In this document: one piece after another, positions 1 through 64,000 of the stretch
Layout: each line of letters opens with the position of its first letter
How positions within the stretch are numbered: the stretch's first letter is position 1
Translations under genes and position numbers: made by a program
Source: Clostridia bacterium
Lineage (GTDB): Bacteria > Bacillota > Clostridia > Oscillospirales > QAMX01
DNA: 64,000 nucleotides
Reading direction: 5' to 3'
Assembly: GCA_017532825.1 (NCBI GenBank)
Contig: JAFXIT010000056.1
Location: forward strand, 6,024 to 70,023
The notes under the pieces: model-generated
Told to the model about the DNA's origin: nothing
Seen by the model: the letters and a program-made list of their open reading frames with translations, nothing else
The model's database searches: none

Positions 1-1
1 C

Positions 2-1573
2 GGAGCAACAAGCATAGGTGATGTGGCGTTCCGTGACTGCACCGGGCTGACAAACGTAACCATACCGGACGGCGTGGCGAGTATTGGCATGGACGCGTTC
101 TGCCGCTGCAGTAGCTTGACAGAGATAATTATGCCAAGTAGCGTAACAAGAATAGGCAATGGTGCATTTATGGACTGTACCGGATTGACAAGCGCAACGG
201 TATCGGGGAACATAGGTAATGGTGCATTTATGAACTGTACCGCTATGACGAGTATAACGATGCATGATAGTGTAACGAGCATTGGTTTTAATGCATTCTC
301 CGATTGCAGTAGCCTTACAGAAATAGTTATGCCAAGTAGCGTTACCAATATCGACTATCAGGCATTCTTCGGTTGTATTGGTTTGAAGAGTGCAACGATA
401 TCGTGCAACGTAGGTGCTGAAGCGTTTGGGGGTTGCACCGGGTTGACAAACGTAACGATACTTGACGGAGTAACAAGCATAGGCAATATGGCGTTCTGGG
501 GCTGCAGCAGCTTGGCGAGTATAACCATCCCTGATAGCGTGACTAGCATAGGTGGTAACGCATTCTCCGGTTGTAGCAGTTTGAGAGAGATAACTATACC
601 GTGCAACGTGGGTGCTGAAGGGTTTGCCGGTTTGACCGGCTTGACAAGTGTAACCATCTTGGACGGAGTAACCAGTATAGGTTGGGGTGCGTTTGCTGGA
701 TGCAGCAACCTTACAGAGATAATTATACCAAGCAGTGTTAAAAGCATCGGCGACGGCGCATTTCGCCGCTGCAGCAGTCTTACAGAGATAACCATACCGA
801 GCAGCGTTACGAGTATGGGCAGCGGTATGCTTGCTGAATGTGCCTCTTTGACAAAAGTAACAATACAGGGACGTATAACAAGTATAGGCAAGGATGCGTT
901 CAATGATTGCATTGACCTGACAGATATAACCATCCCGGACAGTGTAACCGATATAGGTTGGGGTGCGTTTGCTGGATGCACCGGACTGACAAGCATAAAT
1001 ATTCCGGGCAGCGTTACGAGTATAGGCAAGGAAGCGTTCTCCGGTTGCAGTAGCCTAACGAGTATAACAATACCGAGCAGTGTAACAAGCATAGGCGGTG
1101 GTACATTCTTCGGTTGTAGCGGCTTGACAAGCATAACAATACCTAACAGCGTGACAAGTATAGGTGATTATGCGTTTAACGGTTGCAACGGACTGACAAG
1201 TGTAACCATACCGGATAGTGTAACAAGCATCGGCAGGGGGGCGTTTAGAAATTGCTCCGGTCTAAATAGCATAACTATTCCCAGCGGTGCAACGAGTATG
1301 GAGGGTCAGGTGTTCGAAGGCTGCAGCGGGCTGACAAGTATAACCATACCTGACAGTGCGGCGAGCATAGGTGAATATGCGTTCTCCGGTTGCAGCGGAC
1401 TGACGAGTGTAACCATACCCGACAGCGTAACAAGCATAGGTGAGGGTGCGTTTGTAAACTGCGGCAGTCTGGAAACGGTTTACTACAACGGCACCGAGGA
1501 GGATTGGGCGAAAGTCTCTGTAGGAGGTTACAACACCGATCTGACCGACAATCTCATTTTCGTGACTCCGTAA
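2..1573 (+). CDS. BspA-type leucine-rich-repeat surface protein, 5' end outside window
   Basis: The frame is open from position 2. It carries more than 20 tandem ~23-aa repeats of the form SVTSIGxxAFxGCxxLTSITIP (BspA/LRR_5-like). It ends ...IFVTP* at 1573. Confidence 0.7.
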   Translation, partial: GATSIGDVAFRDCTGLTNVTIPDGVASIGMDAFCRCSSLTEIIMPSSVTRIGNGAFMDCTGLTSATVSGNIGNGAFMNCTAMTSITMHDSVTSIGFNAFSDCSSLTEIVMPSSVTNIDYQAFFGCIGLKSATISCNVGAEAFGGCTGLTNVTILDGVTSIGNMAFWGCSSLASITIPDSVTSIGGNAFSGCSSLREITIPCNVGAEGFAGLTGLTSVTILDGVTSIGWGAFAGCSNLTEIIIPSSVKSIGDGAFRRCSSLTEITIPSSVTSMGSGMLAECASLTKVTIQGRITSIGKDAFNDCIDLTDITIPDSVTDIGWGAFAGCTGLTSINIPGSVTSIGKEAFSGCSSLTSITIPSSVTSIGGGTFFGCSGLTSITIPNSVTSIGDYAFNGCNGLTSVTIPDSVTSIGRGAFRNCSGLNSITIPSGATSMEGQVFEGCSGLTSITIPDSAASIGEYAFSGCSGLTSVTIPDSVTSIGEGAFVNCGSLETVYYNGTEEDWAKVSVGGYNTDLTDNLIFVTP

Positions 1574-1587
1574 CTTCATACAAAAAG

Positions 1588-1612
1588 ACCGCAGGGCTGC
1601 TGCGGTCTTTTA
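1588..1612 (+). terminator. Rho-independent terminator after LRR gene 1
   Basis: Hairpin accgcag-ggctg-ctgcggt followed by the T-rich tract cttttaattt. Confidence 0.7.
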
Positions 1613-1617
1613 ATTTG

Positions 1618-1648
1618 TTGACTTTGCGGGGGGGGATAGTGGTATAAT
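1618..1648 (+). promoter_or_regulatory. sigma-A-type promoter
   Basis: -35 TTGACT (1618-1623), 19-nt spacer, extended -10 TGgTATAAT (1640-1648). It lies upstream of the lipoprotein gene at 1698. Confidence 0.6.
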
Positions 1649-1697
1649 TATAAAAAAGATGCAAAAGACCTGCCTTCGGTGAAAAGGAGAAACGGAT

Positions 1698-2846
1698 ATG
1701 AAGGATAAAATCGGAATAAAAATATTAGCAGCTGTTTTTCTAATAGCTTGTTCATTGGTGTTGACCGCCTGCGGCGGTAATACCCCCGCACCGTCCGAGG
1801 ACGGTACAACTGCACCGCAGACTACTGTGCAGTCCGAGGACGGAACGTCCTCGAGCAGTTCCGTGACAACGGAACCTGCAACCACTGCACCGCAGACTAC
1901 CGCAGATCCCTGCGCAAATGGACATAGCTATAACTCGGTAGTTACCCCTCCGACCGACGAGGCACAAGGGTATACCACCCATACCTGCTCGGTCTGCGGC
2001 GACAGTTACGTTGATTCCTACGTTCCCGCTACCGCATCGCTCGGGCTTTCATACACGGTAAATGAGGATGGAAAGAGCTGTACGGTTATAGGAATGGGCA
2101 GCTGTACCGATACCGAGCTCATTATCGGCCAACGGATAGACGGATATACTGTAACGGGAATAGGTAGCCATGCATTTTACAGAAAAAGCTTGACGGGTTT
2201 AACCGTGTCGGGAAGTGTGGAAAGTATTGGCAATGGGGCGTTTGAAGATTGCAAAGAGCTCAAAAGCGTCAGACTGTGTCAAGGGGTAAAGAGTATAGAC
2301 AGTCGTGCTTTTCTCCGATGCACCGCATTGACAGGTGTAGAGCTTTCTGACGGTTTAACGACTATTGAAAAACTTGCCTTTGACAGATGTACCGCCTTGA
2401 CCGAGATCACTATCCCGGGCAGCGTGGTAAGTATAGGCGATTGGGCTTTTTCCGATTGTACCGCCTTGACAAGCGTAACCATTACAGAGGGTGTCAAGAG
2501 AATTGGAGAGGGTGCATTTACCGGGTGTGATGCGCTGACGAATATTACCGTCCCCGGAAGCATTACAAGCGTATACGTAGGTGTGTTTTCAAACTGCGAT
2601 TCCATTACAAGTGTGACCTTGGAGGACGGAGTGAAAACTATTTCAGCTCGGGCGTTCTACGGCTGTCGTGCTCTGACGGAGATAACGATTCCGAGCAGCG
2701 TTACTGCCATAGGCTCACGTGCGTTTTTTAACTGTGATTCGTTTGGGACGGTATATTATTACGGAAGCCTCGAGGCCTTTACGAGAATAAACGTCGGAGA
2801 ATATAACCCTGACCTTCTATCAAAGGTCGTATGCGTGACACCGTAA
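1698..2846 (+). CDS. lipoprotein with BspA-type leucine-rich repeats
   Basis: N-terminal signal peptide with a lipobox (LVLTAC), a Ser/Thr/Pro-rich linker, then LRR_5-like repeats. It ends ...VCVTP*, like gene 1. Confidence 0.7.
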   Translation: MKDKIGIKILAAVFLIACSLVLTACGGNTPAPSEDGTTAPQTTVQSEDGTSSSSSVTTEPATTAPQTTADPCANGHSYNSVVTPPTDEAQGYTTHTCSVCGDSYVDSYVPATASLGLSYTVNEDGKSCTVIGMGSCTDTELIIGQRIDGYTVTGIGSHAFYRKSLTGLTVSGSVESIGNGAFEDCKELKSVRLCQGVKSIDSRAFLRCTALTGVELSDGLTTIEKLAFDRCTALTEITIPGSVVSIGDWAFSDCTALTSVTITEGVKRIGEGAFTGCDALTNITVPGSITSVYVGVFSNCDSITSVTLEDGVKTISARAFYGCRALTEITIPSSVTAIGSRAFFNCDSFGTVYYYGSLEAFTRINVGEYNPDLLSKVVCVTP

Positions 2847-2861
2847 CTTCATACCGAAAGG

Positions 2862-2886
2862 ACCGCAGGGCTGCTGCGGTCTTTTA
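2862..2886 (+). terminator. Rho-independent terminator (second copy of the cassette)
   Basis: Same hairpin (gaccgcagggctgctgcggtc) plus a T-tract, nearly identical to 1588-1612. Confidence 0.7.
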
Positions 2887-2891
2887 AATTG

Positions 2892-2919
2892 TTGACTTTG
2901 CGGGGGATAGTGGTATAAT
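2892..2919 (+). promoter_or_regulatory. sigma-A-type promoter (second copy)
   Basis: -35 TTGACT (2892-2897), 16-nt spacer, TGgTATAAT (2911-2919). It lies upstream of pepF. Confidence 0.6.
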
Positions 2920-2941
2920 TAAAATGACAGGGGGAGATAAA

Positions 2942-4633
2942 ATGAAATTTTCACAGATGAAGTACGAACGCTTTGACCTTGAAAAGGCAAGGGCGGAAAT
3001 TGAAGCAATATGCAAAAAGTTCGCCTCGGCGGATGCCGAGGGTCAGCTTGAGCTCTACAAGAGCTTTTCCAAGATCTCGGAGGACTTCGAGACCATGCAG
3101 GCGCTTGCCTACATCCGCCACACAATAGACACCCGTGTTGAGTTCTACGATGGCGAAAACGATTATTATGACGAAAATACACCCGTTTTTATAAAGCTTG
3201 CATTTGATTTTTACCGTCTTATGGTAAACTCCGAACACCGTGCCGAGCTTGAAAAGAAGCTCGGAGCGCAGTGGTTTGCAAACACCGAGCTCCGTCTTAA
3301 GGGGTTTGACGACAAGCTCATCGAGCCTATGCAGAGGGAAAATGCACTCTCAAGCGAATACAGAAAGCTTCTTGCCTCTGCAAAGATAGACTTTGACGGC
3401 AAGACACTCAACCTCTCCCAGCTTGGAGCGTATATGCTCTCGCCCGATAGGGAGGTAAGACGTGCCGCCTACAAAAAACGCTCGGAGTTTTTTGCATCCA
3501 ACGCCGAGACCCTCGACAGTCTCTACCACAAGCTCGTCGCTGTCCGTGACGAAATGGGCAAGACCCTCGGCTTTGAAAACTATCTGCCCCTGGGCTACAT
3601 AAATATGAGCCGCAACTGCTACGGACCCGAGGAGCTTGCGGTGCTTCGCAACAACGTAAAGAAGCACATCGTTCCCATCTGCACCGAGATAAACCGTATG
3701 CGTGCCAAGGCTCTGGGGCTGGACAAGCTTTACTACTACGACGGCGGTATGTTCTTCCCCGAGGGCAATCCCGCACCCAAGGGCACACCCGAGGAAATGT
3801 TTGAAAACGGCAGACGTATGTATAACGAGCTCTCGGCCGAGACGGGCGAGTTTATCGGCTTTATGCTTGAAAACGAGCTCTTTGACGTGCTCTCCAAGCC
3901 CGGCAAGGCCGGCGGCGGCTACTGCGCCATGATACCGGGCTATGAAAGCCCCTTCGTCTTTGCAAACTTCAACGGCACCAGCGGCGACGTCGACGTGCTG
4001 ACCCACGAATGCGGTCACGCACTCAACGACTATCTCGGACGTGAGATAGAGATACCCGAGCTTCGTGCCTCGACCTACGACGTGGCCGAGATACACTCCA
4101 TGTCGATGGAGTTCTTCACCGAGAAGTGGATGGAACTGTTCTTTGGCGATGAGTCCGACCGCTATATCTTCCTGCACTTTGCAGAGGCGCTCCTTTTCCT
4201 GCCCTACGGCTGTATGGTCGACGAGTTCCAGCACGAGGTATACACCCATCCCGAGATGTCACCCGAGGACAGAAAGGCGCTTTGGGTGCGGCTTGAGTCG
4301 GAATACCGTCCCGATATGGACTATGCCGACGACGAGTATATGGCAAAGGGCGGTGTCTGGCAGCGTCAGGCGCACATCTATGAGAGCCCCCTTTACTATA
4401 TCGACTACTGCATTGCCCAGGCCTGCGCATTGCAGTACCGTCTGCTGATGGAGGACGATTTCGAGGGTGCATGGAAGGACTATATCGAGCTTTCCAAGAA
4501 GGGCGGACGTATTCCGCTGACGGCACTTCTTGCGGAGTCGAAGCTTGCTTCGCCCTTTGGCGATGAGTTCTTTGAAACGCTCGCCCTCGGAGCGGGGAAG
4601 ATACTTGTCCGACTGAAAGAAAGGTGCGAATAA
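2942..4633 (+). CDS. pepF: oligoendopeptidase F (M3B metallopeptidase)
   Basis: HECGHA zinc-binding motif and M3-family length. I start it at ATG 2942 (MKFSQ) after RBS GGGGGAG; the track start at 2924 lies inside the promoter/RBS. Confidence 0.8.
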   Translation: MKFSQMKYERFDLEKARAEIEAICKKFASADAEGQLELYKSFSKISEDFETMQALAYIRHTIDTRVEFYDGENDYYDENTPVFIKLAFDFYRLMVNSEHRAELEKKLGAQWFANTELRLKGFDDKLIEPMQRENALSSEYRKLLASAKIDFDGKTLNLSQLGAYMLSPDREVRRAAYKKRSEFFASNAETLDSLYHKLVAVRDEMGKTLGFENYLPLGYINMSRNCYGPEELAVLRNNVKKHIVPICTEINRMRAKALGLDKLYYYDGGMFFPEGNPAPKGTPEEMFENGRRMYNELSAETGEFIGFMLENELFDVLSKPGKAGGGYCAMIPGYESPFVFANFNGTSGDVDVLTHECGHALNDYLGREIEIPELRASTYDVAEIHSMSMEFFTEKWMELFFGDESDRYIFLHFAEALLFLPYGCMVDEFQHEVYTHPEMSPEDRKALWVRLESEYRPDMDYADDEYMAKGGVWQRQAHIYESPLYYIDYCIAQACALQYRLLMEDDFEGAWKDYIELSKKGGRIPLTALLAESKLASPFGDEFFETLALGAGKILVRLKERCE

Positions 4634-4636
4634 AAT

Positions 4637-5245
4637 ATGAACGCTGAATTTAGGATAAACGGAGTGCGCCTTGAGACCGACAGACTGGTACTCAGAGCCT
4701 TTGAAATGTCCGACCTTGACGACTTTTATGAATACGCCTCGGTCGAGGGTGTAGGCGAGATGGCAGGGTGGAGGCACCACGAAAGCAGGCAAAAAAGCCT
4801 TGAGATACTCGAGCTCTTTATTTCCGAGGATAAGACCTTTGCCATCTGTCTCAAGGAAAACGGCAAGGTCATCGGCTCTCTGGGCGTCGAAAGGTACGGC
4901 ATGGAAGAGGCTCTTACCGAGTTTGACGGATACAAGGGCAGAGAGATCGGATACGTGCTCGGCAAGGACTACTGGGGCAGGGGTATAATGCCCGAAGCGG
5001 TCAAGGCGGTGATAGGGTATCTCTTTGAGGTCTGTGACCTTGATTTCCTGACCTGCGGATATTACGATTTCAACTCACGCTCCAAAAGGGTACAGGAAAA
5101 GTGCGGCGTTAAGCCCTACCGAAGGCTCAAAATGGAGACAAGGCTCGGAACGGAGGAGCCGGGAGTGTTAAATCTCCTGACCAATTCCAATAAGGATATC
5201 ACCTTCGAATTTTCACATCCCGAGACGCTGATATTCCGAGACTGA
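4637..5245 (+). CDS. GNAT family N-acetyltransferase (RimJ/RimL-like)
   Basis: 202 aa with a GNAT fold pattern (…GYVLGKDYWGRGIMPEA…). Confidence 0.6.
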   Translation: MNAEFRINGVRLETDRLVLRAFEMSDLDDFYEYASVEGVGEMAGWRHHESRQKSLEILELFISEDKTFAICLKENGKVIGSLGVERYGMEEALTEFDGYKGREIGYVLGKDYWGRGIMPEAVKAVIGYLFEVCDLDFLTCGYYDFNSRSKRVQEKCGVKPYRRLKMETRLGTEEPGVLNLLTNSNKDITFEFSHPETLIFRD

Positions 5246-5320
5246 CGCTTTACACAAACAAAAGCACCCGATAATCGGGTGCTTTTCCCTGTTTGACGGA
5301 ATTAAAAGTTGCTTTAGGCT

Positions 5321-5349
5321 ATTGACTTTAGTCTGTTAGCGTGGTATAA
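5321..5349 (+). promoter_or_regulatory. sigma-A promoter for the aro leader
   Basis: TTGACT (5322-5327), 17-nt spacer, TGgTATAAT (5343-5350). Confidence 0.55.
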
Positions 5350-5383
5350 TATATGACAATAAATCACAAGGGAGGCAGCTTTA

Positions 5384-5446
5384 ATGATAAACGGTAAGAT
5401 ATACTTTTACTTTTATTACTTTAAAAGGGCTGCCCGTCTTATGTGA
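5384..5446 (+). CDS. putative attenuator leader peptide MINGKIYFYFYYFKRAARLM
   Basis: Strong RBS AGGGAGG 8 nt upstream of the ATG. The 20-codon ORF has seven consecutive Tyr/Phe codons (YFYFYYF). It sits directly upstream of the aromatic amino-acid biosynthesis operon. Confidence 0.5.
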   Translation: MINGKIYFYFYYFKRAARLM

Positions 5447-5482
5447 TCTCCAGGCTGAATAGCCTTGGGTCTAAATAAAACG

Positions 5483-5537
5483 GACAGTCCGCATTTGTTA
5501 TGCTTTTGAGCATACCTAAAGGCGGGCTTTTTATTTT
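5483..5537 (+). terminator. putative attenuator terminator
   Basis: GC stem (gtccgc…gcgggc) enclosing a sub-hairpin atgcttttgagcat, followed by TTTTTATTTT (5528-5537). The 3' arm aaggcgggc can alternatively pair with leader-ORF segment gcccgtctt (5431-5439). Confidence 0.4.
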
Positions 5538-5573
5538 GAGACGAAATAGACGTCGTAAACGAGGTGCAAAACA

Positions 5574-6602
5574 ATGCCAATGGTATTTCACAGAAAACTC
5601 CCCATTCCGCAGGAGGTCAAGAAGGAATTCCCCTTGAGCGAGCGTATGGAGAGGGTCAAGGCCGAACGTGATGAGGAGATAAAGGCAGTATTTGAAGGCA
5701 GATCGGATAAATTTATACTGGTCATAGGCCCCTGCTCGGCAGATCACAAGGAGCCGGTGCTTGAATACGTTTCCCGTCTGCGCAGGATAAGCGAGCTTGT
5801 TTCCGATAAAATTATCATTATCCCCCGCATATATACCAACAAGCCCCGTACCACGGGCAAGGGCTATAAGGGGATGCTTCACCAGCCCGACCCCGAGGCA
5901 AAGCCCGATATGTACAAGGGCATCGTTGCAATACGTGAGCTCCATCTGGAGGCCCTTCGGGATTACGACTTTACCTGCGCCGACGAGATGCTCTATCCCG
6001 AAAACTACCGCTACCTCTCCGATCTGCTTTCCTACGTTGCAATAGGCGCACGCTCGGTGGAAAATCAGCAGCATAGGCTTACCGCCAGCGGAATAGAGGT
6101 ACCCGTAGGCATGAAAAACCCCACCGGCGGCGACCTCGGCGTTATGATGAACTCCATAGTAGCGGCGCAGTCGGGGCATACCTTCCTCTACCGAGGCTGG
6201 GAGGTCACAAGCGACGGTAACCCCTGCGCCCACGCCATTTTGCGCGGGTACGTCGACTATGCGGGCAGAAATACATCTAACTACCACTATGAGGATCTCA
6301 TAAGGGTAAAGGAGCTCTACGAAAAGTCTAACCTCAAGAATGCATCGGTAATAGTCGATACAAACCACAACAATTCGGGCAAGCAGTACCTTGAGCAGGT
6401 GCGCATTGCCAAGGACATCGTCCACAGCCGCAACCAGAACGACGACATCAAGCGCCTTGTAAAGGGACTGATGATCGAAAGCTACCTTGAGGACGGCGCC
6501 CAGGGTGTCGACGAGCACGTTTTCGGTAAGTCGATTACCGACCCCTGCCTTGGCTGGGAAAAGACCGAGCGGCTGATACTCGATATTGCACAGAAGCTGT
6601 AA
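5574..6602 (+). CDS. aroG: 3-deoxy-7-phosphoheptulonate (DAHP) synthase, class I-alpha
   Basis: ILVIGPCSADH…KPRTTGKGYKG motifs typical of AroF/G/H-type DAHP synthases; 342 aa. Confidence 0.8.
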   Translation: MPMVFHRKLPIPQEVKKEFPLSERMERVKAERDEEIKAVFEGRSDKFILVIGPCSADHKEPVLEYVSRLRRISELVSDKIIIIPRIYTNKPRTTGKGYKGMLHQPDPEAKPDMYKGIVAIRELHLEALRDYDFTCADEMLYPENYRYLSDLLSYVAIGARSVENQQHRLTASGIEVPVGMKNPTGGDLGVMMNSIVAAQSGHTFLYRGWEVTSDGNPCAHAILRGYVDYAGRNTSNYHYEDLIRVKELYEKSNLKNASVIVDTNHNNSGKQYLEQVRIAKDIVHSRNQNDDIKRLVKGLMIESYLEDGAQGVDEHVFGKSITDPCLGWEKTERLILDIAQKL

Positions 6603-6626
6603 GTAATTTGGTGGCGGTGAGCAAAG

Positions 6627-7715
6627 ATGGCTAACAAGCTGGAACAGGCAAGAGAGATCATAAATCAGGTGGATGCAGAGATGGCGGAGCTGTTTGTAAA
6701 ACGGATGAGGGCCGCCGAGCTGGTATACGAGCATAAAAAGGAGTTTGGTCTTCCCATCCTTGACAGTAAGCGTGAGGAAGCGGTGGTCGAGAAAAACTCT
6801 GCCCTTGTCGAGGACGAGGTGCTAAAGGGGTATTATATCGAATACCTTAAGCAGGTGATGGCGGTATCCCGTGCCTACCAGTACCGTATGCAGAGCGGTC
6901 TGAGGATCGCTTACAGCGGAGTGGAGGGCGCATTTGCCCACATTGCTGCAGGTAGGATCTTTCCCGAGGGAAACCGTATCTCCTACGGCGATTTCAAGGC
7001 GGCATATAACTCGGTAGCCGACGGTGAATGCGACGTTGCCGTGCTTCCGATCGAAAACAGCTATGCAGGCGAGGTAGGGCAGACGCTCGACCTCATCTTC
7101 TCGGGTACCCTCCACGTCAACGGAATATACGAGCTTGAGATACACCAGAATCTGTTGGGCGTCCCCGGTGCGACCGTTGAGGACATCAGACGTGTGACAA
7201 GCCACCCCCAGGCGCTCAGCCAGTGCCACGATTATATCGAAATGCGGGGCTTTCAGACCGAGGAGGCAAACAATACAGCTCTTGCCGCCAAGACGGTCGC
7301 AGAGGCGGGCGAGCGGTCCTACGGCGCAATTGCAAGCGTTGAGACCGCCGAGCTTTACGGCCTTAAGGTCATAGAGGCAAACATAAACAAAAGCGGTGAG
7401 AATACCACCCGCTTTGCCGTCCTTTCCAGGGTGCCTGCCAATGCTCCCGCACTTTCAAGCACGGTACTGATGCTGACGGTCAAGCACGAGGCCGGCTCGC
7501 TTGCAAACGCCATCGGCATCATCGGAAAATACGGCTACAATATGACGGCCCTTCGCAGCCGTCCCATGAAAAGGCACTCTTGGCAGTACTACTTCTACAT
7601 CGAGATCGACGGTACGGTCGACAGCGAGAACGGAAAAAGCATGCTCAAGGAGCTGGGGAAGGTCTGTGACCGACTCAAGGTCGCGGGGTCGTTTGCTCCC
7701 CACACCGAGATATGA
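6627..7715 (+). CDS. pheA: bifunctional chorismate mutase / prephenate dehydratase
   Basis: N-terminal chorismate-mutase helix region, prephenate dehydratase core (IAYSGVEGAFAH…), and a C-terminal ACT domain. Confidence 0.8.
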   Translation: MANKLEQAREIINQVDAEMAELFVKRMRAAELVYEHKKEFGLPILDSKREEAVVEKNSALVEDEVLKGYYIEYLKQVMAVSRAYQYRMQSGLRIAYSGVEGAFAHIAAGRIFPEGNRISYGDFKAAYNSVADGECDVAVLPIENSYAGEVGQTLDLIFSGTLHVNGIYELEIHQNLLGVPGATVEDIRRVTSHPQALSQCHDYIEMRGFQTEEANNTALAAKTVAEAGERSYGAIASVETAELYGLKVIEANINKSGENTTRFAVLSRVPANAPALSSTVLMLTVKHEAGSLANAIGIIGKYGYNMTALRSRPMKRHSWQYYFYIEIDGTVDSENGKSMLKELGKVCDRLKVAGSFAPHTEI

Positions 7716-7726
7716 GGGTGAAGGCT

Positions 7727-8749
7727 ATGACGATACATATGAACCTCGGCGAGGACAGCTACGATATAATCGTAGAAAGAGGCATCCTTGAAAGGGCGGG
7801 TGAGCATCTGGAGCTTGACAGACGGGTGCTTATCGTCACAGATTCGGGTGTTCCGAGCGACTATGCCGAGATACTTGCAAAGCAGTGCAGGCAGGGAGTT
7901 ATCTGCAGACTTGACCAAGGCGAGGGCTCAAAGAGCCTCGATGGGTTTGCAAGGCTGCTTGAGACCATGCTTGAGCAGGGCTTTTCCCGCAGGGACTGCG
8001 TCGTTGCCGTCGGCGGCGGGGTGGTCGGTGACCTTTCGGGCTTTGCGGCGTCTGCCTATATGAGGGGGATCGACTTTTATAACATCCCCACGACCCTTCT
8101 TTCGCAGATAGACTCCTCCATAGGCGGCAAGACTGCAATAAATTTCTGTGGCGTCAAGAACGTCGTCGGTGCGTTCTACCAGCCCAAAAAGGTACTGGTC
8201 GACCCCGATCTGCTTGCCACACTTCCCAAAAGGCAGATATCAAACGGCCTTGCCGAGGCGGTGAAAATGTCGCTGACGTCCGACAGAGAGCTTTTTGAGC
8301 TCTTTGAAAGCGGGGACGCAGAGAGCAATATAGACACCGTGATCGTTCGCTCGCTGAATGTTAAAAAGAAGGTCGTTGAGCAGGACGAAAGGGAGGCGGG
8401 CCTTCGAAGGGTACTCAACTTCGGCCACACCGTAGGACACGGCATTGAAAGCAGCGAAGGGATGTCAGAGCTTTACCACGGCGAATGCGTGGCACTGGGC
8501 ATGATACCTATGTGCGGCGAAAGGGTAAGGCCGAGGCTGATAAAGGTGCTTAAAAGGTACGGACTTTACCGCAGGCTGCAATACGATTGGGAAAAGATCG
8601 CTCTTGCGGCATTCCACGACAAGAAGGCCGACGGAGACAGCGTAACGGTAGTTACCGTTGACGAGGTCGGAAGCTTTGAGATGAAAAAGATGAACTGCCT
8701 TGACGTTATTGAACTGGCGAAAAACAGTTTGGAAGGTTTGGTAGAATGA
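7727..8749 (+). CDS. aroB: 3-dehydroquinate synthase
   Basis: GGGVVGDLSGFAASAYMRGIDFYNIPTTLLSQIDSSIGGKTAIN. The start is ambiguous (7712 or 7727) and overlaps the pheA stop. Confidence 0.8.
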   Translation: MTIHMNLGEDSYDIIVERGILERAGEHLELDRRVLIVTDSGVPSDYAEILAKQCRQGVICRLDQGEGSKSLDGFARLLETMLEQGFSRRDCVVAVGGGVVGDLSGFAASAYMRGIDFYNIPTTLLSQIDSSIGGKTAINFCGVKNVVGAFYQPKKVLVDPDLLATLPKRQISNGLAEAVKMSLTSDRELFELFESGDAESNIDTVIVRSLNVKKKVVEQDEREAGLRRVLNFGHTVGHGIESSEGMSELYHGECVALGMIPMCGERVRPRLIKVLKRYGLYRRLQYDWEKIALAAFHDKKADGDSVTVVTVDEVGSFEMKKMNCLDVIELAKNSLEGLVE

Positions 8750-9834
8750 AAAACACGATCGGAAACAGCGTAGCGGTCACCCTCTTTGGTGAAAGCCACG
8801 GGGAGTATATCGGTGCAGTGCTTGACGGGCTTGCACCGGGAATCGAAATAAACCCCGAATATATTGCCCATATGCTCACACTCCGCCGTCCCGACGGGAG
8901 GATCTCCACCCCGAGAAAGGAAGCCGACGATTTTAAGATAGTCAGCGGTGTGGTCGAAAACAGGACCACGGGTACACCGATCGCCATTATTATCCCCAAC
9001 GAGAACGTTAAGAGCGGTGATTACTCCCAGATGAGGACGGTCGCCCGTCCCTCCCATGCTGACTATACCGCCCAGTGCAAATATCACGGCTATCAGGACT
9101 CCCGCGGTGGGGGACACTTCAGCGGTAGGATAACGGCGGCACTCGTTGCCGCAGGTGCGATATGCAAATATGCCTTGGAGCAAAAGGGCATATATATAGG
9201 CACCCACATCAAACGCTGCGGCGGCATTGCCGACAGCGATTTCGGAGACCTTCTTTCCGACATCACAAGCCTAAACGGCAAGACATTTGCGGTGCTTGAG
9301 GATGAAAAGGGCGAGCAGATGAGGCAGGCCGTTCTGGATGCGGCGGCAGAGGGAGACAGTGTCGGCGGTGTGCTCGAAACTGCGATAGTCGGTATGCCCG
9401 CAGGCGTAGGTGAGCCCTGGTTTGACACCCTTGAGAGCATGCTCTCGCATGTGATGTTTTCAATACCCGCTGTCAAGGGCATCGAATTCGGAGCGGGGTT
9501 TGCCATCTCCGATATGCGGGGAAGCGGTGCAAACGATCCCTTCAGAATGGAAAACGGCAGGGTGGTATCGGCTACAAACAACAACGGCGGCATTAACGGC
9601 GGCATTACCAACGGTATGCCCATCATCTTCCGTACCGCCATCAAGCCCACGCCCACCATCTTTAAGCCGCAGGATACGGTCGATTTTGCGACTATGACCG
9701 AGACGGTGCTCCAACCCAAGGGCAGGCACGACCCTGCCATCGTCCACAGAGCGAGGGTAGTACAGGACGCCGCATCGGCCTTGGTAATGTGTGATGCGCT
9801 GGCCATGCGTTTTGGGACGGATTTTCTGAAATAA
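8746..9834 (+). CDS. aroC: chorismate synthase
   Basis: GESHG…RPSHADYT…GGGHFSGR motifs. It overlaps the aroB stop (ATGA coupling). Confidence 0.85.
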   Translation: MKNTIGNSVAVTLFGESHGEYIGAVLDGLAPGIEINPEYIAHMLTLRRPDGRISTPRKEADDFKIVSGVVENRTTGTPIAIIIPNENVKSGDYSQMRTVARPSHADYTAQCKYHGYQDSRGGGHFSGRITAALVAAGAICKYALEQKGIYIGTHIKRCGGIADSDFGDLLSDITSLNGKTFAVLEDEKGEQMRQAVLDAAAEGDSVGGVLETAIVGMPAGVGEPWFDTLESMLSHVMFSIPAVKGIEFGAGFAISDMRGSGANDPFRMENGRVVSATNNNGGINGGITNGMPIIFRTAIKPTPTIFKPQDTVDFATMTETVLQPKGRHDPAIVHRARVVQDAASALVMCDALAMRFGTDFLK

Positions 9835-9856
9835 ATTGCGTAAACAGGTAAAAAAG

Positions 9857-11104
9857 ATGAAAAAGTACGGATGCATCGGCAAAAAGCTGACCCACAGCTT
9901 CTCAAAGGAGATCCATGCAAGGCTTGTCGACTACGAATATGAGCTGATCGAGCTTGACGAGGACGAGATAGCGGACTTCTTTGAAAAACGGGATTTCGAG
10001 GCCATAAACGTGACCATTCCCTATAAGCAGACCGTTATGGCCTATCTCGACGGTATAAGCGATATCGCAGGGCGCATAGGCGCAGTCAACACCATCGTCA
10101 ATAAAGAGGGCAGACTTTACGGATACAATACCGACTACTACGGTATGAAGGCGCTTATCGCCCGTGTGGGTCTGGAGCTTGAGGGCAAAAAGGTACTGGT
10201 GCTTGGCACCGGCGGAACAAGCAAGACCGCGCGTGTCGTTGCCGCCGACATGGGTGCCTCCGAGATACTTACGGTAAGCAGAAGAAAGACCGACGAATAT
10301 ATCACCTATGAGGAGGCGGTCGGGCTTCACTCGGATGCCGAGGTCATCATCAATACCACCCCCTCGGGGATGTATCCCGACTGCGGCTCACGGCCGATAG
10401 ACATATCCGCCTTTGACCGTCTTGAAGGCGTGATAGATGCAGTGTATAACCCCCTTCGCACCAACCTCGTGATGGATGCGAGGGAAAGAGGGATCAAGGC
10501 CGAGGGCGGACTGTATATGCTCGTTATGCAGGCAGTGGTAGCCGTGGAAAAATTCCTCGGCATCGAGATAGAAAAAAAGGTCGCCGACGGCGTTTTTGCG
10601 TCCGTTCTTGCATCAAAGGAGAATATAGTCCTGACGGGTATGCCGGGAAGCGGAAAAAGTACCGTCGGAAGGCTGCTCAAGCTCGATGGCTACGGCTTTG
10701 TCGACACCGACGAGGAGATAGAAAAGCGCTGCGGCTGTACCATAAGAGAGCTCATCGAGACCAAGGGCGAAGAATACTTCCGTGAGCTTGAGTCGGAGGT
10801 GATAGAGGATCTGTCTGCACACAGCTCCTGCGTCATCTCCACGGGCGGCGGTGCGGTCTTGAGAGAGCAAAACGTAAGGAGCCTTAGGCGAAACGGCAGA
10901 ATATTTTTTATCAACGCAGAGCTTTCAAGGCTTCGTGCCACCTCCTCCCGTCCGCTGTCGGATACGGAGGACAAGCTTGCAAGACTGTATGCCCAAAGAC
11001 TTGGTATATATAAAATGACCGCCGATGCGGTCGTCCCCGATATGGAGACAGCTATGGCGGAGGCAGAGTACATTTTAGCAAAACGGACGGAGCTGATAGT
11101 GTGA
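9857..11104 (+). CDS. aroE: fused shikimate dehydrogenase / shikimate kinase
   Basis: The N-terminal ~270 aa resemble AroE. The C-terminal part carries a Walker A motif (GMPGSGKSTVGRLL) and the rest of an AroK domain. Start taken at MKKYG. Confidence 0.75.
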   Translation: MKKYGCIGKKLTHSFSKEIHARLVDYEYELIELDEDEIADFFEKRDFEAINVTIPYKQTVMAYLDGISDIAGRIGAVNTIVNKEGRLYGYNTDYYGMKALIARVGLELEGKKVLVLGTGGTSKTARVVAADMGASEILTVSRRKTDEYITYEEAVGLHSDAEVIINTTPSGMYPDCGSRPIDISAFDRLEGVIDAVYNPLRTNLVMDARERGIKAEGGLYMLVMQAVVAVEKFLGIEIEKKVADGVFASVLASKENIVLTGMPGSGKSTVGRLLKLDGYGFVDTDEEIEKRCGCTIRELIETKGEEYFRELESEVIEDLSAHSSCVISTGGGAVLREQNVRSLRRNGRIFFINAELSRLRATSSRPLSDTEDKLARLYAQRLGIYKMTADAVVPDMETAMAEAEYILAKRTELIV

Positions 11105-11529
11105 AGATCCTCGTTATCAACGGACCTAATTTAAATATGCTCGGCATACGGGAGCCCGACCATTACGGAAAGGAGACCTATGACGACCTGGTTGCAAAGA
11201 TACGAGCCTACTGTGAAAAGAAGGGCGTCGAGGTCGAGCTTTTCCAATCCAACCACGAGGGTGCGCTTGTCGATGAGATACAAGGGGCGTACGGCAGGGT
11301 AGAGGGCATCGTTATCAATCCCGGGGCATATACCCATACAAGTATTGCCATTCTGGACGCCGTCAAGGCGGTAGGCATACCCACCGTTGAGGTGCATATC
11401 TCAAAGGTGGAGGAGCGGGAGGATTTCCGTCAGATAAGCTACGTGCGGCTTGCCTGCGTCAAGACTATAACGGGACAGGGCACGAACGGTTATCTCGAGG
11501 CCATAGACTTTTTAACAGAGGGAAAATGA
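11101..11529 (+). CDS. aroQ: type II 3-dehydroquinate dehydratase
   Basis: MKILVINGPNLNMLGIREP…; 142 aa. Confidence 0.85.
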   Translation: MKILVINGPNLNMLGIREPDHYGKETYDDLVAKIRAYCEKKGVEVELFQSNHEGALVDEIQGAYGRVEGIVINPGAYTHTSIAILDAVKAVGIPTVEVHISKVEEREDFRQISYVRLACVKTITGQGTNGYLEAIDFLTEGK

Positions 11530-11530
11530 T

Positions 11531-12733
11531 ATGACAGCAACGCTCAGACCCTGCAGACTGCAGGGAAGGATCGACGCTCCGCCCTCAAAAAGTATGGCCC
11601 ACAGATACCTCATCGGTGCGGCACTATCGGGACAGAGGTGTACTCTGTCGGGGGTCGATTACAGCGAGGACATCCTTGCAAGCATAGACTGCCTTAAGGC
11701 CCTCGGGGCCGATATATCCGCAGACGGGGACAGAATCACCGTAGATCCGCAAAAATTTATGAAGGCGGACGAGCCGGTGCTTGAGTGCAGGGAAAGCGGA
11801 AGCACCCTTCGCTTCTTTATTCCCCTTGCCCTCTGCCTTGGGAAAAAGGTCACACTGCGAGGCAGTGAACGTCTGTTTGAAAGACCGCTCGGAGTATACC
11901 AGGAGCTTTGCCGTGACAAGGGCTTTACCTTTGCTCGGGACAGAGGCTCGGTGTCCCTCTGCGGAAGACTTCAAAGCGGATGCTATAGGGTCAGAGGGGA
12001 TATCAGCAGCCAGTTCATCACAGGTCTGATATTTGCCCTTGTATACCTCGGTGGAAATTCCCGCATCGAGGTCATCCCGCCCTTTGAAAGCCGCTCCTAC
12101 GTCGATCTGACTCTGTCGGCACTGCGCTGCTTTGGCGCAGAGGTTGCCTTTACGGGCGAATATGAAATTGAGATTAGATCGGCAAGGATGCATGCTTTTT
12201 CGGGCAGGATCGAGGGAGACTATTCAAACGCCGCCTTCCTTGACGCCTTCAACAGCATCGGCTCGGAGGTCTGTATCGGCAATCTGAACCCCGACAGCCT
12301 GCAGGGCGACAGGGTGTATGCCGAGTATTTCAGACAGCTCTCAAGCGGAACTCCGACCCTTGATATATCCGACTGCCCCGACCTCGGACCGATACTTTTC
12401 GCCCTTGCGGCGGTTAAAAACGGTGCGACCTTCAAGGGCACCGACCGTCTCAAGGCAAAGGAAAGCGACAGAGGAGCGGCTATGCACCGTGAGCTTTCAA
12501 GGCTGGGCGGCGGACTGATATTCGGAGACAATACCATCACCGTTCCAAAGCAGGAGCTCAAATATATGGGAGAGGCGCTGGAGGGACACAACGACCACCG
12601 TATCGTTATGGCCATGACGGTCGTGCTCTCAAAGCTCGGCGGAACTATCAGCGGTGTCGAGGCGGTCAAAAAGAGCTATCCCGGATTTTTTGAGGATATA
12701 AAACGGCTTGGAGCAGAGGTGGAATTAGCATGA
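11531..12733 (+). CDS. aroA: 3-phosphoshikimate 1-carboxyvinyltransferase (EPSP synthase)
   Basis: LQGRIDAPPSKSMAHRYLIGAALS and an EPSP-synthase fold pattern; 400 aa. Confidence 0.8.
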   Translation: MTATLRPCRLQGRIDAPPSKSMAHRYLIGAALSGQRCTLSGVDYSEDILASIDCLKALGADISADGDRITVDPQKFMKADEPVLECRESGSTLRFFIPLALCLGKKVTLRGSERLFERPLGVYQELCRDKGFTFARDRGSVSLCGRLQSGCYRVRGDISSQFITGLIFALVYLGGNSRIEVIPPFESRSYVDLTLSALRCFGAEVAFTGEYEIEIRSARMHAFSGRIEGDYSNAAFLDAFNSIGSEVCIGNLNPDSLQGDRVYAEYFRQLSSGTPTLDISDCPDLGPILFALAAVKNGATFKGTDRLKAKESDRGAAMHRELSRLGGGLIFGDNTITVPKQELKYMGEALEGHNDHRIVMAMTVVLSKLGGTISGVEAVKKSYPGFFEDIKRLGAEVELA

Positions 12734-13586
12734 TAGTAGACGTAAGCAAAAAAATACTCATCGTAGGCCTCGGTCTGTTGGGCGGAAGCTACGCCAAGGT
12801 GCTCAAGCGCTTTGGATTCCACATAAGCGCAGTTACCAAGGAGCAGAGCTCCATAGACTATGCCATCCGTGAGAATATAATAGACGAGGGCTCGACAGAG
12901 CCCGACCAAAGGCTTGTCGGTGAGGCGGATCTTGTGGTGTTTGCGCTCTATCCCCACGTCTTCGTGGAGTGGATAGAGCAGTACCAGGGACTGCTCAAGA
13001 GCGGTGCTCTCATTACCGACGTAACGGGTGTCAAGTCAGTATCGTATACCGTATCCAGGAGATGCTCCGCCCCGACGTGGAATTCATTGCGGCACACCCC
13101 ATGGCAGGCCGTGAGGTGTCGGGCGTTGAAAACAGCACCGATAAAATGTTCGTCGGCGCAAACTACATCGTAACGCCGACCGAGAAGAATACTCCCGAGG
13201 CCATACAGACCTGTGTGGAGCTTGGAAGACTGCTCGGCTTTTCCAACGTGATGACCCTATCTCCCGAGGAACACGACGAGATGATAGGCTTTCTTTCACA
13301 GCTTACCCACTGTATCGCAATTACGCTGATGACCTGCAACGACAAGGAGAACATGGAAAAGTTTACCGGTGACTCCTTTAGGGACCTTACCCGTATCGCG
13401 CGAATCAACGATGTGATGTGGAGCGAGCTGTTTGTGTCAAATAAGACGGCACTTTTGGAGCAGATGCAGCTGTTTATGGACAAGTTCGGCCAGCTCAAGA
13501 CGATGCTTGAGAACGAGGACATAGAGGGCATGAGAGAAATGATGCGCCATTCGACCCGCCGCAGGGCGCTGTTTGAAAAGAAGTAG
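12730..13586 (+). pseudogene. tyrA: prephenate dehydrogenase, disrupted by an apparent -1 frameshift near 13035-13050
   Basis: Two overlapping ORFs (12730-13173 and 12969-13586) together cover a TyrA-like protein. They are a Rossmann N-terminus (LIVGLGLLGGS…DVTGVKS) and, in the other frame, …FIAAHPMAGREVSG… and the C-terminal domain. Confidence 0.55.
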
Positions 13587-13587
13587 T

Positions 13588-14073
13588 ATGATACGCAGAG
13601 CTGAGAAAAAGGATATCCCAAGGCTCGGAGAGCTGCTTTCGCAGGTGGATCTTGTTCACCATAAGGGCAGGCCCGATATCTTTAAGATAGGCAGGAAGTA
13701 TTCCGATGAGGAGCTTTGGGAGCTGTTAGGCGACCAAACACGCCCCATCCTTGTCTACGCGGACGAAAACGACAGGGTAGAGGGGTACTGCTTTTGCATC
13801 CTCCAACAGCATATTGACAATTCGGTGCTGACCGATATAAAGACGCTCTATATTGACGATCTCTGCGTAGACGAGTGTCAGCGTGGGAAGCATATAGGCA
13901 AGAAGCTCTACCTTGCTGCGGTAGAGCTTGCAAAGGAAAGCGGATGCTACAACCTTACCCTGAACGTGTGGAGCTGTAACCCCGATGCGATGGGTTTTTA
14001 TCTGGCGCAGGGGCTTGTTGCGCAAAAGGTAGGAATGGAGCTTATACTTAACCAAGAAGAGTTACGGAGGTAA
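13588..14073 (+). CDS. GNAT family acetyltransferase
   Basis: ~161 aa GNAT pattern. ATG at 13588 immediately follows the tyrA stop. Confidence 0.55.
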   Translation: MIRRAEKKDIPRLGELLSQVDLVHHKGRPDIFKIGRKYSDEELWELLGDQTRPILVYADENDRVEGYCFCILQQHIDNSVLTDIKTLYIDDLCVDECQRGKHIGKKLYLAAVELAKESGCYNLTLNVWSCNPDAMGFYLAQGLVAQKVGMELILNQEELRR

Positions 14074-14076
14074 GAA

Positions 14077-15513
14077 ATGAAAAAGACCTACGTTACGTCA
14101 ATGCCCGATCATATAGGTGCCTTTCTGAGGGCAAGTAAATGCTTTTCGGCTCTCGGAATAAATATAACACGAGTAAGCTACAACAAGGCAGTTGACTCTA
14201 ACACCCTCTTTATTGATGCGGAGGGTACGCAAGAACAGCTGAGCAAGGCCGACGTTGAGCTTGAAAAGATCGGATACCTTCAAAACAATGCGAACAAAAC
14301 CAGTATCGTACTGATCGAGTTTTGCCTTGAGGACGTTCCGGGCAGTGTTACAAACGTCCTCAGCCTCATCAGTGATTTTAATTTTAATATTTCCTATATC
14401 AGCTCCCAGGAAAACGGTACCGACTATCAGCTCTTTAAAATGGGTCTGTACGTTGAGGACTTTGACAAGATATCCGAATTTCTCAAGGAGGCGGAAAAGC
14501 TCTGCAGGGTGCGGGTGATAGATTACAACCGTTCGGAAAAGGTGTACGACAACAGTATCTTCTACAACACCTACGTTATGGGTCTCTCCCAGACGATGGG
14601 ACTGTCGGAGGACGTCAGACGTGAGCTGTTGGTCCACGTTAACCTGGCCATGCAAACCCTTGACGAGCAGGGACTGTCGCCCTATCGTACCTTTGACAGC
14701 ATAAGTAAGTTTGCCGAGCTGCTTGGTGCATCCAAGGGAAATGCCTTCGTGCCCAGAATAAGCACCCACAAAATAACCGACAATACCGAGCTTACCCTCA
14801 TAGAGCCGCCCTGCGGCAGTAATACGATCATAATAAAAAGCAACGGCAGGGTGCTGTTTGTGGACTGCGGTTACGCCTGCTACAAGGACGAGATGCTTGA
14901 GGTCTATCAAAGGATCGTTCCCGATTTTGAAAATATCAGAAAGACCGTTTTGGTGACCCATGCCGACGTTGACCATTGCGGATTGCTTCCTTTGTTTGAC
15001 GAGGTCATAGCCAGCCGTAAAACGGCGAACTGTCTGAAAGAGGAGTATCTCGGAAACGGCGGGTACAGGGGAAAGAATCCCCTCCACAAGCCGTATGTAA
15101 ATATCTGCAAGACGCTTACCTCCTATAAAGCCGTAGACCCCAAAAAGGTCACGGTGTTGTGGGAAGACCGTGAGTGCTTGACAGAGCCTCTTACCCAGAT
15201 AGGCTTTTTTGACTTTGAGGAGCTGCATTTTGAGGTCTACGAGGGAAGGGGAGGACACCTGCCCGGAGAGATAGTGCTGATAGACTACGCAAAGCATATT
15301 GCGCTCACGGGTGATATTTACATCAACGTCCACGGCCTTACCCCGCAGCAGGCAGAGTATAATCGGTATGCGCCGATACTGATGACCTCGGTCGACACAG
15401 ACCCCGAGCTTTGCGCACAGGAAAGAAAAGCGATAATAGGTCGACTCGGCGTGGGCGACTGGCAGATATTCGGAGCACACGGGTTTAAAAAGGAGTATTC
15501 GGTAAAGATCTGA
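14077..15513 (+). CDS. tandem ACT domains fused to an MBL-fold (metallo-beta-lactamase-like) domain, function unknown
   Basis: The N-terminus has two ACT-like ligand-binding modules (…MPDHIGAFLRASKCFSALGINITRV…; …VPGSVTNVLSLISDFNFNISYI…). The C-terminus carries MBL-fold signatures (THADVDH, GGH, TGD, GAHG). It is translationally coupled to the aro operon. Confidence 0.55.
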   Translation: MKKTYVTSMPDHIGAFLRASKCFSALGINITRVSYNKAVDSNTLFIDAEGTQEQLSKADVELEKIGYLQNNANKTSIVLIEFCLEDVPGSVTNVLSLISDFNFNISYISSQENGTDYQLFKMGLYVEDFDKISEFLKEAEKLCRVRVIDYNRSEKVYDNSIFYNTYVMGLSQTMGLSEDVRRELLVHVNLAMQTLDEQGLSPYRTFDSISKFAELLGASKGNAFVPRISTHKITDNTELTLIEPPCGSNTIIIKSNGRVLFVDCGYACYKDEMLEVYQRIVPDFENIRKTVLVTHADVDHCGLLPLFDEVIASRKTANCLKEEYLGNGGYRGKNPLHKPYVNICKTLTSYKAVDPKKVTVLWEDRECLTEPLTQIGFFDFEELHFEVYEGRGGHLPGEIVLIDYAKHIALTGDIYINVHGLTPQQAEYNRYAPILMTSVDTDPELCAQERKAIIGRLGVGDWQIFGAHGFKKEYSVKI

Positions 15514-15520
15514 TCGCTCT

Positions 15521-15549
15521 CCGAAAAAGTGAAAAATTTTTTCGGAGGC
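15521..15549 (+). terminator. terminator after the aro operon
   Basis: ctccgaaaaa-gtgaaaaat-tttttcggag hairpin. Confidence 0.5.
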
Positions 15550-15553
15550 TATT

Positions 15554-15582
15554 GACAAACCGATCTGATAGTGCTATCATAT
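15554..15582 (+). promoter_or_regulatory. sigma-A promoter of the T-box leader
   Basis: TTGACA (15554-15559), 17-nt spacer, TATCAT. Confidence 0.5.
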
Positions 15583-15589
15583 GTACAAA

Positions 15590-15868
15590 TTTGAATATCA
15601 CAAAAACGACTGTGACGAAGACGGTCGGATCGCAAAGCTTTACAGAGAGTTGTCGGTCGGTGCGAGACAACAGCGGAGCCTTCCAATGGCCTATCACTTC
15701 TGAGTCGGAGGACCGAAAGGCTTTGCCAAGTAGACTCCTTCCGTAATGCTGCGTAAAGGCAAAGAGCTTGTTAGAGCTCGGAAAGTGACGGAAATTTTCC
15801 GTAATTTGAGTGGTACCGCGGGTTAATAACTCGTCTCAAAGGATCTCTTTGAGACGGGTTTTTGTTTT
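15590..15868 (+). promoter_or_regulatory. T-box riboswitch leader (tRNA-sensing antitermination)
   Basis: AGAGA bulge and distal hairpin (gttgtc/gacaac). Stem III hairpin gacggaaattttccgt. Conserved T-box sequence AATTTGAGTGGTACCGCGG (15803-15822). Terminator cgtctcaaag-gatc-tctttgagacgg plus TTTTTGTTTT. The T-box 5' half (ttgag) can pair with the terminator 5' arm (ctcaa), which is the classic antiterminator arrangement. Confidence 0.8.
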
Positions 15869-15921
15869 ATTCAAATTGGTAACCATTAATTGATCGGTCG
15901 GAAATGAAAGGAGACAGAAAA

Positions 15922-18222
15922 ATGGATTACAGTTTGAAAGAGGTCGCAGTCAGAATAAAGGATCTGCGAGAGGCGAAGGGATATACCCAAGAGGAGCTTG
16001 CAAAGCTTACGGGTGTATCGGTCGAGGAGTACCGTGTTCTGGAGGAAGGAAACACCGACTTCAGCTTTACCTTTATCTACAAGTGCGCCAAGGCCTGCGA
16101 CGTTGAGGTAGTGGACATTCTTGAAGGTCGAAGCACGACTCTTACCTCGTTTGCCATCACCAGAAAGGGTGACGGACTTAAGATATTGAAGCAGCACGGC
16201 GTTGAATATAATAACTTAGCCCCCAAATTCAAGGAAAAGCTTGCCGAGCCCTTCCTTGTAAAATTTCCCTACCTCCCCGAGGAACAGAATGCTCCGCTGA
16301 AGCTCAACTCTCACAACGGTCAGGAGTTCGACGTAATAGTTAAGGGCTCACTTAAGGTGCAGGTCGGCAACCACGTGGACGTTCTCAACGAGGGTGACTC
16401 CATCTTCTATAACAGCCTTATACCTCACGGAATGATCGCCGTCAGCGAAGGCGGATGCGAATTCCATGCAGTAGTCCTCAACCCTCAGGACGGCCTTGTG
16501 AGCGAGGAATATCCCGAGGTCCCATACGTTGCGGCTAAAAGGGTCGAGAAGCAGGCTGACGTGGCGACCGTCGCCGATAACTTCGTTGAATCCTTCTACG
16601 ATGAAAAGGGCGTATTTAACGGCATCAAATTCAAAAACGACGACAAATTTAACTTTGCCTTCGACTGCGTCGACGCCATCGCCGAAAAGACCCCCGACAA
16701 GCTTGCGATGCTGTGGGTCGCAAACGACAAGACCGACCGCAGATTTACCTTCAACGACATGAAAAAATATTCCGCAAGGACCGCCAACTACTTTGAGTCC
16801 CTCGGAATACAAAAGGGCGACACCGTAATGCTCGTTTTGAAGCGCCACTACCAGTTCTGGTTCTGTATGCTTGCCCTTCACAAGATCGGCGCCATCGCTA
16901 TCCCTGCCACCAATCAGCTCGTTGAGCACGACTTCACCTACCGATACAGGGCCGCAAAGGTAAAGGCAATAGTCTGTACCGCCGACGGCGAGGTGTCGAC
17001 CGAGGCTGAAAAGGCTGCCGCAGAATTTCCCGATATGCTTAAGATACTGGTCGACGGAAAGAAGGAAGGCTGGCACGACTTCAATCTGGAGATGGAGCGC
17101 TTCAGCTCCAAGTACAGCCGCACCGAAAATACTCCCTGCGGCTCCGATCCGATGCTGATGCTCTTTACCTCGGGCACGACCGGATATCCCCGTATCGCCA
17201 CCCACTCCTATAAGTATGCTCTGGGACACTATCCCACTGCAAGGCATTGGCACAACGTCAAGCCCGACGGCCTGCACTTTACCATCTCTGATACCGGCTG
17301 GGGAAAGGCACTCTGGGGCAAGCTGTACGGACAGTGGCTCTGCGAGGCAGGGGTGTTTACCTATGACTTCGACAGATTCCATTCCGAAGACATACTGCCG
17401 ATGTTTGCAAAGTACAATATCACCACCTTCTGCGCACCTCCCACGATGTACCGCTTCTTTATCAAAGAGGACCTTTCAAAGTACGACCTCTCGTCGATAC
17501 AGTACGCAACTACTGCCGGTGAGGCGCTCAACCCCGAGGTGTTCAACCAGTTTAAGAAGGCTACCGGACTTACCATAATGGAGGGCTTCGGTCAGACCGA
17601 GACCACTCTTTCGATAGCAAACTTCGTCGGCTCAACCCCCAAGATCGGCTCTATGGGCAGACCCAGCCCCCTCTACGACGTCGTTGTTCTCGATCCCGAC
17701 GGCAACGAATGTCAGGTCGGCGATACGGGCGAGATCTGCATCCGCACCAAGGACGGCGCTCCCTGCGGTCTCTTTATCGGATATTACCTTGACGAGGAAA
17801 AGACAAACGAGGTCTGGCACGACGGCTTCTACCACACGGGCGACCAGGCGACCATGGACGAGGACGGATACCTTTGGTACGTCGGACGTATCGACGACGT
17901 CATCAAGTCCTCCGGCTACCGTATAGGACCCTTCGAGATCGAAAGTGTCATCATGGAGCTTCCTTACGTTCTTGAATGTGCCGTCACCCCCGTACCCGAC
18001 GAGGTCAGAGGCCAGATAGTAAAGGCTACCGTCGTTTTGGTAAAGGGTCAGAAGGGGTCCGACGAGCTCAAAAAGAATATCCAGGAATACGTCAAGACCC
18101 ATACCGCTCCCTACAAATATCCGAGAATAGTCGAATTTGTAGATGAGCTTCCAAAGACCATAAGCGGCAAGGTAAGACGTGTCGAGATACGCAAAAACGA
18201 CCTCAAAAATCTCCAAAAGTAA
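15922..18222 (+). CDS. XRE-HTH + cupin domain fused to an AMP-forming acyl-CoA synthetase (ACSM/Acs-like)
   Basis: The N-terminal ~200 aa are an HTH_3 domain (…LTQEELAKLTGVS…) followed by a cupin. The remaining ~570 aa are an AMP-binding enzyme (LFTSGTTGYPR, GFGQTET, GDxxxxDEDGYLWYVGRxDDVIKSSGYRI, …ISGKVRR). RBS AAGGAGA precedes ATG 15922. Confidence 0.7.
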   Translation: MDYSLKEVAVRIKDLREAKGYTQEELAKLTGVSVEEYRVLEEGNTDFSFTFIYKCAKACDVEVVDILEGRSTTLTSFAITRKGDGLKILKQHGVEYNNLAPKFKEKLAEPFLVKFPYLPEEQNAPLKLNSHNGQEFDVIVKGSLKVQVGNHVDVLNEGDSIFYNSLIPHGMIAVSEGGCEFHAVVLNPQDGLVSEEYPEVPYVAAKRVEKQADVATVADNFVESFYDEKGVFNGIKFKNDDKFNFAFDCVDAIAEKTPDKLAMLWVANDKTDRRFTFNDMKKYSARTANYFESLGIQKGDTVMLVLKRHYQFWFCMLALHKIGAIAIPATNQLVEHDFTYRYRAAKVKAIVCTADGEVSTEAEKAAAEFPDMLKILVDGKKEGWHDFNLEMERFSSKYSRTENTPCGSDPMLMLFTSGTTGYPRIATHSYKYALGHYPTARHWHNVKPDGLHFTISDTGWGKALWGKLYGQWLCEAGVFTYDFDRFHSEDILPMFAKYNITTFCAPPTMYRFFIKEDLSKYDLSSIQYATTAGEALNPEVFNQFKKATGLTIMEGFGQTETTLSIANFVGSTPKIGSMGRPSPLYDVVVLDPDGNECQVGDTGEICIRTKDGAPCGLFIGYYLDEEKTNEVWHDGFYHTGDQATMDEDGYLWYVGRIDDVIKSSGYRIGPFEIESVIMELPYVLECAVTPVPDEVRGQIVKATVVLVKGQKGSDELKKNIQEYVKTHTAPYKYPRIVEFVDELPKTISGKVRRVEIRKNDLKNLQK

Positions 18223-18266
18223 AAACCGAGTCCTTTTTCCGACACCGTTCGGTCGGCAAGGACAAA

Positions 18267-18301
18267 AGAAACCCCCGTCTGTTTTCATAACAGGCGGGGT
18301 T
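18267..18301. terminator. bidirectional terminator
   Basis: aaacccccgtctgtt-ttcat-aacaggcggggttt. Confidence 0.6.
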
Positions 18302-18354
18302 TAAATCAGCTTAATATATACCGTCACGGAGGTAGGGCTCGTGTGCCGAGTCGG

Positions 18355-18633
18355 TTATGACATCCTTCCAAGCAAGTACCCTTTGGAATATGCCGCAGCC
18401 GCCGTCTTCACCGAGCTCCGGTCGGGGGTCGCCCTTATAACGGCGTAGCTTGAAAGCCGAAGGTCGACGCTTTTTTGTGGGTCGGCGGGGGTGGCTATCG
18501 GCTTGGAGATGGGGTAGACTCCGTCGGGGAAAAAGATGGTGCGGTTTGGGTTGGAGTCAATGAGCTCTTGGATAATGTCCGAAAGTTCGCTCTCGCTGCC
18601 GCTTATATAGTCTGCGACCTTAAATACAGACAT
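18355..18633 (-). CDS. hypothetical small protein
   Basis: 92-aa ORF downstream of the coaD-linked genes. I recognise no domain. Confidence 0.3.
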   Translation of the reverse strand: MSVFKVADYISGSESELSDIIQELIDSNPNRTIFFPDGVYPISKPIATPADPQKSVDLRLSSYAVIRATPDRSSVKTAAAAYSKGYLLGRMS

Positions 18634-18691
18634 ACTTTACTCCGTTAGAAAAAAGGACGCTCCACGGCTGTGGAACGTCCTTTTAGCGTTT

Positions 18692-19258
18692 TTATTTACC
18701 CTGAAGCTGCTTGAACTGAGCCTTTGCACGGGCAAGGTCGGCAAGTGCGGCGGAGATGGATTCCTCCGAGCGGGCAAGTGCGTCGTCGACGAAACGGGTC
18801 GTCATGGCACGCAGCTCGTTGGAGCGGACCTCGGCGGTCTTCATTATCTCGGCGGCCTGGGCTTCTGCAGATGCGATCAGCTGTGCGGCCTTTTCCTCTG
18901 CAACGGTGATCGACTCACGGGCCTTTTCGACGGTGGCCTGGCCAAGCTCCTTGGCCATTTGGGTAGCTTCACGCATGATGTTGGATTCCGAGACCATAGT
19001 CTTGGCTCTGTCCTCGGCTGCACGGATGATGGCGTCAGCATCACGTCTTGCGGCGGCTGTCAGCTCAACACGGGACTCAACTATCGCACGTGCCTGCTGG
19101 ATATCTCCGGGAAGGGCGGCCCTTATCTCCTCGAGTATGTCAAGAACACGGGCTCTTTCGAGTACGACCTTGCCGCCGCTGAGGGGCATAGACCAAGCTT
19201 CGGCAACCATATCGCCGAGTATGGCCAGCAAATCTTCTACGCTGTGTTTTTCTTCCAT
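18692..19258 (-). CDS. hypothetical coiled-coil protein (Ala/Glu/Arg-rich)
   Basis: 188 aa, predicted to be a long alpha-helical coiled coil. It lies downstream of coaD. Confidence 0.35.
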   Translation of the reverse strand: MEEKHSVEDLLAILGDMVAEAWSMPLSGGKVVLERARVLDILEEIRAALPGDIQQARAIVESRVELTAAARRDADAIIRAAEDRAKTMVSESNIMREATQMAKELGQATVEKARESITVAEEKAAQLIASAEAQAAEIMKTAEVRSNELRAMTTRFVDDALARSEESISAALADLARAKAQFKQLQGK

Positions 19259-19290
19259 GGGTATGCAGCCTCCTGTATGTATTGTTGTAG

Positions 19291-19770
19291 TTACTGTTTT
19301 CCGAATTTTTCTTCAAGCCGGGATATGACCTCGGCAGTGAAAAACGCTGATGCGTCGGCACCCAACGAAATGAGATGAAGTCCGACAGAGGTGCTGATAT
19401 GGGAATGCTGGGGAAGTGAGGGGAGGAAGAGGGTCTCGACACCGCAGAGCATACGGTTGACCGAAGCGATCTCCTGCTCGTAGGTAAGGTCGGCAGGGGA
19501 ACGGATGCCCTTGACGATGACCGTGATACCGTTCTTGCGGATATAGTCGGCACAAAGCCCGTCAAATGCGTCCACCGAGACGTTTTCAAGTCCTGCGGTC
19601 ATAGCCCTGAGGATCTCTGAGCGTTCCTCCAGGGAAAAGACCGACTGCTTTTTTGCGTTCTGCATGGCAAGCACGGTCACGCTGTCAAATAGCTCGGATG
19701 CACGGCGTATGATATCCAGATGGCCAAGCGTTGCCGGGTCGAAGCTTCCGGGGATGAGCGCCTTGGTCAT
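19291..19770 (-). CDS. coaD: phosphopantetheine adenylyltransferase
   Basis: ALIPGSFDPATLGHLDIIRRA…; 159 aa. Confidence 0.85.
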   Translation of the reverse strand: MTKALIPGSFDPATLGHLDIIRRASELFDSVTVLAMQNAKKQSVFSLEERSEILRAMTAGLENVSVDAFDGLCADYIRKNGITVIVKGIRSPADLTYEQEIASVNRMLCGVETLFLPSLPQHSHISTSVGLHLISLGADASAFFTAEVISRLEEKFGKQ

Positions 19771-20324
19771 TTTTCCTCTCCACGCTTTCTGTAAATGGTG
19801 ACCGCCGTCTGACCGTAACGGTAGCTTCTGAATTTCTCCAGATAATCTCCCGAATCGGGCACCGAATCGGACAGTGCACTCTCACATACTATTATACCAT
19901 TTTCTGCGAGTATGTCAAACGATTCTATAAAAGAAATTATTCTTGTTATATATCCCTGGCGGTAGGGAGGGTCAAGGAAGATTATATTGAACCTGCGCTT
20001 GGGCGCACTTTTGAGGTAGGCCTTGTAGTCGGTACGGATGACGACGGCACGGTCGGCAAGTCCGGTGTGAGCAAGGTTTTCCTCTATGACGTGGAAGGCC
20101 TCGGGCGAGTTGTCGATAAATACCGCACTCTCCGCCCCGCGGCTGAGGGCTTCTATGCCAAGCTGTCCCGTGCCTGCAAAGAGGTCGAGGACCTTTCTGC
20201 CCTCCAGCTCAAACTGTATGGCACTGAAGAGACCCTCCTTTACCTTGTCGCCGGTGGGTCTGGTTTCAAGCCCGGGTACGCTTTTGAGCTTGAGACCGCC
20301 TGCGGAACCTGTAATAACCCTCAT
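19767..20324 (-). CDS. rsmD: 16S rRNA (guanine966-N2)-methyltransferase
   Basis: LDLFAGTGQLGIEALSRGA…DPPY. Conserved rsmD-coaD pair. Confidence 0.8.
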   Translation of the reverse strand: MRVITGSAGGLKLKSVPGLETRPTGDKVKEGLFSAIQFELEGRKVLDLFAGTGQLGIEALSRGAESAVFIDNSPEAFHVIEENLAHTGLADRAVVIRTDYKAYLKSAPKRRFNIIFLDPPYRQGYITRIISFIESFDILAENGIIVCESALSDSVPDSGDYLEKFRSYRYGQTAVTIYRKRGEEK

Positions 20325-22126
20325 TTGTGTTCATCTCCGTTAAAATAATCGTATACCGCAACTGCGGCGGGAGCGGGGACGACCTCCGAAAGGGCGGAGA
20401 CGTCTGCTTTTTTTATGGCATTGAGACTGCCGAATTTTTTCATAAGTGCTAAGGCACGTGCCTTCCCGATACCGGGAATGGAGGTAAGTGCCGATGAAAC
20501 TGCCTTTTTTGACCGCTTGGCACGGTGGTAGGTGATGGCAAAGCGGTGGACCTCGTTTTGTATACCCGCAACGAGGGCAAATACCGCAGGGGTGGACGAG
20601 AGTCCTATCTCCTGCCCCGACGGGGTGACGAGGGCTCTTGTGGTATGGCGGTCGTCCTTTACCATGCCAAGCACCGCCGTGGTAAGCCCTGCCTCGGAAA
20701 GCGCCTCGACCGCAGATGATGCCTGTGGGGCGGCACCGTCGGTGAGTATAAGGTCGGGAAGGGGATCTTCGGTATGCTTTAAACGGCGTGAGATGATCTC
20801 CTTCATAGCCGCACAGTCGTCGGGTGCGGAGATGCTTTTTACGCTGTATCTGCGGTAGAGCGACTTATCGGGCCTGCCGTCAAGGTAGACGATGCGTGAG
20901 GCGACGATGGAATCGCTTCCGGTGTTTGAAATATCGTAGCTTTCGATCTTTTTGGGCGGTGAGGGGAGAAGGGCTATGCGGGCAAGCTCGCTCAGGGCAA
21001 AGCCCACCTTTTCGGATTCGGTGGTCGTACGCTCGGTCTCTGCACGGGCGTTGCTCTCGGCCATGTCAAGAAGCTTGCGGTTGAGGCCTCTTTGGGGAAG
21101 CTCGAAGGACACCTTTCGTCCTGCTGCCTCGCTCAACAGCCTGCCCAAAAGCTCCATATCCTCAAATGCGGTAGGTATAAGGATGCGGTCGGGGAGGAGG
21201 GATGCGGATGAATAGTAGCGAATGATAAATTCGGAAAAGATATCGGCGCATTCCTCCCTTAAAGAGTAGGCAAAGGTCTGCACCCTCTGGGATGCAACGA
21301 TGCCGCCTCGGATGGAGAGGACGGAGAGGGCCATCTTGCTCTCTCCTATGAAATATCCCACTGCGTCTGTGGCTCCTCGGTCACGGGAGACGATCTTTTG
21401 CTTGGTATCCAGCCGTGATATCGCCGAGATGCGGTCACGAAGTATTGCGGCACGCTCAAATTCCAGTTTTTCGGCGGCGGCCTCCATATCCTCCTGCAGC
21501 TTTTGGGAAAGTTCCTTGTAACCGCCGTTTATTATGGTGACTGCCTGGTCTATCAGGTCACGGTAGTGTGCCTTGTCATACTTTCCGGTGCATACACCGT
21601 AGCACCTGCCGGTGCGGTAGTGCAGGCAGGGACGGTCCTTACCGATGTCACGGGGGAACTTCTTTGAACAAAGCGGGAGCTTTAAGGCTTCGGATACCGA
21701 TTCGATGACCGAAAATGCGATACTGCGGCCGCCGTACGGGCCGAAATATTCCGCGCCGTCGTCGCTTCTGCGGTTTACCACCTCAAATACGGGGTATTCC
21801 TTTCTTCGGTCGAGACGGATAAAGGGGTAGCCCTTATCGTCCTTCAAAAGTATATTGTATCTCGGTTTGTACTGCTTTATAAGCTGACATTCCAGCATCA
21901 GCGCCTCAAATTCCGAGGCGGTGACGATATACTCAAGCCTTGCGGCCGCAGAGACCATCTTTGCGGTCTTGGGGCTCATGTCAGCCGATCTGTGGAAATA
22001 CTGGGTAACTCTGTTTTTAAGCAGCTTCGCCTTGCCGACGTATATTACGTTTCCGTCGGCATCGTAGAACATATACACTCCCGGAAGCAAGGGGAGGGAA
22101 AGCGCTTTTTGATGAAGTTCGTCCAT
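20321..22126 (-). CDS. uvrC: excinuclease ABC subunit C
   Basis: GIY-YIG N-terminus (GVYMFYDADGNVIYVGKAKLLKNR), UvrC length, C-terminal HhH. Confidence 0.85.
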   Translation of the reverse strand: MDELHQKALSLPLLPGVYMFYDADGNVIYVGKAKLLKNRVTQYFHRSADMSPKTAKMVSAAARLEYIVTASEFEALMLECQLIKQYKPRYNILLKDDKGYPFIRLDRRKEYPVFEVVNRRSDDGAEYFGPYGGRSIAFSVIESVSEALKLPLCSKKFPRDIGKDRPCLHYRTGRCYGVCTGKYDKAHYRDLIDQAVTIINGGYKELSQKLQEDMEAAAEKLEFERAAILRDRISAISRLDTKQKIVSRDRGATDAVGYFIGESKMALSVLSIRGGIVASQRVQTFAYSLREECADIFSEFIIRYYSSASLLPDRILIPTAFEDMELLGRLLSEAAGRKVSFELPQRGLNRKLLDMAESNARAETERTTTESEKVGFALSELARIALLPSPPKKIESYDISNTGSDSIVASRIVYLDGRPDKSLYRRYSVKSISAPDDCAAMKEIISRRLKHTEDPLPDLILTDGAAPQASSAVEALSEAGLTTAVLGMVKDDRHTTRALVTPSGQEIGLSSTPAVFALVAGIQNEVHRFAITYHRAKRSKKAVSSALTSIPGIGKARALALMKKFGSLNAIKKADVSALSEVVPAPAAVAVYDYFNGDEHK

Positions 22127-22194
22127 GCCGACCTCCGGACCTTAGAAAAAGAGGCGGAGACAATCTCTCCGCCGCATTTGTGCCAAATACCCTT

Positions 22195-22467
22195 TTACAT
22201 AATACCGTCGGCGAAATCCGACTCTATAAGTGCACAGAGCTCGTCAATGGCGGCCTGCTGGTCGGGACCGTCGGCAATTATCCTGATGGTGGTTCCCTTG
22301 GTCACGCCCAAAGAAAGAACTCCCAGCAGGCTCTTGGCGCTGACACGGCGGTCTTCGCACTCGACCCATATCCCGGAGCGGAACTTATTGGCGCGCTGAA
22401 TGAAAAAGGTGGCGGGGCGGGCGTGCAGTCCCACCTGATTCGTTACAGTAATGTCCTTTGAAAGCAT
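22195..22467 (-). CDS. ptsH: phosphocarrier protein HPr
   Basis: 90 aa with GLHARPA around the His15 site. Confidence 0.8.
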   Translation of the reverse strand: MLSKDITVTNQVGLHARPATFFIQRANKFRSGIWVECEDRRVSAKSLLGVLSLGVTKGTTIRIIADGPDQQAAIDELCALIESDFADGIM

Positions 22468-22821
22468 CTACAATATCCTCCCCGGAAGACGGTAATTATA
22501 CGAATTGAATATAATCTACTGTATAAGGATACCCGTATTTTACCAAAAAGTCAAGTCGAAGATGCCATTTTTTTAATTTTTTGTCTTTTTGCCTAAAGTG
22601 GTTTTGTTTTGGGATGATTCTATGTCAACTTTGACCTATCATTTTGGCGAAAAATCTGTCTCGGAAAAGCTGCGGACTATCTCCCGATTGCCGATCCCGT
22701 TAAATACCGAATAAAGGTAAATCGGTTGGAAAATATAACAGAACAAATGTTCTAATGTGGGGTTATCCCAATAAAACTCAAAAAAAGACAATTTTTTTAA
22801 AGTTTTTTTCTTAAAACCTAT

Positions 22822-22850
22822 TGCAATTTTGAGAGGGGCAATGTATAATA
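22822..22850 (+). promoter_or_regulatory. mraZ promoter
   Basis: TTGCAA, 17-nt spacer, TATAAT (22845-22850). Confidence 0.45.
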
Positions 22851-22857
22851 ACAGCAT

Positions 22858-22890
22858 AGTGGATGGAAAGTGGAAGTAAAGTGGATGGAA
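22858..22890 (+). promoter_or_regulatory. MraZ-box-like direct repeats (3x AAGTGGA, 11-bp phasing)
   Basis: GTGG at 22859, 22870 and 22881, between the -10 box and the mraZ RBS. Confidence 0.5.
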
Positions 22891-22903
22891 AGGAGGGCGA
22901 AAG

Positions 22904-23323
22904 ATGCTTCTCGGCGGTTCGAAACATACAGTCGATGCAAAAGGCAGACTGTTTTTTCCTGCACGTTTTAAGGACGAGCTGTGGGAAAACCTGACCGTAT
23001 GCCGCGGCACGGAAAAATGTCTGATGGTGTTTGGCAAGGAAGAATGGGAAGCCTTCGCCCGTCGTATAAAGGAGCAGCCCTTCTCGGTCTCCTCCCAGCT
23101 CCAGCGCTACTTCTTCTCCAACGCCGCCGAGGTATCGGTAGACGCCCAGGGCAGACTTCTTCTGCCGCAGGGTCTGCGTGACTTCGCAGGTATCACCAAG
23201 GAGGTATGGGTGGTCGGCACCCAGGACCGTGCGGAGATATGGGACATCGGCGAGTGGGAGCGTTCACAGCAGCAGCTTACCAACGACGACGTTAAGAGCC
23301 TTATGGACAGGATAGGCTTCTGA
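22904..23323 (+). CDS. mraZ: transcriptional regulator MraZ
   Basis: 139 aa with a duplicated MraZ domain (…DAKGRLFFPARF…, …DAQGRLLLPQGL…). Confidence 0.85.
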   Translation: MLLGGSKHTVDAKGRLFFPARFKDELWENLTVCRGTEKCLMVFGKEEWEAFARRIKEQPFSVSSQLQRYFFSNAAEVSVDAQGRLLLPQGLRDFAGITKEVWVVGTQDRAEIWDIGEWERSQQQLTNDDVKSLMDRIGF

Positions 23324-23324
23324 T

Positions 23325-24260
23325 ATGAGCTTTGAACACAAATCGGTGCTTCTTGAGGAGTGCCTTGAGGGGCTTGATATAAAGCCCGACGGTATATACG
23401 TTGACTGTACCCTGGGCGGCGGAGGACATTCCTACCACATAGCAAGCCGTCTTGAGGGCGGTAGGCTTATCGGGCTTGACCGTGACGACGATGCGCTCAA
23501 AGCGGCAGGGGAGAGGCTTTCCTGCTTCGGAGAGAGGGTAGTCCTCTACAAGACCAACTTCTCCGAGCTTTCCTCGGCGCTCGATGACCTCGGAATAGAC
23601 AAGGTCGACGGATTTTTATTCGATCTCGGCGTTTCGTCCTACCAGCTGGACACGCCCGAGAGAGGCTTTTCTTACAGATACGACGCTCCGTTAGATATGC
23701 GTATGGACCGAACATCCGGCATAACGGCGGCTGAACTGATAGAGACAGCCGAGTACGGTGAGCTGGTAGCGATATTGAGAGACTACGGCGAAGAGAAGTT
23801 TGCTCCCCAGATCGCCTCGGCGATAATAAGGGCAAGACAGACCTCGCCGATAGATACCACCTTTGCACTGCGTGACGTAGTGGCCTCGGCGTTTCCCGCA
23901 AAGGCCAGAGCAAAGGAAAAGCAGCACCCCGCAAAGCGGAGCTTTCAGGCCTTCAGAATAGCGGTAAACTCCGAGCTTGAAAGCGTACGAAGCGGCGTTT
24001 CCTCGGCGGTGGACAGGCTCAAAAGCGGCGGCAGGATATGCGTTATATCCTTTCATTCGCTTGAAGACCGCATAGTAAAAAACATATTTGCCGAGGCTGC
24101 CGAGGGTTGCACCTGCCCCAGAGACTTTCCCGTCTGTGTGTGCGGAGCGGACCCCAAGCTTAAGCTGATAACCAAGCACCCCATAACATCAAAAGAGGAC
24201 GAGCTGGAGGACAACTCCAGAGCTCACAGCGCAAAGCTCCGTATTGCGGAGCGCAGGTAA
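23325..24260 (+). CDS. rsmH: 16S rRNA (cytosine1402-N4)-methyltransferase
   Basis: MraW/RsmH motifs (YVDCTLGGGGHS…). Confidence 0.85.
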   Translation: MSFEHKSVLLEECLEGLDIKPDGIYVDCTLGGGGHSYHIASRLEGGRLIGLDRDDDALKAAGERLSCFGERVVLYKTNFSELSSALDDLGIDKVDGFLFDLGVSSYQLDTPERGFSYRYDAPLDMRMDRTSGITAAELIETAEYGELVAILRDYGEEKFAPQIASAIIRARQTSPIDTTFALRDVVASAFPAKARAKEKQHPAKRSFQAFRIAVNSELESVRSGVSSAVDRLKSGGRICVISFHSLEDRIVKNIFAEAAEGCTCPRDFPVCVCGADPKLKLITKHPITSKEDELEDNSRAHSAKLRIAERR

Positions 24261-24278
24261 AGAACAAGGAGGGCGACG

Positions 24279-24851
24279 ATGGCAGAGAAGAGACTTGCTT
24301 CCCCGGAAGAGATATATGAGCTTCGAAGCAACGTAGCACGTACTGACGGCAACGCCGTAGTAGCCCCCGGCCGTATACCCGAGCATCAGCCTGCTCCGAG
24401 TCCTGTACCAAGGCCGGTACGCCGCCCCGTTGTCCTTCCCGAGACTGCACCCCGTCCGGGAGTGCGTCCCAGACGGAGAATAAGCTTCCTGTTTATAGCG
24501 ATAATGGTCGTTGCATCTGCGCTGCTTATACAGGTGGTCGGCGGATACTCCGAGCTCAACGCCATTGCGGCGGAGTGCGAGAGTCTCAAGGAGGAGATAA
24601 CTGCCCTTGAAAAGCAGACCTCCGCACTTGAGTACCAGCTTGACATGGTCATGCCGCTTGCATACGTGGAACAGTACGCCCGTAACCAGTTGGGCATGTC
24701 GCTTCCGAGTGCGTCCGACAGAGTGCTGGTAGGACAAAACAATACCGAAAGCTACTACGTAGCCTCCGCACAAGAAGAGAAAGGATTTCTTTCCGAGGCG
24801 TGGGAGGCCTTGAAGGATGTTGCCCTGACGGTGTGGAATTTTGTCAATTAA
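24279..24851 (+). CDS. ftsL: cell division protein FtsL-like (septum formation initiator)
   Basis: Pro-rich cytoplasmic N-terminus, one transmembrane helix, coiled-coil periplasmic part. Position matches the dcw cluster. Confidence 0.6.
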   Translation: MAEKRLASPEEIYELRSNVARTDGNAVVAPGRIPEHQPAPSPVPRPVRRPVVLPETAPRPGVRPRRRISFLFIAIMVVASALLIQVVGGYSELNAIAAECESLKEEITALEKQTSALEYQLDMVMPLAYVEQYARNQLGMSLPSASDRVLVGQNNTESYYVASAQEEKGFLSEAWEALKDVALTVWNFVN

Positions 24852-24986
24852 TCAAGAAATACAGATAAAAACGGCGGGACGGAGTGTTTTCTCTGTCTTG
24901 CCGCTTTGCCTTTAAATGCCGATGAGATACATATATCCGACAGCACGGAAATATGATGTAGTAAAAACTTTGCAGGGGAGAAAAAC

Positions 24987-27248
24987 GTGAAAGCACTGCC
25001 GCCGAGCAATAAAATGCTGAGAAGAATGCTGATATCGATGGCCGCGATCTTTATAGTTGCGGTCCCTTATCTGGTATATAAGCTCTATGAAACGCAGGTC
25101 GTGAGAGCCGCCGAGCTACAGACAAAGGCCATCGCACAGCAGACGAGGGATATGCTCATTTCTCCCGTGCGCGGAACGATATTCGATCGCAATATGATCC
25201 CTCTTGCGGTGTCTGCAACCGTCGAGACGGTGGTAATATCGCCTGCCGAGATAAAGGATCAGGCTCAGGCCGAGGAGATCGCAAGGGGTCTCTCGGAGAT
25301 ACTGGGGCTGGACTACGAGACCATCCTTGCCAGAACGACCAACAAAAAAAGCTACTACGAGGTAATTGCCAGAAAGGTCGACCCGACCGTATCCGAAGAG
25401 GTACGCCGATTCAAGACCGAGAACAACTACGCAGGCATCAAGCTTTTTGAGGATACCAAGCGTTACTATCCCTATTCAAACCTCGCAAGTGCAATACTTG
25501 GCTTTACCAACAGCGATAACGAGGGTCAGTACGGTCTGGAATACCGCTACGAATCCGTTCTCGAGGGGTATGCGGGACGTATAATCACCGCAAAAAACAA
25601 CAAGGGAAGCGAGATGCCCTTCTACTTTGAACAGTATCTTCCCGCACAGGACGGCGAGAGCCTGGTGCTTACGGTGGACTACGGTGTTCAGGAGATACTC
25701 GAAAAGCACCTTGAGATAGCTCTGGCCGAGCTGAATCCCGCCTGCGGCGTACGAGGCATAGTTATGGACGTCAAGACGGGTGCGGTCCTTGCCATGGCAC
25801 AAAAGGGCGATTATGACCTCAACAACCCCCGTACCGTGACCTCTGAGGAGGCGCAGGCGAAGATAGAAGCCGCTCCCGAAGAGGAGAAAAACAGCGTCTA
25901 CCTCAACGCACTCTATCAGCAGTGGGCAAACACCGTGCTCCAGGAAGCATACGAGCCCGGCTCGGTATTTAAGATAATCACCGCCTCTATCGCCCTTGAG
26001 GAGGGGGTGGTACACGATTCGTCAAGCTTTGTCTGCAACGGCTCGGTAAAGGTCTCCGATTCGACCATCCACTGCTGGAAGACCTACGGTCACGGAACCC
26101 AGACCTTTGCAAAGGCTTTTCAGAATTCCTGCAACCCCGCCTTTATAAAGCTGGCGCAAATGATAGGCTATGAGACCTATTATCAGTACTTCAACGCCTT
26201 CGGCTTTACCGAAAAGACGGGAATCGACCTGCCGGGCGAGGCGACACCCATCCGCGGCGTACACTACCACACCTGGGACGTCTTCTCCAACCCGAGGCTG
26301 GGAGGTCTGGTGACCCTTTCGACCTACGGCTTTGGTCAGACCTTCAAGATAACCCCCATTCAGCTTATCACCGCAGTCTCTGCCGTTGCAAACGGCGGAT
26401 ATCTGATGCAGCCTTATATAGTCGGCGGCTATGCCGACAGCAACGGCAACATCACAAAGACCGTTGAGCCGACCGTAGTACGGCAGGTTATCTCCTCGGC
26501 AACCTCAAAAAAGATGTGCGAGCTTCTCGAAAGTGTCGTATCCAAGGGAACGGGCGGCAACGCCTACGTCCGAGGCTACCGTGTCGGAGGCAAGACGGGC
26601 ACCAGCGAAAAGCGTGACAAGGCCATCGAGCTTGACGGCAGATTCTATATTGCCTCCTTCTGCGGTGTCGCACCCTGCGACGATCCGCAGGTGGCGGTCC
26701 TTGTGCTTATCGACGAGCCGCCAACGACGGGTCTTTACCAGGGCGGACAGATAGCCGCTCCCGTCGTGGGACGGATAATGAACGACCTTATGCCTTATCT
26801 TGGTGTTGCAGCGGTATATACCGACGATGAACTTGCAAATCTTGCCGTAGAGGTTCCCGACCTCAGCGGAAGGACACGTACGTCGGCTACCAACACCCTC
26901 AAAAACAAGCACCTTAAGGTACGCTTTGTGGGCGAGGGTGACAAGGTCACCGCACAGTACCCCGCAAAGGGCTCGGTGATACCGGGAGACGCTACGGTTA
27001 TATGTTACATGGGCGCAGAGCCCGACAGATCGATAGTGCGTGTACCCGACCTCGGAGGCAAAAACTACGAGGAAGCGTTGAGAGTGCTTGAGGGTCTTGG
27101 ACTTTATATGGAGCCCGCAGGTGCGATAGGAAGCAACAACGACACCGAATTCAAGGTGTCAAAGCAGTACCCCGACGTCGGCTCGGAGTTGACCTACGGA
27201 AGCGTCGTTCGGGTGGAATTCTACGGAGTGTCAAATATCGGAGAGTGA
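24987..27248 (+). CDS. class B penicillin-binding protein (FtsI/SpoVD-like) with two C-terminal PASTA domains
   Basis: GTG start with RBS. SVFK (SxxK), SCN, KTGT motifs, and two PASTA repeats at the C-terminus. Confidence 0.8.
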   Translation: MKALPPSNKMLRRMLISMAAIFIVAVPYLVYKLYETQVVRAAELQTKAIAQQTRDMLISPVRGTIFDRNMIPLAVSATVETVVISPAEIKDQAQAEEIARGLSEILGLDYETILARTTNKKSYYEVIARKVDPTVSEEVRRFKTENNYAGIKLFEDTKRYYPYSNLASAILGFTNSDNEGQYGLEYRYESVLEGYAGRIITAKNNKGSEMPFYFEQYLPAQDGESLVLTVDYGVQEILEKHLEIALAELNPACGVRGIVMDVKTGAVLAMAQKGDYDLNNPRTVTSEEAQAKIEAAPEEEKNSVYLNALYQQWANTVLQEAYEPGSVFKIITASIALEEGVVHDSSSFVCNGSVKVSDSTIHCWKTYGHGTQTFAKAFQNSCNPAFIKLAQMIGYETYYQYFNAFGFTEKTGIDLPGEATPIRGVHYHTWDVFSNPRLGGLVTLSTYGFGQTFKITPIQLITAVSAVANGGYLMQPYIVGGYADSNGNITKTVEPTVVRQVISSATSKKMCELLESVVSKGTGGNAYVRGYRVGGKTGTSEKRDKAIELDGRFYIASFCGVAPCDDPQVAVLVLIDEPPTTGLYQGGQIAAPVVGRIMNDLMPYLGVAAVYTDDELANLAVEVPDLSGRTRTSATNTLKNKHLKVRFVGEGDKVTAQYPAKGSVIPGDATVICYMGAEPDRSIVRVPDLGGKNYEEALRVLEGLGLYMEPAGAIGSNNDTEFKVSKQYPDVGSELTYGSVVRVEFYGVSNIGE

Positions 27249-27252
27249 TCTG

Positions 27253-28698
27253 ATGAAGCTTAAGGACTTACTTGAGGGTGTTGCCGTTATTGAGATGACG
27301 GCAGACCCCGAAACCGAAATAAATAATATCCTGCGGGACAGCAGACTGGCACACAAGGGCTGTATGTTTGCGGCCCTGCCTGCCCTTACCGGCGGCAGGC
27401 ACGGCATCGACTACGCCCAAAAGGCCGTTCAGGCGGGGGCAGAGTGCCTGCTTTGCGATACCGACTGCCCCGAGGGGCTGCCCTACGTTAGGGTCGAGTC
27501 CGCCGAGAAGGCCTTTGCCATTTGCAGCGCAAACTTCCACGGCAACCCTGCAAAAAGGCTTCGCCTTATAGGTGTCACGGGTACAAACGGCAAGACTACC
27601 GTTACCCACCTTTTAAAGCAGGTACTTGAAAGCAGGGGACACTCCTGCGGCCTTATCGGTACCAACCATATCCTTATCGGCTCTGCCGAGCTTGAAAGCA
27701 AGAATACCACCCCCGAGGCCTTTGAGCTTCACGGCATTTTTGCCAAAATGGTTGAGAGCGGCTGTGAATTCGGAATAATGGAGGTGTCCTCCCACGCACT
27801 TGCAAGCGGAAGGGTAGAGGGCCTTCGCTTTGAGGTTGGAATATTTACCAATCTGACCCAGGACCATCTCGACTTCCACGGCTGCATGGAGGCCTACGCC
27901 GCCGCAAAGCGGAGGCTTGCGGATATGAGCGAGCACTTCGTTATAAACATTGACGACGACTATGCCTCGGTCTTTGAAGAGGCGGCAGGTGAAAAGAAGC
28001 TGACCGTTTCCGCAGCTCGTGACAGGGCGGATATAGTTGCAAAGGAGATACGCTATAACCCCGACTCGGTCGATTTTGTGGCGCTGACTACGGGAAAGCT
28101 CTGCCGTATGCATCTGGGCATTCCGGGAGAATTTTCGGTACATAACGCTCTGAGCGCCATAGGCGGATGTGCGGCACTGGGAATGAGCTTTGAGGAGATC
28201 GCCCCCGGGCTTGCAGGGTCGGAGGGACCCTGCGGACGTGCCGAAATAGTCAAGGTTGACAGACCGTTTTCGGTTATGATAGACTATGCTCATACCCCCG
28301 ATGCGCTTGAAAATATACTCATGGCGGTGCGCCCGGGCGTAAAGGGCAGGATAATAGCGGTATTCGGCTGCGGCGGTGACCGAGACAGGACCAAGCGCCC
28401 CAAAATGGGTGCGGTGGTCGAGCGTCTTGCCGACGTTGCGGTGGTCACCTCCGACAATCCCCGTACAGAGGACCCCGATGCTATAATTGCCGAGATCGTG
28501 GCGGGAATGAAGAAAAAGACCCGTCCGATAGTTATAGAAAACCGCCGTGAGGCGATAGCCAAGGCCCTTTCGATAGCCAGAGAGGACGATCTGGTGATAC
28601 TTTGCGGAAAGGGTCACGAGACCTATCAGGAGATAAACGGCGTAAAATACAGCTTTGACGAACGTGAGGTCGTAAGAGAGCTGCTCAAGGAAGACTGA
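27253..28698 (+). CDS. murE: UDP-MurNAc-L-Ala-D-Glu:meso-diaminopimelate ligase
   Basis: GVTGTNGKTT P-loop, and a DNPR motif indicating meso-DAP specificity. Confidence 0.85.
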   Translation: MKLKDLLEGVAVIEMTADPETEINNILRDSRLAHKGCMFAALPALTGGRHGIDYAQKAVQAGAECLLCDTDCPEGLPYVRVESAEKAFAICSANFHGNPAKRLRLIGVTGTNGKTTVTHLLKQVLESRGHSCGLIGTNHILIGSAELESKNTTPEAFELHGIFAKMVESGCEFGIMEVSSHALASGRVEGLRFEVGIFTNLTQDHLDFHGCMEAYAAAKRRLADMSEHFVINIDDDYASVFEEAAGEKKLTVSAARDRADIVAKEIRYNPDSVDFVALTTGKLCRMHLGIPGEFSVHNALSAIGGCAALGMSFEEIAPGLAGSEGPCGRAEIVKVDRPFSVMIDYAHTPDALENILMAVRPGVKGRIIAVFGCGGDRDRTKRPKMGAVVERLADVAVVTSDNPRTEDPDAIIAEIVAGMKKKTRPIVIENRREAIAKALSIAREDDLVILCGKGHETYQEINGVKYSFDEREVVRELLKED

Positions 28699-28703
28699 TA
28701 TCT

Positions 28704-30068
28704 ATGGAGAAAATGACACTTGCCCGTGTGGCGGCACTTATAGGCTCGGGCGCATATACCGACCATCCCGATACCGTCGTGGAGGGACTCTCGGCGGATT
28801 CGAGAAGCGTAAGCAGAGGAAGCCTTTTTATCCCCCTCGTCGGTGCGAGATTTGACGGACACGACTATATAGATTCTGCCTACGCTTCGGGTGCGGCGGC
28901 GGCCATCACCCATAAAAGCTACTCCGGCGACTGCCCCACGGTAAAGGTCTACGATACCATGAGCGCCCTTACCGCCCTTGCCGCAGGCTACCGTGCAAGC
29001 TTTTCTCCGATAGTTACCGGCATAACCGGAAGCGTCGGCAAGACTACCACCAAGGAGCTTACCGCTGCGGTAATGTCGAGAAAATATACAACCCACAAGA
29101 CCCAGGGCAACAAAAATAACGAGATAGGTCTGCCTCTTACCCTTATGCAGCTTGAAAGCCGCCACGGTGCGGCCGTGATAGAGATGGGTATGTCCGACTT
29201 CGGAGAGATATCCCGCCTTTCAAGGCTTGCCCGTCCCGACATCGCCGTCATTACCAACGTCGGTACCTCCCACATCGAATTTTTGGGCTCACGTGAGGGC
29301 ATAGCAAGGGCCAAAAGCGAGATAGCAGAGGGTATGACCGAGGGCTCGGATATTATAATTCCGTCCGACGAGCCTCTGCTCAAGGGAAGAAAAGAATTCC
29401 AAAAGCTGAAAATACACACGTTCGGACTTGAAAACGCCGATTATACTGCTCAAAACGTCCGCCTTTACGACGACGGAAGTGAGTTTGACATCTGCTTTGA
29501 GGGAGGATCTGTCAAGGCCTGCCTTCGCTATGCGGGAAGGCATAACGTTCTCAATGCACTTGCCGCATTTGCAGCCGGAATATCTGCGGGAGTAGCTCCC
29601 CTTGATGCGGCGCAGGGACTTTACGACAGCGCACCCGAGGGCGTGCGCCAGAGGATATATACCTCGGGCGGATACAGAATATACTCCGACTGCTACAACG
29701 CAAACCCCGAGTCGGTCAAGGTCGCCCTTGACGTGCTTGGCGATTGGAAGGGCAGACGTATTGCGGTGCTCGGCGATATGCTGGAGCTTGGCGACTATTC
29801 CGAAAAGGCCCACAGAGAGGTCGGCGTCTATGCGGCAGGAAAGGCCGATATACTGGTCGTCTGCGGCGGTATGCGTGGCGTGACGGCGTCGGGAGCGGCC
29901 GAGGGGGGTATGTCTGCCGAAAAGATATTTACCACCGACAGCGAAGCTGCGGCGTCGCTTTTAAAGGAGCTCTCCCGTGAGGGCGATATGATCCTTTTCA
30001 AGGGCAGCCGAGGCATGAAGATGGAAAAGATCACGGATGAATTCCTGGGGGAAGCAACAAATGAATGA
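28704..30068 (+). CDS. murF: UDP-MurNAc-tripeptide:D-Ala-D-Ala ligase
   Basis: GITGSVGKTTTKE… Mur ligase fold; 454 aa. Confidence 0.85.
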   Translation: MEKMTLARVAALIGSGAYTDHPDTVVEGLSADSRSVSRGSLFIPLVGARFDGHDYIDSAYASGAAAAITHKSYSGDCPTVKVYDTMSALTALAAGYRASFSPIVTGITGSVGKTTTKELTAAVMSRKYTTHKTQGNKNNEIGLPLTLMQLESRHGAAVIEMGMSDFGEISRLSRLARPDIAVITNVGTSHIEFLGSREGIARAKSEIAEGMTEGSDIIIPSDEPLLKGRKEFQKLKIHTFGLENADYTAQNVRLYDDGSEFDICFEGGSVKACLRYAGRHNVLNALAAFAAGISAGVAPLDAAQGLYDSAPEGVRQRIYTSGGYRIYSDCYNANPESVKVALDVLGDWKGRRIAVLGDMLELGDYSEKAHREVGVYAAGKADILVVCGGMRGVTASGAAEGGMSAEKIFTTDSEAAASLLKELSREGDMILFKGSRGMKMEKITDEFLGEATNE

Positions 30069-31053
30069 TTATATAGTTATAGCCATCACGGCGGCAGTAT
30101 CCTTTGTTTTTGCGGTAATACTCGGAAAGATAATCATACCCAAGCTCGTTGAGCTTAAGATGGGTCAAAGCATAAAGGAGATAGGCCCAAACTGGCATCT
30201 CCACAAGCAGGGTACCCCCGTAATGGGCGGATTGATATTTATCTTTTCGCTGATAATTGCCTGCGCCGTGGCAATGGCGATAGTCGGCTTTGAGGGCATA
30301 AAGGAGCTCGGTATCGTCTTGTTTCCTGCGGTGGCGTTCGGTGCGGTAGGCTTCCTTGACGATTACGAAAAGATAGCAAAAAAACAAAATCTCGGCCTGA
30401 ACATGATCCAAAAGTTGGTGCTTCAGTTTGCCGTCACGGCCGTGTTTCTTACCCTGCTTCGCATAAGCGGATATTCGATATCCAGCGTATATATCCCGTT
30501 TTTTGATCTGACGGTCTCCGTCAGCCCCTGGATATACTGTCCTCTTGCGGCACTGTTTATCGCACTTATCAACAACGCCGCAAACCTTACCGACGGTGTC
30601 GACGGCCTTGCAAGCGGCGTCACCCTCCCCATAGCGGCGTTTCTGTCTGTGACCGCTCTTCTTACAGGTCACATCGGGACCTCCGTCATAACCGCTGCGA
30701 TCTTCGGCGGCCTTGTCGGCTTCCTTGTATACAACTATAACCCTGCCAAGGTCTTTATGGGCGACACCGGCTCGCTCTTTATCGGAGGACTTATCGCAGG
30801 TGCGGCGTTTGCCGCCGAATGTCCGCTGATACTGATAGTTTGCGGATTTGTCTACCTCGCCGAGGCCGCCTCGGTGGTACTGCAGGTAGGATACTTTAAG
30901 CTCAGCCACGGCAAGCGCATATTCAAGATGGCTCCCATACACCACCACTTTGAGATGTGCGGCTGGAAGGAAAAGAAGGTTTTTTGGATATTTACACTTG
31001 TATCGACTGCATTTTGTGCGTTGAGCGTTGCGGGAGTGTATAAACTTTTTTAA
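30061..31053 (+). CDS. mraY: phospho-N-acetylmuramoyl-pentapeptide transferase
   Basis: Polytopic membrane protein with MraY motifs (…NLTDGLDGLA…). Start taken at ATG 30061 (MNDYIV), overlapping the murF end. Confidence 0.85.
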   Translation: MNDYIVIAITAAVSFVFAVILGKIIIPKLVELKMGQSIKEIGPNWHLHKQGTPVMGGLIFIFSLIIACAVAMAIVGFEGIKELGIVLFPAVAFGAVGFLDDYEKIAKKQNLGLNMIQKLVLQFAVTAVFLTLLRISGYSISSVYIPFFDLTVSVSPWIYCPLAALFIALINNAANLTDGVDGLASGVTLPIAAFLSVTALLTGHIGTSVITAAIFGGLVGFLVYNYNPAKVFMGDTGSLFIGGLIAGAAFAAECPLILIVCGFVYLAEAASVVLQVGYFKLSHGKRIFKMAPIHHHFEMCGWKEKKVFWIFTLVSTAFCALSVAGVYKLF

Positions 31054-31062
31054 GGAGCTTCA

Positions 31063-32418
31063 ATGGACGGTAGAAAGCGTGCCAAGGCGCACAAGGAATA
31101 CGAAAGCATCCGTCCGCAGCAGAATACGCTGCGACTGAATACCCAACCAATGCCCGGGCCGTCGAAAAACGACGCCCGGCATCGCCGCGCCTTGAACAGG
31201 GAGTATGAAAAGGTCGTTACCTCGGAGCCTGCGGGGGAGAGCAGGGTAGACAGAATGCTCGCCTCGGAGGGTCCCTCGCCCAAGCTCAGAGCGAGATTTT
31301 TCCCGATGGACGCAGTGTTTTTTACCGTGGTCATTGCACTTCTCTGCTTTGGACTTGTTATGATGTACTCGGCAGGCTCTGCCTGGTCGCAGTATTATTA
31401 CGGCACCGATACCTACTATCTCAGACGTCAGGCGGTGTTTGCCGTTATAGGCGTTGCGCTGATGATAGTGCTGGCGCACTTCGATTATACGAGACTTAAA
31501 AAGTGGTACCTTCTCCTCGGAATATGGGGGGCTACGGTTGCAATGCTCGGTGCGGTACTCCTTTTCGGACGTACCGCAAACGGCGCACAGCGCTGGCTTG
31601 AGATACCCGGGATCGGCAGTATACAGCCCTCGGAGGTAGCAAAGTTTACCGTAGTGCTGATGCTTGCCTGGTTTGCAGACCGTGCGGGCGGTAGGCTCAA
31701 GCGCTTCAGAAGCTTTGGCTGGAGCGTGCTTCCGCCGCTTCTGGCACTGGGAACGATAGTCCCCCTTGTTATGCTTGAGCGACACCTTTCGGCAACGGTA
31801 ATAATCGTCGTTACCGCATTCGTGGTGATCTTCAACTCCGAGATACACTGGGGATATCTCGTCGGCGCTCTCGGTCTTGGCGGTGCGGGGGTGGCCTTTG
31901 CAATAAAGCTAAAGCTCTTTGCGGAGTATGCCACGGCGAGAATTCCCGTCTGGAAGGACCCATTTATAGATCCGCTCGGCCTCGGCTACCAGACAATACA
32001 GTCCCTTTACGCCATATCGGCGGGGGGCATATTCGGCCTGGGGCTCGGAAACTCAAGACAAAAGCAGCTATACCTACCCGAAGCTCACAACGACTACGTC
32101 TTTGCCATAGTCTGTGAGGAGCTTGGGATGGTCGGTGCGATCTTCGTGATAGCACTTTTTGCACTGCTCATAATACGCGGCTTCTGGATCGCAATGCACT
32201 CCAGAGACCGATTCGGCGCACTTTTGGTCATCGGTATTACCACCCACGTCGCCCTTCAGGCTCTGCTCAACATCGCAGTCGTGACCAATGCGATCCCGGT
32301 CACGGGCGTGTCACTTCCGTTTTTCAGCTACGGCGGAAGCTCGCTTGTAATGCTGCTTGCGGAGATGGGTGTGGTGCTGAGCGTATCAAAACAGATGCAT
32401 GTTGAAAGGAATGGTTAG
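31063..32418 (+). CDS. ftsW: SEDS-family peptidoglycan glycosyltransferase (FtsW/SpoVE/RodA)
   Basis: 10-transmembrane SEDS pattern (…GSSLVMLL…). The real start may be internal, at MLASEG or MDAVFF, after a basic N-terminal extension. Confidence 0.75.
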   Translation: MDGRKRAKAHKEYESIRPQQNTLRLNTQPMPGPSKNDARHRRALNREYEKVVTSEPAGESRVDRMLASEGPSPKLRARFFPMDAVFFTVVIALLCFGLVMMYSAGSAWSQYYYGTDTYYLRRQAVFAVIGVALMIVLAHFDYTRLKKWYLLLGIWGATVAMLGAVLLFGRTANGAQRWLEIPGIGSIQPSEVAKFTVVLMLAWFADRAGGRLKRFRSFGWSVLPPLLALGTIVPLVMLERHLSATVIIVVTAFVVIFNSEIHWGYLVGALGLGGAGVAFAIKLKLFAEYATARIPVWKDPFIDPLGLGYQTIQSLYAISAGGIFGLGLGNSRQKQLYLPEAHNDYVFAIVCEELGMVGAIFVIALFALLIIRGFWIAMHSRDRFGALLVIGITTHVALQALLNIAVVTNAIPVTGVSLPFFSYGGSSLVMLLAEMGVVLSVSKQMHVERNG

Positions 32419-33534
32419 ATGAGACTGCTTTTGGCAGGTGGCGGAACGGCGGGACATATAAATCCGGCCATAGCCATGGCAAGATACGTCAGAAGTCGAC
32501 GCCCGTCGTCGGATATACTGTTTATAGGCGCCAAGGGCGGTATGGAGGAAAAGCTTGTCGTAGAGGCGGGCTTTGCCCTTGAGACCTTCCCCATGAGAGG
32601 CTTTAAGCACAGCCTCAGCCCCAAGGCCTGCGTCTACAACCTCGCTACGGCGGGGAAGATGCGCTCCGCTGTCAAACAGGCAGGGGAGATAATCGACCGC
32701 TTCAACCCCGACGTCATACTCGGAACGGGCGGATTTGCCTGCTTTCCGCCGCTCTATGCAGGCGCAAAGAAGGGTATACCCACCGCCATACACGAGTCAA
32801 ACGCCCTCCCGGGCAGGTCAAACCGTCTCCTTTCTCGCTACGTTGACAGAGTAATGATCGGCTTTGAGGATGCCGCAAGGTACTTCCCCAAAAAGAAGAC
32901 CCAGTTTACAGGAAATCCCCTCAGAGAGGGTATGGTCTATTCGAAAAAGTCGGAAGCAAAAAAGCTTCTCGGAATAGATACCCCCCTAGTCTATTCCTTC
33001 TGGGGATCGCTCGGTGCAAGCGAAATGAACCGTATTACCGCCGAGCTTTTCAAGCTTGAAATGGAAAATTCTGCAGAATTTACCCACATACATTCGGCAG
33101 GCACACTCGGACACAAAAAAATGCCCGAGCATCTTGCCAACCTTGGCATTGACATCAACGGCTACAAAAAAATTGACCTAAGGGAATACGTCTACGATGC
33201 GCCTACGGTAATGGCCGCCGCTGACGTTATACTCTGCCGTGCGGGGGCAATGACGGTAAGCGAGCTTGCCGCAACAGGAACCCCGTCGGTAATAATACCG
33301 TCCCCCAACGTGTCGGGACATCATCAGCACAACAACGCCCACGCCATCGCCGACCGAGGGGGTGCGGTGTTCCTTGAGGAGTCCGACTGCAGTGCACAGA
33401 GACTCTACGATGAGATAAACGGACTCCTTTCCGACCCCGAAAGGATGGAAAGGATGTCTGCGGCGGCAAGCACGATCGCAGTCTACGATGCGGGAGAAAA
33501 AATATATAAAAGCCTTCTTGAGCTTATAGGTTAA
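32419..33534 (+). CDS. murG: UDP-GlcNAc:undecaprenyl-PP-MurNAc-pentapeptide GlcNAc transferase
   Basis: GGTAGHINPAIA N-terminal motif; 371 aa. Confidence 0.85.
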   Translation: MRLLLAGGGTAGHINPAIAMARYVRSRRPSSDILFIGAKGGMEEKLVVEAGFALETFPMRGFKHSLSPKACVYNLATAGKMRSAVKQAGEIIDRFNPDVILGTGGFACFPPLYAGAKKGIPTAIHESNALPGRSNRLLSRYVDRVMIGFEDAARYFPKKKTQFTGNPLREGMVYSKKSEAKKLLGIDTPLVYSFWGSLGASEMNRITAELFKLEMENSAEFTHIHSAGTLGHKKMPEHLANLGIDINGYKKIDLREYVYDAPTVMAAADVILCRAGAMTVSELAATGTPSVIIPSPNVSGHHQHNNAHAIADRGGAVFLEESDCSAQRLYDEINGLLSDPERMERMSAAASTIAVYDAGEKIYKSLLELIG

Positions 33535-33582
33535 CACAAAGCCCGCCGTCTTCATATTATGCAGTATCAGCAGATATGAAGG

Positions 33583-34851
33583 ATGTGTATGATTGTGTCA
33601 AGGATCGTCATAGAGGGACAGAGACGTCTTTGCGGAGAATTGGAGCTGCAGGGCTCGAAAAACGGAGTGCTTCCGATACTTGCGGCCTGCGTGATAAACC
33701 GGGGTGTCAGCGTAATAGAAAACTGTCCCGAGCTTTCAGACGTTGAAAATACCCTTTTGATACTGCAAAGCCTTGGCTGTACCGTCAGCAGGGAGGGCCA
33801 TCGGGTCACGGTCGATGCCTCGACGCTTAACGGCTCTGCGGTATGCGGCGAGATGACGGGGTGTATGCGCTCCTCCATCGGCTTTCTCGGGGCATTGCTT
33901 GCCCGTACGGGAAGTGCAGAGGTGGGATACCCGGGCGGATGCGCCCTGGGGGCAAGACCTATTGACATACATATAGACCTTTTGAGACGGCTCGGAGCCA
34001 GGGTGGAATGCGGCGGAAGCGTAAAGGCCGTCTGTACCGACCCCAAAGGCTCACGCATAAGGCTCAAGGGCTTGAGCGTGGGTGCGACTGAGAATGCCAT
34101 GCTCTTTGCCTGCGGATGCAGGGGTATCACACGAATAGAGAACGCCGCCGCCGAGCCGGAGATAGTCGAGCTTGCGGAGTTTCTAAACGCTATGGGACAC
34201 CGTGTCAAGGGTGCGGGCGGCAGATGTATAGAGATAACGCCTGCAAGCACCTGCAGGGGGACGGTGGTACATCGGGTACATCCCGACAGAATCGCCGCCG
34301 CAACCTATATCTGTGCGGTAATGTCAGCGGGGGGAGACGTCCTTCTTTGCGGTGCAAGGGGCTGCAGTATGGCAAACGTAGTGCGTACTGCGGCGAACAT
34401 GGGCTGTGAATTCAGATACGACCGCAGAGGTCTGCGTGTCAGTGCAAACGGACGTCCGACCTCCCCCGGACGCATAATCACAAGACCCCACCCGGGCTTT
34501 CCAACCGATGCCCAGCCGATGTTTACGGCGGTGTGCTCGGTGGCATCGGGACAGACCCTTATCGAGGATACCGTGTTCTCCGACCGCTTCAGACAGTGCG
34601 GAGAGCTCATAAAAATGGGTGCGGATATAACCGTGGAATCGGGCAGAGTACGGGTCAAGGGCGTCAGAGAACTGCAGGGAGCCGAGGTAAAGGCGTACGA
34701 CCTGCGGGGCGGTGCGGCAATGGCTGTCGCCGCAGTAGGCGCAAGGGGACGTACGGTAATATCGGGTACAGAATATATCGACAGAGGATATCAGCGCATT
34801 GAGCAGAGCTTGGCGGCTCTGGGTGCGGATGTGGAGAGAACAGATGGATGA
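33583..34851 (+). CDS. murA: UDP-N-acetylglucosamine 1-carboxyvinyltransferase
   Basis: …LQGSKNGVLPILAA…, EPT fold, 422 aa. Confidence 0.85.
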   Translation: MCMIVSRIVIEGQRRLCGELELQGSKNGVLPILAACVINRGVSVIENCPELSDVENTLLILQSLGCTVSREGHRVTVDASTLNGSAVCGEMTGCMRSSIGFLGALLARTGSAEVGYPGGCALGARPIDIHIDLLRRLGARVECGGSVKAVCTDPKGSRIRLKGLSVGATENAMLFACGCRGITRIENAAAEPEIVELAEFLNAMGHRVKGAGGRCIEITPASTCRGTVVHRVHPDRIAAATYICAVMSAGGDVLLCGARGCSMANVVRTAANMGCEFRYDRRGLRVSANGRPTSPGRIITRPHPGFPTDAQPMFTAVCSVASGQTLIEDTVFSDRFRQCGELIKMGADITVESGRVRVKGVRELQGAEVKAYDLRGGAAMAVAAVGARGRTVISGTEYIDRGYQRIEQSLAALGADVERTDG

Positions 34852-35698
34852 CAGGCAAAAAAATAAAATAGCCCCGTCCCGCAAGGAACGCAAAGATCGC
34901 AAAAAGCTTGTCCTCCGTGAACAGAAGGCACAAAGGAAGGCCCAGGCAAAGAGGGATCGGGAGAGCGTAAGGGAACAGAAGCGCTCCTATCGCAGAAGGA
35001 AGAATTCGATGATATATCTCTCCTTTGCGATGGCCTTTACCGTGGCGGCGGCAATATTTACCGTCAGCGTGTTTTTTACCGTGGATACCGTAGAGGTCCA
35101 CGGAAACACACGCTACACTCAGGATGAGATTATTTCCGCATCGGGTATAAAGCAGGGGGATAACCTCCTGCTGATGGACAAGTTCTCGGTCACCGACAGA
35201 ATGCTTGAAAAGCTTATATGGCTTGAGAAGATAGAGATCAGAAGGATATTTCCCGACCGCATCCGTATAACCGTCAGCGAGTGCAGTCCGAGATTTGCCG
35301 TTGAATACGATGACGGATTCTGGATATGCGATGGCTCGGGGCGGTTGCTTGAGTATACGCCCGACCCCGCAGCCGCACCGACGGTAATATACGGTGCGGA
35401 GCTTGTAAAGCCCGAGCTTGGAAAGGTCTACGTAGCCTCGGACGGTCCGTCAGCTCCGCTTTCGGAGATACTTGATGAGCTTGAGGCCTGCGGCCTGCTC
35501 GAGCGTGTCAACAAAATATCCGTTGTAAAGATTTACGACACCGTTTTCGAGCTTGATGGCTTCCGTGTGAGCATGGGGCGCTCGGGCGATTTTGGGGACA
35601 AGCTCAGGCTGGTTACGATGGTAATAGCCGACCTTGAGGCAAAGGGTAGGTTCGATGCACATATAGACGTATCCTCGGGTGAGGCCGTGGTAAACTGA
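34844..35698 (+). CDS. ftsQ: cell division protein FtsQ/DivIB
   Basis: Basic cytoplasmic tail, one transmembrane helix, POTRA plus beta domains. ATG 34844 overlaps the murA stop. Confidence 0.7.
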   Translation: MDDRQKNKIAPSRKERKDRKKLVLREQKAQRKAQAKRDRESVREQKRSYRRRKNSMIYLSFAMAFTVAAAIFTVSVFFTVDTVEVHGNTRYTQDEIISASGIKQGDNLLLMDKFSVTDRMLEKLIWLEKIEIRRIFPDRIRITVSECSPRFAVEYDDGFWICDGSGRLLEYTPDPAAAPTVIYGAELVKPELGKVYVASDGPSAPLSEILDELEACGLLERVNKISVVKIYDTVFELDGFRVSMGRSGDFGDKLRLVTMVIADLEAKGRFDAHIDVSSGEAVVN

Positions 35699-35836
35699 GA
35701 GTAAAAATTTTCCTAAAAAATATTGTGAAAAAAATATAGATATATATTGTATTTTGGCGAAAAATGTTATACAATATATATCAGCGAAAGGTAAACGCCT
35801 TTACAGCTCAAAAAAGTCATTTCAGGAGGAAAGCAT

Positions 35837-36973
35837 ATGCCTTTACAGATCGAACAGAACGTTGACAACGTCGTGAATATTAAGGTTATCGGTATAGGCG
35901 GCGGCGGTAACAACGCCATAAACCGCATGGTCGAGAGCAACCTGCAGGGAGTGGAGTTCATCTCCGTCAACACCGACAAGCAGCAGCTTCTCAGCGCAGC
36001 GGGAATCCCTCTTCAGGTGGGCGAGCGCATCACCAAGGGCCAGGGCTGCGGTGCTAACCCCGACAAGGGCAAGAAGGCGTTGGAGGAAAACCGTGAGGAC
36101 ATTCAGGGTCTGCTCCAGAACACCGACATGGTATTTATAACTGCAGGTATGGGCGGCGGTACCGGTACCGGCGGCGCCCCCGTGGTCGCCGAGATCGCCC
36201 GTGACATGGGCATTCTGACCGTTGGCGTAGTGACCAAGCCCTTCAAGTTTGAAGGCTCCAAGAGAATGAAGCAGGCCGAAGAGGGCATTGCCGCTCTCCG
36301 TGAAAAGGTCGACTCCCTGGTCGTCATCCCCAACGAGAGACTCAAGTACGTAACCGAGCAGAAGATAACCTTCCTCAACGCATTTAACTATGCCGACGAC
36401 GTTCTCCGTCAGGCTGTCCAGAGCATTTCCGACCTTATAAAGATGCCCGGTCTTGTCAACCTTGACTTTGCCGACGTCTGTGCGGTAATGCGTGACGCAG
36501 GCTATGCACATATGGGCGTAGGCCGTGCCTCCGGCAAGGAAAAGGCACTCGAGGCAGCAAAGCTTGCCATCCAGAGCCCGCTGCTTGAGACCTCCATCAA
36601 CGGCGCCCGTGGCGTACTTATCAACATCATCGGTTCGGTCGATATCGGTCTGGAAGAGATCGAGACCGCCGCATCCATCGTCGAAGAGTCGGCGCATCCC
36701 GATGCCAACATAATCTTCGGTGCCGCCATCGACGAAAGCCTTGACGACGAGATCAAGGTCACCATCATCGCTACCGGCTTTGATACCGAGGGTCCCAACC
36801 CCATCAAGGCCCCCACCACCTCGGCAGTAGTTGCCGAAATGGTCACCGGTGAAGCCGAGAACGCCGACGGCAACCTTGACGTTTATCCCCAGGGCATAAG
36901 CGGCGAAAAGGAAGTAAAAAAGTCTGAGGACGATCCCTACGGCGACATAATGGCTATTTTCAATAAGAGATAA
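35837..36973 (+). CDS. ftsZ: cell division GTPase FtsZ (copy 1)
   Basis: GIGGGGNNAINRM, the tubulin signature TAGMGGGTGTGGAPVVA, and a C-terminal peptide DDPYGDIMAIFNKR. RBS AGGAGG. Confidence 0.9.
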   Translation: MPLQIEQNVDNVVNIKVIGIGGGGNNAINRMVESNLQGVEFISVNTDKQQLLSAAGIPLQVGERITKGQGCGANPDKGKKALEENREDIQGLLQNTDMVFITAGMGGGTGTGGAPVVAEIARDMGILTVGVVTKPFKFEGSKRMKQAEEGIAALREKVDSLVVIPNERLKYVTEQKITFLNAFNYADDVLRQAVQSISDLIKMPGLVNLDFADVCAVMRDAGYAHMGVGRASGKEKALEAAKLAIQSPLLETSINGARGVLINIIGSVDIGLEEIETAASIVEESAHPDANIIFGAAIDESLDDEIKVTIIATGFDTEGPNPIKAPTTSAVVAEMVTGEAENADGNLDVYPQGISGEKEVKKSEDDPYGDIMAIFNKR

Positions 36974-36986
36974 CGGAAGCTTTCGA

Positions 36987-37015
36987 AGGGCTGTCCTTAA
37001 AAGGGACAGCCTTTT
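36987..37015 (+). terminator. hairpin or terminator between the two ftsZ genes
   Basis: gggctgtccc-ttaaaa-gggacagcc followed by TTTT. Confidence 0.5.
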
Positions 37016-37040
37016 GAGACTGTCTTGGGAGGAAAGTAAA

Positions 37041-38159
37041 ATGGCGATAAGGTTTGGCGGAAGCGAAGAAAGCGTATCCCGCATAAAGGTAATAGGAATA
37101 GGCGGCGGCGGAAACAATACCGTCGACAGAATGATAAGCGCAGGACTTACCGGTGCTGAATTCATCGCTATAAATACCGACCTTCAACAGCTTGAGCGCT
37201 CTCTTGCCCCCGTAAAGCTCCAGACGGGCGAAAAGGTCGCCTGCGGTAAGGGCTGCGGCGCTATGCCGGAAAAGGGGAGGAAGGCCGCAGAGGAGAGCCG
37301 TGCCGAGATCAAGGCGCTCATATCCGATGCAGACCTGCTCTTTATAACTGCAGGTATGGGCGGCGGTACGGGTACGGGCGGAGCCCCCGTTGTCGCCGAG
37401 ATCGCCAAGGAGCTTGGTATTCTGACCGTCGGCGTAGTTACCCGCCCCTTCAAGTTTGAGGGCGCACGCCGCCGTATACAGGCCGAAAAGGGTATCGCCG
37501 AGCTTCACGGTGTGGTCGACTCCCTGCTTGTAATTCCCAATGAGAGACTGAAATACGTTACCGACCAAAAGATAACACTCGTCAATGCTTTTAACCTGGC
37601 AGACGACGTCCTGCGCCAGGCTATACGCAGTATCTACGAGCTTATAACCGTCAACGGGCTTATCAACCTCGACTTTGCCGATATCGAGACCGTCGTGTCC
37701 GACGGCGGCTTTGCCCATATGGGCGTAGGCCGTGCGGCGGGTGTCGGAAAGGCCCTTTCTGCCGCAAAGATGGCGGTCCAGAGTCCGCTGCTTGAGACCT
37801 CCATCAACGGCGCACGCGGTATAATAATCAACATCACCGGCGGCAAGGATATGGAGCTTGCCGAGGTCGAGGAAGCCGCAGGCTTCGTTCAGGACAACGT
37901 CGGCGAGGATGCCACCATCCTCTTCGGTGCGGCTATAGACCCCTCTCTCAAGGATGAAATGCGTATCACCATCATTGCTACGGGCTTTGAAAGCGACGAT
38001 GCAAACCCCATGGAGGCCGAGCCGCAACCCGTCGAAGCGACCGATGCGCTGCCCTTCTTTTCAAAGAAGAAGTCCGAGGATACCGAAGCCTCCGAGCCCT
38101 CTGCCAATGCTGACGATTGGTTTGACTCCGACCTTTTAAGGCAGATCTTCGGAAAGTAA
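37041..38159 (+). CDS. FtsZ paralogue (copy 2)
   Basis: Complete FtsZ GTPase and C-terminal domains at roughly 60-65% identity to copy 1 by eye. It has an intact GGGTGTG signature and its own C-terminal tail (DDWFDSDLLRQIFGK). RBS GGGAGG. Confidence 0.85.
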   Translation: MAIRFGGSEESVSRIKVIGIGGGGNNTVDRMISAGLTGAEFIAINTDLQQLERSLAPVKLQTGEKVACGKGCGAMPEKGRKAAEESRAEIKALISDADLLFITAGMGGGTGTGGAPVVAEIAKELGILTVGVVTRPFKFEGARRRIQAEKGIAELHGVVDSLLVIPNERLKYVTDQKITLVNAFNLADDVLRQAIRSIYELITVNGLINLDFADIETVVSDGGFAHMGVGRAAGVGKALSAAKMAVQSPLLETSINGARGIIINITGGKDMELAEVEEAAGFVQDNVGEDATILFGAAIDPSLKDEMRITIIATGFESDDANPMEAEPQPVEATDALPFFSKKKSEDTEASEPSANADDWFDSDLLRQIFGK

Positions 38160-38182
38160 TAGCGGAAAATGATCTAAAACTG

Positions 38183-38212
38183 CCCTGCGGTAGCCCCGCA
38201 GGGCTTTTTCAT
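38183..38212 (+). terminator. terminator after the ftsZ pair
   Basis: ccctgcgg-tagcc-ccgcaggg followed by CTTTTTC. Confidence 0.6.
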
Positions 38213-38217
38213 GCCCT

Positions 38218-38246
38218 TGACAGCGAATTGTACGGTTGATATAATG
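38218..38246 (+). promoter_or_regulatory. sigma-A promoter of the response-regulator gene
   Basis: TTGACA, 17-nt spacer, TATAAT (38241-38246). Confidence 0.55.
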
Positions 38247-38271
38247 TCAATAATTATAGGGGGGCGGAAGG

Positions 38272-38928
38272 ATGAAAAAGATACTTATCATAGACGACGA
38301 CGTCCATATAGGAAATATGCTCCAAGAGGTCTTGGAGAGGGAAGGCTACGACGTTATGCGTGCCTATTCGGGAACGGAGGCTCTGCTGCTGCTTTCCTCC
38401 GTACGCCCCGACCTCTGCCTGCTTGATCTAATGCTCCCGGGCCTTTCGGGTGAGCAGGTACTGCCGCAGCTTGACGGTGTGCCGACTATCGTCGTCAGTG
38501 CGAAGGTGGATATAGACAACAAGGTCTCCATGCTACTTGCAGGTGCGGCAGATTACGTGACAAAACCCTTTGATACAAAGGAACTTTTGGCCCGTATTGC
38601 GGTCGCCTTGAGGGGGAAAGCGGCGACTCCGACGGTACTTTCTTTTGATCTTATAACCCTCGATACGGTAGTCCGGACCGTCACCGTGGGAGAGTGCGAA
38701 ATAAAGCTCACTCCGACGGAGTTTGCCCTGCTCAAACATCTTATGCAAAACCCCGAACAGGTGCTATCCAAATCGCAGCTTCTTGACCGCATAGCCCTTG
38801 ATACACCCGACTGCACCGAAAGCTCATTAAAAATGCACGTCAGCAACCTTCGCAGAAAGCTCCGTGAGATATCCGGCAGGGACTATATAGAAGCGGTATG
38901 GGGGATAGGCTTTAAGCTCAAAAAATAA
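38272..38928 (+). CDS. OmpR-family response regulator
   Basis: Receiver domain (DDD…K), a winged-helix C-terminus, 218 aa. Confidence 0.85.
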   Translation: MKKILIIDDDVHIGNMLQEVLEREGYDVMRAYSGTEALLLLSSVRPDLCLLDLMLPGLSGEQVLPQLDGVPTIVVSAKVDIDNKVSMLLAGAADYVTKPFDTKELLARIAVALRGKAATPTVLSFDLITLDTVVRTVTVGECEIKLTPTEFALLKHLMQNPEQVLSKSQLLDRIALDTPDCTESSLKMHVSNLRRKLREISGRDYIEAVWGIGFKLKK

Positions 38929-38972
38929 ATCTTTACCAAATCTTTACCCTCTTCTTTACCGCAAACTTTACG
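38929..38972 (+). promoter_or_regulatory. four direct repeats (A/T)TCTTTAC(C) at 11-12 bp spacing; putative response-regulator binding site
   Basis: CTTTAC at 38931, 38942, 38954 and 38966, between the regulator stop and the ABC-transporter RBS. Confidence 0.5.
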
Positions 38973-39018
38973 CCTTTGAGGTAGAATTACAGCGAAGAAA
39001 ACAAAAGGAGGTTTTCGT

Positions 39019-39933
39019 ATGGAAAATGTGCTGGTGACCTCTGCGCTGTGTAAACGCTACGGCAGGGCATACGCCCTCAAGGACGTAACGATGAGCGTTC
39101 CCAAAGGGGCTATCTACGGGTTCGTCGGCCGCAACGGTGCGGGCAAGACCACCCTTATCCGTGTCGTTTGCGGACTTCAGAAGCCAAGCGGCGGGACTTA
39201 TTCCCTCTACGGTGTTGAAAACGATGACAGGACGATAGCGTCATCCAGGAGAAGGATGGGTGCGGTAGTCGAAACACCGTCGCTCTACCTCAATATGTCT
39301 GCCGAAGACAACCTCAAACAGCAGGCACTTATGCTCGGTCTGCCATCTTATGACGCTATTCCGGGACTGCTTGATCTGGTGGGGCTTGGCCACGTCGGAA
39401 GAAAAAAGGTCAAGAATTTTTCTCTCGGTATGAAACAGCGTCTGGGGATCGCCGTTGCGCTGACGGGCAACCCCGACTTTGTACTGCTCGACGAACCGAC
39501 AAACGGCCTTGACCCGCAGGGCATCGTCGAGATACGTGAGCTGATACTCAGACTGAATCGTGTGCAGGGGATAACCTTTCTCATCTCCAGCCACATCCTC
39601 TCCGAGCTTTCACGTCTTGCAACGCACTACGGATTTATAGACAAGGGTCGGCTGGTAAAGGAGATAAGTGCCGCAGAACTTGAGTCCGCCTGCAGAAAAT
39701 GTCTGAGGGTGGAGGTGAACGATACGAAGGCTCTCGTCCGTGTGCTGGACAAAATGGGAAGGCAATACGAGATCCTTTCGGACACCTCAGCAGATATCTA
39801 CGGCGAGATCGGGCTTTCGGAACTTGTGCTGGCGTTGGACAAGGAGGGAGGAGAGCTCCTTTCGGCGAAGGAGCAGGATGAAAACTTAGAGGCCTACTTT
39901 ATCAATCTGATAGGGGGCAACACCGATGAGTAA
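39019..39933 (+). CDS. ABC transporter ATP-binding protein (ABC-2 type)
   Basis: Walker A GRNGAGKTT, the LSGGMKQR-type signature, Walker B LLDEPT. Confidence 0.85.
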   Translation: MENVLVTSALCKRYGRAYALKDVTMSVPKGAIYGFVGRNGAGKTTLIRVVCGLQKPSGGTYSLYGVENDDRTIASSRRRMGAVVETPSLYLNMSAEDNLKQQALMLGLPSYDAIPGLLDLVGLGHVGRKKVKNFSLGMKQRLGIAVALTGNPDFVLLDEPTNGLDPQGIVEIRELILRLNRVQGITFLISSHILSELSRLATHYGFIDKGRLVKEISAAELESACRKCLRVEVNDTKALVRVLDKMGRQYEILSDTSADIYGEIGLSELVLALDKEGGELLSAKEQDENLEAYFINLIGGNTDE

Positions 39934-40816
39934 ACTGCTAAAAGCGACGTTTTTCAGGTATACCCACAGCATGGTGTTTGGTATCTGCCTTCTGCTGACG
40001 GCTGTTTTCGCAGGACTGTTTTCCCGTTGGATACACTACGCCTCGGAGTTGAGCGCACGGTGGTTTCTCGCAGAGATCATAGTCTTTGCGACGGTTATAT
40101 GCCTCACGGTCGGAACCGAAACGGCAGGCTGTGTGAAAAATAAGCTCGTCTGCGGTTTTTCAAGAACGAAGATATTTTTTTCCGAACTGATAGTTGCGAA
40201 CGTAGTAGTACTGTTCTTTTTTGCGATCTTCGCTGCTTTCTCCTTCGTGGTCAATATCAGGTTGCTTGGGAACACGCCTCTGAAAATGATCCTCCAATGC
40301 CTGCTTGGTTTTGGGTGTATGGCCGTTATGCTTGCGACGGCGTTTGTCACCGTCTCTTGTATTTTTTCAAGACCCGCTGCGGCCGCGGCGGGATGTATGA
40401 TAACCGTCGTCGTCCTTTTTGCCTCCACCGCCTTGGTGCTGGATCTGCTTGCCGAGCCCGAATTTTTTAAGGGACGGTACAGAGTCGATGGCGGAGAATG
40501 GCAGGATTATATCGAGGAAAACGAAAGGTATGTTGACAGTCCTCTCCGTGAGGTACTGATATTTTATAAAAACGCAAATCCCTTCGGGGTGCTTTCCGAT
40601 TACGAGGATGTGATGGTGCCCTGGCTCTATGAGGATGAAGCGCTCGCCTCTGCAATGGACGCCACTGCGAACACCATCGGAAACGATTTCCTGCGTCGGG
40701 AGATATCTCCCGACGAGCAACGTTTTTTAGACCGTGCGCCGATCAGAATGGTCGCACCCGTCCCCGTGCTCATACTCGCAGGATGGCTGATCTTCAGAAG
40801 AAAGACGTTTTCGTAG
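39926..40816 (+). CDS. ABC-2 family permease
   Basis: Multi-transmembrane protein coupled to the ATPase gene. Confidence 0.6.
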   Translation: MSKLLKATFFRYTHSMVFGICLLLTAVFAGLFSRWIHYASELSARWFLAEIIVFATVICLTVGTETAGCVKNKLVCGFSRTKIFFSELIVANVVVLFFFAIFAAFSFVVNIRLLGNTPLKMILQCLLGFGCMAVMLATAFVTVSCIFSRPAAAAAGCMITVVVLFASTALVLDLLAEPEFFKGRYRVDGGEWQDYIEENERYVDSPLREVLIFYKNANPFGVLSDYEDVMVPWLYEDEALASAMDATANTIGNDFLRREISPDEQRFLDRAPIRMVAPVPVLILAGWLIFRRKTFS

Positions 40817-40827
40817 GGGTGGCAAAT

Positions 40828-41703
40828 ATGACAAAGCTTATAAGAGCGGGTGTGCACAGATACCTCAAAAGCAGAACCTTCCGCATAGCCTTACTGCTTT
40901 CGTTTGGGCTGGGTCTGCTTGGCGGGGCACGTACCTCGGAAACGTTTACCTTTGATGAGTTTTTTATAACGATCGGCTTTTTGCTGATTGCTGTTACCGT
41001 GTCGTTTGCGGTAGGACAGGAATACGGCGAGGGGCAGTTTAGAAACAAGCTCGTAGCGGGCCACGGAAGGGGAGAGATATTTTTCTCCGAGCTGATGCTC
41101 TCTCTTGGAGGAACGGCTGTGATGTTCCTGCTGATGGCTGCGGGATTTTCGGTGTTTAATTACGAACTGTTTGGTGCGGTCGGGTACGATATTATGATGT
41201 CGGTATTTGTCGGAAGCCTGCTTGGTTGCCTTGCGGCGGCAGGGGTATATCTGGCGGTAAGCTGCCTTATTCCCAACAGAGCCGTCGCCGTCGTACTGAA
41301 CGCAGTACTGCTTATCGTTGCCGTGAACGCCTACTCACGCATCGCCGTAGCACTGAATCAGTCGGAGTTTTACTATATCGTATCCTCCGATCAGATGCCG
41401 CAGGAGGGTGAAGAGATGCCTCTGCCGAGCAGACCCGAAGGCGAGCGCGTTGACAACCCTTTTTACGTCGGCGGGGTGAAACGACAGGTCTTTAATTTCG
41501 TCCAAAAGGCATCTCCTTTCGGGATCGAAAGGCAGTATACCGACATCGTGAAGAAATACCTTTTGGCCACGGACGGATTGCCTTTGGATGATGAGGATAA
41601 GGACCGCAGTGAGATACTTCCGCTTCCGCTCTACCCGCTTGGAGTACTCGTCGCCGTGACGGCAGTCGGATACCTGGCCTTTCGAAGAAAGGAATTCAAA
41701 TAA
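40828..41703 (+). CDS. ABC-2 family permease (second)
   Basis: Paralogous multi-transmembrane protein. Confidence 0.6.
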   Translation: MTKLIRAGVHRYLKSRTFRIALLLSFGLGLLGGARTSETFTFDEFFITIGFLLIAVTVSFAVGQEYGEGQFRNKLVAGHGRGEIFFSELMLSLGGTAVMFLLMAAGFSVFNYELFGAVGYDIMMSVFVGSLLGCLAAAGVYLAVSCLIPNRAVAVVLNAVLLIVAVNAYSRIAVALNQSEFYYIVSSDQMPQEGEEMPLPSRPEGERVDNPFYVGGVKRQVFNFVQKASPFGIERQYTDIVKKYLLATDGLPLDDEDKDRSEILPLPLYPLGVLVAVTAVGYLAFRRKEFK

Positions 41704-41718
41704 AAGGAGGTCGGAAGG

Positions 41719-42603
41719 ATGGCCCTGCTTTGGCTCGTCTGCGGAGGATTGCTCGTGCTGGTGATCGCTCTTGCGGTGAAGATCTGTATTATGCGAAAGA
41801 GTATGGACGAGATATGCCGTTGCGTTTGCGATCATCTTCCCACCGATACGAATCGCCTTATCTCCGTCTCGTCGGGGGACAGATACGTCAGACGTCTTGC
41901 CTCGGAGCTGTCTGTGCGACTGTCAGAGCTTCGCAGACAGCGGCGGCGGTATATAAACGGCGACCGTGAGCTTAAGGAGGCCGTGACCAATATATCCCAC
42001 GATCTCCGCACACCGCTGACTGCCGTCAGGGGATATCTCGACCTGCTTGAACGGGAGGAAACCTCGCCCGCCGTCAGACGGTATCTTTCGCTCATATCAG
42101 ACCGTACCGAGGCTCTGCGCAGGCTTACCGAGGAGCTTTTCCGATACTCGGTGATATCATCGGAGACGGAACTGGTTTTTCAGGACGTCGACCTGCGGAG
42201 TATGCTTGAAGAGAGCCTGCTGTCCTTCTATGCGGCGTTCGGGGAAAAGAACATCTATCCGAAGATATCCCTTCCGTCGGTTTCCGTCGTTCGCAGACTT
42301 GACTCTTCGGCCTTTTCCCGAATACTTTCAAACATTATCGGCAACGCCGTGAAATACAGCGACGGCGATTTCAAGGTCAGCCTGAGTGAGGGCGGGGAGA
42401 TACTGTTTGAAAACACGGCCTCCGACCTGTCAAACGTCGACGTGGGAAAGCTTTTCGACAGATTCTATACCGTCGATTCCGCCAGGCGGTCGACAGGACT
42501 CGGCCTCTCCATCGCAAAGCTGTTGACCGAGCGCATGGGCGGCAGTATATCGGCCGACTTTGCCGACAAAAAGCTTCGGATAACGGTGATATTTGAACAG
42601 TAA
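41719..42603 (+). CDS. sensor histidine kinase (intramembrane-sensing type)
   Basis: One N-terminal transmembrane helix, HisKA (SHDLRTPLTAV), HATPase_c. Confidence 0.8.
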   Translation: MALLWLVCGGLLVLVIALAVKICIMRKSMDEICRCVCDHLPTDTNRLISVSSGDRYVRRLASELSVRLSELRRQRRRYINGDRELKEAVTNISHDLRTPLTAVRGYLDLLEREETSPAVRRYLSLISDRTEALRRLTEELFRYSVISSETELVFQDVDLRSMLEESLLSFYAAFGEKNIYPKISLPSVSVVRRLDSSAFSRILSNIIGNAVKYSDGDFKVSLSEGGEILFENTASDLSNVDVGKLFDRFYTVDSARRSTGLGLSIAKLLTERMGGSISADFADKKLRITVIFEQ

Positions 42604-42640
42604 AAAGGGCACTCGGATTCTTCCGAGTGCCTTTTATTTT
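42604..42640. terminator. bidirectional terminator
   Basis: aagggcactcgga-ttct-tccgagtgcctttt. Confidence 0.6.
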
Positions 42641-42648
42641 TCGGGTGT

Positions 42649-43416
42649 CTATCGATCCACACCCATTGCCTTGAGGTTTTCGAAGCTGATGCGGAGGCTT
42701 TCAAAGGGGTCGACGGGGCAGGAGTCCTGCTCGATGATGTACTTTTCGATGCCGTTTCGCTCGCAGGCGGCAATTATGCCCGCCCAGTTGAGGTTGCCCT
42801 CGCCGATCTCGGCGAATACCTGCCTGCCTTCGGCGCTGAAGGCCATGTCCTTGAAGTGGATAAGATCCATACGTCCCGAAAGCTTGTCTATCCACACCGT
42901 CGGGTCGCCGCCGCCTGCGGTGATCCAATAGGTGTCTATCTCGCCCCGAAGGGTGGGAGCGTTGTCGTATATGATGTCAAGGCCGGTCTTCTTTCCGAAA
43001 CGGATCATCTCGAAGTTGTGGTTGTGGTAGACGTAGTTGAGTCCCGCTTCCTTGAGACGGCAGGCGAGCTCCTCGGACTTTTTTGCAAATTCGGTAAAGC
43101 CCTGCTCTGTCCTGCGGTCAAATATATCGTTTGGCATAGAGCCAAGCCCTACGTTTTTACAGCCGTATATATAGTGCTTTTCTATGAGCTCGTCGGTACG
43201 GTTGGCGATCTCATCATAGGAGTTATGTGTCACGAGTATCGAAAGGCCGTTGTCATCCATTATCCTCCGCATACGGTCGTGTGGGATGCTTCCAAGACCA
43301 GAGACCTGGACGGTGTCGTAGCCGATCGCGGCTATCTTTTCCATACTGCGTGCAATGTCCTCTTCGGTCTTGCAAAATTCACGGACGGTGTAAAGCTGGG
43401 CTGCGAGCTTGCTCAT
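42649..43416 (-). CDS. sugar phosphate isomerase/epimerase (xylose-isomerase-like TIM barrel)
   Basis: 255 aa with an AP_endonuc_2 / TIM-barrel pattern. Confidence 0.55.
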   Translation of the reverse strand: MSKLAAQLYTVREFCKTEEDIARSMEKIAAIGYDTVQVSGLGSIPHDRMRRIMDDNGLSILVTHNSYDEIANRTDELIEKHYIYGCKNVGLGSMPNDIFDRRTEQGFTEFAKKSEELACRLKEAGLNYVYHNHNFEMIRFGKKTGLDIIYDNAPTLRGEIDTYWITAGGGDPTVWIDKLSGRMDLIHFKDMAFSAEGRQVFAEIGEGNLNWAGIIAACERNGIEKYIIEQDSCPVDPFESLRISFENLKAMGVDR

Positions 43417-43549
43417 ATAAGGGCACCTCTCTTAGATTATTGTAGTAACATTTTATAACATCGTATCCAAAATAGCAATAGTTATATTGAAAATAAAATG
43501 AAAGGGTGGTATAATTACACCATACCCAACGAAAAGAGGTCGTTTAAAG

Positions 43550-44488
43550 ATGAAAGAAATAGCCAACGGCGTATGGCCGACAATGATCACCCCCTTCACC
43601 GAGGACGGAAAGATCGACTATGCAATGGTCGAGAAGCTCGTGGAATGGTATATTGAACGCGGCGTCGCCGGAATTTTTGCGGTGTGCCAGTCTTCGGAGA
43701 TGTTCTTCCTGACCGCAGAGGAAAGGGTAGAGCTTGCCGCATTTATCGTCAAAAAGGTAAACGGCAGAGTCGGTGTCGTTGCCTCGGGTCACTGTGCCGA
43801 CGATCTTGACGAGCAGATCGCAGGTATCGAGGCCATGGCCAAGACCGGCGTAGACAACGTCGTTCTGCTGCCCAACCGTTTTGCCAAGGCCGACGAGGGC
43901 GATGACGTGCTCCTTAAGAACCTTAAGTACGTCCTTGACCGTGTCTCTCCCGAGATCTCCTTTGGCTTCTATGAGTGCCCCTATCCCTACAAGAGAGTAC
44001 TTACCCCCGAAGTCATCTCCTTCTGCGCCGACACCGGTAGATTCACCTTCATGAAGGACACCTGCTGTGATGCAGATCTCATAAACGCCAAAATCCGTGC
44101 AGGCAAGGGAGTCATCAAGCTCTTCAACGCCAACTGCGCTCAGCTTCTGCAGACCCTCAGGGCAGGCGCCTCTGGCTTCTCGGGCGTTATGGCCAACTTC
44201 CACCCCGAAGCCTACGCCTGGCTGTGCAAGAACTACGAGGCTCAGCCCGAGCTTGCAGAGAAGCTTCAGGACTACCTTGGCGTCGTTTCCGCCATCGAGG
44301 GACGTCAGTATCCCGTCTGCGCCAAGAAGTACATCAAGACCTTCCACTTCCCCGAAATGAGCGACTACACCCGTTCCAGCAACCGTGATAATTTCGTTCC
44401 CTCCTTCTACACCGAGGTCCTTTCCTTTAACGCCCTTTACAAGGCGCATATGGCCTGCCTCGGCCTTGATTTCGGAGTGAAGCTCTGA
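43550..44488 (+). CDS. DapA-family (dihydrodipicolinate synthase / N-acetylneuraminate lyase family) aldolase
   Basis: …GVAGIFAVCQSSEMFFLTAEE… class I aldolase pattern; 312 aa. Promoter TTGAAA-17-TGgTATAAT upstream. Confidence 0.6.
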   Translation: MKEIANGVWPTMITPFTEDGKIDYAMVEKLVEWYIERGVAGIFAVCQSSEMFFLTAEERVELAAFIVKKVNGRVGVVASGHCADDLDEQIAGIEAMAKTGVDNVVLLPNRFAKADEGDDVLLKNLKYVLDRVSPEISFGFYECPYPYKRVLTPEVISFCADTGRFTFMKDTCCDADLINAKIRAGKGVIKLFNANCAQLLQTLRAGASGFSGVMANFHPEAYAWLCKNYEAQPELAEKLQDYLGVVSAIEGRQYPVCAKKYIKTFHFPEMSDYTRSSNRDNFVPSFYTEVLSFNALYKAHMACLGLDFGVKL

Positions 44489-45135
44489 TGAGTATAAGGA
44501 TCGCACCGTCGCTGCTTGCGGCCGATTTTGCCGACTACGGTAAGGCGGTCTCCGACCTTGAAAAATGGAAGGCCGACTCGGTGCACTGCGACGTTATGGA
44601 CGGCATCTTCGTCCCCAACATAACCTTCGGTCAGCCGATGATAAAGGCTCTGCGTGAGCGTACCGAGCTTGAGCTGGACGTCCACCTTATGATCGCCGAC
44701 CCCGGTCGGTACGTCGAGGAGTTCGCCCTTGCGGGTGCCGATATAATCACCGTTCACGCCGAAGCCTGCGGACATCTCCACCGTGTGCTCCAGCAGATAC
44801 ACTCTGCGGGCAAGCTTGCGGGAGTTGCGCTCAATCCTTCGACGTCGGAAAAGGTGCTTGAGTACGTTATGGACCAGGTCGACCTTATCCTTTGTATGTC
44901 GGTAAACCCCGGATTCGGCGGCCAGAAGTTTATTCCCTCCACGCTTGGTAAGCTGTCCCGTGTGGCCGATATGATAAAGGCATCGGGAAGAAGCATCCGC
45001 CTTGAGGTGGATGGGGGAGTGACCCCGAACAACGCCGCAGATGTCATTGCCGCAGGCGCCGATATGATAGTATCGGGAAGCGCCGTATTTGGCGCAAAGG
45101 ACCCTGCCGCCGCCATAGCGGCCATGAGAAAATAA
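44488..45135 (+). CDS. rpe: ribulose-phosphate 3-epimerase
   Basis: IAPSLLAADFA…HCDVMDGIFVPNITFG. Confidence 0.85.
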   Translation: MSIRIAPSLLAADFADYGKAVSDLEKWKADSVHCDVMDGIFVPNITFGQPMIKALRERTELELDVHLMIADPGRYVEEFALAGADIITVHAEACGHLHRVLQQIHSAGKLAGVALNPSTSEKVLEYVMDQVDLILCMSVNPGFGGQKFIPSTLGKLSRVADMIKASGRSIRLEVDGGVTPNNAADVIAAGADMIVSGSAVFGAKDPAAAIAAMRK

Positions 45136-45147
45136 CTATACAAAAAG

Positions 45148-45176
45148 GCCTGCCCGATGGGGCAGGTCTTTTTTAT
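45148..45176. terminator. bidirectional terminator
   Basis: ggcctgcccc-atc-ggggcaggcc hairpin plus T-tract. Confidence 0.6.
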
Positions 45177-46955
45177 TTATCGCTGTGTGTCGGTCTGGGA
45201 GATGCGGTAGAGCTCGGCGTAGCGGCCGTCAAGCTCTATCAGATCGTCGTGTCTGCCGTGCTCGGTGAGTACACCGTGGTCAAGCACGAATATCTGGTCG
45301 CAGGAGGTTATGGTCGAGAGTCTGTGGGCGATGGTGATGGTGGTGTGATCCTCGGAGATGTTTGCCATTGCCACCGAGAGATCGTGCTCGGTCTCGGTGT
45401 CGATGGAGGCAGTCGCCTCGTCGAGTATGAGCACCGAGGGCTTGGCCGCAACGGCTCTTGCAAAGGCGATGAGCTGTCGCTGACCTGCCGAGAATTCCAT
45501 GCCTCGCTCGGCAACGTGCTGGTCAAGGCCGTCGGGAAGGCTCTTTATAAACCGCTCTGCACTGACTGTACGCACTGCCGCACGTATGTCCCTGTCGCTT
45601 ATGGACTCGTCGTTGAGGCGGATGTTGTACTTAAGATCGCCCGAGAAGAGGAAGACGTCCTGCTGTACTACCGATATGCAACGGCGGAGATCGTTTAGGT
45701 TGTACTCACGGATATCGACTCCGTCGATGAGTATCTGACCCTTTTGTATCTCATAGAAGCGTGCAAGCAGGGAGATTATCGTCGTCTTACCCGAGCCGGT
45801 GGAGCCTACGAAGGCCACCGACTGTCCCGGCTTTACCTCAAAGCTGAGGTCCTTGATGACCCAATTTTCATCGTTATAGGCAAACCAGACGTTCTTGAAC
45901 TCGATGTGTCCCGAAAAGCTCTTGAGGGGGAGACCCGCATCAAGGTCCTCGATGGTGTCGGTCTTGTCCATAATGTCGTAGATTCGGTCGGCCGATATAA
46001 GTGAGGACTGGATGGTGGTAAACTGGTCTGCAAGCTGGGCGATGGGGTTGAAGAACTGCTTGACGTACTGGGTAAATGCAAAGAGCACGCCTATTTCAAG
46101 GCCACCGAGGATGACGTCGGGGGCAAAGATCGAAATAATGATGGCAATGAAAAGATGCGCCAAGGCCGTCAGGAAGGGGTTAGTAAGGCTGTTGAGGATT
46201 ATCTCGGTCATGCCGAACTTGTAGTACTGCTTGCCTAAGGCGAAGAATTCATCGTTCTTTGGCTTTTCACGGCAGAATATCTGTACCATCTTCATACCGG
46301 TGATGTTTTCGGCAAGAAATCCGTTCATCTTTGAAAGCTGAGCCTTGAGCTTAATGAAGTTCTTTCTTGCGAGGGTGCGGTAAAACAGGGTGATACCCCC
46401 GACCAGGGGCAGACAGATAAAGCTGTAAAGAGCGAGTCTGACGTCAAGCAGGAGCATTGCGATCATAACGTTTATTATAAGGAGTATCTCCTTGATAAAC
46501 ATTATGACTATGGACGAAAAGAGCTGGCTTAACGACTCAACGTCGGAGTTGACACGTGTCAGCAGTGAGCCCGAGGAGTTGTGGTCGAAAAAGCTCATAT
46601 TCATCTTTTGGATGTGGGCAAAAAGCGAGGTACGCATGCGGTGCATTATGCGCTGACCGAGTGCCGAAAGGGTGAGGGTCTGGAGATACTCGCTTACCAC
46701 GCCGAAGGTCACTACGCCGAAATAGAGAAGGGCAAGCCTTCCTATTGAGGCCAGATCGTTTAAGCCGATCTCAAGGTTTTCGTCGATTATGAGCTTTAGG
46801 ATATAGGGCTTTGCGATCACTACGAGGTTGGTGCAGGTCGCAAGCAGGAGGGCGAAGGCGGTAAGTCCCTTGTGCGCCCCAAAGTTTTTGAGAAGCCGCA
46901 GGAGGGTGTGGCGTTTCTTGCCGCCTACGTATTCCGACATCTTCTGTGTGGACAT
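45177..46955 (-). CDS. ABC exporter, fused transmembrane and ATPase subunit (type I, multidrug/lipid-A-like)
   Basis: Six-transmembrane N-terminus, Walker A GSTGSGKTT, LSAGQRQ signature. 592 aa. Confidence 0.85.
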   Translation of the reverse strand: MSTQKMSEYVGGKKRHTLLRLLKNFGAHKGLTAFALLLATCTNLVVIAKPYILKLIIDENLEIGLNDLASIGRLALLYFGVVTFGVVSEYLQTLTLSALGQRIMHRMRTSLFAHIQKMNMSFFDHNSSGSLLTRVNSDVESLSQLFSSIVIMFIKEILLIINVMIAMLLLDVRLALYSFICLPLVGGITLFYRTLARKNFIKLKAQLSKMNGFLAENITGMKMVQIFCREKPKNDEFFALGKQYYKFGMTEIILNSLTNPFLTALAHLFIAIIISIFAPDVILGGLEIGVLFAFTQYVKQFFNPIAQLADQFTTIQSSLISADRIYDIMDKTDTIEDLDAGLPLKSFSGHIEFKNVWFAYNDENWVIKDLSFEVKPGQSVAFVGSTGSGKTTIISLLARFYEIQKGQILIDGVDIREYNLNDLRRCISVVQQDVFLFSGDLKYNIRLNDESISDRDIRAAVRTVSAERFIKSLPDGLDQHVAERGMEFSAGQRQLIAFARAVAAKPSVLILDEATASIDTETEHDLSVAMANISEDHTTITIAHRLSTITSCDQIFVLDHGVLTEHGRHDDLIELDGRYAELYRISQTDTQR

Positions 46956-48718
46956 CAGTTGTTACCCTCCTTTTCGGAATTTGCCTTGCTAAGGGCGATG
47001 AGACTGCGGTATGCCTCGCTGGTCTGGGACAGCTCGGCGTGTGTGCCGAGCGCCTCTGCACGCCCGTCCTCGCTTAAAAGAAGGATCCTGTCTGCAAGAC
47101 TGGCCGCCGCTATACGGTGGGTAACTATGATGGTTGTGCATCCGCGGATATGCTCCCTGAGACCTGCGATTATCTCGTGCTCGGTCTCTGCGTCGACCGC
47201 CGAAAGACAGTCGTCAAGCAGCAAAAGCCCCGGCTTGCGGGAGATCGCTCTGGCAATGGAGATGCGCTGCTTTTGTCCGCCCGAAAGGGTCATACCTCGC
47301 TCGCCGACGATGGTGTTATAGCCCTCTTGGAACTCGCTTATGCTCTCGTGAACTGCTGCTACCTTGGCTGCGGCAACGGCATCGTCGGGGGTGATGGCAT
47401 CGTCGTAGAATATAATGTTGTTCATTATAGTGTCGGAGAAGAGGAATGCCTCCTGGGGAACGTAGGATATCGAGCTTCGCAGGGTACGCAGGGGTATTTC
47501 GTCAATGGCGTGTCCGTTTACGGTTATACTGTCGTCGGGAGCCTCCCACATACGCATAAGAAGGCTCATTATGGTCGACTTTCCGCAGCCCGTCGGCCCC
47601 ATTACGGCAAGCACCTCGCCCGGACGCAGATCAAAGGAGATGTCTTTGAGCACCTCTGTGTCGGTACCGGGGTAGGAATAGGTCAGACCCTTTACCGAGA
47701 TGCCGACGTTTCCAAGCTCGGTTATCTCGGGCTTGGCTCTGCTGTCGTCAACGGTCGGGGTGGAGGAGAGGATAACGTCCATTCTCTGGATCGATACGAG
47801 ACCTCTCTGCCAGACCTGTACCAGATGGCTGATGCGGGATACGGGGTCGAGAAGGTAGACTATGTATGTGTTGAATGCTACGAATTCGCCAAGGGAGAGA
47901 CTGCCGTTTATGACGGCCTTGCCGCCAAAGTAGAGGAATAGGGAAAAAACCACGCCGAATACGAATGAGGAGGTGGGGTTTACGAAGGCCCATGCCTTTG
48001 TAAAGCCGATCTCTGCCTTCCATTTTTTCTTTGAAAGCTCCTCAAAACGCTTGTTTTCATCGCTTTCCTGGGAAAATGCCTTTATGACACGTATGCCGGT
48101 GATGTTTTCCTGCACCTTCGATGCAATATCGGATACCGAGGCCTGTACCTCGGCGTACTTTCGGCGCATTACCTTGCGTATCTTTACAAGGATAAAAAGT
48201 AGTATGGGTACGGGGATCACCGATATGGCGGTAAGTCCAAGGTTTGCGGTAGCGACCATATAGGAGATGGTGATGACTGCGTTTGATATGATCTCGATAA
48301 AGCCGACAAGACCGCCGCCAAAGAGCATTCTGACCGCCTGTACGTCGACGATGCCTCTGGTTATAAGGTCACCGGTGTTGTTTTTTACGTAGTAGTCCTG
48401 CGAAAGCTCCTGAAGCCTTGAAAAGATGGAGTGCCGCAGATGAAGCTCGATGCTTCTGGTAAAGCCGAAGATGAAATATCTCCAGATAAACTTCATAGCG
48501 AATGCGGCAAATGCACACAGCGCAATGGCAAGTGCGACCTTGCGTATGCCGGGGACCTCGCTGAGAGACCCTGCCTCCTCAAGCATATCGATGGCGTCGC
48601 CCAAAAGCTTCGGAATTGCGGTGCTGAATATGGATGCGATTATTACGCATACGACGCCGATAAGATAGCGATAGCCGTGTTTCTTAAAATAAGAAAAGAT
48701 TATGCTTTTGCAGTTCAA
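46955..48718 (-). CDS. ABC exporter, fused transmembrane and ATPase subunit (heterodimer partner)
   Basis: GPTGCGKST, LSGGQKQR. 587 aa, coupled to the downstream gene. Confidence 0.85.
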   Translation of the reverse strand: MNCKSIIFSYFKKHGYRYLIGVVCVIIASIFSTAIPKLLGDAIDMLEEAGSLSEVPGIRKVALAIALCAFAAFAMKFIWRYFIFGFTRSIELHLRHSIFSRLQELSQDYYVKNNTGDLITRGIVDVQAVRMLFGGGLVGFIEIISNAVITISYMVATANLGLTAISVIPVPILLFILVKIRKVMRRKYAEVQASVSDIASKVQENITGIRVIKAFSQESDENKRFEELSKKKWKAEIGFTKAWAFVNPTSSFVFGVVFSLFLYFGGKAVINGSLSLGEFVAFNTYIVYLLDPVSRISHLVQVWQRGLVSIQRMDVILSSTPTVDDSRAKPEITELGNVGISVKGLTYSYPGTDTEVLKDISFDLRPGEVLAVMGPTGCGKSTIMSLLMRMWEAPDDSITVNGHAIDEIPLRTLRSSISYVPQEAFLFSDTIMNNIIFYDDAITPDDAVAAAKVAAVHESISEFQEGYNTIVGERGMTLSGGQKQRISIARAISRKPGLLLLDDCLSAVDAETEHEIIAGLREHIRGCTTIIVTHRIAAASLADRILLLSEDGRAEALGTHAELSQTSEAYRSLIALSKANSEKEGNN

Positions 48719-48812
48719 CTTTTTTTATCCTCCGTATACAAGGCAATAATTCCCCAAAATAACCCACATATATTATACTGCTTTTTTACCTGTGAATCAA
48801 TAGAGGATGTCC

Positions 48813-48841
48813 TTTTTTGTTGACACTTCGGAAAATATGTA
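48813..48841 (+). promoter_or_regulatory. sigma-A promoter
   Basis: TTGACA, 17-nt spacer, TATACT. Confidence 0.5.
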
Positions 48842-48894
48842 ATATACTGTGTACTATACGTATTATAGTATTTTCGATCGGGGAGATAGGCTTT

Positions 48895-50154
48895 ATGATC
48901 GACGTTGGTGCAATAAACAGAGCGCTTGAAAACTGTCCCTGCGGCAGGCCGCACCGTATAGATTTCAGAGCGCTTGAGATATCACGGGGAAACACCGCCG
49001 ACAGCGGTCGGATACTTCGGGATGCTTCCTTTCCCAAAAGGCTTCACGCAGTATACGACGGTAATACCGTCCGTGCCGCCGCGGGTGTGCTTGATGCCAT
49101 CGCAGAGGCAGGCTTTATTATCAGCCATACCTCCTATGAAAACCTTACCGTCGCCGCAGCAGAGGAGGCTCAAAGGGTAAAAAGCGATCTGCTTGCAAAC
49201 GGTGCGGAGGGGATAGTGTCCATAGGTACGGGCTCCCTTAATGACATCTGCCGTTTGACCGCCGCAGAGCTTGGCATACCCTTTGCAATAATTGCGACCG
49301 CCCCTTCGATGGACGGCTTTGCCTCGGTCATGGCTCCCATAACCGTAAACGGCTTTAAGCGCACCCTCCCCGCAAAATGCCCCGAGGTAATTATCGCCGA
49401 TACCGAGGTACTTGCCGCTTCGCCCGACGAGCTCAAGGCTGCGGGACTTGGCGATCTGCTGGGAAAATATACCGCCCTTGCCGACTGGGAGATAGCAAGG
49501 ATCACTACGGGTGAGTACTACTGTGAAAGCATCGCATCCCTTACCCGTGACGCCGTTGACCGAGCGGTCTCGATAGCAAGGTACGGAAACAGCTCCGACC
49601 CCGAATACGGCAGTGCGATAATGGATGCATTGGTGCTTTCGGGTCTTGCAATGCTCCTTTCGGGCTGTACACGCCCTGCGTCGGGTGCCGAGCACCATCT
49701 CTCGCATTTTTGGGAAATGAAATACCTTATGCAGGGAAAAGAACCCCTCTACCACGGTAAAAAGGTCGGAATCGCTACGGGAATGGTAGCCGACGTTTAC
49801 GCAGAGCTTGCAAAGCTGAATTCCGTAAGGGAGCGCAGACGTGTCCTTGACGAGGCCGAGCTTGCGGGCGTTTTTGGCCCGATGTGGAAGGAAGCGCGTG
49901 CCGAGAACTTCCCAAATCCCCTCGAAAAGGTGCCCGACGGTGCCGTCGAGAAAAACTGGCAGGCCATACGTGCTGCCTATGCAAGCGTACCCTCGGGGGA
50001 TGACATACGTGCGCTGCTCCGTGCCGCAGGGGGAGAGGCCACCTGCGCCGAGGCAGGCATATCACCCGAGCTTGAAGCTGAGGGACTTAAATACGGAAAA
50101 TATGCACGCTTCCGCATAACCGGAATGCGTCTGACGGATATGATGAATATATGA
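48895..50154 (+). CDS. glycerol-1-phosphate dehydrogenase-like protein (AraM/EgsA family, DHQS-like fold)
   Basis: Iron-dependent alcohol-dehydrogenase / DHQS-like Gly motifs (GTGSLNDICR…). Start moved to ATG 48895, downstream of the promoter. Confidence 0.55.
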   Translation: MIDVGAINRALENCPCGRPHRIDFRALEISRGNTADSGRILRDASFPKRLHAVYDGNTVRAAAGVLDAIAEAGFIISHTSYENLTVAAAEEAQRVKSDLLANGAEGIVSIGTGSLNDICRLTAAELGIPFAIIATAPSMDGFASVMAPITVNGFKRTLPAKCPEVIIADTEVLAASPDELKAAGLGDLLGKYTALADWEIARITTGEYYCESIASLTRDAVDRAVSIARYGNSSDPEYGSAIMDALVLSGLAMLLSGCTRPASGAEHHLSHFWEMKYLMQGKEPLYHGKKVGIATGMVADVYAELAKLNSVRERRRVLDEAELAGVFGPMWKEARAENFPNPLEKVPDGAVEKNWQAIRAAYASVPSGDDIRALLRAAGGEATCAEAGISPELEAEGLKYGKYARFRITGMRLTDMMNI

Positions 50155-50942
50155 AGGATCTCAAAAAGATAAAAAACTTCCTTCTGGATATGGACGGAAC
50201 GATATACCTCGGCGATCGGCTTTTTGACGTTACCCCAAAGCTGCTTGACCGTATAGCCAAAAAGGGCGGCCGTGCGGTGTTTCTGACAAATAATTCCTCA
50301 AAAAGCGGAGAAAGCTATCTTCAAAAGCTAAAGGGCATGGGTCTTGAGGTCTCGCTTGATGACTTTTTTACCTCGGGTGATGCTACTGCCATAACCCTTA
50401 AGCAGAGGTATGCATCTCCCAGAGTATACCTCATCGGAACCCCCTCCCTTGAAAGGCAGTTTCTCGACTACGGTATAGAGCTTGTAAAAGACGAGAACGA
50501 TATACCCGACTGCGTGGTGCTCGGCTTTGATCTGACGCTGACCTACGAGAAGATACGCATCGGTTGTAAGATGATAGCCAAGGGTGCAAAATTTATAGCG
50601 ACCCATCCCGATAGGCTCTGTCCCGCACCCGGGATATCCATCCCCGACGTCGGGTCGATGATAAAAATGTTTACCGAGGCTACGGGCGTTGTCCCCGAGA
50701 TAATGGGCAAGCCCGAACAGACTATGGCGAGTGCGGTGTTTGAACGCTACGGCTTTGCACCCGACGAGACCGCCATGGTCGGCGACCGTCTCTCGACCGA
50801 CATAAGGTTTGCAAACAATTCGGGTATTACCGCCATCGCCGTCCTTACGGGGGAGACAACTTCTGAGGAGATAGCCGCATCGGTCGATGCAAGACCCGAC
50901 TTCGTCTTTGCCTCGGTCGGTGAACTGGCCGATGAAATATGA
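50151..50942 (+). CDS. HAD-IIA family phosphatase (AraL/NagD-like)
   Basis: LLDMDGTIY motif I. The HAD-IIA cap pattern is present. Coupled to the upstream gene. Confidence 0.7.
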   Translation: MKDLKKIKNFLLDMDGTIYLGDRLFDVTPKLLDRIAKKGGRAVFLTNNSSKSGESYLQKLKGMGLEVSLDDFFTSGDATAITLKQRYASPRVYLIGTPSLERQFLDYGIELVKDENDIPDCVVLGFDLTLTYEKIRIGCKMIAKGAKFIATHPDRLCPAPGISIPDVGSMIKMFTEATGVVPEIMGKPEQTMASAVFERYGFAPDETAMVGDRLSTDIRFANNSGITAIAVLTGETTSEEIAASVDARPDFVFASVGELADEI

Positions 50943-51094
50943 TATAAGAACGCTGAAAAACTGCGAAATAATTTAAAATAGCGAGTAAAACGGAGATATG
51001 GCAAGATATTTGACTCGCAGTCACGTGAATGCGAGTTGCAGTCTTGTGAATGCAATGTTATAATATGATCACGCTAAGGAAAGGAGGGCTGACG

Positions 51095-51625
51095 GTGACA
51101 GCACCGGGAACTCTTGTCTCCGGAGGAAATCCGCTTGAGAGCATACCAAGCGCAGTATGGCAGGGCGGAGGACTTACCCTGGGACAGGTAAAGGATCTTA
51201 CGGGATTGGATTCTCCTGCGATACAAAACTGGATAAAGCGAGGCTACGTAGCCCCTCCCGAAAACCGAAAGTATTCCAAGGATCGGGTAGCGCGTATACT
51301 TACGATAAATGCGCTGAGGGAGACGATGAAGCTTGAAACGGTGGCAAAGCTGATAAGCTACGTCAACGGCTCGCTTGTCGACAGCTCGGACGACCTGATC
51401 CCCGACAGTCAGCTCTACGATATGTTCTGCAGGGCGGTAGAGGTGTTCGACGGCGATCTCTACGTCGACCAAGCCGTACTTCGTCAGAGCATAGCCCAAG
51501 GCTGCAGCTGCTTGGGAGACACCCAAGCGGCGGAGCGTATAGCAAGGACGCTGATGCTTATGTGTACCTGCTACCGCTCCATAATGATAAAGCGCACCGT
51601 TGACGATATAATCGAGGCGCTTTGA
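51095..51625 (+). CDS. DUF1836-like protein (MerR-like HTH)
   Basis: …LTLGQVKDLTGLDSPAIQNWIKRGYV… HTH region. I start it at GTG 51095, after a strong RBS AAGGAGG. The track ATG at 51050 overlaps the promoter. Confidence 0.45.
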   Translation: MTAPGTLVSGGNPLESIPSAVWQGGGLTLGQVKDLTGLDSPAIQNWIKRGYVAPPENRKYSKDRVARILTINALRETMKLETVAKLISYVNGSLVDSSDDLIPDSQLYDMFCRAVEVFDGDLYVDQAVLRQSIAQGCSCLGDTQAAERIARTLMLMCTCYRSIMIKRTVDDIIEAL

Positions 51626-51641
51626 AAAAAGGAGGACGGAC

Positions 51642-52232
51642 ATGACAGAACTTTGGCAATCACTTTCCACTCTGCAACAGGTATTGGTAATTATTGCCGT
51701 ACCATCCACCCTTATCCTCGTACTCCAGCTTATACTTCTTTTGTGCGGGCTTGGTGACGAGGACGGAAGCTTTGACGGCCTTGACGGCGACCAGATCAAC
51801 GATTTTTCGGTTGCCGACATAGGCGGATTGAGGCTTTTTACCCTCAGGGGAGTGTTGTCCTTCCTTGCAATAGGAAGCTGGACGGCGTTGACCGTAAGCA
51901 CCTCCGCAAAGGCGGTGTGGATCCCCGTCGTATCGGGACTTGCCGCAGGTATTGCCGCAGACGTCCTTCTTGCGGTAATAATGCGCTCGGTCAGACGGCT
52001 CCAGCAGTCGGGCAACATTGAGATCGAAAATGCAATAGGTAAGCAGGGTGAGGTATACATACCCGTCCCTGCGGACAGGGCGGGCTTCGGCAAGGTCAAC
52101 GTCGTGCTTCAGGGCAGACTTGTCGAGCTTGACGCTGTGACGGACAGCGAAAGAATGTTAAAAACAGGTGAGGAGATCGTCGTGACCGACGTAGTCGGCA
52201 ATGCGGTGGTCGCCGAGCCGAAAAAAGATTAA
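51642..52232 (+). CDS. NfeD-family membrane protein (short, YuaF-like)
   Basis: N-terminal transmembrane helices and a C-terminal OB-fold beta domain. It lies immediately upstream of the flotillin gene. Confidence 0.7.
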   Translation: MTELWQSLSTLQQVLVIIAVPSTLILVLQLILLLCGLGDEDGSFDGLDGDQINDFSVADIGGLRLFTLRGVLSFLAIGSWTALTVSTSAKAVWIPVVSGLAAGIAADVLLAVIMRSVRRLQQSGNIEIENAIGKQGEVYIPVPADRAGFGKVNVVLQGRLVELDAVTDSERMLKTGEEIVVTDVVGNAVVAEPKKD

Positions 52233-52246
52233 AGGAGTTGTAAAAC

Positions 52247-53641
52247 ATGGCACCTTATGCAGTGGGCTTGATAGCAGTTATTGCAGTCTTGCTTTTTACC
52301 CTCGTGATCCTCATCATATCCCGCTTCCGCAAATGTCCTTCCGATAAGGTAATGGTCATCTACGGTAAGGTCGGAAGCAATCCCGACGGCACCAGCCGCT
52401 CGGCAAAGTGCATCCACGGCGGTGCGGCCTTCGTATGGCCGGTGTTTCAGGCATATCAGTACCTTGATCTGACGCCTATCTCCATAGGCGTAGACCTCCG
52501 CAACGCACTTTCCCGTCAGAACATCCGTATAGACGTTCCCTCCAGCTTTACCGTCGGTATCTCCACCGAGCAGGTAATAATGCAGAACGCCGCAGAGAGA
52601 CTGCTCGGTCTCAAGCTCAACGAGATCCAGGCTCTTGCAAAGGACATCATCCTCGGTCAGCTCCGTCTGGTCATTGCCACAATGGACATCGAGGAGATCA
52701 ACGCCGACCGTGACAAGTTCCTCCTTGCCGTATCGGGCAACGTCGAAAGCGAGCTTAAGAAGATCGGTCTGCGCCTTATCAACGTTAACGTAACCGACAT
52801 CAACGACGAGTCGGGCTACATCGTGGCTCTTGGCCGTGAGGCCGCCGCAAAGGCCATAAACGACGCCAAGCGCTCGGTCGCCGAGAAGGACCGTGACGGT
52901 GCCGTCGGCGAAGCCAACGCCAAGATGGACCAGCGTATAAAGGTCGCCGATGCCGATGCGACCGCCATTCAGGGTGAAAACCGTGCCAAGGCTGAGATAT
53001 CCCAGTCCAACGCCGACCGCCGTGAGATCGAAGCCGACGCCGACCGCCGTGCAACAGCGGCCGAAGAGATCGCCCAGGCCAAGGCACTGCAGGAAGCCTA
53101 CGTCGCCGAGCAGGAAGCCGAGATCGCCCGTGCCGCCAGAGAAAAGGCCTCTCTTGAAGCCGACGTTCTGGTACAGAGTGAGATCGACCGCCGCAAGGTC
53201 GAGATCGAAGCCGCCGCAGAGGCTGAAAAGATCAAGATCCGTGCCCAGGGTGAAGCCGAAGCCATCTACGCAAAGATGGAAGCCGAGGCCCGCGGTCTGG
53301 AGACCCAGCTTGTCAAGCAGGCAAACGGTCTTGCCGAGATAGTTCGCTCGGCAGGCGGAGACCCGAGTGCCGCCGTCAAGCTGATGATCGCCGACAAGCT
53401 CGAAGAGCTGGTCAGCATCCAGGTCGAGGCCGTCAAGAACCTCAAGTTCGACAAGATCACCGTCTGGGACGGCGGAAACAAGGACGGAAGCTCGGCTACG
53501 GCAAACTTTGCCTCCTCGCTTATGCGTTCGCTCCCTCCGCTCAACGACCTGTTCAATATGGCAGGCATGGAGCTTCCCTCTTTCCTTCAGGGAAAGTCGG
53601 AGACCGCTGCTGTGTCGGACGATGCCGAAGTAGCCCAATAA
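52247..53641 (+). CDS. flotillin-like SPFH-domain protein (FloT/YuaG-like)
   Basis: N-terminal membrane anchor, SPFH domain, long Ala/Glu-rich coiled-coil region. 464 aa. Confidence 0.8.
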   Translation: MAPYAVGLIAVIAVLLFTLVILIISRFRKCPSDKVMVIYGKVGSNPDGTSRSAKCIHGGAAFVWPVFQAYQYLDLTPISIGVDLRNALSRQNIRIDVPSSFTVGISTEQVIMQNAAERLLGLKLNEIQALAKDIILGQLRLVIATMDIEEINADRDKFLLAVSGNVESELKKIGLRLINVNVTDINDESGYIVALGREAAAKAINDAKRSVAEKDRDGAVGEANAKMDQRIKVADADATAIQGENRAKAEISQSNADRREIEADADRRATAAEEIAQAKALQEAYVAEQEAEIARAAREKASLEADVLVQSEIDRRKVEIEAAAEAEKIKIRAQGEAEAIYAKMEAEARGLETQLVKQANGLAEIVRSAGGDPSAAVKLMIADKLEELVSIQVEAVKNLKFDKITVWDGGNKDGSSATANFASSLMRSLPPLNDLFNMAGMELPSFLQGKSETAAVSDDAEVAQ

Positions 53642-53654
53642 CGGAATAAACCCA

Positions 53655-53708
53655 AGCCGGAAGCATATTATCTACGGGGTGGTAGATAGTGCTTCCGGCT
53701 TTTATTTC
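53655..53708 (+). terminator. long hairpin terminator after the flotillin gene
   Basis: agccggaagca…tgcttccggct 11-bp stem plus TTTTATTT. Confidence 0.5.
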
Positions 53709-54963
53709 TTATCTGAATTCAATAATATGGGGAATCCCGTCGATAGTTCTTTTCTGCGGAGGATTTATATATCTGACGGTCAAGACCCGATTTGTCCAGT
53801 TCAGACGCTTCGGGCGGTCCTATCGCCTTATCCTGCGGGATATCAAGGCAGGAAAAGTGGAGGGCGGAGTATCGCCGGTCTCGGCACTGATGGCAAGCCT
53901 TGCCGCAGTGATGGGACCGGGCAACCTCGTGGGGGTCTGCTCTGCAATACTGCTTGGCGGCAGCGGAGCGGTGTTTTGGATGTGCCTTTCGGCGGTGTTC
54001 GGAATGGCGGCAAGGTACGCAGAGAGCACCCTCTCGGCAATGCACAAAAAAGAGGGCAGAGGCGGACCGATGTACGTGATGAGAAATTTCGGCATGGTAC
54101 GTACAGCCGCAGTGTTCTCCGTTGCAGGTATATGCGTATCCCTTACCATGGCAAACGCACTGCCCTCGGGTGCACTGTCGTCGGCGCTTGAGGCAGAATG
54201 GTCGGTACCTCCTGCCGTGACCGGGATAGCACTGTCGGTGCTTGCCTTCGTGACGGTGTTTGGAGGACTTAAGCGGATAGTCTCGGCCTCGAACTTCCTT
54301 ATACCGGTCGTCAGCATCTTCTTTCTGGGAACGTCGCTTTTTATTATCCTTTCCCACCCAAGCCTTGCTCTTGACGCCGCCGCAGAGATATTTGCCGAGG
54401 CGTTTTCGTTCAAGGCGGGGATAGGCGGATTGCTCGGCGGTGCGGTGAGATACGGTATCTCCAAGGGGATATACTCAAACGAGGCAGGTATGGGTACCGA
54501 GCCGATATTGGCGTCGGCTACGAATGAGCCCGACCCCAAGGCGCAGGGGCTCATCTCGATGACGGGCCCCTTTCTCGATACGGTGGTGTTTTGCGGAATA
54601 ACGGGGCTTGTTATGGTGATGTCTGGGGTCTGCAGCGGAGACGCCGCATCGATGACAGCCAGAGGCTTTGCAACCTTTTTGCCGGGGTGCGGAGGCTTTG
54701 CGGTGACGGTAACGCTCCTGCTTTTGGTCTGCGCTACCGTCGTTTCCTGGTCATACTACGGTGAAAGCTGTCTTGCATACCTCTCTCCCTCGGGGAGATT
54801 TATACCGATATACCGCACGGTGTACTGCCTTTTGCCTATCGTCGGGGCAATGGCAGAGCTGTCACTCCTGCTTGAGATATCCGACCTTGCAATGGCGGCG
54901 ATGGCGATACCGAATATAATTGTGACTATGCGTCTTACCTCACGGATAAATATTTGTTGCTAA
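53689..54963 (+). CDS. alanine/glycine:cation symporter (AGCS) family transporter
   Basis: …LNSIIWGIPSIVLFCGGFIYLT… AGCS N-terminus. The start is uncertain (GTG 53689 lies inside the terminator hairpin). Confidence 0.75.
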   Translation: MLPAFISYLNSIIWGIPSIVLFCGGFIYLTVKTRFVQFRRFGRSYRLILRDIKAGKVEGGVSPVSALMASLAAVMGPGNLVGVCSAILLGGSGAVFWMCLSAVFGMAARYAESTLSAMHKKEGRGGPMYVMRNFGMVRTAAVFSVAGICVSLTMANALPSGALSSALEAEWSVPPAVTGIALSVLAFVTVFGGLKRIVSASNFLIPVVSIFFLGTSLFIILSHPSLALDAAAEIFAEAFSFKAGIGGLLGGAVRYGISKGIYSNEAGMGTEPILASATNEPDPKAQGLISMTGPFLDTVVFCGITGLVMVMSGVCSGDAASMTARGFATFLPGCGGFAVTVTLLLLVCATVVSWSYYGESCLAYLSPSGRFIPIYRTVYCLLPIVGAMAELSLLLEISDLAMAAMAIPNIIVTMRLTSRINICC

Positions 54964-55033
54964 TACACATTGACAAAGAAAACCGAATATTATACAATAA
55001 AGTATCTTTTGAACAAAGGCGGTATCCGTACAA

Positions 55034-56290
55034 ATGAAGACCCCGTTTATTACCCTGGAAAAGGCCCGTGAGATAACAAAACAATTTCCCACCCCCTTCC
55101 ATATTTACGATGAAAAGGGAATAATTGAAAACCTTGAGCGGTTCAAAGCGGCATTTTCCTGGAACAAGGGCTTCAGGGAGTATTTTGCCGTCAAGGCGAC
55201 CCCCACACCCGGCATAATAAAGCTCCTTACCGACCGAGGATGCGGCACCGACTGCTCCTCTCTGACCGAGCTTATGCTCTCGGAGAAAATGGGAATAACG
55301 GGGGAGAGGATCATGTTCTCCTCCAACGCCACCCCTCCCGAGGAGTTCGTGCTTGCAAGAAAGCTCGGTGCTATCATAAACCTCGACGATATAACCCATA
55401 TCGACTTCCTTGAGCGTGTCGCAGGCCTCCCCGAGACCATCTGCTGCCGCTATAACCCGGGAGTGTTCACCATCAGCAACTCGATCATGGACGAGCCCTC
55501 CAACGCAAAGTACGGCTTTACCCGTCCCCAGCTCTCCGAAGGCTTCAAAACGTTACTTTCCAAGGGTGTAAAGCACTTTGGTTTACACGCCTTTTTATCC
55601 AGCAATACCTCTACCGAGGAGTATTATCCCACCCTTGCAAGGGAGCTTTTCAAGACCGCCGTCGAGCTGAAAAAAGAGACCGGGGCGCACATCTCCTTTA
55701 TCAACCTTTCGGGCGGTATCGGCATACCCTATTATCCCGACCAGGCACCAAACGATATCGCCCTTATCGGCGAGGGTGTCAAAAAAGCCTATGAGGAGAT
55801 ACTCATCCCCGAGGGCATGGACGACGTGGCGATATACACCGAGCTTGGCAGATATATGCTTGCACCCTACGGTGCGCTCGTTGCCACGGCCATCCATCGC
55901 AAGGATACCCACAAGCACTATATAGGCCTTGACTCCTGCGCCTGCGACCTTATGCGTCCCGCAATGTACGGTGCATATCACCACATCACCGTCCTTGGCA
56001 AGGAGGATGCGCCGAAGGTACAGACCTACGACGTGACAGGCTCCCTGTGCGAGAACAACGACAAGTTTGCCGTCGACCGCCTTCTTCCCGAGATAGAGAT
56101 GGGCGATCTGATATACATCCACGATGCAGGCGCTCACGGACGGGCGATGGGATATAACTATAACGGCAAGCTCCGTGCGGGAGAGCTGCTGCTGCACACC
56201 GACGGAAGCGTCGAGATGATACGAAGGAGAGAGACCCCCGAGGATTACTTTGCAACCCTCGACTTCACGGGTCTGTTTGACGAAAAATGA
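55034..56290 (+). CDS. lysA: PLP-dependent decarboxylase, diaminopimelate decarboxylase family
   Basis: …YFAVKATPTPGIIKLL… alanine-racemase-like TIM barrel plus a C-terminal beta domain. 418 aa. Confidence 0.65.
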   Translation: MKTPFITLEKAREITKQFPTPFHIYDEKGIIENLERFKAAFSWNKGFREYFAVKATPTPGIIKLLTDRGCGTDCSSLTELMLSEKMGITGERIMFSSNATPPEEFVLARKLGAIINLDDITHIDFLERVAGLPETICCRYNPGVFTISNSIMDEPSNAKYGFTRPQLSEGFKTLLSKGVKHFGLHAFLSSNTSTEEYYPTLARELFKTAVELKKETGAHISFINLSGGIGIPYYPDQAPNDIALIGEGVKKAYEEILIPEGMDDVAIYTELGRYMLAPYGALVATAIHRKDTHKHYIGLDSCACDLMRPAMYGAYHHITVLGKEDAPKVQTYDVTGSLCENNDKFAVDRLLPEIEMGDLIYIHDAGAHGRAMGYNYNGKLRAGELLLHTDGSVEMIRRRETPEDYFATLDFTGLFDEK

Positions 56291-57252
56291 ACTATATAAC
56301 CACATCCATATACACTACCTCCGAGGGCATCGAGCCGCTGTGTGACCGTCTTACGGCGGTCGGTGCACAGGGCTTCTCGGTCGAGGACGAGCAGGAGTTT
56401 AACGACTTTCTGGAAAACAACAAAAAATACTGGAACTACGTCGACGAGGAATTTGCCGACAGCCGCAAGGGGCTTTCCCGTGTGACGGTGTATACCGCAC
56501 CCGAGGACGATCTGCCCAAGCGTCTTCCCGACGTTCTTGCGAGACTTCGGGAGGATCTTCCCGAGATAGATTTCGGAAGTCTCAGGATCGAGACGGGTGA
56601 GGTCGACGAGAACGAATGGGCAGACAGCTGGAAGAAATACTATAAGCCCTTCAACGTCGGCTCACGTCTGCTTGTCCGCCCCGAATGGGAGGAGACCGAT
56701 AACCCCGAGGGAAGAGTGGTATTTATCAACAACCCCGGCATGGCCTTCGGAAGCGGTGAGCACGAGACCACAAGGCTGTGCATGACCGAGCTTGAAAGGC
56801 TTATAAAGGGCGGGGAAAAGGTGCTGGATATGGGCTGCGGAAGCGGCATTCTGTCGATCGTATCGGTGCTTCTGGGTGCGGAAAGCGCCCTGGGCGTAGA
56901 CATTGACTCCAACGCTGCAGAGGTATCGGCGGACAACGCCGCACTCAACTCGGTCTCGGACAAGACCCGCTTTCTTGCAGGTGACCTGCTTGAGTCCCCC
57001 GACCTTATTTCCGTACCCGAGGGCGGATTTGACGTTGTTTGTGCCAATATCGTTGCCGACGTTATCATAGCCCTTCTGCCGACAGCCTTCGACTGTCTTA
57101 AGGACGGAGGCGTATTTATAACCTCGGGCATCATCGATGACAGGTTTGAAGAAGTAAAAGCGGCCGTTGCCGACCGCTTTGAGATAGTATCTACCGCAAA
57201 GGACTCCTCCTGGTGTCAGATAACTGCCCTTAAAAGAGTCCAAAAGCCTTGA
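56287..57252 (+). CDS. prmA: ribosomal protein L11 methyltransferase
   Basis: NPGMAFGSGEHETTRLCM, VLDMGCGSGILSI. Confidence 0.85.
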   Translation: MNYITTSIYTTSEGIEPLCDRLTAVGAQGFSVEDEQEFNDFLENNKKYWNYVDEEFADSRKGLSRVTVYTAPEDDLPKRLPDVLARLREDLPEIDFGSLRIETGEVDENEWADSWKKYYKPFNVGSRLLVRPEWEETDNPEGRVVFINNPGMAFGSGEHETTRLCMTELERLIKGGEKVLDMGCGSGILSIVSVLLGAESALGVDIDSNAAEVSADNAALNSVSDKTRFLAGDLLESPDLISVPEGGFDVVCANIVADVIIALLPTAFDCLKDGGVFITSGIIDDRFEEVKAAVADRFEIVSTAKDSSWCQITALKRVQKP

Positions 57253-58381
57253 TAAGACGTCCAAACGCCTTGAAAAATCCGAGTTTTTTAATACCGTGGG
57301 AGGCTACGACGTCGACAGTGCCAAGCAGCTCGCCGTCAAGATAGACCTTAAGCTCGCCGACCTTCACTCCCTCGGCTATGGGAGCGCAAAGGGAGCCCGG
57401 AATACTTAATATCCGCTCCACACGCTCCGCGCCCCCTCTTGGGATGAGTACCGAGCCGCCCTGCGACAGAACGGGGGTAAGGCTCTCGCTCTCTCCGTAG
57501 AGCACGGGTATATCGACTAACTCGACCTCGCCGACAAGCTGTATCTGCTCAAAGGCCGCAAAGCCGTGGTCAAGCAAGGCTTGGGCGCTCTGGAAGCGAA
57601 GGTCGGCGTTTTCGCAGGCCATAACGACCGCACAGAGTCTCCGTCCGTCCCTTTCGGCAGTTGCCGAGAGACAGAATTTTGCCTTGCCGGTCGAGCCTGT
57701 CTTGAGGCCGGTTATTCCGTTGTAGAGACGTACGAGCTTGTTGGTGTTTACAAGCTCAAACTCTCCGCCTCGGACACTGTCCATCCAGGTAGTGGCATAG
57801 AGGTGAGCCTGGGGCAGAGCCGAAAAGGCACGTGACATTATTGCGATATCCCGTGCGGAGGTGTAGTGTCCGTCCTCGTCAAGACCGCAGGCGTTTTTAA
57901 AGCAGGTATTGACCATACCGAGCTCCTTGGCCTTTTGGTTCATCAGCCCAACGAAGACATCCTCGCTCCCGCCCACGTATTCCGCAAGGGCGACCGCCGC
58001 ATCGTTTGCCGATGCTATGGCGACCGATTTGAATAGGTCCTCGACGGTCATCTGTTCGCCGACCTTGAGGTATATCTGCGAGCCGCCCATGGAGCAGGCG
58101 TGCTCGCTTGCCGTGACGGTGTCGGAAAAGCTTATCTTCCCCTCGTTAACGGCAATGGAAACAAGCAGCATGGTCATTATCTTGGTTACGCTGGCAGGCG
58201 CAAGGCGTGCGTCTGCGTTTTTTTCAAACAGGACACTGCCGCTGTCAAGGTCGATAAGTATTGCCGAAAGTGCAGGCAGGTCGTCTATCCCTACCGATAC
58301 CGTGACGTTTTCCTCGCCCGACGCCCATATGGGTGTGGCCGAGATCGCTATGATCAATACAAACAATAAAAGCCGTTTCAT
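57230..58381 (-). CDS. D-alanyl-D-alanine carboxypeptidase (S11, DacA/DacF-like)
   Basis: Signal peptide MKRLLLFVLIIAISA. SVTKIMT (SxxK), SGN and KTG motifs. Start at ATG 58381 with RBS GGAGGG. The track's N-terminal extension to 58783 is not supported. Confidence 0.8.
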   Translation of the reverse strand: MKRLLLFVLIIAISATPIWASGEENVTVSVGIDDLPALSAILIDLDSGSVLFEKNADARLAPASVTKIMTMLLVSIAVNEGKISFSDTVTASEHACSMGGSQIYLKVGEQMTVEDLFKSVAIASANDAAVALAEYVGGSEDVFVGLMNQKAKELGMVNTCFKNACGLDEDGHYTSARDIAIMSRAFSALPQAHLYATTWMDSVRGGEFELVNTNKLVRLYNGITGLKTGSTGKAKFCLSATAERDGRRLCAVVMACENADLRFQSAQALLDHGFAAFEQIQLVGEVELVDIPVLYGESESLTPVLSQGGSVLIPRGGAERVERILSIPGSLCAPIAEGVKVGELKVYLDGELLGTVDVVASHGIKKLGFFKAFGRLIKAFGLF

Positions 58382-58426
58382 TTTACCATCCCTCCGCTTG
58401 AAATATATGAGAAAGGAGCTGCCCGT

Positions 58427-59686
58427 ATGACCGTCGCTTTTTTTACCCTCGGCTGTAAGACAAACCAGTTTGAAAGTCAGGCAATGGAAAAGCTTTTCTC
58501 GGCAAAAGGATGGAAGGTAACCGCCTTCGACGGCGATGCCGACGTCTACGTAATTAATTCCTGCACCGTGACCTCTACGGGCGATCAGAAGACCCGTCAG
58601 TGCGTCAGACGGACAAGGCGTCTTCATCCGAACTCCTTTATTGCCGTCTGCGGCTGCTCGGCACGCCTTCACGGCGAAGAGCTTCTTTCTCTCTGCGGAG
58701 CCGACCTTGTCAGCGGAAACCGAGACCATGAGGGCTTTGTTGGGGAGATAATAAGGAGCGTTTCGGAACGTACCGAGCCCCACCTTTTCAAGGAGAGCAG
58801 GGAGGACGAGTTTGTAAGACTGCCATCGGGCGGGCTTTCGGAGCGTACACGTGCCCTTTTGAAGGTCGAGGACGGATGTGAGAACTTCTGTACCTATTGT
58901 ATAATACCCTATGCAAGAGGCAGGGTCAGATGCCTTCCGATGAAGGAGGCACTTGAGGATGCCGAAAGTCTCTGCAACGAGGGCTATAAGGAGATAGTAC
59001 TGACGGGCATAGAGCTTTCCGCCTACGGCGAGGGTCTTTGTGAGCTTATAGTAGGACTTTGCGGGGTGATGAGGGGACGTGCAAGGCTGAGCCTTGGATC
59101 CCTCAAGCCGACGACACTTACCGAGGATTTCTGCAAAAGGCTATCCTCCCTTGATAATCTATGTCCGCACTTCCACCTTTCTGTACAGTCGGGCTGTGAC
59201 GCCACCCTGAAGCGTATGAACCGACACTACACCTCCGATGATGTTCTTGCCGTTGCCGAGAGGTTAAGAAGGTATTTTGAGGGCGCGAACATTACCGTCG
59301 ACATAATAACCGGCTTCCCCGGAGAGGATGAAGCCGAGTTTGCCGCAACGGTGGAGTTTATCCGCTGTCTGCGCCCGGGATACGCCCACGTTTTTCCCTA
59401 TTCCGAAAGGGAAGGAACTCCTGCGGTAAGGCTTTCGGGCTCGGTAGAGAAAAAAGAGCGTGAGCGACGTGCCGCAAGAATAAGCAGGATAGCCTCCGAG
59501 TCGAGACTTGAGCTTCTTCGGTCTCAGATAGGACGGGAGCTCAACGTCCTTGTTGAGCGTGACGGCGGCGGCTATACCGACAACTATATCTATACCCGCA
59601 TAAAGGGCGACGTAGGACAAAACGAGCTTGTACGGGTAAGGGTGACCGACACCGACGGAAAAGAACTTTTTGCAGAGCTCATATAG
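58427..59686 (+). CDS. mtaB: radical-SAM methylthiotransferase, MtaB-like
   Basis: UPF0004/MTTase N-terminus (FTLGCKTNQFES), CENFCTYC radical-SAM motif, TRAM-like C-terminus. Confidence 0.7.
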   Translation: MTVAFFTLGCKTNQFESQAMEKLFSAKGWKVTAFDGDADVYVINSCTVTSTGDQKTRQCVRRTRRLHPNSFIAVCGCSARLHGEELLSLCGADLVSGNRDHEGFVGEIIRSVSERTEPHLFKESREDEFVRLPSGGLSERTRALLKVEDGCENFCTYCIIPYARGRVRCLPMKEALEDAESLCNEGYKEIVLTGIELSAYGEGLCELIVGLCGVMRGRARLSLGSLKPTTLTEDFCKRLSSLDNLCPHFHLSVQSGCDATLKRMNRHYTSDDVLAVAERLRRYFEGANITVDIITGFPGEDEAEFAATVEFIRCLRPGYAHVFPYSEREGTPAVRLSGSVEKKERERRAARISRIASESRLELLRSQIGRELNVLVERDGGGYTDNYIYTRIKGDVGQNELVRVRVTDTDGKELFAELI

Positions 59687-59720
59687 ATCAAAGACGGGAC
59701 ATACCCTCAAATAAGGGGGT

Positions 59721-60311
59721 ATGTCTTTTATTATGGAAAGGAAAAAGGAAAGCCGATTTTTTTATTATTTATTCGTGCTGATATCTGTTGCGGGAATTAT
59801 ACTCCTGCTTCGCCGCCCGATAGGAAGAGCGGTCACACACATACGGGAAAACCAAAGCACGACGGCACAAAGGGGAGGGGTGACCCTCAGCATAACCGCA
59901 CAAAAGGCCACCGAGCTTGCCTCCGAGCTGATCTCGGCAGGATTTATGTCCGAGCCGACGATAGGCTTTGAAAACGGGGAGGTAAGGCTCGAGGCAACGG
60001 TGTCGGTATCCGAGCTTATACCGACCCGTGTGCAGCAGAGCTATCCCGAGCTTGGGATGCTGGTGCGTATGCTTCCGCAGAACGAGCGGCTTGGCGTAGG
60101 CTTTGAGGTGTCGGCCGAAAACGGAGAGCTTCTGCTGGAACTCAAACGGCTCTCTGTACGGGGCTACGGTCTGCCGCTTGGACTTCTTCCCAAGGAGATA
60201 AGGGAGGATATAGGAGCTTTGATACTTTCCGGCTCGGGTGCCGACAGACTCGGACTCAAGATCACCTCAGTCACCGCCGAGGACGGATGTCTTACCCTAA
60301 AAGCAGAATAA
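59721..60311 (+). CDS. hypothetical membrane-anchored protein
   Basis: One N-terminal transmembrane helix. I recognise no domain. Confidence 0.35.
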   Translation: MSFIMERKKESRFFYYLFVLISVAGIILLLRRPIGRAVTHIRENQSTTAQRGGVTLSITAQKATELASELISAGFMSEPTIGFENGEVRLEATVSVSELIPTRVQQSYPELGMLVRMLPQNERLGVGFEVSAENGELLLELKRLSVRGYGLPLGLLPKEIREDIGALILSGSGADRLGLKITSVTAEDGCLTLKAE

Positions 60312-60360
60312 CAAAACGCCCGCACACAGAAGTGTACGGGCGTTGTTTATTGAGCGTTGA

Positions 60361-61371
60361 TTACTTGAGCTCGGCGAAGTACTTGATGGTGCGGACCATC
60401 TGAGAAACGTAGGAGTTCTCGTTGTCGTACCAGGAAACGACCTGAACCTGATAGGTCTCGTCGTCGATCTTGGTGACCATGGTCTGGGTAGCATCAAAGA
60501 GGGAGCCGTAGGTGATGCCGATGACGTCGGTGGAGACGATCTCGTCGGTGTTGTAGCCGAAGGAATCGGAGGCGGCGGCCTTCATGGCGGCGTTGATGCC
60601 TTCCTTGGTTACGTCGGTGCCCTTAACAACGGCTACGAGGATGGTGGTGGAGCCGGTGCAGACGGGGACACGCTGAGCGGAGCCGATGAGCTTGCCGTTG
60701 AGCTCGGGGATGACAAGACCGATGGCCTTGGCAGCGCCGGTGGAGTTGGGAACGATGTTCATAGCGGCAGTGCGGCTGCGGCGGAGGTCACCCTTGCGCT
60801 GGGGGCCGTCGAGGGGCATCTGGTCGCCGGTGTAGGCGTGAACGGTGGTCATGATGCCGGAGACGATGGGGGCGTACTTATTCAGAGCGTCGGCCATAGG
60901 AGCAAGGCAGTTGGTGGTGCAGGAAGCGGCGGAGATGATGTTGTCCTCGGCGGTGAGGGTGTTCTCGTTTACGCTGTAAACGATGGTGGGCAGATCGTTG
61001 CCGGCGGGGGCGGAGATGACGACCTTCTTGGCGCCTGCGGTGATGTGGGCAGAGGCCTTTTCCTTGGAGGTGTAGAAGCCGGTGCACTCGAGGACGACGT
61101 CAACGTCGAGCTTGCCCCAGGGCAGATCGGCGGCGTTCTTCTCGGCGTAGATCTTTATTTCCTGTCCGTCGACGATGATGGAATCCTCGGTGGCCTCGAC
61201 GGGCTTGCCGTAACGACCCTGAGCGGAGTCGTACTTAAGAAGGTGAGCAAGCATCTTGGGGCTGGTCAGGTCGTTGATGGCAACGACTTCGTAGCCGGGA
61301 GCCTGGAACATCTGACGGAATGCGAGACGGCCGATGCGGCCGAAACCGTTGATAGCTATTTTGATGGACAT
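60361..61371 (-). CDS. gap: glyceraldehyde-3-phosphate dehydrogenase
   Basis: [15 protein letters not shown]…, SCTTNCLAP active site. Start at ATG 61371 with RBS AGGAGG. Confidence 0.9.
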
Positions 61372-61506
61372 AGTGGTTTTCCTCCTAATTTGTATTGATG
61401 CTATTATACACCCATTCGGGGAGATATACAATAGTAAAATTGTTAAATTTTGTATCTTCCGTGAGGCTTGTTTGATTCGAAATCAACCAATACCCTCTCT
61501 TAAGAC

Positions 61507-62577
61507 TTAAAGCAGGCAGTGGATGGACTGATTAGTGCGGGAGGATTCGTAGATCATATCTATTACCTTCATCAGTCGGAGACTCTGCTCGGGGGTGACG
61601 ATGAGATCCTCGGTGCCGTCAAGGGCGGCGGTGTAGTTCTCATAAAACCTCTGCCAGAGGTTGGGGAAGTTGGACTGTCCGATGGGGACGAGCGGCTCTG
61701 TCTTGTAGGTCTCGGTAAGGACACGGGAGGTGATGGTCACGGGTCCCTGCTCACGGTAGCAAAGGTCGTCGGCGTACCTCTCGCCGGTGACGGTGGCGTA
61801 GGTGACGTTGCCGGGGGTGTCCTCGTCGGGGATGACTATGCAGCCCTTGTCGCCGTGGACGGTCCAGAGCGGCTCTCCCGCAAAGGCGTAGTGCATGGTC
61901 TCGACAAGCAGCTTGCAGCCGTTGTCAAAGGTGATATTGACTATGGCGTTGTCGTCGGCACGGGAAAGGATGTTGTGTACCTTTGCTCCTACCTCTACGA
62001 TCTTATGCTCGCGCATGAGCCAGATGGTCCTGTCCAAAAGGTGGATGCCCCAGTCCATAAGGAAGCCGCCGCCGTTGAGGGGATCGTTGCGCCAGCCGTA
62101 GACTACGCCGCCCGAGCCATGGATGCGGTGCTTGATATAGAAGGGGGTGCCGATCTTGCCGGATTCGACGATACTCTTGACGTTCATGAAGTTGCCGTCC
62201 CAGCGGCGGTTCTGGTGGGCCGCAAACTGCATACCGGTCTCCTTGGAGACGGCAATTATCTCTTCGAGCTCGGCAGCGTTCATGGTGACGGGCTTTTCGC
62301 ATATAACGTTCTTTCCTGCCCTCATTGCGGCGATCGAAAGGTCCTTGTGTACGTGATTGGGGGTGGCAACGACGATAATGTCGATATCCTTTTGCGCAAG
62401 CAGATCCTCTACCGAGCTGCAGGGACGGAGACCGTCCTCGACGACGTTTTTCATCATCTCGGGACGGATATCAAATGCGGCTGTGGGGATAACACAGTCG
62501 GTGAGCTCTCTGAGTCTTTTTGCATGGTATGCGCTTCCCATGTGGCCGTAGCCGATAATACCTGAACGGTGGGTCAT
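61507..62577 (-). CDS. Gfo/Idh/MocA family NAD(P)-dependent oxidoreductase
   Basis: GIIGYGHMGSAY Rossmann N-terminus. Start at MTHRSG with RBS AAGGAGA. Confidence 0.7.
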   Translation of the reverse strand: MTHRSGIIGYGHMGSAYHAKRLRELTDCVIPTAAFDIRPEMMKNVVEDGLRPCSSVEDLLAQKDIDIIVVATPNHVHKDLSIAAMRAGKNVICEKPVTMNAAELEEIIAVSKETGMQFAAHQNRRWDGNFMNVKSIVESGKIGTPFYIKHRIHGSGGVVYGWRNDPLNGGGFLMDWGIHLLDRTIWLMREHKIVEVGAKVHNILSRADDNAIVNITFDNGCKLLVETMHYAFAGEPLWTVHGDKGCIVIPDEDTPGNVTYATVTGERYADDLCYREQGPVTITSRVLTETYKTEPLVPIGQSNFPNLWQRFYENYTAALDGTEDLIVTPEQSLRLMKVIDMIYESSRTNQSIHCLL

Positions 62578-62683
62578 ATGCATTCTCCTTTGTACTGAAA
62601 TGACTCTGTGGTCGACTCCAATTATATCACGCTGTGTTTGGAAATACAAGTATCTTTATGGAAGGATATCACCGATATGTTGT

Positions 62684-62714
62684 TGACAATGTCCCGAAGA
62701 ATTTGGTATAATAA
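62684..62714 (+). promoter_or_regulatory. sigma-A promoter of the V-ATPase operon
   Basis: TTGACA, 17-nt spacer, TGgTATAAT. Confidence 0.5.
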
Positions 62715-62748
62715 TCGTAACTGTGAATGCCGAAAGGAGGATATCCCT

Positions 62749-63063
62749 ATGGCGATGAAAGATATTGAAAAGATCATACAGGCCGAGGAGCGTGCCGCCG
62801 AGATACGTGCTCAGGCCGCCGACCGTTCTGCGCAGATAGTTGCCGATGCAAAGGAAAAGGGCAGGGAAGAGGCTAAGGAAGCCGCCGTGCAGACCCGTGA
62901 AAGGGTAAAGGCGCTCTCGGAGCAGACTCAGTCCAAGTCCGACGCTGTTGCGGCAGAGGCCAAGGAAAAAGCGCTTAAGGAATGCCGTGAGCTTGAGCTT
63001 TCGGCAAATGAAAGAATGGATCAAGCGGTAAAGCTTATCTGCGAAAGGGTGGCTGACTGCTGA
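62749..63063 (+). CDS. V-type ATPase small coiled-coil subunit (G/H-like)
   Basis: ~104-aa Ala/Glu/Lys-rich helix. RBS AAGGAGG. It immediately precedes the subunit I gene. Confidence 0.5.
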   Translation: MAMKDIEKIIQAEERAAEIRAQAADRSAQIVADAKEKGREEAKEAAVQTRERVKALSEQTQSKSDAVAAEAKEKALKECRELELSANERMDQAVKLICERVADC

Positions 63064-63064
63064 G

Positions 63065-64000
63065 ATGGCTATTGTCAGAATGAAAAAGCTGACTCTTGCC
63101 GCACCCAAGGCGGTGAGCCGTTCTCTGATAAGCGAGCTGATGCGGTTAGGATGTGTGGAGATAGACCGTCCCAACCTCGACGATCCGTCGATAGCACCGT
63201 TTATAGAGTCCAAGGTATTGCAACGGGACGTTTCGGATAACGAGACCCTTGCGATACGGCTTTCCGAGCTTGAAGCGGCAAAGAAGCTGCTTGATAAATA
63301 CGCACCGGAGAAAAAACCGATGCTCTCTCCCAAAAGACAGGTGCATGAGTTTGCACTGTTTGACAGCGAGCTGACCGATTCGGCGGTAGCCGCAGCAGGG
63401 GAGATAAACGCAATATACGGAAAGATACGTGATATCGAGGGTGAAATTTCAGCCCTCAATGACCGCATCGAGGCGCTGATCCCCTGGGAGGATCTCGATC
63501 TTCCGCTTGACTACGTCGGAGGACGGGACTTTGAGGTAATACTGGGCGGATGTCCTTTATTCGTAAAGACCGAAGCCCTCGTCCCTCTTCTTCCCTCAAA
63601 AGCAGTGCTTTGGGAGGTAAAGGAGGACAAGACCAGACGTTACCTTGCGGCGGTAGTCCACCGTGAGGACAGCGACGAGCTCGTCGCATTGCTTCGCAAA
63701 AACTCCTTTACACGTGACGGCTTTGACGGCGTGAGCGGTACGGCAAGGGAAAACCTTACCGCACTCCGAGCCGAGCTTAAGCAAAAGCAGGCCGATAAGC
63801 TTGCTGCCGAAGGCGAGCTTACCGCATACGGCGAGAAGCGTGCGCTGATAGAGCAAAGCTGTGATGCGGTCATAAACGAAATGAGCAGGCAGGATACCAG
63901 AAACCTTATGCTTATGACCGACAACGTCGTGTTCTTCAGCGGATGGCTGCCTGCGGAGCTTGTAAAGCCCGTCGAAACCCTTTGCAACCGTCTGGGAGCC
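63065..64000 (+). CDS. V-type ATPase subunit I (a-subunit), 3' end outside window
   Basis: Open frame from ATG 63065 to the window end. MAIVRMKKLTLAAPKAVSRSLISELMRLGCVEI… matches the NtpI/subunit I N-terminus. Confidence 0.65.
   Translation, partial: MAIVRMKKLTLAAPKAVSRSLISELMRLGCVEIDRPNLDDPSIAPFIESKVLQRDVSDNETLAIRLSELEAAKKLLDKYAPEKKPMLSPKRQVHEFALFDSELTDSAVAAAGEINAIYGKIRDIEGEISALNDRIEALIPWEDLDLPLDYVGGRDFEVILGGCPLFVKTEALVPLLPSKAVLWEVKEDKTRRYLAAVVHREDSDELVALLRKNSFTRDGFDGVSGTARENLTALRAELKQKQADKLAAEGELTAYGEKRALIEQSCDAVINEMSRQDTRNLMLMTDNVVFFSGWLPAELVKPVETLCNRLGA

Follow-up and report, generated by a model that had tools for sequence, protein, structure and literature searches.

How is the aromatic amino acid operon that begins at position 5574 of this window (the whole 64,000-nucleotide stretch of DNA that was analysed) controlled, and what part does the short Tyr/Phe-rich reading frame 5' of it play? 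Most likely, the leader of this operon switches it on when Phe and Tyr run short. Specifically, we put at roughly 0.85 the probability that the leader is a ribosome-mediated transcription attenuator, sensing charged tRNA-Phe and tRNA-Tyr, that controls the aroG-pheA-aroB-aroC-aroEK-aroQ-aroA-tyrA operon. The genes downstream of the leader, as identified by Pfam, are the following.

5574–6602, + strand: aroG, DAHP synthase
6627–7715, + strand: pheA, CM-PDT-ACT
7712–8749, + strand: aroB
8746–9834, + strand: aroC
9836–11104, + strand: aroE-aroK fusion
11101–11529, + strand: aroQ
11531–12733, + strand: aroA
12730–13586, + strand: tyrA, frameshifted in the window
13573–14073, + strand: GNAT
14077–15513, + strand: ACT-MBL

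These ten genes (5574–15513, + strand) have junctions that overlap or span at most 24 nt, and they are probably co-transcribed. The gene content that the earlier note had given for a ten-gene aro operon is borne out by Pfam, with the correction that tyrA is split by a frameshift in the window. Phe and Tyr, the amino acids that would be sensed, are exactly the end products to which pheA and tyrA lead. Between the upstream gene and aroG lie the elements from which the leader would be expressed.

5322–5350, + strand: promoter of the sigma-A/sigma-70 type, 11 of 12 consensus matches plus an extended −10 TG
5322–5327, + strand: −35 element TTGACT, with a 17-nt spacer to the −10
5342–5350, + strand: extended −10 element TGgTATAAT
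5370–5375, + strand: leader Shine–Dalgarno sequence GGGAGG, 8 nt 5' of the ATG
5384–5446, + strand: leader ORF, MINGKIYFYFYYFKRAARLM, 20 codons, with the stop codon UGA at 5444–5446
5402–5422, + strand: candidate regulatory codon run UAC UUU UAC UUU UAU UAC UUU (Y F Y F Y Y F)

The ORF reads ATG ATA AAC GGT AAG ATA TAC TTT TAC TTT TAT TAC TTT AAA AGG GCT GCC CGT CTT ATG TGA. Both the sigma-A promoter (TTGACT...TGgTATAAT) and the 20-codon ORF with its strong ribosome binding site and YFYFYYF run had been proposed earlier; the promoter holds up on its consensus matches and the ORF on a direct reading of the frame and its Shine–Dalgarno sequence. The promoter recurs in relatives as TTGACTTT...TAYAAT at the same distance, and transcription would start near 5357. 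We propose that the run at 5402–5422 is the site where the ribosome stalls when Phe-tRNA or Tyr-tRNA is scarce. The leader is identical across four independent metagenome assemblies. A separate terminator for the upstream gene lies at 5260–5286, 5' of the leader promoter. The rimP leader model and other weak Rfam matches at 5229–5331 correspond to this terminator and were discarded.

The aromatic run stands alone in the window, where YFYFYYF is the sole run of at least five aromatic codons in the six frames of the 64 kb. When the window was scanned for further micro-ORFs that combine a Shine–Dalgarno sequence with an amino acid run, none was convincing besides the ORF at 5384–5446. The U-richness of F and Y codons and the frequency of U/A-rich leaders would suit a chance reading, in which a U-rich spacer happens to read as F/Y codons beside an unrelated terminator that belonged to the upstream gene. 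The terminator of that gene, however, comes before the promoter, runs of at least seven aromatic codons occurred in none of 200 Markov-1 random sequences, and 37 sites carry the conserved element, scoring 79–160 bits. These conservation data already refute chance as the explanation, and we give it negligible weight.

The 37 sites, defined as covariance-model matches at E ≤ 1e-10, are copies of the same leader in 34 related Oscillospirales genomes or contigs. All lie upstream of aroG except that of one relative (L019), which is upstream of tyrA-aroG. In every copy (37/37) a Shine–Dalgarno sequence and ATG are in frame with 4–8 consecutive Phe/Tyr codons. Every codon of the run begins with T, continues with T or A and ends in T or C, and no other class of codon is present. 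The earlier note had listed conservation of the micro-ORF in relatives among the checks on attenuation; the frame is kept throughout, with only the four Phe/Tyr codons substituting for one another. Over the 37 leaders the runs comprise 130 Phe and 121 Tyr codons; there are no Trp codons in the run and no trp genes in the operon. Three relatives (L006, L016 and L152) carry tandem copies of the leader, an arrangement that occurs in other cis-regulatory leaders too. AroG has at least 591 relatives, and the 120 matches listed in a search with the protein are all close ones, at 86–100% identity. A metagenome scan with the pattern CTGCCCG-N35-62-GGWCRGTCCGC proved too loose: it returned 80 loci, of which 79 matched by chance, in soil and water metagenomes, and L152 alone was a genuine leader.

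Two close relatives carry a different device at the equivalent position. A T-box with a Phe specifier (UUC) lies directly 5' of aroG in L022 and 5' of the operon in L030, which indicates that the operon is under tRNA-charging control in this clade. It also agrees with the view that Firmicutes usually employ a T-box here. The T-box search (RF00230) that detects these two elements found none in the window.

The 3' part of the leader ORF is conserved in another manner from the run. Between the last codon of the run and the motif of segment 2, an RNA segment within the 3' end of the ORF, there are 6 nt in 28 of 32 leaders, as compared with 5 nt in the window, and the stop codon always falls in or directly 3' of this segment. 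In 25 of 32 relatives (alignment A1) the stop is exactly 30 nt past the start of the segment-2 motif, and the peptide ends in the tail K-G/D-C-P-S-x-V in most relatives. Such regularity is what might be expected of a functional aromatic-rich micropeptide, or of an arrest peptide like TnaC or ErmCL that senses a small molecule rather than counting charged tRNAs. Aromatic-rich nascent chains can indeed interact with the ribosomal exit tunnel. Yet in the window and in L009 segment 2 is translated in a different frame, so that the GCPS... tail is lost although the nucleotides are retained, and the window version is the same in all four independent assemblies. Moreover, F and Y swap freely within a run whose length varies from 4 to 8, and it would be illogical to induce a biosynthetic operon by an excess of free Phe or Tyr. 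We therefore hold a peptide effector to be very improbable. The leader peptide's C terminus is not conserved as protein whereas segment 2 is near-invariant at the nucleotide level, frame shifts notwithstanding. Hence, the 3' part of the ORF is selected as RNA, which returns us to the attenuator and the helices that it would form.

5364–5380, + strand: segment 1, UCACAAGGGAGGCAGCU, which holds the leader Shine–Dalgarno sequence GGGAGG and in the minimum free energy (MFE) fold pairs with segment 2
5427–5446, + strand: segment 2, GGGCUGCCCGUCUUAUGUGA, whose partner is segment 1 or, via 5427–5442, segment 3
5445–5471, + strand: hairpin of variable sequence that separates segments 2 and 3 and forms the apex of the antiterminator
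5475–5492, + strand: segment 3, AUAAAACGGACAGUCCGC, of which 5475–5490 pairs with segment 2 and 5486–5492 forms the terminator 5' arm
5486–5537, + strand: intrinsic terminator, with a hairpin at 5486–5528 of −17.8 kcal/mol
5528–5537, + strand: U tract UUUUUAUUUU, 3' of the terminator hairpin

The terminator, placed earlier at 5483–5537, is essentially as described. Its hairpin has a lower stem (AGUCCGC/GCGGGCU), a middle stem (UUUG/UAAA) and an apical stem (UAUGCU/AGCAUA). In relatives 87–88% of its alignment cells are paired and compensatory changes are present, and RNAalifold recovers the lower stem independently. The helix between segments 1 and 2 has 79–82% of cells paired against 42–51% in slid controls, with double-sided changes above every shuffle. 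Taken jointly, the 1:2 and 3:4 helices show double-sided changes at 15 pairs, as compared with 8.3 ± 1.6 after shuffling, where none of 500 trials reached 15; in this comparison the pair counts are inflated by an alignment (A3) that is based on the covariance model and fitted to it. In the model the 1:2 helix is an anti-antiterminator that also sequesters the leader's Shine–Dalgarno sequence.

The antiterminator differs from the structure first suggested. The earlier note had paired gcccgtctt, placed at 5431–5439 and actually at 5432–5440, with aaggcgggc (5519–5527) in the 3' arm of the terminator. These 9 bp, one of them G.U, are possible in the window. As the main antiterminator, the pairing was rejected: it has a C.A mismatch in 19 of 32 relatives and is kinetically late because it needs the complete terminator first. 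Instead, the antiterminator is most likely formed by segment 2 (5427–5442) with 5475–5490, that is, with the terminator 5' arm and the bases 5' of that arm, and this is the fold formed once segment 2 is free. It has 87% of cells paired against 35–45% in slid controls. Covariation in this helix is not significant because the sequences are almost invariant, and the evidence for it consists of conservation and thermodynamics. One relative, L002, has a C-to-U change in segment 3 that is matched by G-to-A changes in both segment 2 and segment 4. A hairpin at the site corresponding to 5445–5471 is present in 35 leaders with a mean z of −2.8, and its loop contains the leader's stop codon in most relatives; in these variable hairpins the structure is kept and the sequence is not.

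Segments 2 and 3 are conserved beyond the needs of pairing, bulged bases included, and may have an additional role in binding a factor. A stronger version of this thought would make segments 2 and 3 and the terminator a riboswitch or protein-binding attenuator, to which the F/Y ORF is secondary or incidental. The near-invariance of both segments at unpaired positions, which is more than pairing requires, and the lack of significant covariation in the antiterminator speak in its favour. Against this, the aromatic run shows strict codon periodicity and a frame set by SD and ATG in all 37 copies, its 6-nt spacing to segment 2 is fixed in 28 of 32 leaders, and the stop codon always lies in or just past segment 2; periodicity, spacing and stop position are not expected of an untranslated aptamer. 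Nor does the leader match any Rfam family. We consider an aptamer-type explanation improbable and retain ribosome-mediated attenuation.

Attenuation requires the leader RNA to switch between folds as the ribosome moves, and folding in silico is consistent with this. The leader folds more stably than shuffled sequences (z = −4.7). As the earlier note had suggested, we compared folds with the leader segments free or sequestered, and a terminator/antiterminator switch is seen in the window: the whole leader forms the terminator, the leader minus segment 1 forms the antiterminator, and masking segment 2 restores the terminator. The antiterminator is the MFE structure when the free RNA starts at 5426 or earlier, and the terminator once the first free base is 5429 or later. 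Among 32 relatives the complete leader folds with the terminator in 29, and removal of the 5' half of segment 2 gives the terminator in 30. Removal of segment 1 gives the antiterminator in 21 of the 32, the terminator still winning in the other 11, where a kinetic advantage of the 2:3 pairing must be assumed. The effect of the ribosome was modelled by folding only the RNA 3' of it. This replaced constrained folding with a masked ribosome footprint, in which segments 1 and 2 still paired across the ribosome, a result that we judged sterically unrealistic. The geometry of masking by the ribosome is assumed from standard ribosome footprints.

From these elements, their conservation, the selection for Phe and Tyr codons and the alternative folds, we infer termination, read-through and a response to starvation as follows. 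Transcription would start near 5357, and a ribosome would load at the Shine–Dalgarno sequence (5370–5375) and translate the 20-codon leader. With ample charged Phe- and Tyr-tRNA, it would pass the seven Y/F codons and reach the stop codon at 5444–5446, where it covers segment 2 since this segment is inside the 3' end of the ORF. Segment 3 would then be free to pair with segment 4, forming the terminator, and RNA polymerase would halt at 5528–5537. With too little of either charged tRNA, the ribosome would stall in the first approximately five aromatic codons with its leading edge at or before ~5426, leaving segment 2 free. Segment 1 is upstream of the coding region and is not masked directly by a stalled ribosome; on steric grounds we expect the ribosome, sitting between segments 1 and 2, to keep them apart. 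Free segment 2 would pair with nascent segment 3 (−29 kcal/mol including the apical hairpin), taking up five of the seven bases of the terminator 5' arm and allowing read-through into aroG. Without translation, or after release of the ribosome, segments 1 and 2 would pair, which leaves the terminator free to form; the default state would therefore be off.

The locus thus has the architecture of leader-peptide attenuators, namely a translatable ORF, a cluster of codons for the pathway's products, an intrinsic terminator and a mutually exclusive antiterminator; the other mark of the class, a translation-dependent rise in read-through when the cognate charged tRNA is limiting, is predicted for it. 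The ribosome-mediated architecture that had been put forward for the window alone gains support from relatives, which share the promoter, Shine–Dalgarno sequence, F/Y micro-ORF, alternative pairings, terminator and aroG. Our search of the literature found no description of an aromatic leader peptide in Clostridia, and Lopatovskaya et al. 2010 (Mol Biol 44:128, cited in PMC4833913) may hold related predictions. On balance, we favour the view that the leader represents an RNA family not described before and widespread among uncultured Oscillospirales of the gut: a dual Phe and Tyr leader-peptide attenuator of the aromatic operon as a whole, with an anti-antiterminator built from the Shine–Dalgarno region, sometimes in tandem and exchanged with Phe T-boxes. 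If an anti-antiterminator of this kind is real, the leader would block further translation of itself once a first ribosome had loaded co-transcriptionally.

The mechanism itself is known and had not previously been reported for the aromatic pathway in this group of Clostridia. It would bear on the regulation of shikimate, Phe and Tyr synthesis in a large group of uncultured Clostridia of the gut, represented by Oscillospirales/Acutalibacteraceae MAGs from animals including ruminants and humans, a pathway relevant to the production of aromatic metabolites in the gut and to glyphosate sensitivity. Among Firmicutes, in which T-boxes predominate, it would also be a further, well-supported example of classical leader-peptide attenuation. 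With orthologous operons carrying either a Phe T-box or an F/Y leader, the replacement of one tRNA-charging sensor by another can be studied directly. The covariance model can be used to annotate the leader in metagenomes, and the leader could become a compact regulatory part, responsive to Phe and Tyr, in the engineering of anaerobes.

How, then, does the leader compare with known systems? The whole window has no match to an Rfam leader family (Phe_leader, Trp_leader, His_leader, leu/phe-leader or any of the other curated ones) at the gathering score, and a search of 5200–5650 at E ≤ 10 returned only chance matches to unrelated sRNAs and the rimP leader model. Judged by the absent Rfam match, there is no sequence or structure homology to pheL, trpL or hisL of E. 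coli. The likeness is one of design: in pheL-pheA, trpL and hisL, as here, a promoter-proximal micro-ORF is rich in codons for the product, anti-antiterminator, antiterminator and terminator helices are mutually exclusive, and segment 2 is masked by the ribosome that has reached the stop codon. E. coli pheL has 7 Phe in 15 codons, whereas the window's leader would sense Phe and Tyr in about equal numbers, and it would control the common pathway together with pheA and tyrA rather than pheA alone. Segment 1 in trpL is inside the coding region, whereas in the window it is the leader's Shine–Dalgarno region, upstream of the ORF. The host, unlike E. coli, is a Gram-positive anaerobe.

Within Firmicutes, His-leader attenuators have been predicted in the B. 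cereus group, Peptostreptococcaceae and Erysipelotrichales, occurring sporadically, including in Eubacteriales, in place of T-box or repressor control (Ashniev et al. 2022, PMC9413887). They too are classical attenuators, but with 3–5 His codons, another operon and other lineages. Closer in its target is uORFC-13-1, 5' of aroF in Acholeplasma, which has a promoter, a ribosome binding site, a start codon and a U-rich Phe-coding run (Brewer et al. 2021, PMC8632094). This candidate uORF is directly 5' of an intrinsic terminator and exclusively upstream of the DAHP synthase gene; its 24 representatives come from Acholeplasma and unassigned environmental sequences only, and it is described as having 'at least one' Phe codon (PMC8632094). 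By that description, it resembles the window's leader in layout and in its aroF/aroG position.

Functionally, the nearest analogue is aroR-aroF of C. glutamicum, where a leader peptide containing Phe-Tyr-Phe precedes a DAHP synthase operon that starts with the same gene (Neshat et al. 2014, as summarised in PMC11802643). There, ribosome stalling at Phe limitation raises read-through, and Tyr availability is reportedly without effect (PMC11802643). The match is one of functional features; aroR belongs to Actinobacteria and has three regulatory codons, against seven in the window and 4–8 in its relatives. Common ancestry of the two attenuators is unlikely because of the phylogenetic distance. 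Finally, the Phe T-box leaders (RF00230) are alike in genomic position, in reading out the charging of tRNA-Phe and in choosing between terminator and antiterminator. T-boxes sense uncharged tRNA through RNA–tRNA pairing without translation, whereas the leader in the window would sense tRNA charging through translation.

The leader upstream of aroG is most probably a classical leader-peptide transcription attenuator that would sense tRNA charging with Phe and Tyr; from the sequence evidence we put the probability of this reading at roughly 0.85. Ribosome-mediated attenuation had been suggested in the earlier note and is supported, since every sequence-testable defining feature of the class was found. 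A reading of 5100–5800 with a coordinate check matched the layout described there (promoter, ribosome-binding site, 20-codon ORF and terminator). The segment gcccgtctt is also present, but at 5432–5440 and not at 5431–5439.

5245: end of the upstream GNAT gene
5260–5286: bidirectional terminator of the upstream GNAT gene, a perfect 12-bp hairpin (AAAAGCACCCGAU-A-AUCGGGUGCUUUU) with an A run and a T run on its flanks
5322–5327: promoter −35 element TTGACT, followed by a 17-nt spacer
5342–5350: extended −10 element TGgTATAAT
5370–5375: leader SD GGGAGG, 8 nt 5′ of the leader ATG
5384–5446: leader ORF, MINGKIYFYFYYFKRAARLM and stop
5486–5528: terminator hairpin, −17.8 kcal/mol
5528–5537: U tract UUUUUAUUUU, directly 3′ of the terminator hairpin
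5561–5565: aroG SD GAGGT
5574: aroG ATG

The hairpin at 5260–5286 marks the end of the GNAT gene upstream and keeps the aro promoter insulated; that promoter is near-consensus (11/12 matches plus the extended −10 TG). Across all frames of the 64-kb window, the seven-codon aromatic run of the ORF is the sole run of at least five Phe, Tyr or Trp codons, with 0 occurrences in 200 Markov-1 random sequences, and the whole leader folds better than its own shuffles (z = −4.7). Given the strong DAHP synthase match on the plus strand, a 431-aa minus-strand ORF (5439–6734), antisense to aroG and overlapping the leader's 3′ half, can almost certainly be dismissed as spurious. Four segments of the leader are considered below: the SD region (1), the 3′ end of the ORF (2), the terminator 5′ arm with its preceding bases (3) and the terminator 3′ arm (4).

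An AroG protein scan, one genome per species, yielded 80 loci (68–90% identity), nearly all of them gut MAGs, of animal or human origin, that carry the labels Acutalibacteraceae, Oscillospiraceae, Clostridia or Eubacteriales. Wherever a true intergenic region precedes aroG, a micro-ORF M-x(2-5)-[FY]4-8-K-G-C-P-S-x-V... stands at the same place. A covariance model built from 32 aligned leaders and applied at E ≤ 1e-10 returned 37 leader copies (79–160 bits), the window holding only one. The earlier note had proposed checking syntenic relatives for conservation of the micro-ORF; it is kept in all 37 copies, each having an SD and an ATG whose reading frame stays open into the aromatic run. These runs comprise 130 Phe and 121 Tyr codons, exactly TTT, TTC, TAT and TAC, with position 1 always T, position 2 only T or A and position 3 only T or C. 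Triplet periodicity in the frame of the conserved start is what selection on Phe/Tyr codon translation would predict. Merely U-rich RNA was rejected as the origin of the run, since it would lack this periodicity.

The segment-2 motif follows the last aromatic codon by 6 nt in 28/32 leaders (5 nt in the window), and in 25/32 the stop codon lies exactly 30 nt past the start of the motif, within the loop of the next hairpin. In the window and in L009, a relative's locus, segment 2 falls in another reading frame, with the stop instead at the conserved UGUGA, and despite this change the segment-2 nucleotides GGGCUGCCCGUCUU are near-invariant. The C terminus of the peptide is under selection as RNA, not as protein. 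Four independent metagenome assemblies carry the window's frame version unchanged, which rules out an assembly error.

Three conserved helices connect the segments, each paired well above controls in which the strands were slid.

5364–5379 (UCACA + SD + GCAGC) with 5429–5446: anti-antiterminator (1:2), 79–82% of cells paired versus 42–51% in slid controls
5427–5442 with 5475–5490: antiterminator (2:3), 87% versus 35–45%
5486–5492 with 5522–5528, extended by UUUG/UAAA at 5494–5497 with 5517–5520: terminator (3:4), 87–88% versus 29–53%

The terminator helix has compensatory changes at several pairs, and its lower stem is recovered by RNAalifold unaided. Covariation is significant in the 1:2 helix, where double-sided changes occupy 19 cells versus 8.8 in shuffles (0/500 reach 19); they occupy 15 pairs of 1:2 and 3:4 jointly versus 8.3±1.6 (0/500), in an alignment fitted to the model, which favours structure. 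As its two strands hardly vary, the antiterminator shows no significant covariation across the aligned leaders. Locus L002 shows a three-way compensation, C-to-U in segment 3 with G-to-A in both partners, segments 2 and 4. Sequence varies in the hairpin between segments 2 and 3 and in the apical terminator, yet both still fold in 35 leaders (mean z −2.8 and −2.5, respectively). The earlier note had paired the leader-ORF segment with the terminator 3′ arm. In the window this pairing can form, but in 19/32 relatives a C·A mismatch interrupts it and we rejected it as the main antiterminator; the antiterminator most likely engages the terminator 5′ arm.

In silico, the full window leader folds as 1:2, the middle hairpin and the terminator. 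Window RNA beginning at or before 5426 adopts the antiterminator and loses the terminator, and RNA beginning at 5429 or later forms the terminator; before segment 4 is transcribed, the 2:3 structure (−29.1 kcal/mol) is the sole stable fold in the window. Assuming a standard ribosome footprint, ~11–12 nt 3′ of the first A-site base, a stall at any of the first five aromatic codons (5402–5416) would leave segment 2 free, and a ribosome at the stop codon (5444–5446) would cover it. The 32 aligned leaders form the terminator in 29/32 cases at full length and in 30/32 after removal of the 5′ half of segment 2, while removal of segment 1 gives the antiterminator in 21/32, the remainder being near-isoenergetic. 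Under constrained folding with a masked footprint, segments 1 and 2 still pair around the ribosome; this we infer to be unrealistic on steric grounds, since the two strands would press against the sites at which the mRNA enters and leaves.

In the proposed mechanism, an untranslated leader would form 1:2 and 3:4 and terminate. A ribosome translating to the stop codon would mask segment 2, allowing 3:4 to form and terminate transcription, and on its release 1:2 would re-form, again with termination. When charged tRNA is short, stalling at the Tyr/Phe codons would let 2:3 form, with read-through into aroG. Since segment 1 contains the leader's SD, the off state would also block further leader initiation.

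Pfam bears out the gene content proposed for the ten-gene operon downstream: DAHP synthase, chorismate mutase-prephenate dehydratase-ACT, aroB, aroC, an aroE-aroK fusion, aroQ, aroA, tyrA, GNAT and ACT-metallo-beta-lactamase, with overlapping or nearly touching junctions. Its tyrA, however, is not intact, a frameshift splitting it in the window.

12730–13586: tyrA (prephenate dehydrogenase), two overlapping ORFs (12730–13173 and 12969–13586) with the junction near 13026–13054

Compared with the intact 285-aa TyrA of L019, another relative, residues 1–109 lie in one frame and 100–285 in another. Either tyrA is a genuine pseudogene here, in which case the organism would be a Tyr auxotroph, or the split arose in assembly. 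Trp codons are absent from all leaders and trp genes from the operon, pheA and tyrA being present; the amino acids presumably sensed, Phe and Tyr, correspond to the operon's products. In the last operon gene (14077–15513), an ACT domain is joined to a metallo-beta-lactamase fold, and the gene 3′ of the operon (15904–18222, 772 aa) combines an unusual HTH-cupin domain with an AMP-binding enzyme.

Variation among the relatives' loci includes replacement, duplication and decay of the leader.

L022, 2151–2402: Phe T-box directly 5′ of aroG
L030, 325–576: Phe T-box, followed by a 460-aa gene, a 143-aa gene and aroG
L006, 688–859 and 865–1040: tandem complete leaders
L016, 2060–2235 and 2283–2463: tandem complete leaders
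L152 (from a metagenome), 1527–1711 and 1732–1906: tandem complete leaders
L062, 2302–2409: aromatic-rich micro-ORF MKSISNLYYIFSYFFSKVFYFGYAFFGMKKLQVSI before aroG (12 F/Y in 35 codons), terminator at 2449–2472

The T-boxes (110 and 105 bits; gathering score 93) take the leader's place in two leaderless close relatives (85% AroG identity) and carry the specifier GAA-UUC-A, that is Phe, so in these relatives a different device puts the same operon under tRNA-Phe charging control. Each tandem copy, at three loci before aroG, has its own F/Y ORF and terminator. Two loci hold decaying versions of the element: L014 (2293–2461) keeps the ORF with a degenerate run, F-T-F-I-F only, and L017 (2302–2465) keeps segment 3 and the terminator, the leader ORF being gone. 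The L062 ORF is non-homologous to the window leader, and its final codons include CAAGUGAG, which duplicates the terminator's 3′ arm; the alternative pairing is not the MFE fold, and this leader may be an independently evolved attenuator. Operon gene order is fluid, since in L019 the leader (1296–1488) precedes tyrA (1524–2381) and then aroG, and more distant relatives (~70% identity, for example L056) have aroQ-aroA-tyrA-aroG. Nearly all loci without a leader have aroG 4–30 nt behind tyrA or pheA, and absence there is uninformative because aroG is internal to an operon starting beyond the fetched DNA.

Rfam gave no match at gathering score in the whole window, and at E ≤ 10 in 5200–5650 only chance matches (unrelated sRNAs, and the rimP leader model on the upstream gene's terminator). 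The element therefore lies outside Phe_leader, the other curated leader families and the T-box; by function it would class as a leader-peptide attenuator. We take E. coli pheL-pheA to be one of its closest analogues, the main departure from trpL/pheL being that segment 1 in the window lies upstream of the ORF and includes the leader SD. C. glutamicum aroR-aroF is also close, each leader preceding a DAHP synthase gene; as recounted in PMC11802643, its Phe-Tyr-Phe leader responds experimentally to Phe (Neshat et al. 2014). A further close analogue, compared by description only, is the candidate motif uORFC-13-1, which precedes aroF in Acholeplasma (PMC8632094). Histidine leader-peptide attenuators have recently been predicted in a few Firmicutes lineages (PMC9413887), so leader-peptide attenuation is not unprecedented in the phylum. 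A literature search that did not extend to the possibly relevant Lopatovskaya et al. 2010 turned up no account of a leader peptide for aromatic amino acids in Clostridia. The element appears to form a new family, well conserved, within a textbook mechanism. Modest extra interest would come from control of a complete aromatic operon by both Phe and Tyr, from an anti-antiterminator containing the SD, and from the natural Phe T-box replacement and tandem duplication in relatives.

What the first reader, a model, noticed from the sequence alone, without database searches (positions are those of the whole stretch)
15554..18222. T-box riboswitch controlling an HTH-cupin::acyl-CoA synthetase fusion protein
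**T-box leader.** The region 15590-15868 has the canonical T-box sequence AATTTGAGTGGTACCGCGG, a stem III, an AGAGA bulge with a distal hairpin, and a terminator whose 5' arm is complementary to the T-box. The leader is unambiguous.

**Downstream gene.** The gene is not an aminoacyl-tRNA synthetase, amino-acid biosynthesis gene or transporter. It is a 766-aa fusion of an XRE-type HTH plus cupin sensor-like module to a full AMP-forming acyl-CoA synthetase (ACSM/Acs-like).

**Why it is interesting.** T-box control of an adenylate-forming enzyme suggests it activates an amino acid, or an amino-acid-derived acid such as phenylacetate or a branched-chain acid. Its position directly after the aromatic operon makes the latter plausible. 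A DNA-binding domain fused to a ligase is itself unusual. I could not decode the specifier codon by eye.
Basis: partly seen in the sequence, partly recalled or inferred. Interest (0 to 1): 0.7.

Follow-up and report, generated by a model that had tools for sequence, protein, structure and literature searches.

The report
Isoleucine T-box gating a branched-acid ligase
An isoleucine-sensing T-box riboswitch controls a regulator-enzyme fusion that most likely activates 2-methylbutyrate so gut and rumen Clostridia can rebuild isoleucine from it, which gives candidate genes for a pathway known biochemically for decades.

Summary
Both observations hold. Window 15603-15841 is a T-box leader (RF00230 E 2.4e-19, 85.9 bits, just below Rfam's gathering score of 93) with strong covariation. 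The ORF 15922-18222 is a real 766-aa XRE-HTH + cupin + AMP-forming acyl-CoA synthetase fusion, found in over 580 species-level genomes.

New here:
- The specifier is AUC (Ile, 15693-15695), invariant in 65 related leaders.
- The ligase is about 60% identical by eye (674 bits) to M. acetivorans MacsMa (PDB 3ETC), which prefers 2-methylbutyrate.
- Diverged paralogues carry either Ile (AUC) or Val (GUA/GUC) T-boxes, often as tandem units.
- The Val-associated proteins form one clade. They differ from the Ile type at a residue aligned with Acs pocket residue Val310: Gly461 (Ile type) versus Ala (Val type).
- In related loci the fusion genes are followed by VorB-type 2-oxoacid:ferredoxin oxidoreductase subunits and IlvE.

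Best reading: isoleucine starvation induces a 2-methylbutyrate:CoA ligase that feeds reductive carboxylation to isoleucine. This is inferred, not shown.

The aromatic-acid suggestion is not supported. The role of the HTH-cupin module is unresolved, since no operator was found. It is a new variant of known kinds and of moderate to high interest.

The parts
15552..15580 (+). Sigma-70-type promoter TTGACA-17 nt-TATCAT with a TG extension
   Evidence: 11/12 matches. TTGACA and TATAAT are conserved at this place in about 70 orthologous loci and in 45/53 divergent leaders.
15587..15601 (+). Clade-specific conserved 5' element AAATTTGAATATCAC, at or near the transcript start
   Evidence: Identical in 60 of 80 close loci, although the promoter spacer varies. 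Complementary to 15858-15877. Function unknown.
15603..15841 (+). T-box leader (RF00230 match)
   Evidence: 85.9 bits, E 2.4e-19, model 1-219/219. Covariation.
15608..15706 (+). Stem I: base helix GACT/AGTC with K-turn GTGAC, helix GAAG/CTTC, reduced specifier loop, AGAGA bulge (15644-15648), distal hairpin 15649-15671
   Evidence: All 20 modelled pairs show compensatory changes.
15693..15695 (+). Specifier codon AUC (Ile), followed by A15696
   Evidence: Placed by the Rfam alignment. Invariant in 65/65 close leaders while the flanking bases vary. The same column holds ATC, GTA or GTC in the diverse family.
15707..15802 (+). Stem II (15707-15741), IIA/B-like region, an extra hairpin (15764-15779) and Stem III (15788-15802)
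   Evidence: RNAalifold consensus with covarying pairs. CM alignment.
15803..15838 (+). T-box sequence and antiterminator, with the UGGU bulge that pairs with the tRNA 3' end (ACCA)
   Evidence: alignment. AATTTGAGTGGTACCGCG is invariant in 65 leaders.
15828..15870 (+). Intrinsic terminator (15-pair stem, 3-nt loop) and U-tract, mutually exclusive with the antiterminator
   Evidence: Pairs are kept with one- and two-sided changes.
15858..15877 (+). Post-terminator segment GTTTTTGTTTTATTCAAATT, complementary to the 5' element
   Evidence: Only A-to-G (G.U-compatible) variation. Not a family-wide feature.
15907..15913 (+). Ribosome-binding site AAAGGAG
   Evidence: Conserved GAAAGGAG 8 nt before the ATG in related loci.
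15922..18222 (+). Gene for the 766-aa XRE-HTH + cupin + AMP-forming acyl-CoA synthetase fusion
15955..16113 (+). HTH_3 (XRE-type) domain, residues 12-64
   Evidence: Pfam HTH_3, 44.2 bits against a cut-off of 23. Mean identity 49% across the family.
16303..16473 (+). Cupin_2 domain, residues 128-184, with conserved H131, E135 and H169
   Evidence: Pfam Cupin_2, 33.5 bits against 27.2. Conservation. Weak whole-module match to PuuR and to PDB 1y9q.
16675..18171 (+). AMP-binding and AMP-binding_C (ligase) domains, residues 252-750
   Evidence: PDB 3ETC, E about 1e-201, aligned end to end.
17302..17304 (+). Codon for Gly461 (motif SDTGW-G-K), the residue that separates Ile-type (Gly) from Val-type (Ala) paralogues
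   Evidence: Aligns with E. coli Acs Val310. Four residues before the equivalent of MacsMa Trp259.
18230..18299 (.). Two hairpins after the stop codon (18230-18263 and 18273-18299), the likely end of the transcription unit and shared with the convergent genes
   Evidence: -35.4 kcal/mol, z -5.2. Not listed as a + strand terminator, because there is no long T-run.

Best explanation
The locus is a self-contained transcription unit: promoter, an isoleucine-specific T-box leader, one gene, and hairpins.

Proposed mechanism:
1. When isoleucine is scarce, uncharged tRNA-Ile (anticodon GAU) pairs with the AUC specifier in Stem I. Its free 3' end pairs with the UGGU bulge.
2. This stabilises the antiterminator over the terminator at 15828-15870, so the gene is transcribed.
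3. The C-terminal 540 residues of the product form a MacsMa-type short/medium-chain AMP-forming acyl-CoA synthetase. It most likely converts 2-methylbutyrate, which is abundant in rumen and gut contents, into 2-methylbutyryl-CoA.
4. A VorB-type 2-oxoacid:ferredoxin oxidoreductase then reductively carboxylates this to 2-oxo-3-methylvalerate.
5. A branched-chain aminotransferase (IlvE) converts that to isoleucine.

A sister clade of the same fusion protein sits behind valine T-boxes and would do the same with isobutyrate. A Gly-to-Ala change at pocket position 461 fits the substrate being one carbon smaller.

The N-terminal XRE-HTH + cupin module is conserved and probably adds a second, protein-level control. 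The options are ligand sensing by the cupin with DNA binding (auto- or local repression), or allosteric control of the ligase.

Shown here: the RNA architecture and its covariation, the specifier identity, the domain architecture, the homology, the link between paralogue and specifier, and the gene neighbourhoods.

Inferred: tRNA-dependent read-through, the substrate, the direction of the pathway, and any role of the HTH-cupin module.
For: T-box:
- RF00230, E 2.4e-19.
- Promoter and terminator.
- Covariation.
- AUC is invariant in 65/65 close leaders.

Enzyme:
- Best PDB relative is 3ETC, at 674 bits over the whole ligase.
- 3ETC is MacsMa, whose preferred substrate is 2-methylbutyrate (PMC10455477).
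- Best NCBIfam family is MbcS, the 2-methylbutyrate/isobutyrate-CoA synthetase (PMC10026030).
- Gly557 replaces Acs Trp414, as in medium-chain enzymes.
- W465 corresponds to MacsMa Trp259.

Specifier tracks paralogue:
- The model-aligned specifier column reads ATC 40, GTA 13, GTC 10.
- Every one of these leaders precedes a fusion-type ORF.
- All 20 Val-type proteins form one pure clade, and nearest-neighbour concordance is 57/57.
- Residue 461 is Gly in 37/37 Ile-type and Ala in 20/20 Val-type proteins.
- It aligns with Acs Val310.
- MacsMa has Gly at this position.

Pathway context:
- The fusion genes are followed co-directionally by VorB (548.7 bits against a cut-off of 399) plus beta and gamma subunits, in 7-10 loci.
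- IlvE (458-478 bits against 307) follows in 4 loci.
- A class I/II aminotransferase follows in L085.
- Leu T-boxes in the same loci precede LeuA-like genes, which shows that the specifier read-out behaves as expected.

Biochemical precedent: reductive carboxylation of 2-methylbutyrate as a route to isoleucine in rumen organisms (PMC2812497).

Habitat: the closest loci are ruminant and animal gut MAGs.
Against: - No experiment was done. Neither the substrate preference nor the direction of the pathway is shown.
- In the window itself the gene is monocistronic, and no VOR or IlvE gene lies within the 64 kb. The pathway context comes from relatives at 55-62% identity.
- The NCBIfam MbcS equivalog cut-off is not reached (449 against 850).
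- The leader lacks the canonical S-turn and scores below Rfam's gathering threshold.
- About 30% of fusion genes in the metagenome sample have no T-box.
- That Acs Val310 lines the acetate pocket is recalled from the literature. I could not confirm it in a held text.
- VOR/IlvE neighbours occur in a minority of loci: POR_N in 5 of 140 deduplicated neighbours.
- The explanation does not say why a DNA-binding module is fused to the enzyme.
Confidence: 0.7

Rival explanations
1. The ligase supplies branched-chain acyl-CoA primers for branched-chain (anteiso) fatty-acid synthesis, as MbcS does in Staphylococcus aureus, rather than for amino-acid synthesis. Ile starvation would also starve the cell of the 2-methylbutyryl-CoA normally made from Ile, so an Ile T-box could logically switch on scavenging of the acid for lipids.
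For: - MbcS is the best NCBIfam match, and its role is primer supply (PMC10026030 and PMC11167679).
- The window gene is monocistronic, with no amino-acid pathway genes nearby.
Against: - Relatives are co-operonic with VorB-type oxidoreductase and IlvE or another aminotransferase. Those genes are needed to make amino acids, not primers.
- In every checked case, T-boxes control genes that raise the supply of the cognate charged tRNA (PMC2494555).
- The MbcS cut-off is not met.
- The two uses are not mutually exclusive, because both draw on the same acyl-CoA.
Confidence: 0.15
2. The protein is first of all a transcription factor, a 'trigger enzyme' like BirA. The ligase domain makes or binds an acyl-adenylate or acyl-CoA, which acts as the signal that sets DNA binding by the XRE-HTH. 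The catalytic flux would be secondary.
For: - HTH_3 and Cupin_2 are above their Pfam cut-offs and under constraint: 49-55% identity against 23% for the linker.
- XRE-cupin factors are local dimeric repressors of neighbouring metabolic genes (PMC7901475).
- Two of the three residues that separate Ile-type from Val-type proteins lie in the HTH (position 50) and near the cupin (position 111).
- A clade-specific, invariant 15-nt element sits just after the -10 box.
Against: - No family-wide operator or palindrome was found near the promoters, with or without T-boxes.
- The spacer palindrome in the window is not conserved.
- The ligase domain is the most conserved part (64-80% identity) and keeps the catalytic motifs of an active enzyme.
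- The BirA analogy is from memory only.
Confidence: 0.12
3. The enzyme activates an aromatic acid (phenylacetate or similar) linked to the adjacent aromatic amino-acid operon, as the first reader suggested as one possibility.
For: The upstream genes are a complete shikimate/Phe/Tyr operon. Benzoate-CoA ligase families give weaker matches.
Against: - The specifier is an Ile codon, not Phe, Tyr or Trp.
- The gene has its own promoter.
- Orthologues sit in other neighbourhoods.
- The closest characterised relatives use small branched acids.
- No aromatic specifier was seen among 63 fusion-linked leaders.
Confidence: 0.02
4. The specifier is misread, and the leader senses another tRNA using an overlapping triplet (UAU Tyr, CAU His, UCA Ser or CAC His).
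For: The specifier loop is atypical (no AGUA/GAA S-turn), so the usual landmarks are missing.
Against: - The base before ATC varies (T or C) and the base after it varies (A, C or G), while ATC never changes in 65 leaders.
- Two independent covariance models put the codon in the same column.
- The sister clade has GTA or GTC in that column.
- Leu codons in the same column precede LeuA-like genes.
Confidence: 0.02

Closest known systems
T-box riboswitch leaders (Rfam RF00230), in particular Ile-specific ones such as those upstream of ileS
   Same: K-turn at the base of Stem I, codon-bearing specifier loop, AGAGA bulge and distal loop, Stems II and III, conserved T-box sequence with a UGGN bulge, and competing terminator and antiterminator.
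   Different: - The controlled gene is an acyl-CoA synthetase fusion. In relatives it is a ligase-VOR-IlvE operon. No such target appears in the two regulon surveys I could read, including their supplements.
- The specifier loop is reduced: 2 nt on the 5' side and Y-AUC-R on the 3' side, with no S-turn.
- All nine family leaders scored against RF00230 reached only 33-86 bits, below the gathering score of 93.
MacsMa, the medium-chain acyl-CoA synthetase of Methanosarcina acetivorans (PDB 3ETC)
   Same: Aligned end to end at 674 bits, about 60% identity by eye. Gly in place of Acs Trp414. Trp259 equivalent present (W465). Gly at the position that is Gly in Ile-type paralogues. MacsMa prefers 2-methylbutyrate (PMC10455477).
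   Different: MacsMa is a stand-alone archaeal enzyme with no HTH-cupin module and no T-box. Its physiological role is not tied to an amino-acid-sensing switch.
MbcS, the Staphylococcus aureus 2-methylbutyrate/isobutyrate-CoA synthetase (NCBIfam NF047394)
   Same: Best NCBIfam family. Same enzyme class and the same substrates as those proposed here.
   Different: Scores 449 bits against an equivalog cut-off of 850. MbcS serves fatty-acid primer supply and is not fused to a regulator.
XRE-cupin transcription factors (PuuR, ErfA, PsdR, PauR; structural template 1Y9Q)
   Same: Same two-domain order, HTH_3 then Cupin_2. Weak full-length matches to PuuR and 1y9q. Known members are local repressors of adjacent metabolic genes (PMC7901475).
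   Different: Here the module is covalently fused to the enzyme it would be expected to regulate. No operator was found, and DNA binding is untested.
Reductive carboxylation route to branched-chain amino acids in rumen anaerobes (acid to acyl-CoA to 2-oxoacid via ferredoxin-dependent oxidoreductase to amino acid)
   Same: Related loci encode all three steps in one string behind Ile or Val T-boxes. The habitat matches. The route is cited for M. ruminantium (PMC2812497).
   Different: The route is known from labelling and nutrition studies. In the searchable literature I found no dedicated ligase gene or amino-acid-responsive regulation assigned to it.

Membership tests
T-box leader (RF00230) | Stem I with a K-turn (GA motif) at its base | tested here: met
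   GACT-GTGAC-GAAG ... CTTC-TG-AGTC at 15608-15620 and 15697-15706. CM alignment. Helices covary.
T-box leader (RF00230) | Specifier loop that presents a codon, followed by a purine, at its 3' end | tested here: met
   AUC at 15693-15695, then A15696. Invariant codon in 65/65 leaders. In some relatives the following base is C.
T-box leader (RF00230) | S-turn (AGUA / GAA) in the specifier loop. This is common but not universal among T-boxes. | tested here: not met
   The Rfam alignment shows a 4-nt deletion at the AGUA box and GGCC in place of GAA. The 5' side of the loop is only AC.
T-box leader (RF00230) | Distal AGAGA bulge and distal loop, which form the platform for the tRNA elbow | tested here: met
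   AGAGA at 15644-15648 and loop GGTCGGTGCGA at 15655-15665, matching the model's GgUUGGUGaaA. Invariant AGAGA.
T-box leader (RF00230) | Conserved T-box sequence with a UGGN bulge in an antiterminator that competes with a terminator | tested here: met
   AATTTGAGTGGTACCGCGG at 15803-15821. The terminator at 15828-15860 shares CTCGTCTCA with the antiterminator.
T-box leader (RF00230) | Score at or above Rfam's curated gathering threshold | tested here: not met
   85.9 bits against 93. E is still 2.4e-19. This is a curation threshold, not a biological feature.
T-box leader (RF00230) | Read-through induced by the cognate uncharged tRNA | not testable with these tools
   Needs in-vitro transcription or reporter assays. 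The window contains no tRNA gene.
MacsMa-type / medium-chain AMP-forming acyl-CoA synthetases (ANL superfamily) | AMP-binding and AMP-binding_C domains, with the C-terminal catalytic PKTxSGK motif | tested here: met
   Pfam 201.8 and 80.5 bits. LPKTISGKVRR aligned with MacsMa.
MacsMa-type / medium-chain AMP-forming acyl-CoA synthetases (ANL superfamily) | Gly in place of the Acs pocket tryptophan (Trp414/416), and the alternative Trp (MacsMa Trp259) | tested here: met
   G557 aligns with Acs W414. W465 corresponds to MacsMa W259 after a numbering offset of 23.
MacsMa-type / medium-chain AMP-forming acyl-CoA synthetases (ANL superfamily) | Preference for 2-methylbutyrate | not testable with these tools
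   Needs enzyme kinetics. Inferred from homology and from the Ile specifier.
MbcS (NCBIfam NF047394 equivalog) | Score above the equivalog cut-off | tested here: not met
   449.3 bits against 850. So it is not filed as MbcS, only as a relative.
XRE-cupin transcription factors | N-terminal XRE-type HTH followed by a cupin domain | tested here: met
   HTH_3 at 44.2 bits (cut-off 23) and Cupin_2 at 33.5 bits (cut-off 27.2). PuuR profile covered 9-175 of 185, E 4.9e-4.
XRE-cupin transcription factors | Stand-alone regulator of about 180-200 aa | tested here: not met
   The module is fused in frame to a 540-aa ligase in all family members examined.
XRE-cupin transcription factors | Palindromic operator in a nearby promoter, and specific DNA binding | tested here: inconclusive
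   No family-wide motif apart from the promoter itself. There is a clade-specific invariant element at 15587-15601. Binding is not testable here.
Reductive-carboxylation pathway for branched-chain amino acids | Acid-activating enzyme, 2-oxoacid:ferredoxin oxidoreductase and aminotransferase encoded together | tested here: inconclusive
   Met in related loci, for example L123, L103, L091, L126, L127 and L104. Not met within the 64-kb window. The rest of the genome is not available.

The most novel reading that the evidence does not exclude
This would be a widespread family of two-layer 'sensor-enzymes' in gut and rumen Clostridia. A T-box reads tRNA-Ile or tRNA-Val charging at the RNA level. 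The fused XRE-cupin module of the same protein reads a small molecule (the branched acid, its CoA ester or the amino acid). It then either represses transcription, by binding DNA at or near its own leader, or gates the ligase allosterically. Paralogue specificity would be set jointly by the specifier codon, a Gly/Ala switch in the acyl pocket, and matching changes in the HTH and cupin (positions 50 and 111). The clade-specific inverted segments that bracket the riboswitch (15587-15601 and 15858-15877) could be the protein's operators, or an RNA clamp that forms only in read-through transcripts.
Probability: 0.3. Interest if true: 0.78.

Novelty: new variant of a known kind. Interest (0 to 1): 0.62.

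Why it matters
Many rumen and gut anaerobes need or benefit from branched-chain volatile fatty acids. Labelling work decades ago showed that these acids are carboxylated into valine, leucine and isoleucine. In the literature I could search, no genes were assigned to the activation step and nothing was said about its regulation.

If the reading here is right, a very common and so far uncharacterised protein family ('AMP-binding protein' in MAG annotations) is the missing acid-activating enzyme. The T-box specifier gives a free prediction of which paralogue handles which acid: Ile for 2-methylbutyrate, Val for isobutyrate. A single Gly/Ala pocket position gives a testable basis for that specificity.

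It also extends the T-box regulon to a salvage-type biosynthetic route. It shows that Rfam's gathering threshold misses the nine leaders of this group that I scored. And it raises a clear question about why a DNA-binding sensor module is fused to a metabolic enzyme that already sits behind a riboswitch.

Practical relevance: iso-acid feed supplementation, and metabolic models of fibre-degrading Clostridia.

Tried and rejected
1. Minus-strand genes downstream (601 aa + 185 aa) as IorA/IorB-type oxidoreductase. Rejected: they are UvrC, RsmD and CoaD.
2. The palindrome TGATAG-TG-CTATCA in the promoter spacer as the HTH operator. Rejected: it is not conserved in about 70 orthologous promoters.
3. 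A long-range RNA helix between the 5' end and the post-terminator segment as a general feature of the family. It is conserved in the window's clade, with only G.U-compatible changes. But there are no compensatory double changes, and it is absent in 53 divergent leaders (mean z -0.23, p 0.54). Left unexplained.
4. K-mer search for a shared operator upstream of Stem I. Only the promoter hexamers are enriched. T-box-less promoters gave nothing obvious either.
5. A first regex-based specifier caller had its helix offsets wrong. After the fix it still gave a few false calls (GGC, AGA, GAG, GAC). I replaced it with a covariance model of Stem I.
6. Looking for the window protein's exact sequence in public assemblies, to name the source organism. 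Not on record.
7. Literature confirmation that Acs Val310/Ile312 lines the acetate pocket, and the details of the MacsMa pocket. The key papers are not held and the MbcS paper has no pocket description.
8. The Vitreschak 2008 and MMBR 2009 T-box surveys are not held. Prior description of this target therefore cannot be fully excluded.
9. Structure prediction was considered and not run. The tools return no coordinates for measuring pocket distances. Only near-identical homologues could have been supplied as the alignment.

Full report
**1. The observation**

The default Rfam search of the whole window at gathering thresholds returns nothing. A permissive search of 15480-15960 gives a full-length RF00230 T-box match at 15603-15841. 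It scores 85.9 bits with E 2.4e-19, against a gathering score of 93. It is the only RNA-family match in the window at E<=1e-3.
- T-box sequence at 15803-15821
- AGAGA at 15644-15648, with a distal hairpin
- Stem III at 15788-15802
- a 15-pair terminator at 15828-15860 followed by a T-run, whose 5' arm is the 3' strand of the antiterminator

A strong promoter (TTGACA-17-TATCAT, TG-extended) lies at 15552-15580. By direct reading it follows a hairpin after the stop codon of the upstream gene. The ORF carries HTH_3, Cupin_2, AMP-binding and AMP-binding_C in one frame.

**2. Is it more than chance?**

The fusion protein has thousands of close database relatives, all with the same four domains. It occurs in at least 582 species-level genomes. 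The 80 best are ruminant and animal gut MAGs of Oscillospiraceae, Acutalibacteraceae and related Clostridia.

The T-box motif and AGAGA box lie upstream in 72 of 73 loci with enough sequence. An alignment of 65 distinct leaders folds into Stem I, Stem II, a IIA/B-like region, an extra hairpin, Stem III and the terminator. In that fold, 21 pairs show compensatory double changes.

In a much more diverse set, a covariance model of Stem I built here finds 70 matches. On their alignment all 20 pairs covary, and 92% of cells pair against 70.7% in shuffles (0/500). The covariation score is 0.604, against at most 0.162 for slid registers. That alignment is fitted to the model, so it leans towards the structure. 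The independent MAFFT/RNAalifold result agrees.

**3. The specifier**

The Rfam alignment places the model's codon-plus-purine positions on AUC-A at 15693-15696. In 65 leaders ATC never changes. The base before it is T or C and the base after it is A, C or G. The flanking helices covary (GAAG:CTTC to GAGG:CCTC; GGTC:GACC to GGTT:AACC). The leader is therefore Ile-specific.

The loop is atypical. The AGUA box is deleted and GAA is replaced, leaving 2 nt on the 5' side, so there is no S-turn. This probably explains the sub-threshold Rfam score. The nine family leaders scored against RF00230 reached only 33-86 bits, some of them truncated at a locus edge.

**4. The enzyme**

The ligase part aligns end to end with PDB 3ETC (674 bits, E about 1e-201). 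3ETC is MacsMa of Methanosarcina acetivorans, whose preferred substrate is 2-methylbutyrate (PMC10455477).

The best NCBIfam family is MbcS, the S. aureus 2-methylbutyrate/isobutyrate-CoA synthetase. The score is below the equivalog cut-off (449 against 850).

Against E. coli Acs, G557 replaces the pocket residue Trp414, as in medium-chain enzymes. After correcting for a 23-residue offset between chain and paper numbering, W465 is the equivalent of MacsMa Trp259. The paper calls that residue critical for substrate binding.

**5. Paralogues and specifiers**

At 50% clustering, full-length fusions exist down to 41% identity. Their loci show tandem units. In L086, a T-box with AUC precedes one fusion gene and a T-box with GUC precedes the next. 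In L085, an AUC T-box precedes two fusion-type genes and then an aminotransferase.

A metagenome scan gave 80 further loci. Read from the model-based alignment, the specifier column holds:

| Specifier | Amino acid | Leaders |
|---|---|---|
| ATC | Ile | 40 |
| GTA | Val | 13 |
| GTC | Val | 10 |
| CTC | Leu | 3 |
| CTG | Leu | 2 |
| ambiguous | - | 1 |

. Every Ile or Val leader precedes a fusion-type ORF. The Leu leaders precede LeuA-like genes, a classical target that serves as an internal control.

Among 57 distinct full-length proteins, the 20 Val-associated ones form a single pure clade. All 57 have a nearest non-identical neighbour of the same specifier type.

Only three alignment positions separate the two types cleanly:
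- position 50, in the HTH
- position 111, just before the cupin
- position 461, in the ligase: Gly in 37/37 Ile-type and Ala in 20/20 Val-type

A motif-based recount gives G in 23/23 Ile-type proteins, G in 80/80 of the window's clade, and A in 19/19 Val-type proteins. Position 461 aligns with Acs Val310 and lies four residues before the Trp259 equivalent. MacsMa has Gly there. From memory, Val310 is one of the four acetate-pocket residues of Acs. I could not confirm this in a held paper. One extra methyl group in the pocket of the Val type fits a substrate that is one carbon smaller (isobutyrate against 2-methylbutyrate). This step is inference.

**6. Genomic context**

In the window the gene stands alone. 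A complete shikimate/Phe/Tyr operon lies upstream. Convergent coaD, rsmD and uvrC lie downstream. Two hairpins follow the stop codon. No VOR or IlvE gene is present in the 64 kb.

In the diverse loci a conserved co-directional string follows the fusion gene(s):

| Gene | Evidence | Loci |
|---|---|---|
| ~225-aa protein of unknown function | weak CbiA/ParA match | 12 |
| VorB-type oxidoreductase alpha subunit | NF005507, 548.7 bits against 399 | 10 |
| beta subunit | TPP_enzyme_C | 7 |
| gamma subunit | POR | 9 |
| IlvE, directly after the fusion | 458-478 bits against 307 | 4 |

In a batch scan of 140 deduplicated neighbours, the most frequent families were POR_N and PFOR_II. Aminotran_4 and Aminotran_1_2 were also among the top seven. 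Together with the ligase, this is the full route: acid to acyl-CoA to 2-oxoacid to amino acid. Reductive carboxylation of 2-methylbutyrate to isoleucine is the route proposed for rumen organisms (PMC2812497).

**7. Mechanism proposed**

Ile limitation leads to uncharged tRNA-Ile, which stabilises the antiterminator and allows transcription of the fusion gene. The ligase then makes 2-methylbutyryl-CoA, VOR carboxylates it reductively, IlvE transaminates the product, and Ile results. The sister clade does the same for Val from isobutyrate.

What is shown: the RNA anatomy, the specifier, the homology, the co-variation of paralogue and specifier, and the neighbourhoods. What is inferred: the tRNA response, the substrates, and the direction of the pathway.

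The main rival is primer supply for branched-chain fatty acids (MbcS-like). It cannot be excluded for the monocistronic window gene. It does not explain the VOR-IlvE operons or the T-box logic.

**8. The HTH-cupin module**

It is under clear constraint: HTH 49% and cupin 55% mean identity, against 23% for the linker. It keeps a His131/Glu135/His169 triad. It resembles PuuR and PDB 1y9q weakly over its full length. Known XRE-cupin factors are local, dimeric repressors of neighbouring metabolic genes (PMC7901475). A gene fusion of such a repressor with its target is therefore a plausible origin.

I could not find its DNA site. Only the promoter hexamers are enriched upstream of Stem I. T-box-less promoters share nothing obvious. 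The spacer palindrome in the window is not conserved.

The window's clade has an invariant 15-nt element right after the -10 box (15587-15601; identical in 60 of 80 loci). It is complementary to the U-tract and the post-terminator segment (15858-15877). The pairing is kept with only G.U-compatible changes, but it is not found in divergent leaders. Whether this is an RNA clamp or a pair of DNA sites is open.

**9. Generality and limits**

In the metagenome sample, 59 of 86 fusion genes with enough upstream sequence have a T-box within 520 nt. The rest are second genes of an operon or have plain promoters.

No Leu-, Phe- or Trp-specific leader was found in front of a fusion gene.

The two T-box regulon surveys I could read, including their supplementary tables, list no acyl-CoA ligase or ferredoxin oxidoreductase targets. 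Two other key surveys are not held. Searches for gene-level work on branched-acid assimilation found nothing relevant. Prior description therefore cannot be excluded, but I did not find one.

**10. Verdict**

The T-box is a new member of a known class with an atypical specifier loop. The system as a whole is a new variant of known kinds: an Ile/Val T-box gating an XRE-cupin::branched-acid ligase, often with VOR and IlvE. It makes an old nutritional and biochemical question directly testable.

Noticed in passing
window 15587-15601 and 15858-15877: An invariant 5' element, AAATTTGAATATCAC, just after the -10 box is complementary to the terminator U-tract plus the next 10 nt. The pair is conserved in the window's clade with only A-to-G (wobble-compatible) changes. 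It is absent as a general feature of the family. It could be an RNA clamp on read-through transcripts or a pair of protein-binding DNA sites.
   Followed up: partly
L086 5832-11307; also L091, L095/L096, L100, L103, L116, L127, L137: Tandem units recur in a fixed order: T-box(Ile)-fusion, then T-box(Val)-fusion. Each unit has its own TTGACA promoter. L095 adds a third T-box (CTC, Leu) in front of a LeuA-like gene.
   Followed up: yes
L123 2786-3481; also L088, L090, L091, L103, L106, L107, L110, L120, L126, L127, L132: A conserved protein of about 222-234 aa sits between the fusion gene and VorB in 12 loci. Some copies have no Pfam or NCBIfam match and others only a weak CbiA/ParA P-loop match. 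It may be an accessory or maturation factor for the oxidoreductase.
   Followed up: partly
L085 3001-5277 (P0126): A diverged paralogue (41% identity) has cupin and ligase domains but no detectable HTH. It is encoded 73 nt after an Ile-T-box-controlled fusion gene and before a class I/II aminotransferase.
   Followed up: no
L086 1667-4150 (- strand): A different ligase fusion: an 827-aa AP_endonuc_2 (xylose-isomerase-like TIM barrel) + AMP-binding protein, next to a LeuA-like gene and divergent from the T-box units.
   Followed up: no
window 15603-15841; L085 1-190; L081 and L083 1-102 and 2648-2903; L086 5832-6102 and 8648-8903: The nine leaders of this family scored against RF00230 reach 33-86 bits, below Rfam's gathering score of 93 (some are truncated at a locus edge). 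Standard annotation at that threshold would therefore miss them.
   Followed up: partly
window 14077-15513: The last gene of the aromatic operon encodes an ACT domain fused to a metallo-beta-lactamase-fold domain (478 aa), preceded by a GNAT acetyltransferase (13573-14073). Neither is a standard shikimate-pathway enzyme.
   Followed up: no
window 9836-11104: Shikimate dehydrogenase and shikimate kinase (AroE-AroK) are fused in one 422-aa ORF within the aromatic operon.
   Followed up: no
window 23-2846: Two adjacent BspA-type leucine-rich-repeat proteins (LRR_5: 513 bits with 6 matched stretches, and 217 bits with 2 matched stretches).
   Followed up: no
window residues 50 and 111 of the fusion protein (codons 16069-16071 and 16252-16254): Besides pocket residue 461, the only positions that cleanly separate Ile-type from Val-type proteins lie in the HTH (T/S against A/G) and just before the cupin (Y/F/H against L). 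This hints that the regulatory module is also type-specific.
   Followed up: partly
L001-L080 (e.g. L059 2-1138, L074 8879-10264): In 17 of the 80 closest loci a LeuA-like gene lies within 4 kb of the fusion gene. In the window the upstream neighbour is the aromatic operon. So the gene's neighbourhood is not fixed even among 87-92% identical orthologues.
   Followed up: partly

What the first reader, a model, noticed from the sequence alone, without database searches (positions are those of the whole stretch)
35837..38159. Two complete ftsZ paralogues in tandem at the end of the dcw cluster
**What is there.** Directly after ftsQ there are two full-length FtsZ genes (378 and 372 aa). Both have an intact GGGTGTG tubulin signature, a T7 loop region and a C-terminal tail. 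They are clearly diverged from each other, at roughly 60-65% identity by eye with different linkers and C-terminal peptides, so this is not an assembly duplicate.

**Transcription.** A hairpin-terminator lies between them (36987-37015) and each has its own strong RBS.

**Context.** ftsA is absent from this dcw cluster. A second, differently tailed FtsZ could form a heteropolymer, or serve a distinct septum such as the sporulation or asymmetric one. Either would be a notable variation of the core divisome.
Basis: seen in the sequence. Interest (0 to 1): 0.65.

Follow-up and report, generated by a model that had tools for sequence, protein, structure and literature searches.

The report
Conserved tandem pair of FtsZ genes
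An uncultured group of gut Oscillospiraceae bacteria has kept two complete, working-looking copies of the cell-division protein FtsZ side by side for a long time, each with its own conserved tail, so this is a real but still uncharacterised bacterial two-FtsZ system.

Summary
Two full-length ftsZ genes follow ftsQ: Z1 at 35837-36973 (378 aa) and Z2 at 37041-38159 (372 aa). They are 63% identical. Both exceed the FtsZ equivalog cutoff and keep the GTP-binding and T7 catalytic residues.

This is not an assembly artefact. The same pair occurs in four independent assemblies. The Z1-Z2 tandem also occurs in 10 of 79 species-representative genomes and in further contigs, all from uncultured Oscillospiraceae.

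Z1 and Z2 form separate clades with matching internal branching, and they share rare derived residues. This points to one old duplication within the lineage. Both copies are under purifying selection (dN/dS 0.007-0.05 for Z1, 0.06-0.09 for Z2).

Z1 keeps the ancestral state. Z2 evolves faster and has different conserved tail motifs.

The intergenic hairpin exists only here and in one relative; elsewhere the gap is 34-53 bp, so the pair is one operon. ftsA is also absent beside the single ftsZ of relatives, so its absence is not special.

My best reading is a co-expressed two-FtsZ ring with divergent partner binding. That function is inferred, not shown. I found no published description.

The parts
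34799..35698 (+). ftsQ/divIB, the last dcw gene before the FtsZ pair. Independent gene calls start it near 34844.
   Evidence: POTRA_1 domain, E 8e-16. Gene calls in L080 and L081.
35747..35775 (+). Candidate sigma-A promoter of the Z1-Z2 operon: TTGTAT, 17 nt, TACAAT. It sits inside the inverted repeat ATATTGTA...TACAATAT.
   Evidence: Read from the sequence. TTGTA-N17-TACAAT is present upstream of Z1 in 11 of 11 tandem loci and in 0 of 67 single-copy relatives. The strict consensus scan did not call it. Function is inferred.
35825..35829 (+). Ribosome-binding site of Z1 (GGAGG).
35837..36973 (+). ftsZ copy 1 (Z1, 378 aa). This is the ancestral-like copy. Tail motifs are NLDVYPQ and DDPYGDIMAIFNKR.
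36985..37015 (+). GC-rich hairpin followed by TTTT, between Z1 and Z2. Probably a weak or partial intrinsic terminator (attenuator). It is specific to this lineage.
   Evidence: -28.4 kcal/mol. The consensus scan did not call it. A similar hairpin occurs only in L001.
37027..37033 (+). Ribosome-binding site of Z2 (GGGAGGA). GCGGGAGGA is conserved in the other tandem loci.
37041..38159 (+). ftsZ copy 2 (Z2, 372 aa). This is the derived, faster-evolving copy. Tail motifs are ALPFF and DDWFDSDLLRQIFGK.
38182..38209 (+). Intrinsic terminator that closes the Z1-Z2 operon (9-bp stem with 8 GC pairs, then TTTTT).
38217..38245 (+). Perfect consensus promoter (TTGACA, 17 nt, TG-TATAAT) of the unrelated response-regulator/ABC/kinase operon. 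It marks the boundary of the feature.

Best explanation
A single tandem duplication of ftsZ occurred in the ancestor of an uncultured Oscillospiraceae lineage. Both copies have since been kept as a two-gene operon at the end of the dcw cluster.

Z1 is the conservative copy. It has the ancestral residues and an almost invariant C-terminal peptide, DIMAIFNK[KR]. This resembles the EIFSIFKR peptide of single-copy relatives. Z1 is most likely the principal ring-forming FtsZ.

Z2 keeps every GTP-binding and T7 catalytic residue, so it should polymerise and hydrolyse GTP. It evolves faster and has its own conserved tail motifs: ELPF in the linker, [DE]Y[ED]R[IL]Lx[MI]L at the end, and a less basic terminus.

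The most likely mechanism is as follows. Both proteins are made from one transcript and enter the same Z ring, as mixed filaments or side by side. Their different tails bind different partners, or bind the same partner with different affinity. Membrane anchors or regulators such as SepF are candidates. This would split functions that one FtsZ tail normally combines.

In the window's species, the hairpin between the genes probably lowers Z2 relative to Z1.

**Shown:** existence, intactness, age, single origin, purifying selection, operon layout and paralogue-specific tails.

**Inferred:** co-assembly, partner specificity and attenuation.
For: **Genes and family membership.**

**Catalytic motifs.** Intact in both copies. 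Only 12 sites are fixed differently between them, and all are conservative changes.

**Independent occurrence.**
- Four independent assemblies carry the same pair.
- The tandem is found in 10 of 79 species-representative genomes.
- It also appears in two further contigs and in three metagenome contigs, at least one of which (L090) is the same 7774-bp contig as L008.
- Every Z2-type gene whose upstream flank was available follows a Z1-type gene.

**Phylogeny.**
- In the 41-sequence tree the Z1 and Z2 clades are each recovered in 200 of 200 bootstraps, with congruent internal topology.
- In the 230-sequence tree support is 86% for Z1 and 99% for Z2.
- The sister relation is supported by four-point tests, 294 of 300 and 289 of 300.
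- It is also supported by rare shared residues: A70C in the T3 loop, S245Q and V310I.

**Selection.** For close pairs dN/dS is 0.007-0.05 for Z1 and 0.06-0.09 for Z2.

**Asymmetry.** Z1 matches relatives at 8 sites where Z2 differs. The reverse case occurs at 0 sites.

**Operon.** Gaps are 34-53 bp with a conserved RBS and no hairpin in 9 of 11 loci. A conserved promoter lies upstream of Z1 only. A terminator follows Z2.

**Tails.** Paralogue-specific motifs.
Against: - There is no experimental or expression data, so co-polymerisation and partner binding are inference only.
- NJ bootstrap for Z1+Z2 monophyly in the large tree is only 21%. No ML phylogeny could be run.
- The Z2 tail keeps the same hydrophobic spacing as the ancestral peptide, so it might bind the same partner. 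The divergence could then be of little consequence.
- The window's Z2 tail (DDWFDSDLLRQIFGK) is an outlier within the Z2 family.
- Whole-genome content (sepF, ftsA elsewhere, min and sporulation genes) could not be examined.
Confidence: 0.6

Rival explanations
1. Z2 is a specialised FtsZ that builds a separate structure, such as a sporulation, polar or asymmetric septum, rather than joining the vegetative ring with Z1.
For: - The tail motifs are distinct and conserved.
- In the window and in L001 a hairpin separates the genes, which could allow different expression levels.
Against: - In 9 of 11 species the genes are 34-53 bp apart with no promoter or hairpin.
- In the window there is no room for a usable promoter between the hairpin and the RBS. 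The only promoter-like match would start transcription inside the ORF. Z2 cannot therefore be switched on independently at the level of transcription initiation.
- I recognised no sporulation genes in the window or next to the pair.
Confidence: 0.15
2. The pair is a retained dosage or back-up duplicate with no real division of labour. The tail differences are neutral drift around one shared binding function.
For: - The cores are almost unchanged, with 12 conservative fixed differences.
- The Z2 terminal motif keeps the ancestral hydrophobic pattern.
- The two genes are co-transcribed.
Against: - Redundant duplicates are normally lost. This pair is retained in every clade member examined, across divergence where synonymous sites are saturated.
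- Each paralogue's tail motifs are conserved within the paralogue yet differ between paralogues.
- Evolution is asymmetric, 8 sites against 0.
Confidence: 0.2
3. One copy is an assembly artefact, a strain chimera or a decaying pseudogene.
For: All the sequences come from metagenome assemblies.
Against: - The identical arrangement occurs in four independent assemblies and in at least 12 other genomes or contigs.
- The copies are 63% identical, with dS near saturation.
- The ORFs are intact, with dN/dS below 0.1.
Confidence: 0.01

Closest known systems
Canonical bacterial FtsZ (TIGR00065), e.g. Staphylococcus aureus and Bacillus subtilis FtsZ structures (4m8i, 3vo8, 2vam)
   Same: Both copies have the full architecture: GTPase domain, FtsZ_C domain, disordered linker and C-terminal peptide. 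All nucleotide-binding and T7 residues are present, and the genes lie in the dcw cluster after ftsQ.
   Different: There are two copies in tandem instead of one. The T3 loop has Cys where nearly all FtsZ have Ala. The tails carry two conserved motifs, and no ftsA is adjacent.
Archaeal FtsZ1/FtsZ2 (Haloferax volcanii; Liao et al. 2021, bioRxiv 10.1101/2020.06.04.133736) and plastid FtsZ1/FtsZ2 (PMC8142252, PMC12343686)
   Same: Two full-length, catalytically competent FtsZ paralogues are kept together. In those systems they share one ring with different roles: assembly versus constriction, or stability versus dynamics.
   Different: The origin is independent and much younger. Z2 here nests with Z1 inside Oscillospiraceae FtsZ. 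The genes are adjacent and co-transcribed, and both keep a C-terminal peptide. Plant FtsZ1 lacks the conserved C-terminal peptide, which I state from my own knowledge.
Alphaproteobacterial extra FtsZ copies (Sinorhizobium FtsZ2, Agrobacterium FtsZ1/FtsZ3, Hyphomicrobiales paralogues; bioRxiv 10.1101/2025.09.29.679267)
   Same: These are lineage-specific bacterial ftsZ duplications that have been retained for long periods.
   Different: According to that preprint those paralogues are often truncated. According to PMC9871819, extra copies in the few bacteria with two ftsZ lie outside the dcw cluster. Here both copies are full length and adjacent inside the cluster.

Membership tests
FtsZ (TIGR00065 equivalog; Pfam Tubulin + FtsZ_C) | Whole-protein score above the curated equivalog cutoff. 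| tested here: met
   Z1 scores 397.6 bits and Z2 scores 398.2 bits, against a cutoff of 295.2.
FtsZ (TIGR00065 equivalog; Pfam Tubulin + FtsZ_C) | N-terminal tubulin/FtsZ GTPase domain plus the FtsZ C-terminal domain. | tested here: met
   PF00091 at E 8e-46 (Z1) and 1e-44 (Z2). PF12327 at E 1e-34 (Z1) and 2.5e-33 (Z2). The best solved relative is FtsZ 4m8i, E 6e-105.
FtsZ (TIGR00065 equivalog; Pfam Tubulin + FtsZ_C) | Nucleotide-binding motifs (T1 GGGGNN, T4 GGGTGTG) and the T7 catalytic loop NxDFAD. | tested here: met
   All are present in both copies, and in all Z1 and Z2 orthologues, by alignment to E. coli FtsZ.
FtsZ (TIGR00065 equivalog; Pfam Tubulin + FtsZ_C) | Disordered linker ending in a conserved C-terminal peptide that binds anchors or regulators. 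| tested here: met
   Tails are 49-94 aa with conserved terminal motifs in each paralogue. Binding itself was not tested.
FtsZ (TIGR00065 equivalog; Pfam Tubulin + FtsZ_C) | GTP-dependent polymerisation and Z-ring formation. | not testable with these tools
   Needs biochemistry or imaging.
Archaeal or plastid FtsZ2 (orthology) | Groups phylogenetically with archaeal FtsZ2 or with cyanobacterial/plastid FtsZ2. | tested here: not met
   Z2's nearest relatives are Z1 and Oscillospiraceae FtsZ. This holds in the 230-sequence tree and in the quartet tests.
Truncated FtsZ paralogues of Alphaproteobacteria (FtsZ2/FtsZm type) | Loss of the linker and/or the C-terminal peptide. | tested here: not met
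   Z2 is 372 aa with a linker and a conserved terminal motif.
Divergent FtsZ-like/TubZ/CetZ proteins | Low similarity to FtsZ proper, a different C-terminal domain, and a location outside dcw. | tested here: not met
   Z2 is above the FtsZ equivalog cutoff, has the FtsZ_C domain, and lies in the dcw cluster.

The most novel reading that the evidence does not exclude
This Oscillospiraceae lineage runs a true two-FtsZ divisome that arose independently of the archaeal and plastid ones. Z1 and Z2 co-polymerise, and their different tail motifs recruit different membrane anchors or regulators. One candidate partner is the small DUF4870-like membrane protein encoded directly after Z2 in six related genomes. 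If so, the lineage would be a natural experiment in splitting the roles of the FtsZ tail.
Probability: 0.25. Interest if true: 0.7.

Novelty: new variant of a known kind. Interest (0 to 1): 0.5.

Why it matters
Bacteria are generally described as having one FtsZ. A survey of 937 Firmicutes proteomes treats FtsZ as a single-gene family (PMC8136486). A broad FtsZ/tubulin survey notes that the few bacteria with two copies keep the extra one outside the dcw cluster (PMC9871819).

The pair described here is full length, co-transcribed and retained over a long period, and each copy has its own conserved tail. It would be an independent bacterial counterpart of the archaeal and plastid two-FtsZ systems.

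It could show which FtsZ functions can be separated: filament dynamics versus tethering, or binding of one partner versus another. The two proteins differ at only about a dozen fixed core positions plus the tails, which makes them easy to compare.

The limits are clear. The organisms are uncultured and nothing functional is known. At present this is a well-supported comparative-genomics observation, not a mechanism.

Tried and rejected
- **Assembly artefact or pseudogene.** Rejected.
- **Conserved terminator between the genes.** Rejected. It occurs only in the window and L001, and the consensus scan does not call it.
- **Own promoter for Z2.** The only promoter-like match (37014-37042) ends inside the start codon, so it cannot serve the ORF.
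- **ftsA absence as a correlate of the duplication.** Rejected. tblastn with E. coli FtsA finds nothing in the window or in any of 83 loci, single-copy relatives included.
- **Sporulation link through spoIIGA-sigE downstream of ftsZ.** Downstream genes vary, and in the ORF listings for the tandem loci and six single-copy relatives I saw nothing resembling spoIIGA or sigE. These ORFs were not scanned against Pfam.
- **Ancient paralogue or distant horizontal transfer of Z2.** Not supported.
- **Rfam and tRNA scans of the window.** Nothing found.
- **Hydrophobic-moment comparison of the terminal peptides.** Not discriminating.
- **First bootstrap run with Biopython distances.** It timed out and was replaced by a numpy implementation.
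- **Literature searches for tandem or second ftsZ in Clostridia or Oscillospiraceae.** No description found.
- **Structure prediction.** Not run. The sequence evidence for the fold is overwhelming, and the tool cannot model heteromers.
Full report
**1. What is in the window**

The + strand carries a dcw cluster, with each gene assigned by Pfam:

| Gene | Start |
|---|---|
| mraZ | 22904 |
| rsmH | 23325 |
| class B PBP with PASTA domains | 24987 |
| murE | 27253 |
| murF | 28704 |
| mraY | 30037 |
| ftsW | 31063 |
| murG | 32419 |
| murA-type enzyme | 33583 |
| ftsQ | 34799-35698 |

- Two ORFs follow: 35837-36973 (378 aa, Z1) and 37014/37041-38159 (Z2).
- The Z2 start is the ATG at 37041, giving 372 aa. 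GGGAGGA lies 7 nt upstream, orthologues begin the same way, and independent gene callers give 372 aa.
- The two proteins are 63% identical over 326 aa (E 1e-127). Their tails do not align.
- Both carry the Tubulin and FtsZ_C domains.
- Both score about 398 bits on the NCBIfam ftsZ equivalog, against a cutoff of 295.
- Z2 matches solved FtsZ structures at E 6e-105.
- Aligned to E. coli FtsZ, both keep T1 GGGGNN, the NTD of T2, T4 GGGTGTG, the IPN asparagine and T7 NLDFAD.

**2. Is it real?**

- The exact Z2 protein is encoded in four independent assemblies: two ENA metagenome assemblies and two Logan assemblies of separate runs. Z1 lies directly upstream in each.
- A scan of one genome per species (GTDB representatives) returned 79 loci. 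Ten of them, L001-L009 and L011, carry the same ftsQ-Z1-Z2 tandem. All ten are uncultured Oscillospiraceae, Clostridiales or Bacillota MAGs. The other 69 (Faecousia, Pseudoflavonifractor and others) have a single ftsZ within 6 kb.
- Two further Z2-type proteins from the 5.8-billion-protein collection also sit behind a Z1-type gene.
- In a metagenome scan only the top Z2-like loci (L089-L091) were tandem.
- Z2-type proteins are rare. About 17 clusters at 90% identity were found, all annotated only as FtsZ.

An assembly artefact is excluded.

**3. Origin**

- In an NJ tree of 41 sequences (343 columns), the Z1 copies, the Z2 copies and the single-copy relatives form three groups, each recovered in 200 of 200 bootstraps.
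- The branching inside the Z1 and Z2 clades is largely the same: L007+L008 together as the earliest-branching pair; L002, L006, L003, L011 and L004 together; L005 with L009. The placements of the window and L001 differ between the two clades. This pattern is what one duplication before the divergence of these species would give, with no later gene conversion.
- I then added 145 diverse representatives of 50%-identity clusters, further close hits and E. coli FtsZ, for 230 sequences in all. The smallest clade containing Z1 and Z2 then holds only Z1- and Z2-type sequences, and it nests within the Oscillospiraceae-like FtsZ.
- Bootstrap support in that tree is 99% for Z2 and 86% for Z1, but only 21% for Z1+Z2 together.
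- Four-point tests on group-mean distances favour Z1+Z2 as sisters in 294 of 300 and 289 of 300 resamplings. They do so in 75-79% of individual quartets.
- Three rare shared residues support the sister relation. E. coli A70 is Cys in the T3 loop, in 0% of near relatives and 3% of distant ones. S245 is Gln. V310 is Ile.
- The nearest outgroup examined (P0105, GCA_017444965.1) has one ftsZ.

Z2 is therefore a lineage-specific duplicate. It is not an orthologue of the archaeal or plastid FtsZ2 and not a distant transfer.

**4. Are both copies functional?**

- For closely related species pairs where dS is not saturated, dN/dS is 0.007-0.05 for Z1 and 0.06-0.09 for Z2. Examples are L002/L003 at 0.020 against 0.086, and L002/L006 at 0.007 against 0.059.
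- Both copies are under strong purifying selection, and Z2 is somewhat less constrained.
- Mean pairwise core identity is 84% among Z1 and 78% among Z2.
- Z1 shares the state of single-copy relatives at 8 fixed sites where Z2 differs. The reverse never occurs.
- Only 12 core sites are fixed differently between the paralogues, and all are conservative changes. Several lie in helix H7 and at the start of T7 (E. coli 190, 193, 197, 198, 206). No catalytic or nucleotide-binding residue is affected.

**5. The tails**

*Z1.* It ends in DD[PA]Y[GR]DIMAIFNK[KR], essentially invariant in 16 sequences. This aligns with the D-I-D-E-I-F-S-I-F-K-R ending of single-copy relatives.

*Z2.* It ends in [DE]Y[ED]R[IL]L[EK][MI]L followed by a less basic terminus. 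Mean net charge of the last four residues is +0.7, against +2.0 for Z1. The window's version, DDWFDSDLLRQIFGK, is an outlier of this pattern.

*A second motif.* It lies in the linker: [ND]L[DE][VL][YF]P in all Z1, and [DE]ELPF in 11-12 of 14 Z2.

Motifs that are conserved within a paralogue but differ between paralogues are the main argument for divergent partner binding. That is inference.

**6. Transcription**

- Upstream of Z1 all 11 tandem loci share TTGTA(T/A), 17 nt, TACAAT, embedded in the inverted repeat ATATTGTA...TACAATAT. In the window this is 35747-35775. None of 67 single-copy relatives has it.
- In 9 of 11 species the Z1-Z2 gap is 34-53 bp and holds only a strong RBS (GCGGGAGGA). 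There is no stable hairpin.
- The window has a 67-bp gap with a strong hairpin at 36985-37015 followed by only TTTT. L001 has a 148-bp gap with a comparable hairpin.
- The consensus scan does not score the window hairpin as a terminator. Its only promoter-like hit in the gap ends inside the Z2 start codon.
- A clear terminator at 38182-38204 plus TTTTT follows Z2. After it comes a perfect promoter for an unrelated two-component/ABC operon.

The pair is therefore one operon. In this species the hairpin most likely acts as a partial terminator that lowers Z2 relative to Z1. It is not an ancestral feature of the system.

**7. ftsA**

No FtsA homologue is detectable with E. coli FtsA in the 64 kb window or in any of the 83 loci held at that point, including the 69 single-copy loci. 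The absence of ftsA next to ftsZ is a trait of this whole group of Oscillospiraceae. It does not correlate with the duplication. Whether ftsA or sepF lies elsewhere in these genomes could not be examined.

**8. Comparison with what is known**

- Both proteins are members of the FtsZ family by every sequence criterion I could test.
- The arrangement resembles the archaeal FtsZ1/FtsZ2 and plastid FtsZ1/FtsZ2 systems in having two competent paralogues. It arose separately and recently within one bacterial lineage.
- It differs from the alphaproteobacterial extra copies, which are often truncated (bioRxiv 10.1101/2025.09.29.679267).
- It also differs from the few bacteria noted to have a second ftsZ outside the dcw cluster (PMC9871819).
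- A Firmicutes-wide survey of cell-division genes lists FtsZ as a monogenic family (PMC8136486).
- Five full-text searches found no description of tandem ftsZ in Clostridia or Oscillospiraceae. The searchable library is limited to open-access papers and preprints.

**9. Verdict**

This is a conserved, selected, co-transcribed pair of full-length FtsZ paralogues confined to a small uncultured Oscillospiraceae lineage.

The functional reading is plausible but unproven. It holds that the two proteins share one ring and that their tails have divided partner binding between them. A sporulation-specific role is less likely given the operon structure.

I rate it as a new variant of a known kind, of moderate interest.

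Noticed in passing
window 35740-35779; upstream of Z1 in L001-L009 and L011: The candidate ftsZ promoter lies inside a conserved inverted repeat, ATATTGTA-N-TACAATAT. TTGTA-N17-TACAAT is present in 11 of 11 tandem loci and 0 of 67 single-copy relatives. The relatives use TTGACC-type promoters instead. The palindrome could also be a regulator binding site.
   Followed up: partly
L001 2670-3050, L003 7172-7663, L004 7135-7518, L005 7254-7754, L009 7611-7976, L011 about 7238-7621: A small membrane protein of about 125-165 aa is encoded directly after Z2 in 6 of 10 related tandem loci. It has an FHANQ motif and a weak, sub-threshold DUF4870 match. It is absent from the window and from all single-copy loci. 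It might be a partner of Z2 or simply local synteny.
   Followed up: partly
Z1 residue 71 and Z2 residue 72 (GCGA; E. coli A70), window about 36047-36049 and 37254-37256: Both paralogues have Cys in the T3 loop, where nearly all FtsZ have Ala. Cys is found in 0% of near relatives and 3% of 145 diverse representatives. I do not know its consequence for GTP sensing or redox sensitivity.
   Followed up: no
proteins P0121, P0123, P0127, P0145 (representative library): These are single predicted proteins of 730-840 aa that contain two complete FtsZ domains. By composition they look eukaryotic/plastid-like and archaeal-like. They may be real fusions or merged gene calls of other tandem FtsZ pairs.
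   Followed up: no
window 22904-35698: This dcw cluster has no murD, murC or ftsA. It carries a murA-type (EPSP_synthase fold) gene between murG and ftsQ. The same murG-murA-ftsQ order appears in relatives.
   Followed up: partly
window 15904-18222 (+): A 772-aa protein combines an HTH_3 domain, a cupin domain and a full AMP-binding (adenylate-forming) enzyme. This is an unusual fusion of a regulator and an enzyme.
   Followed up: no
window 38272-42603 (+): Immediately after the ftsZ operon lies a resistance-type module behind a perfect consensus promoter. It comprises an OmpR-family response regulator, an ABC ATPase related to lantibiotic-protection transporters, two unannotated membrane proteins and a VanS-like histidine kinase.
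   Followed up: no
window 23-1573 and 1698-2846 (+): Two adjacent BspA-type leucine-rich-repeat proteins. The first is cut by the window edge.
   Followed up: no
window 35843-37165 (-): A 440-aa open frame runs antisense across the whole of Z1 and into the start of Z2. A similar 355-aa frame (36960-38027) lies antisense to Z2. Neither has support as a gene, and both are most likely by-products of the codon composition of ftsZ.
   Followed up: no
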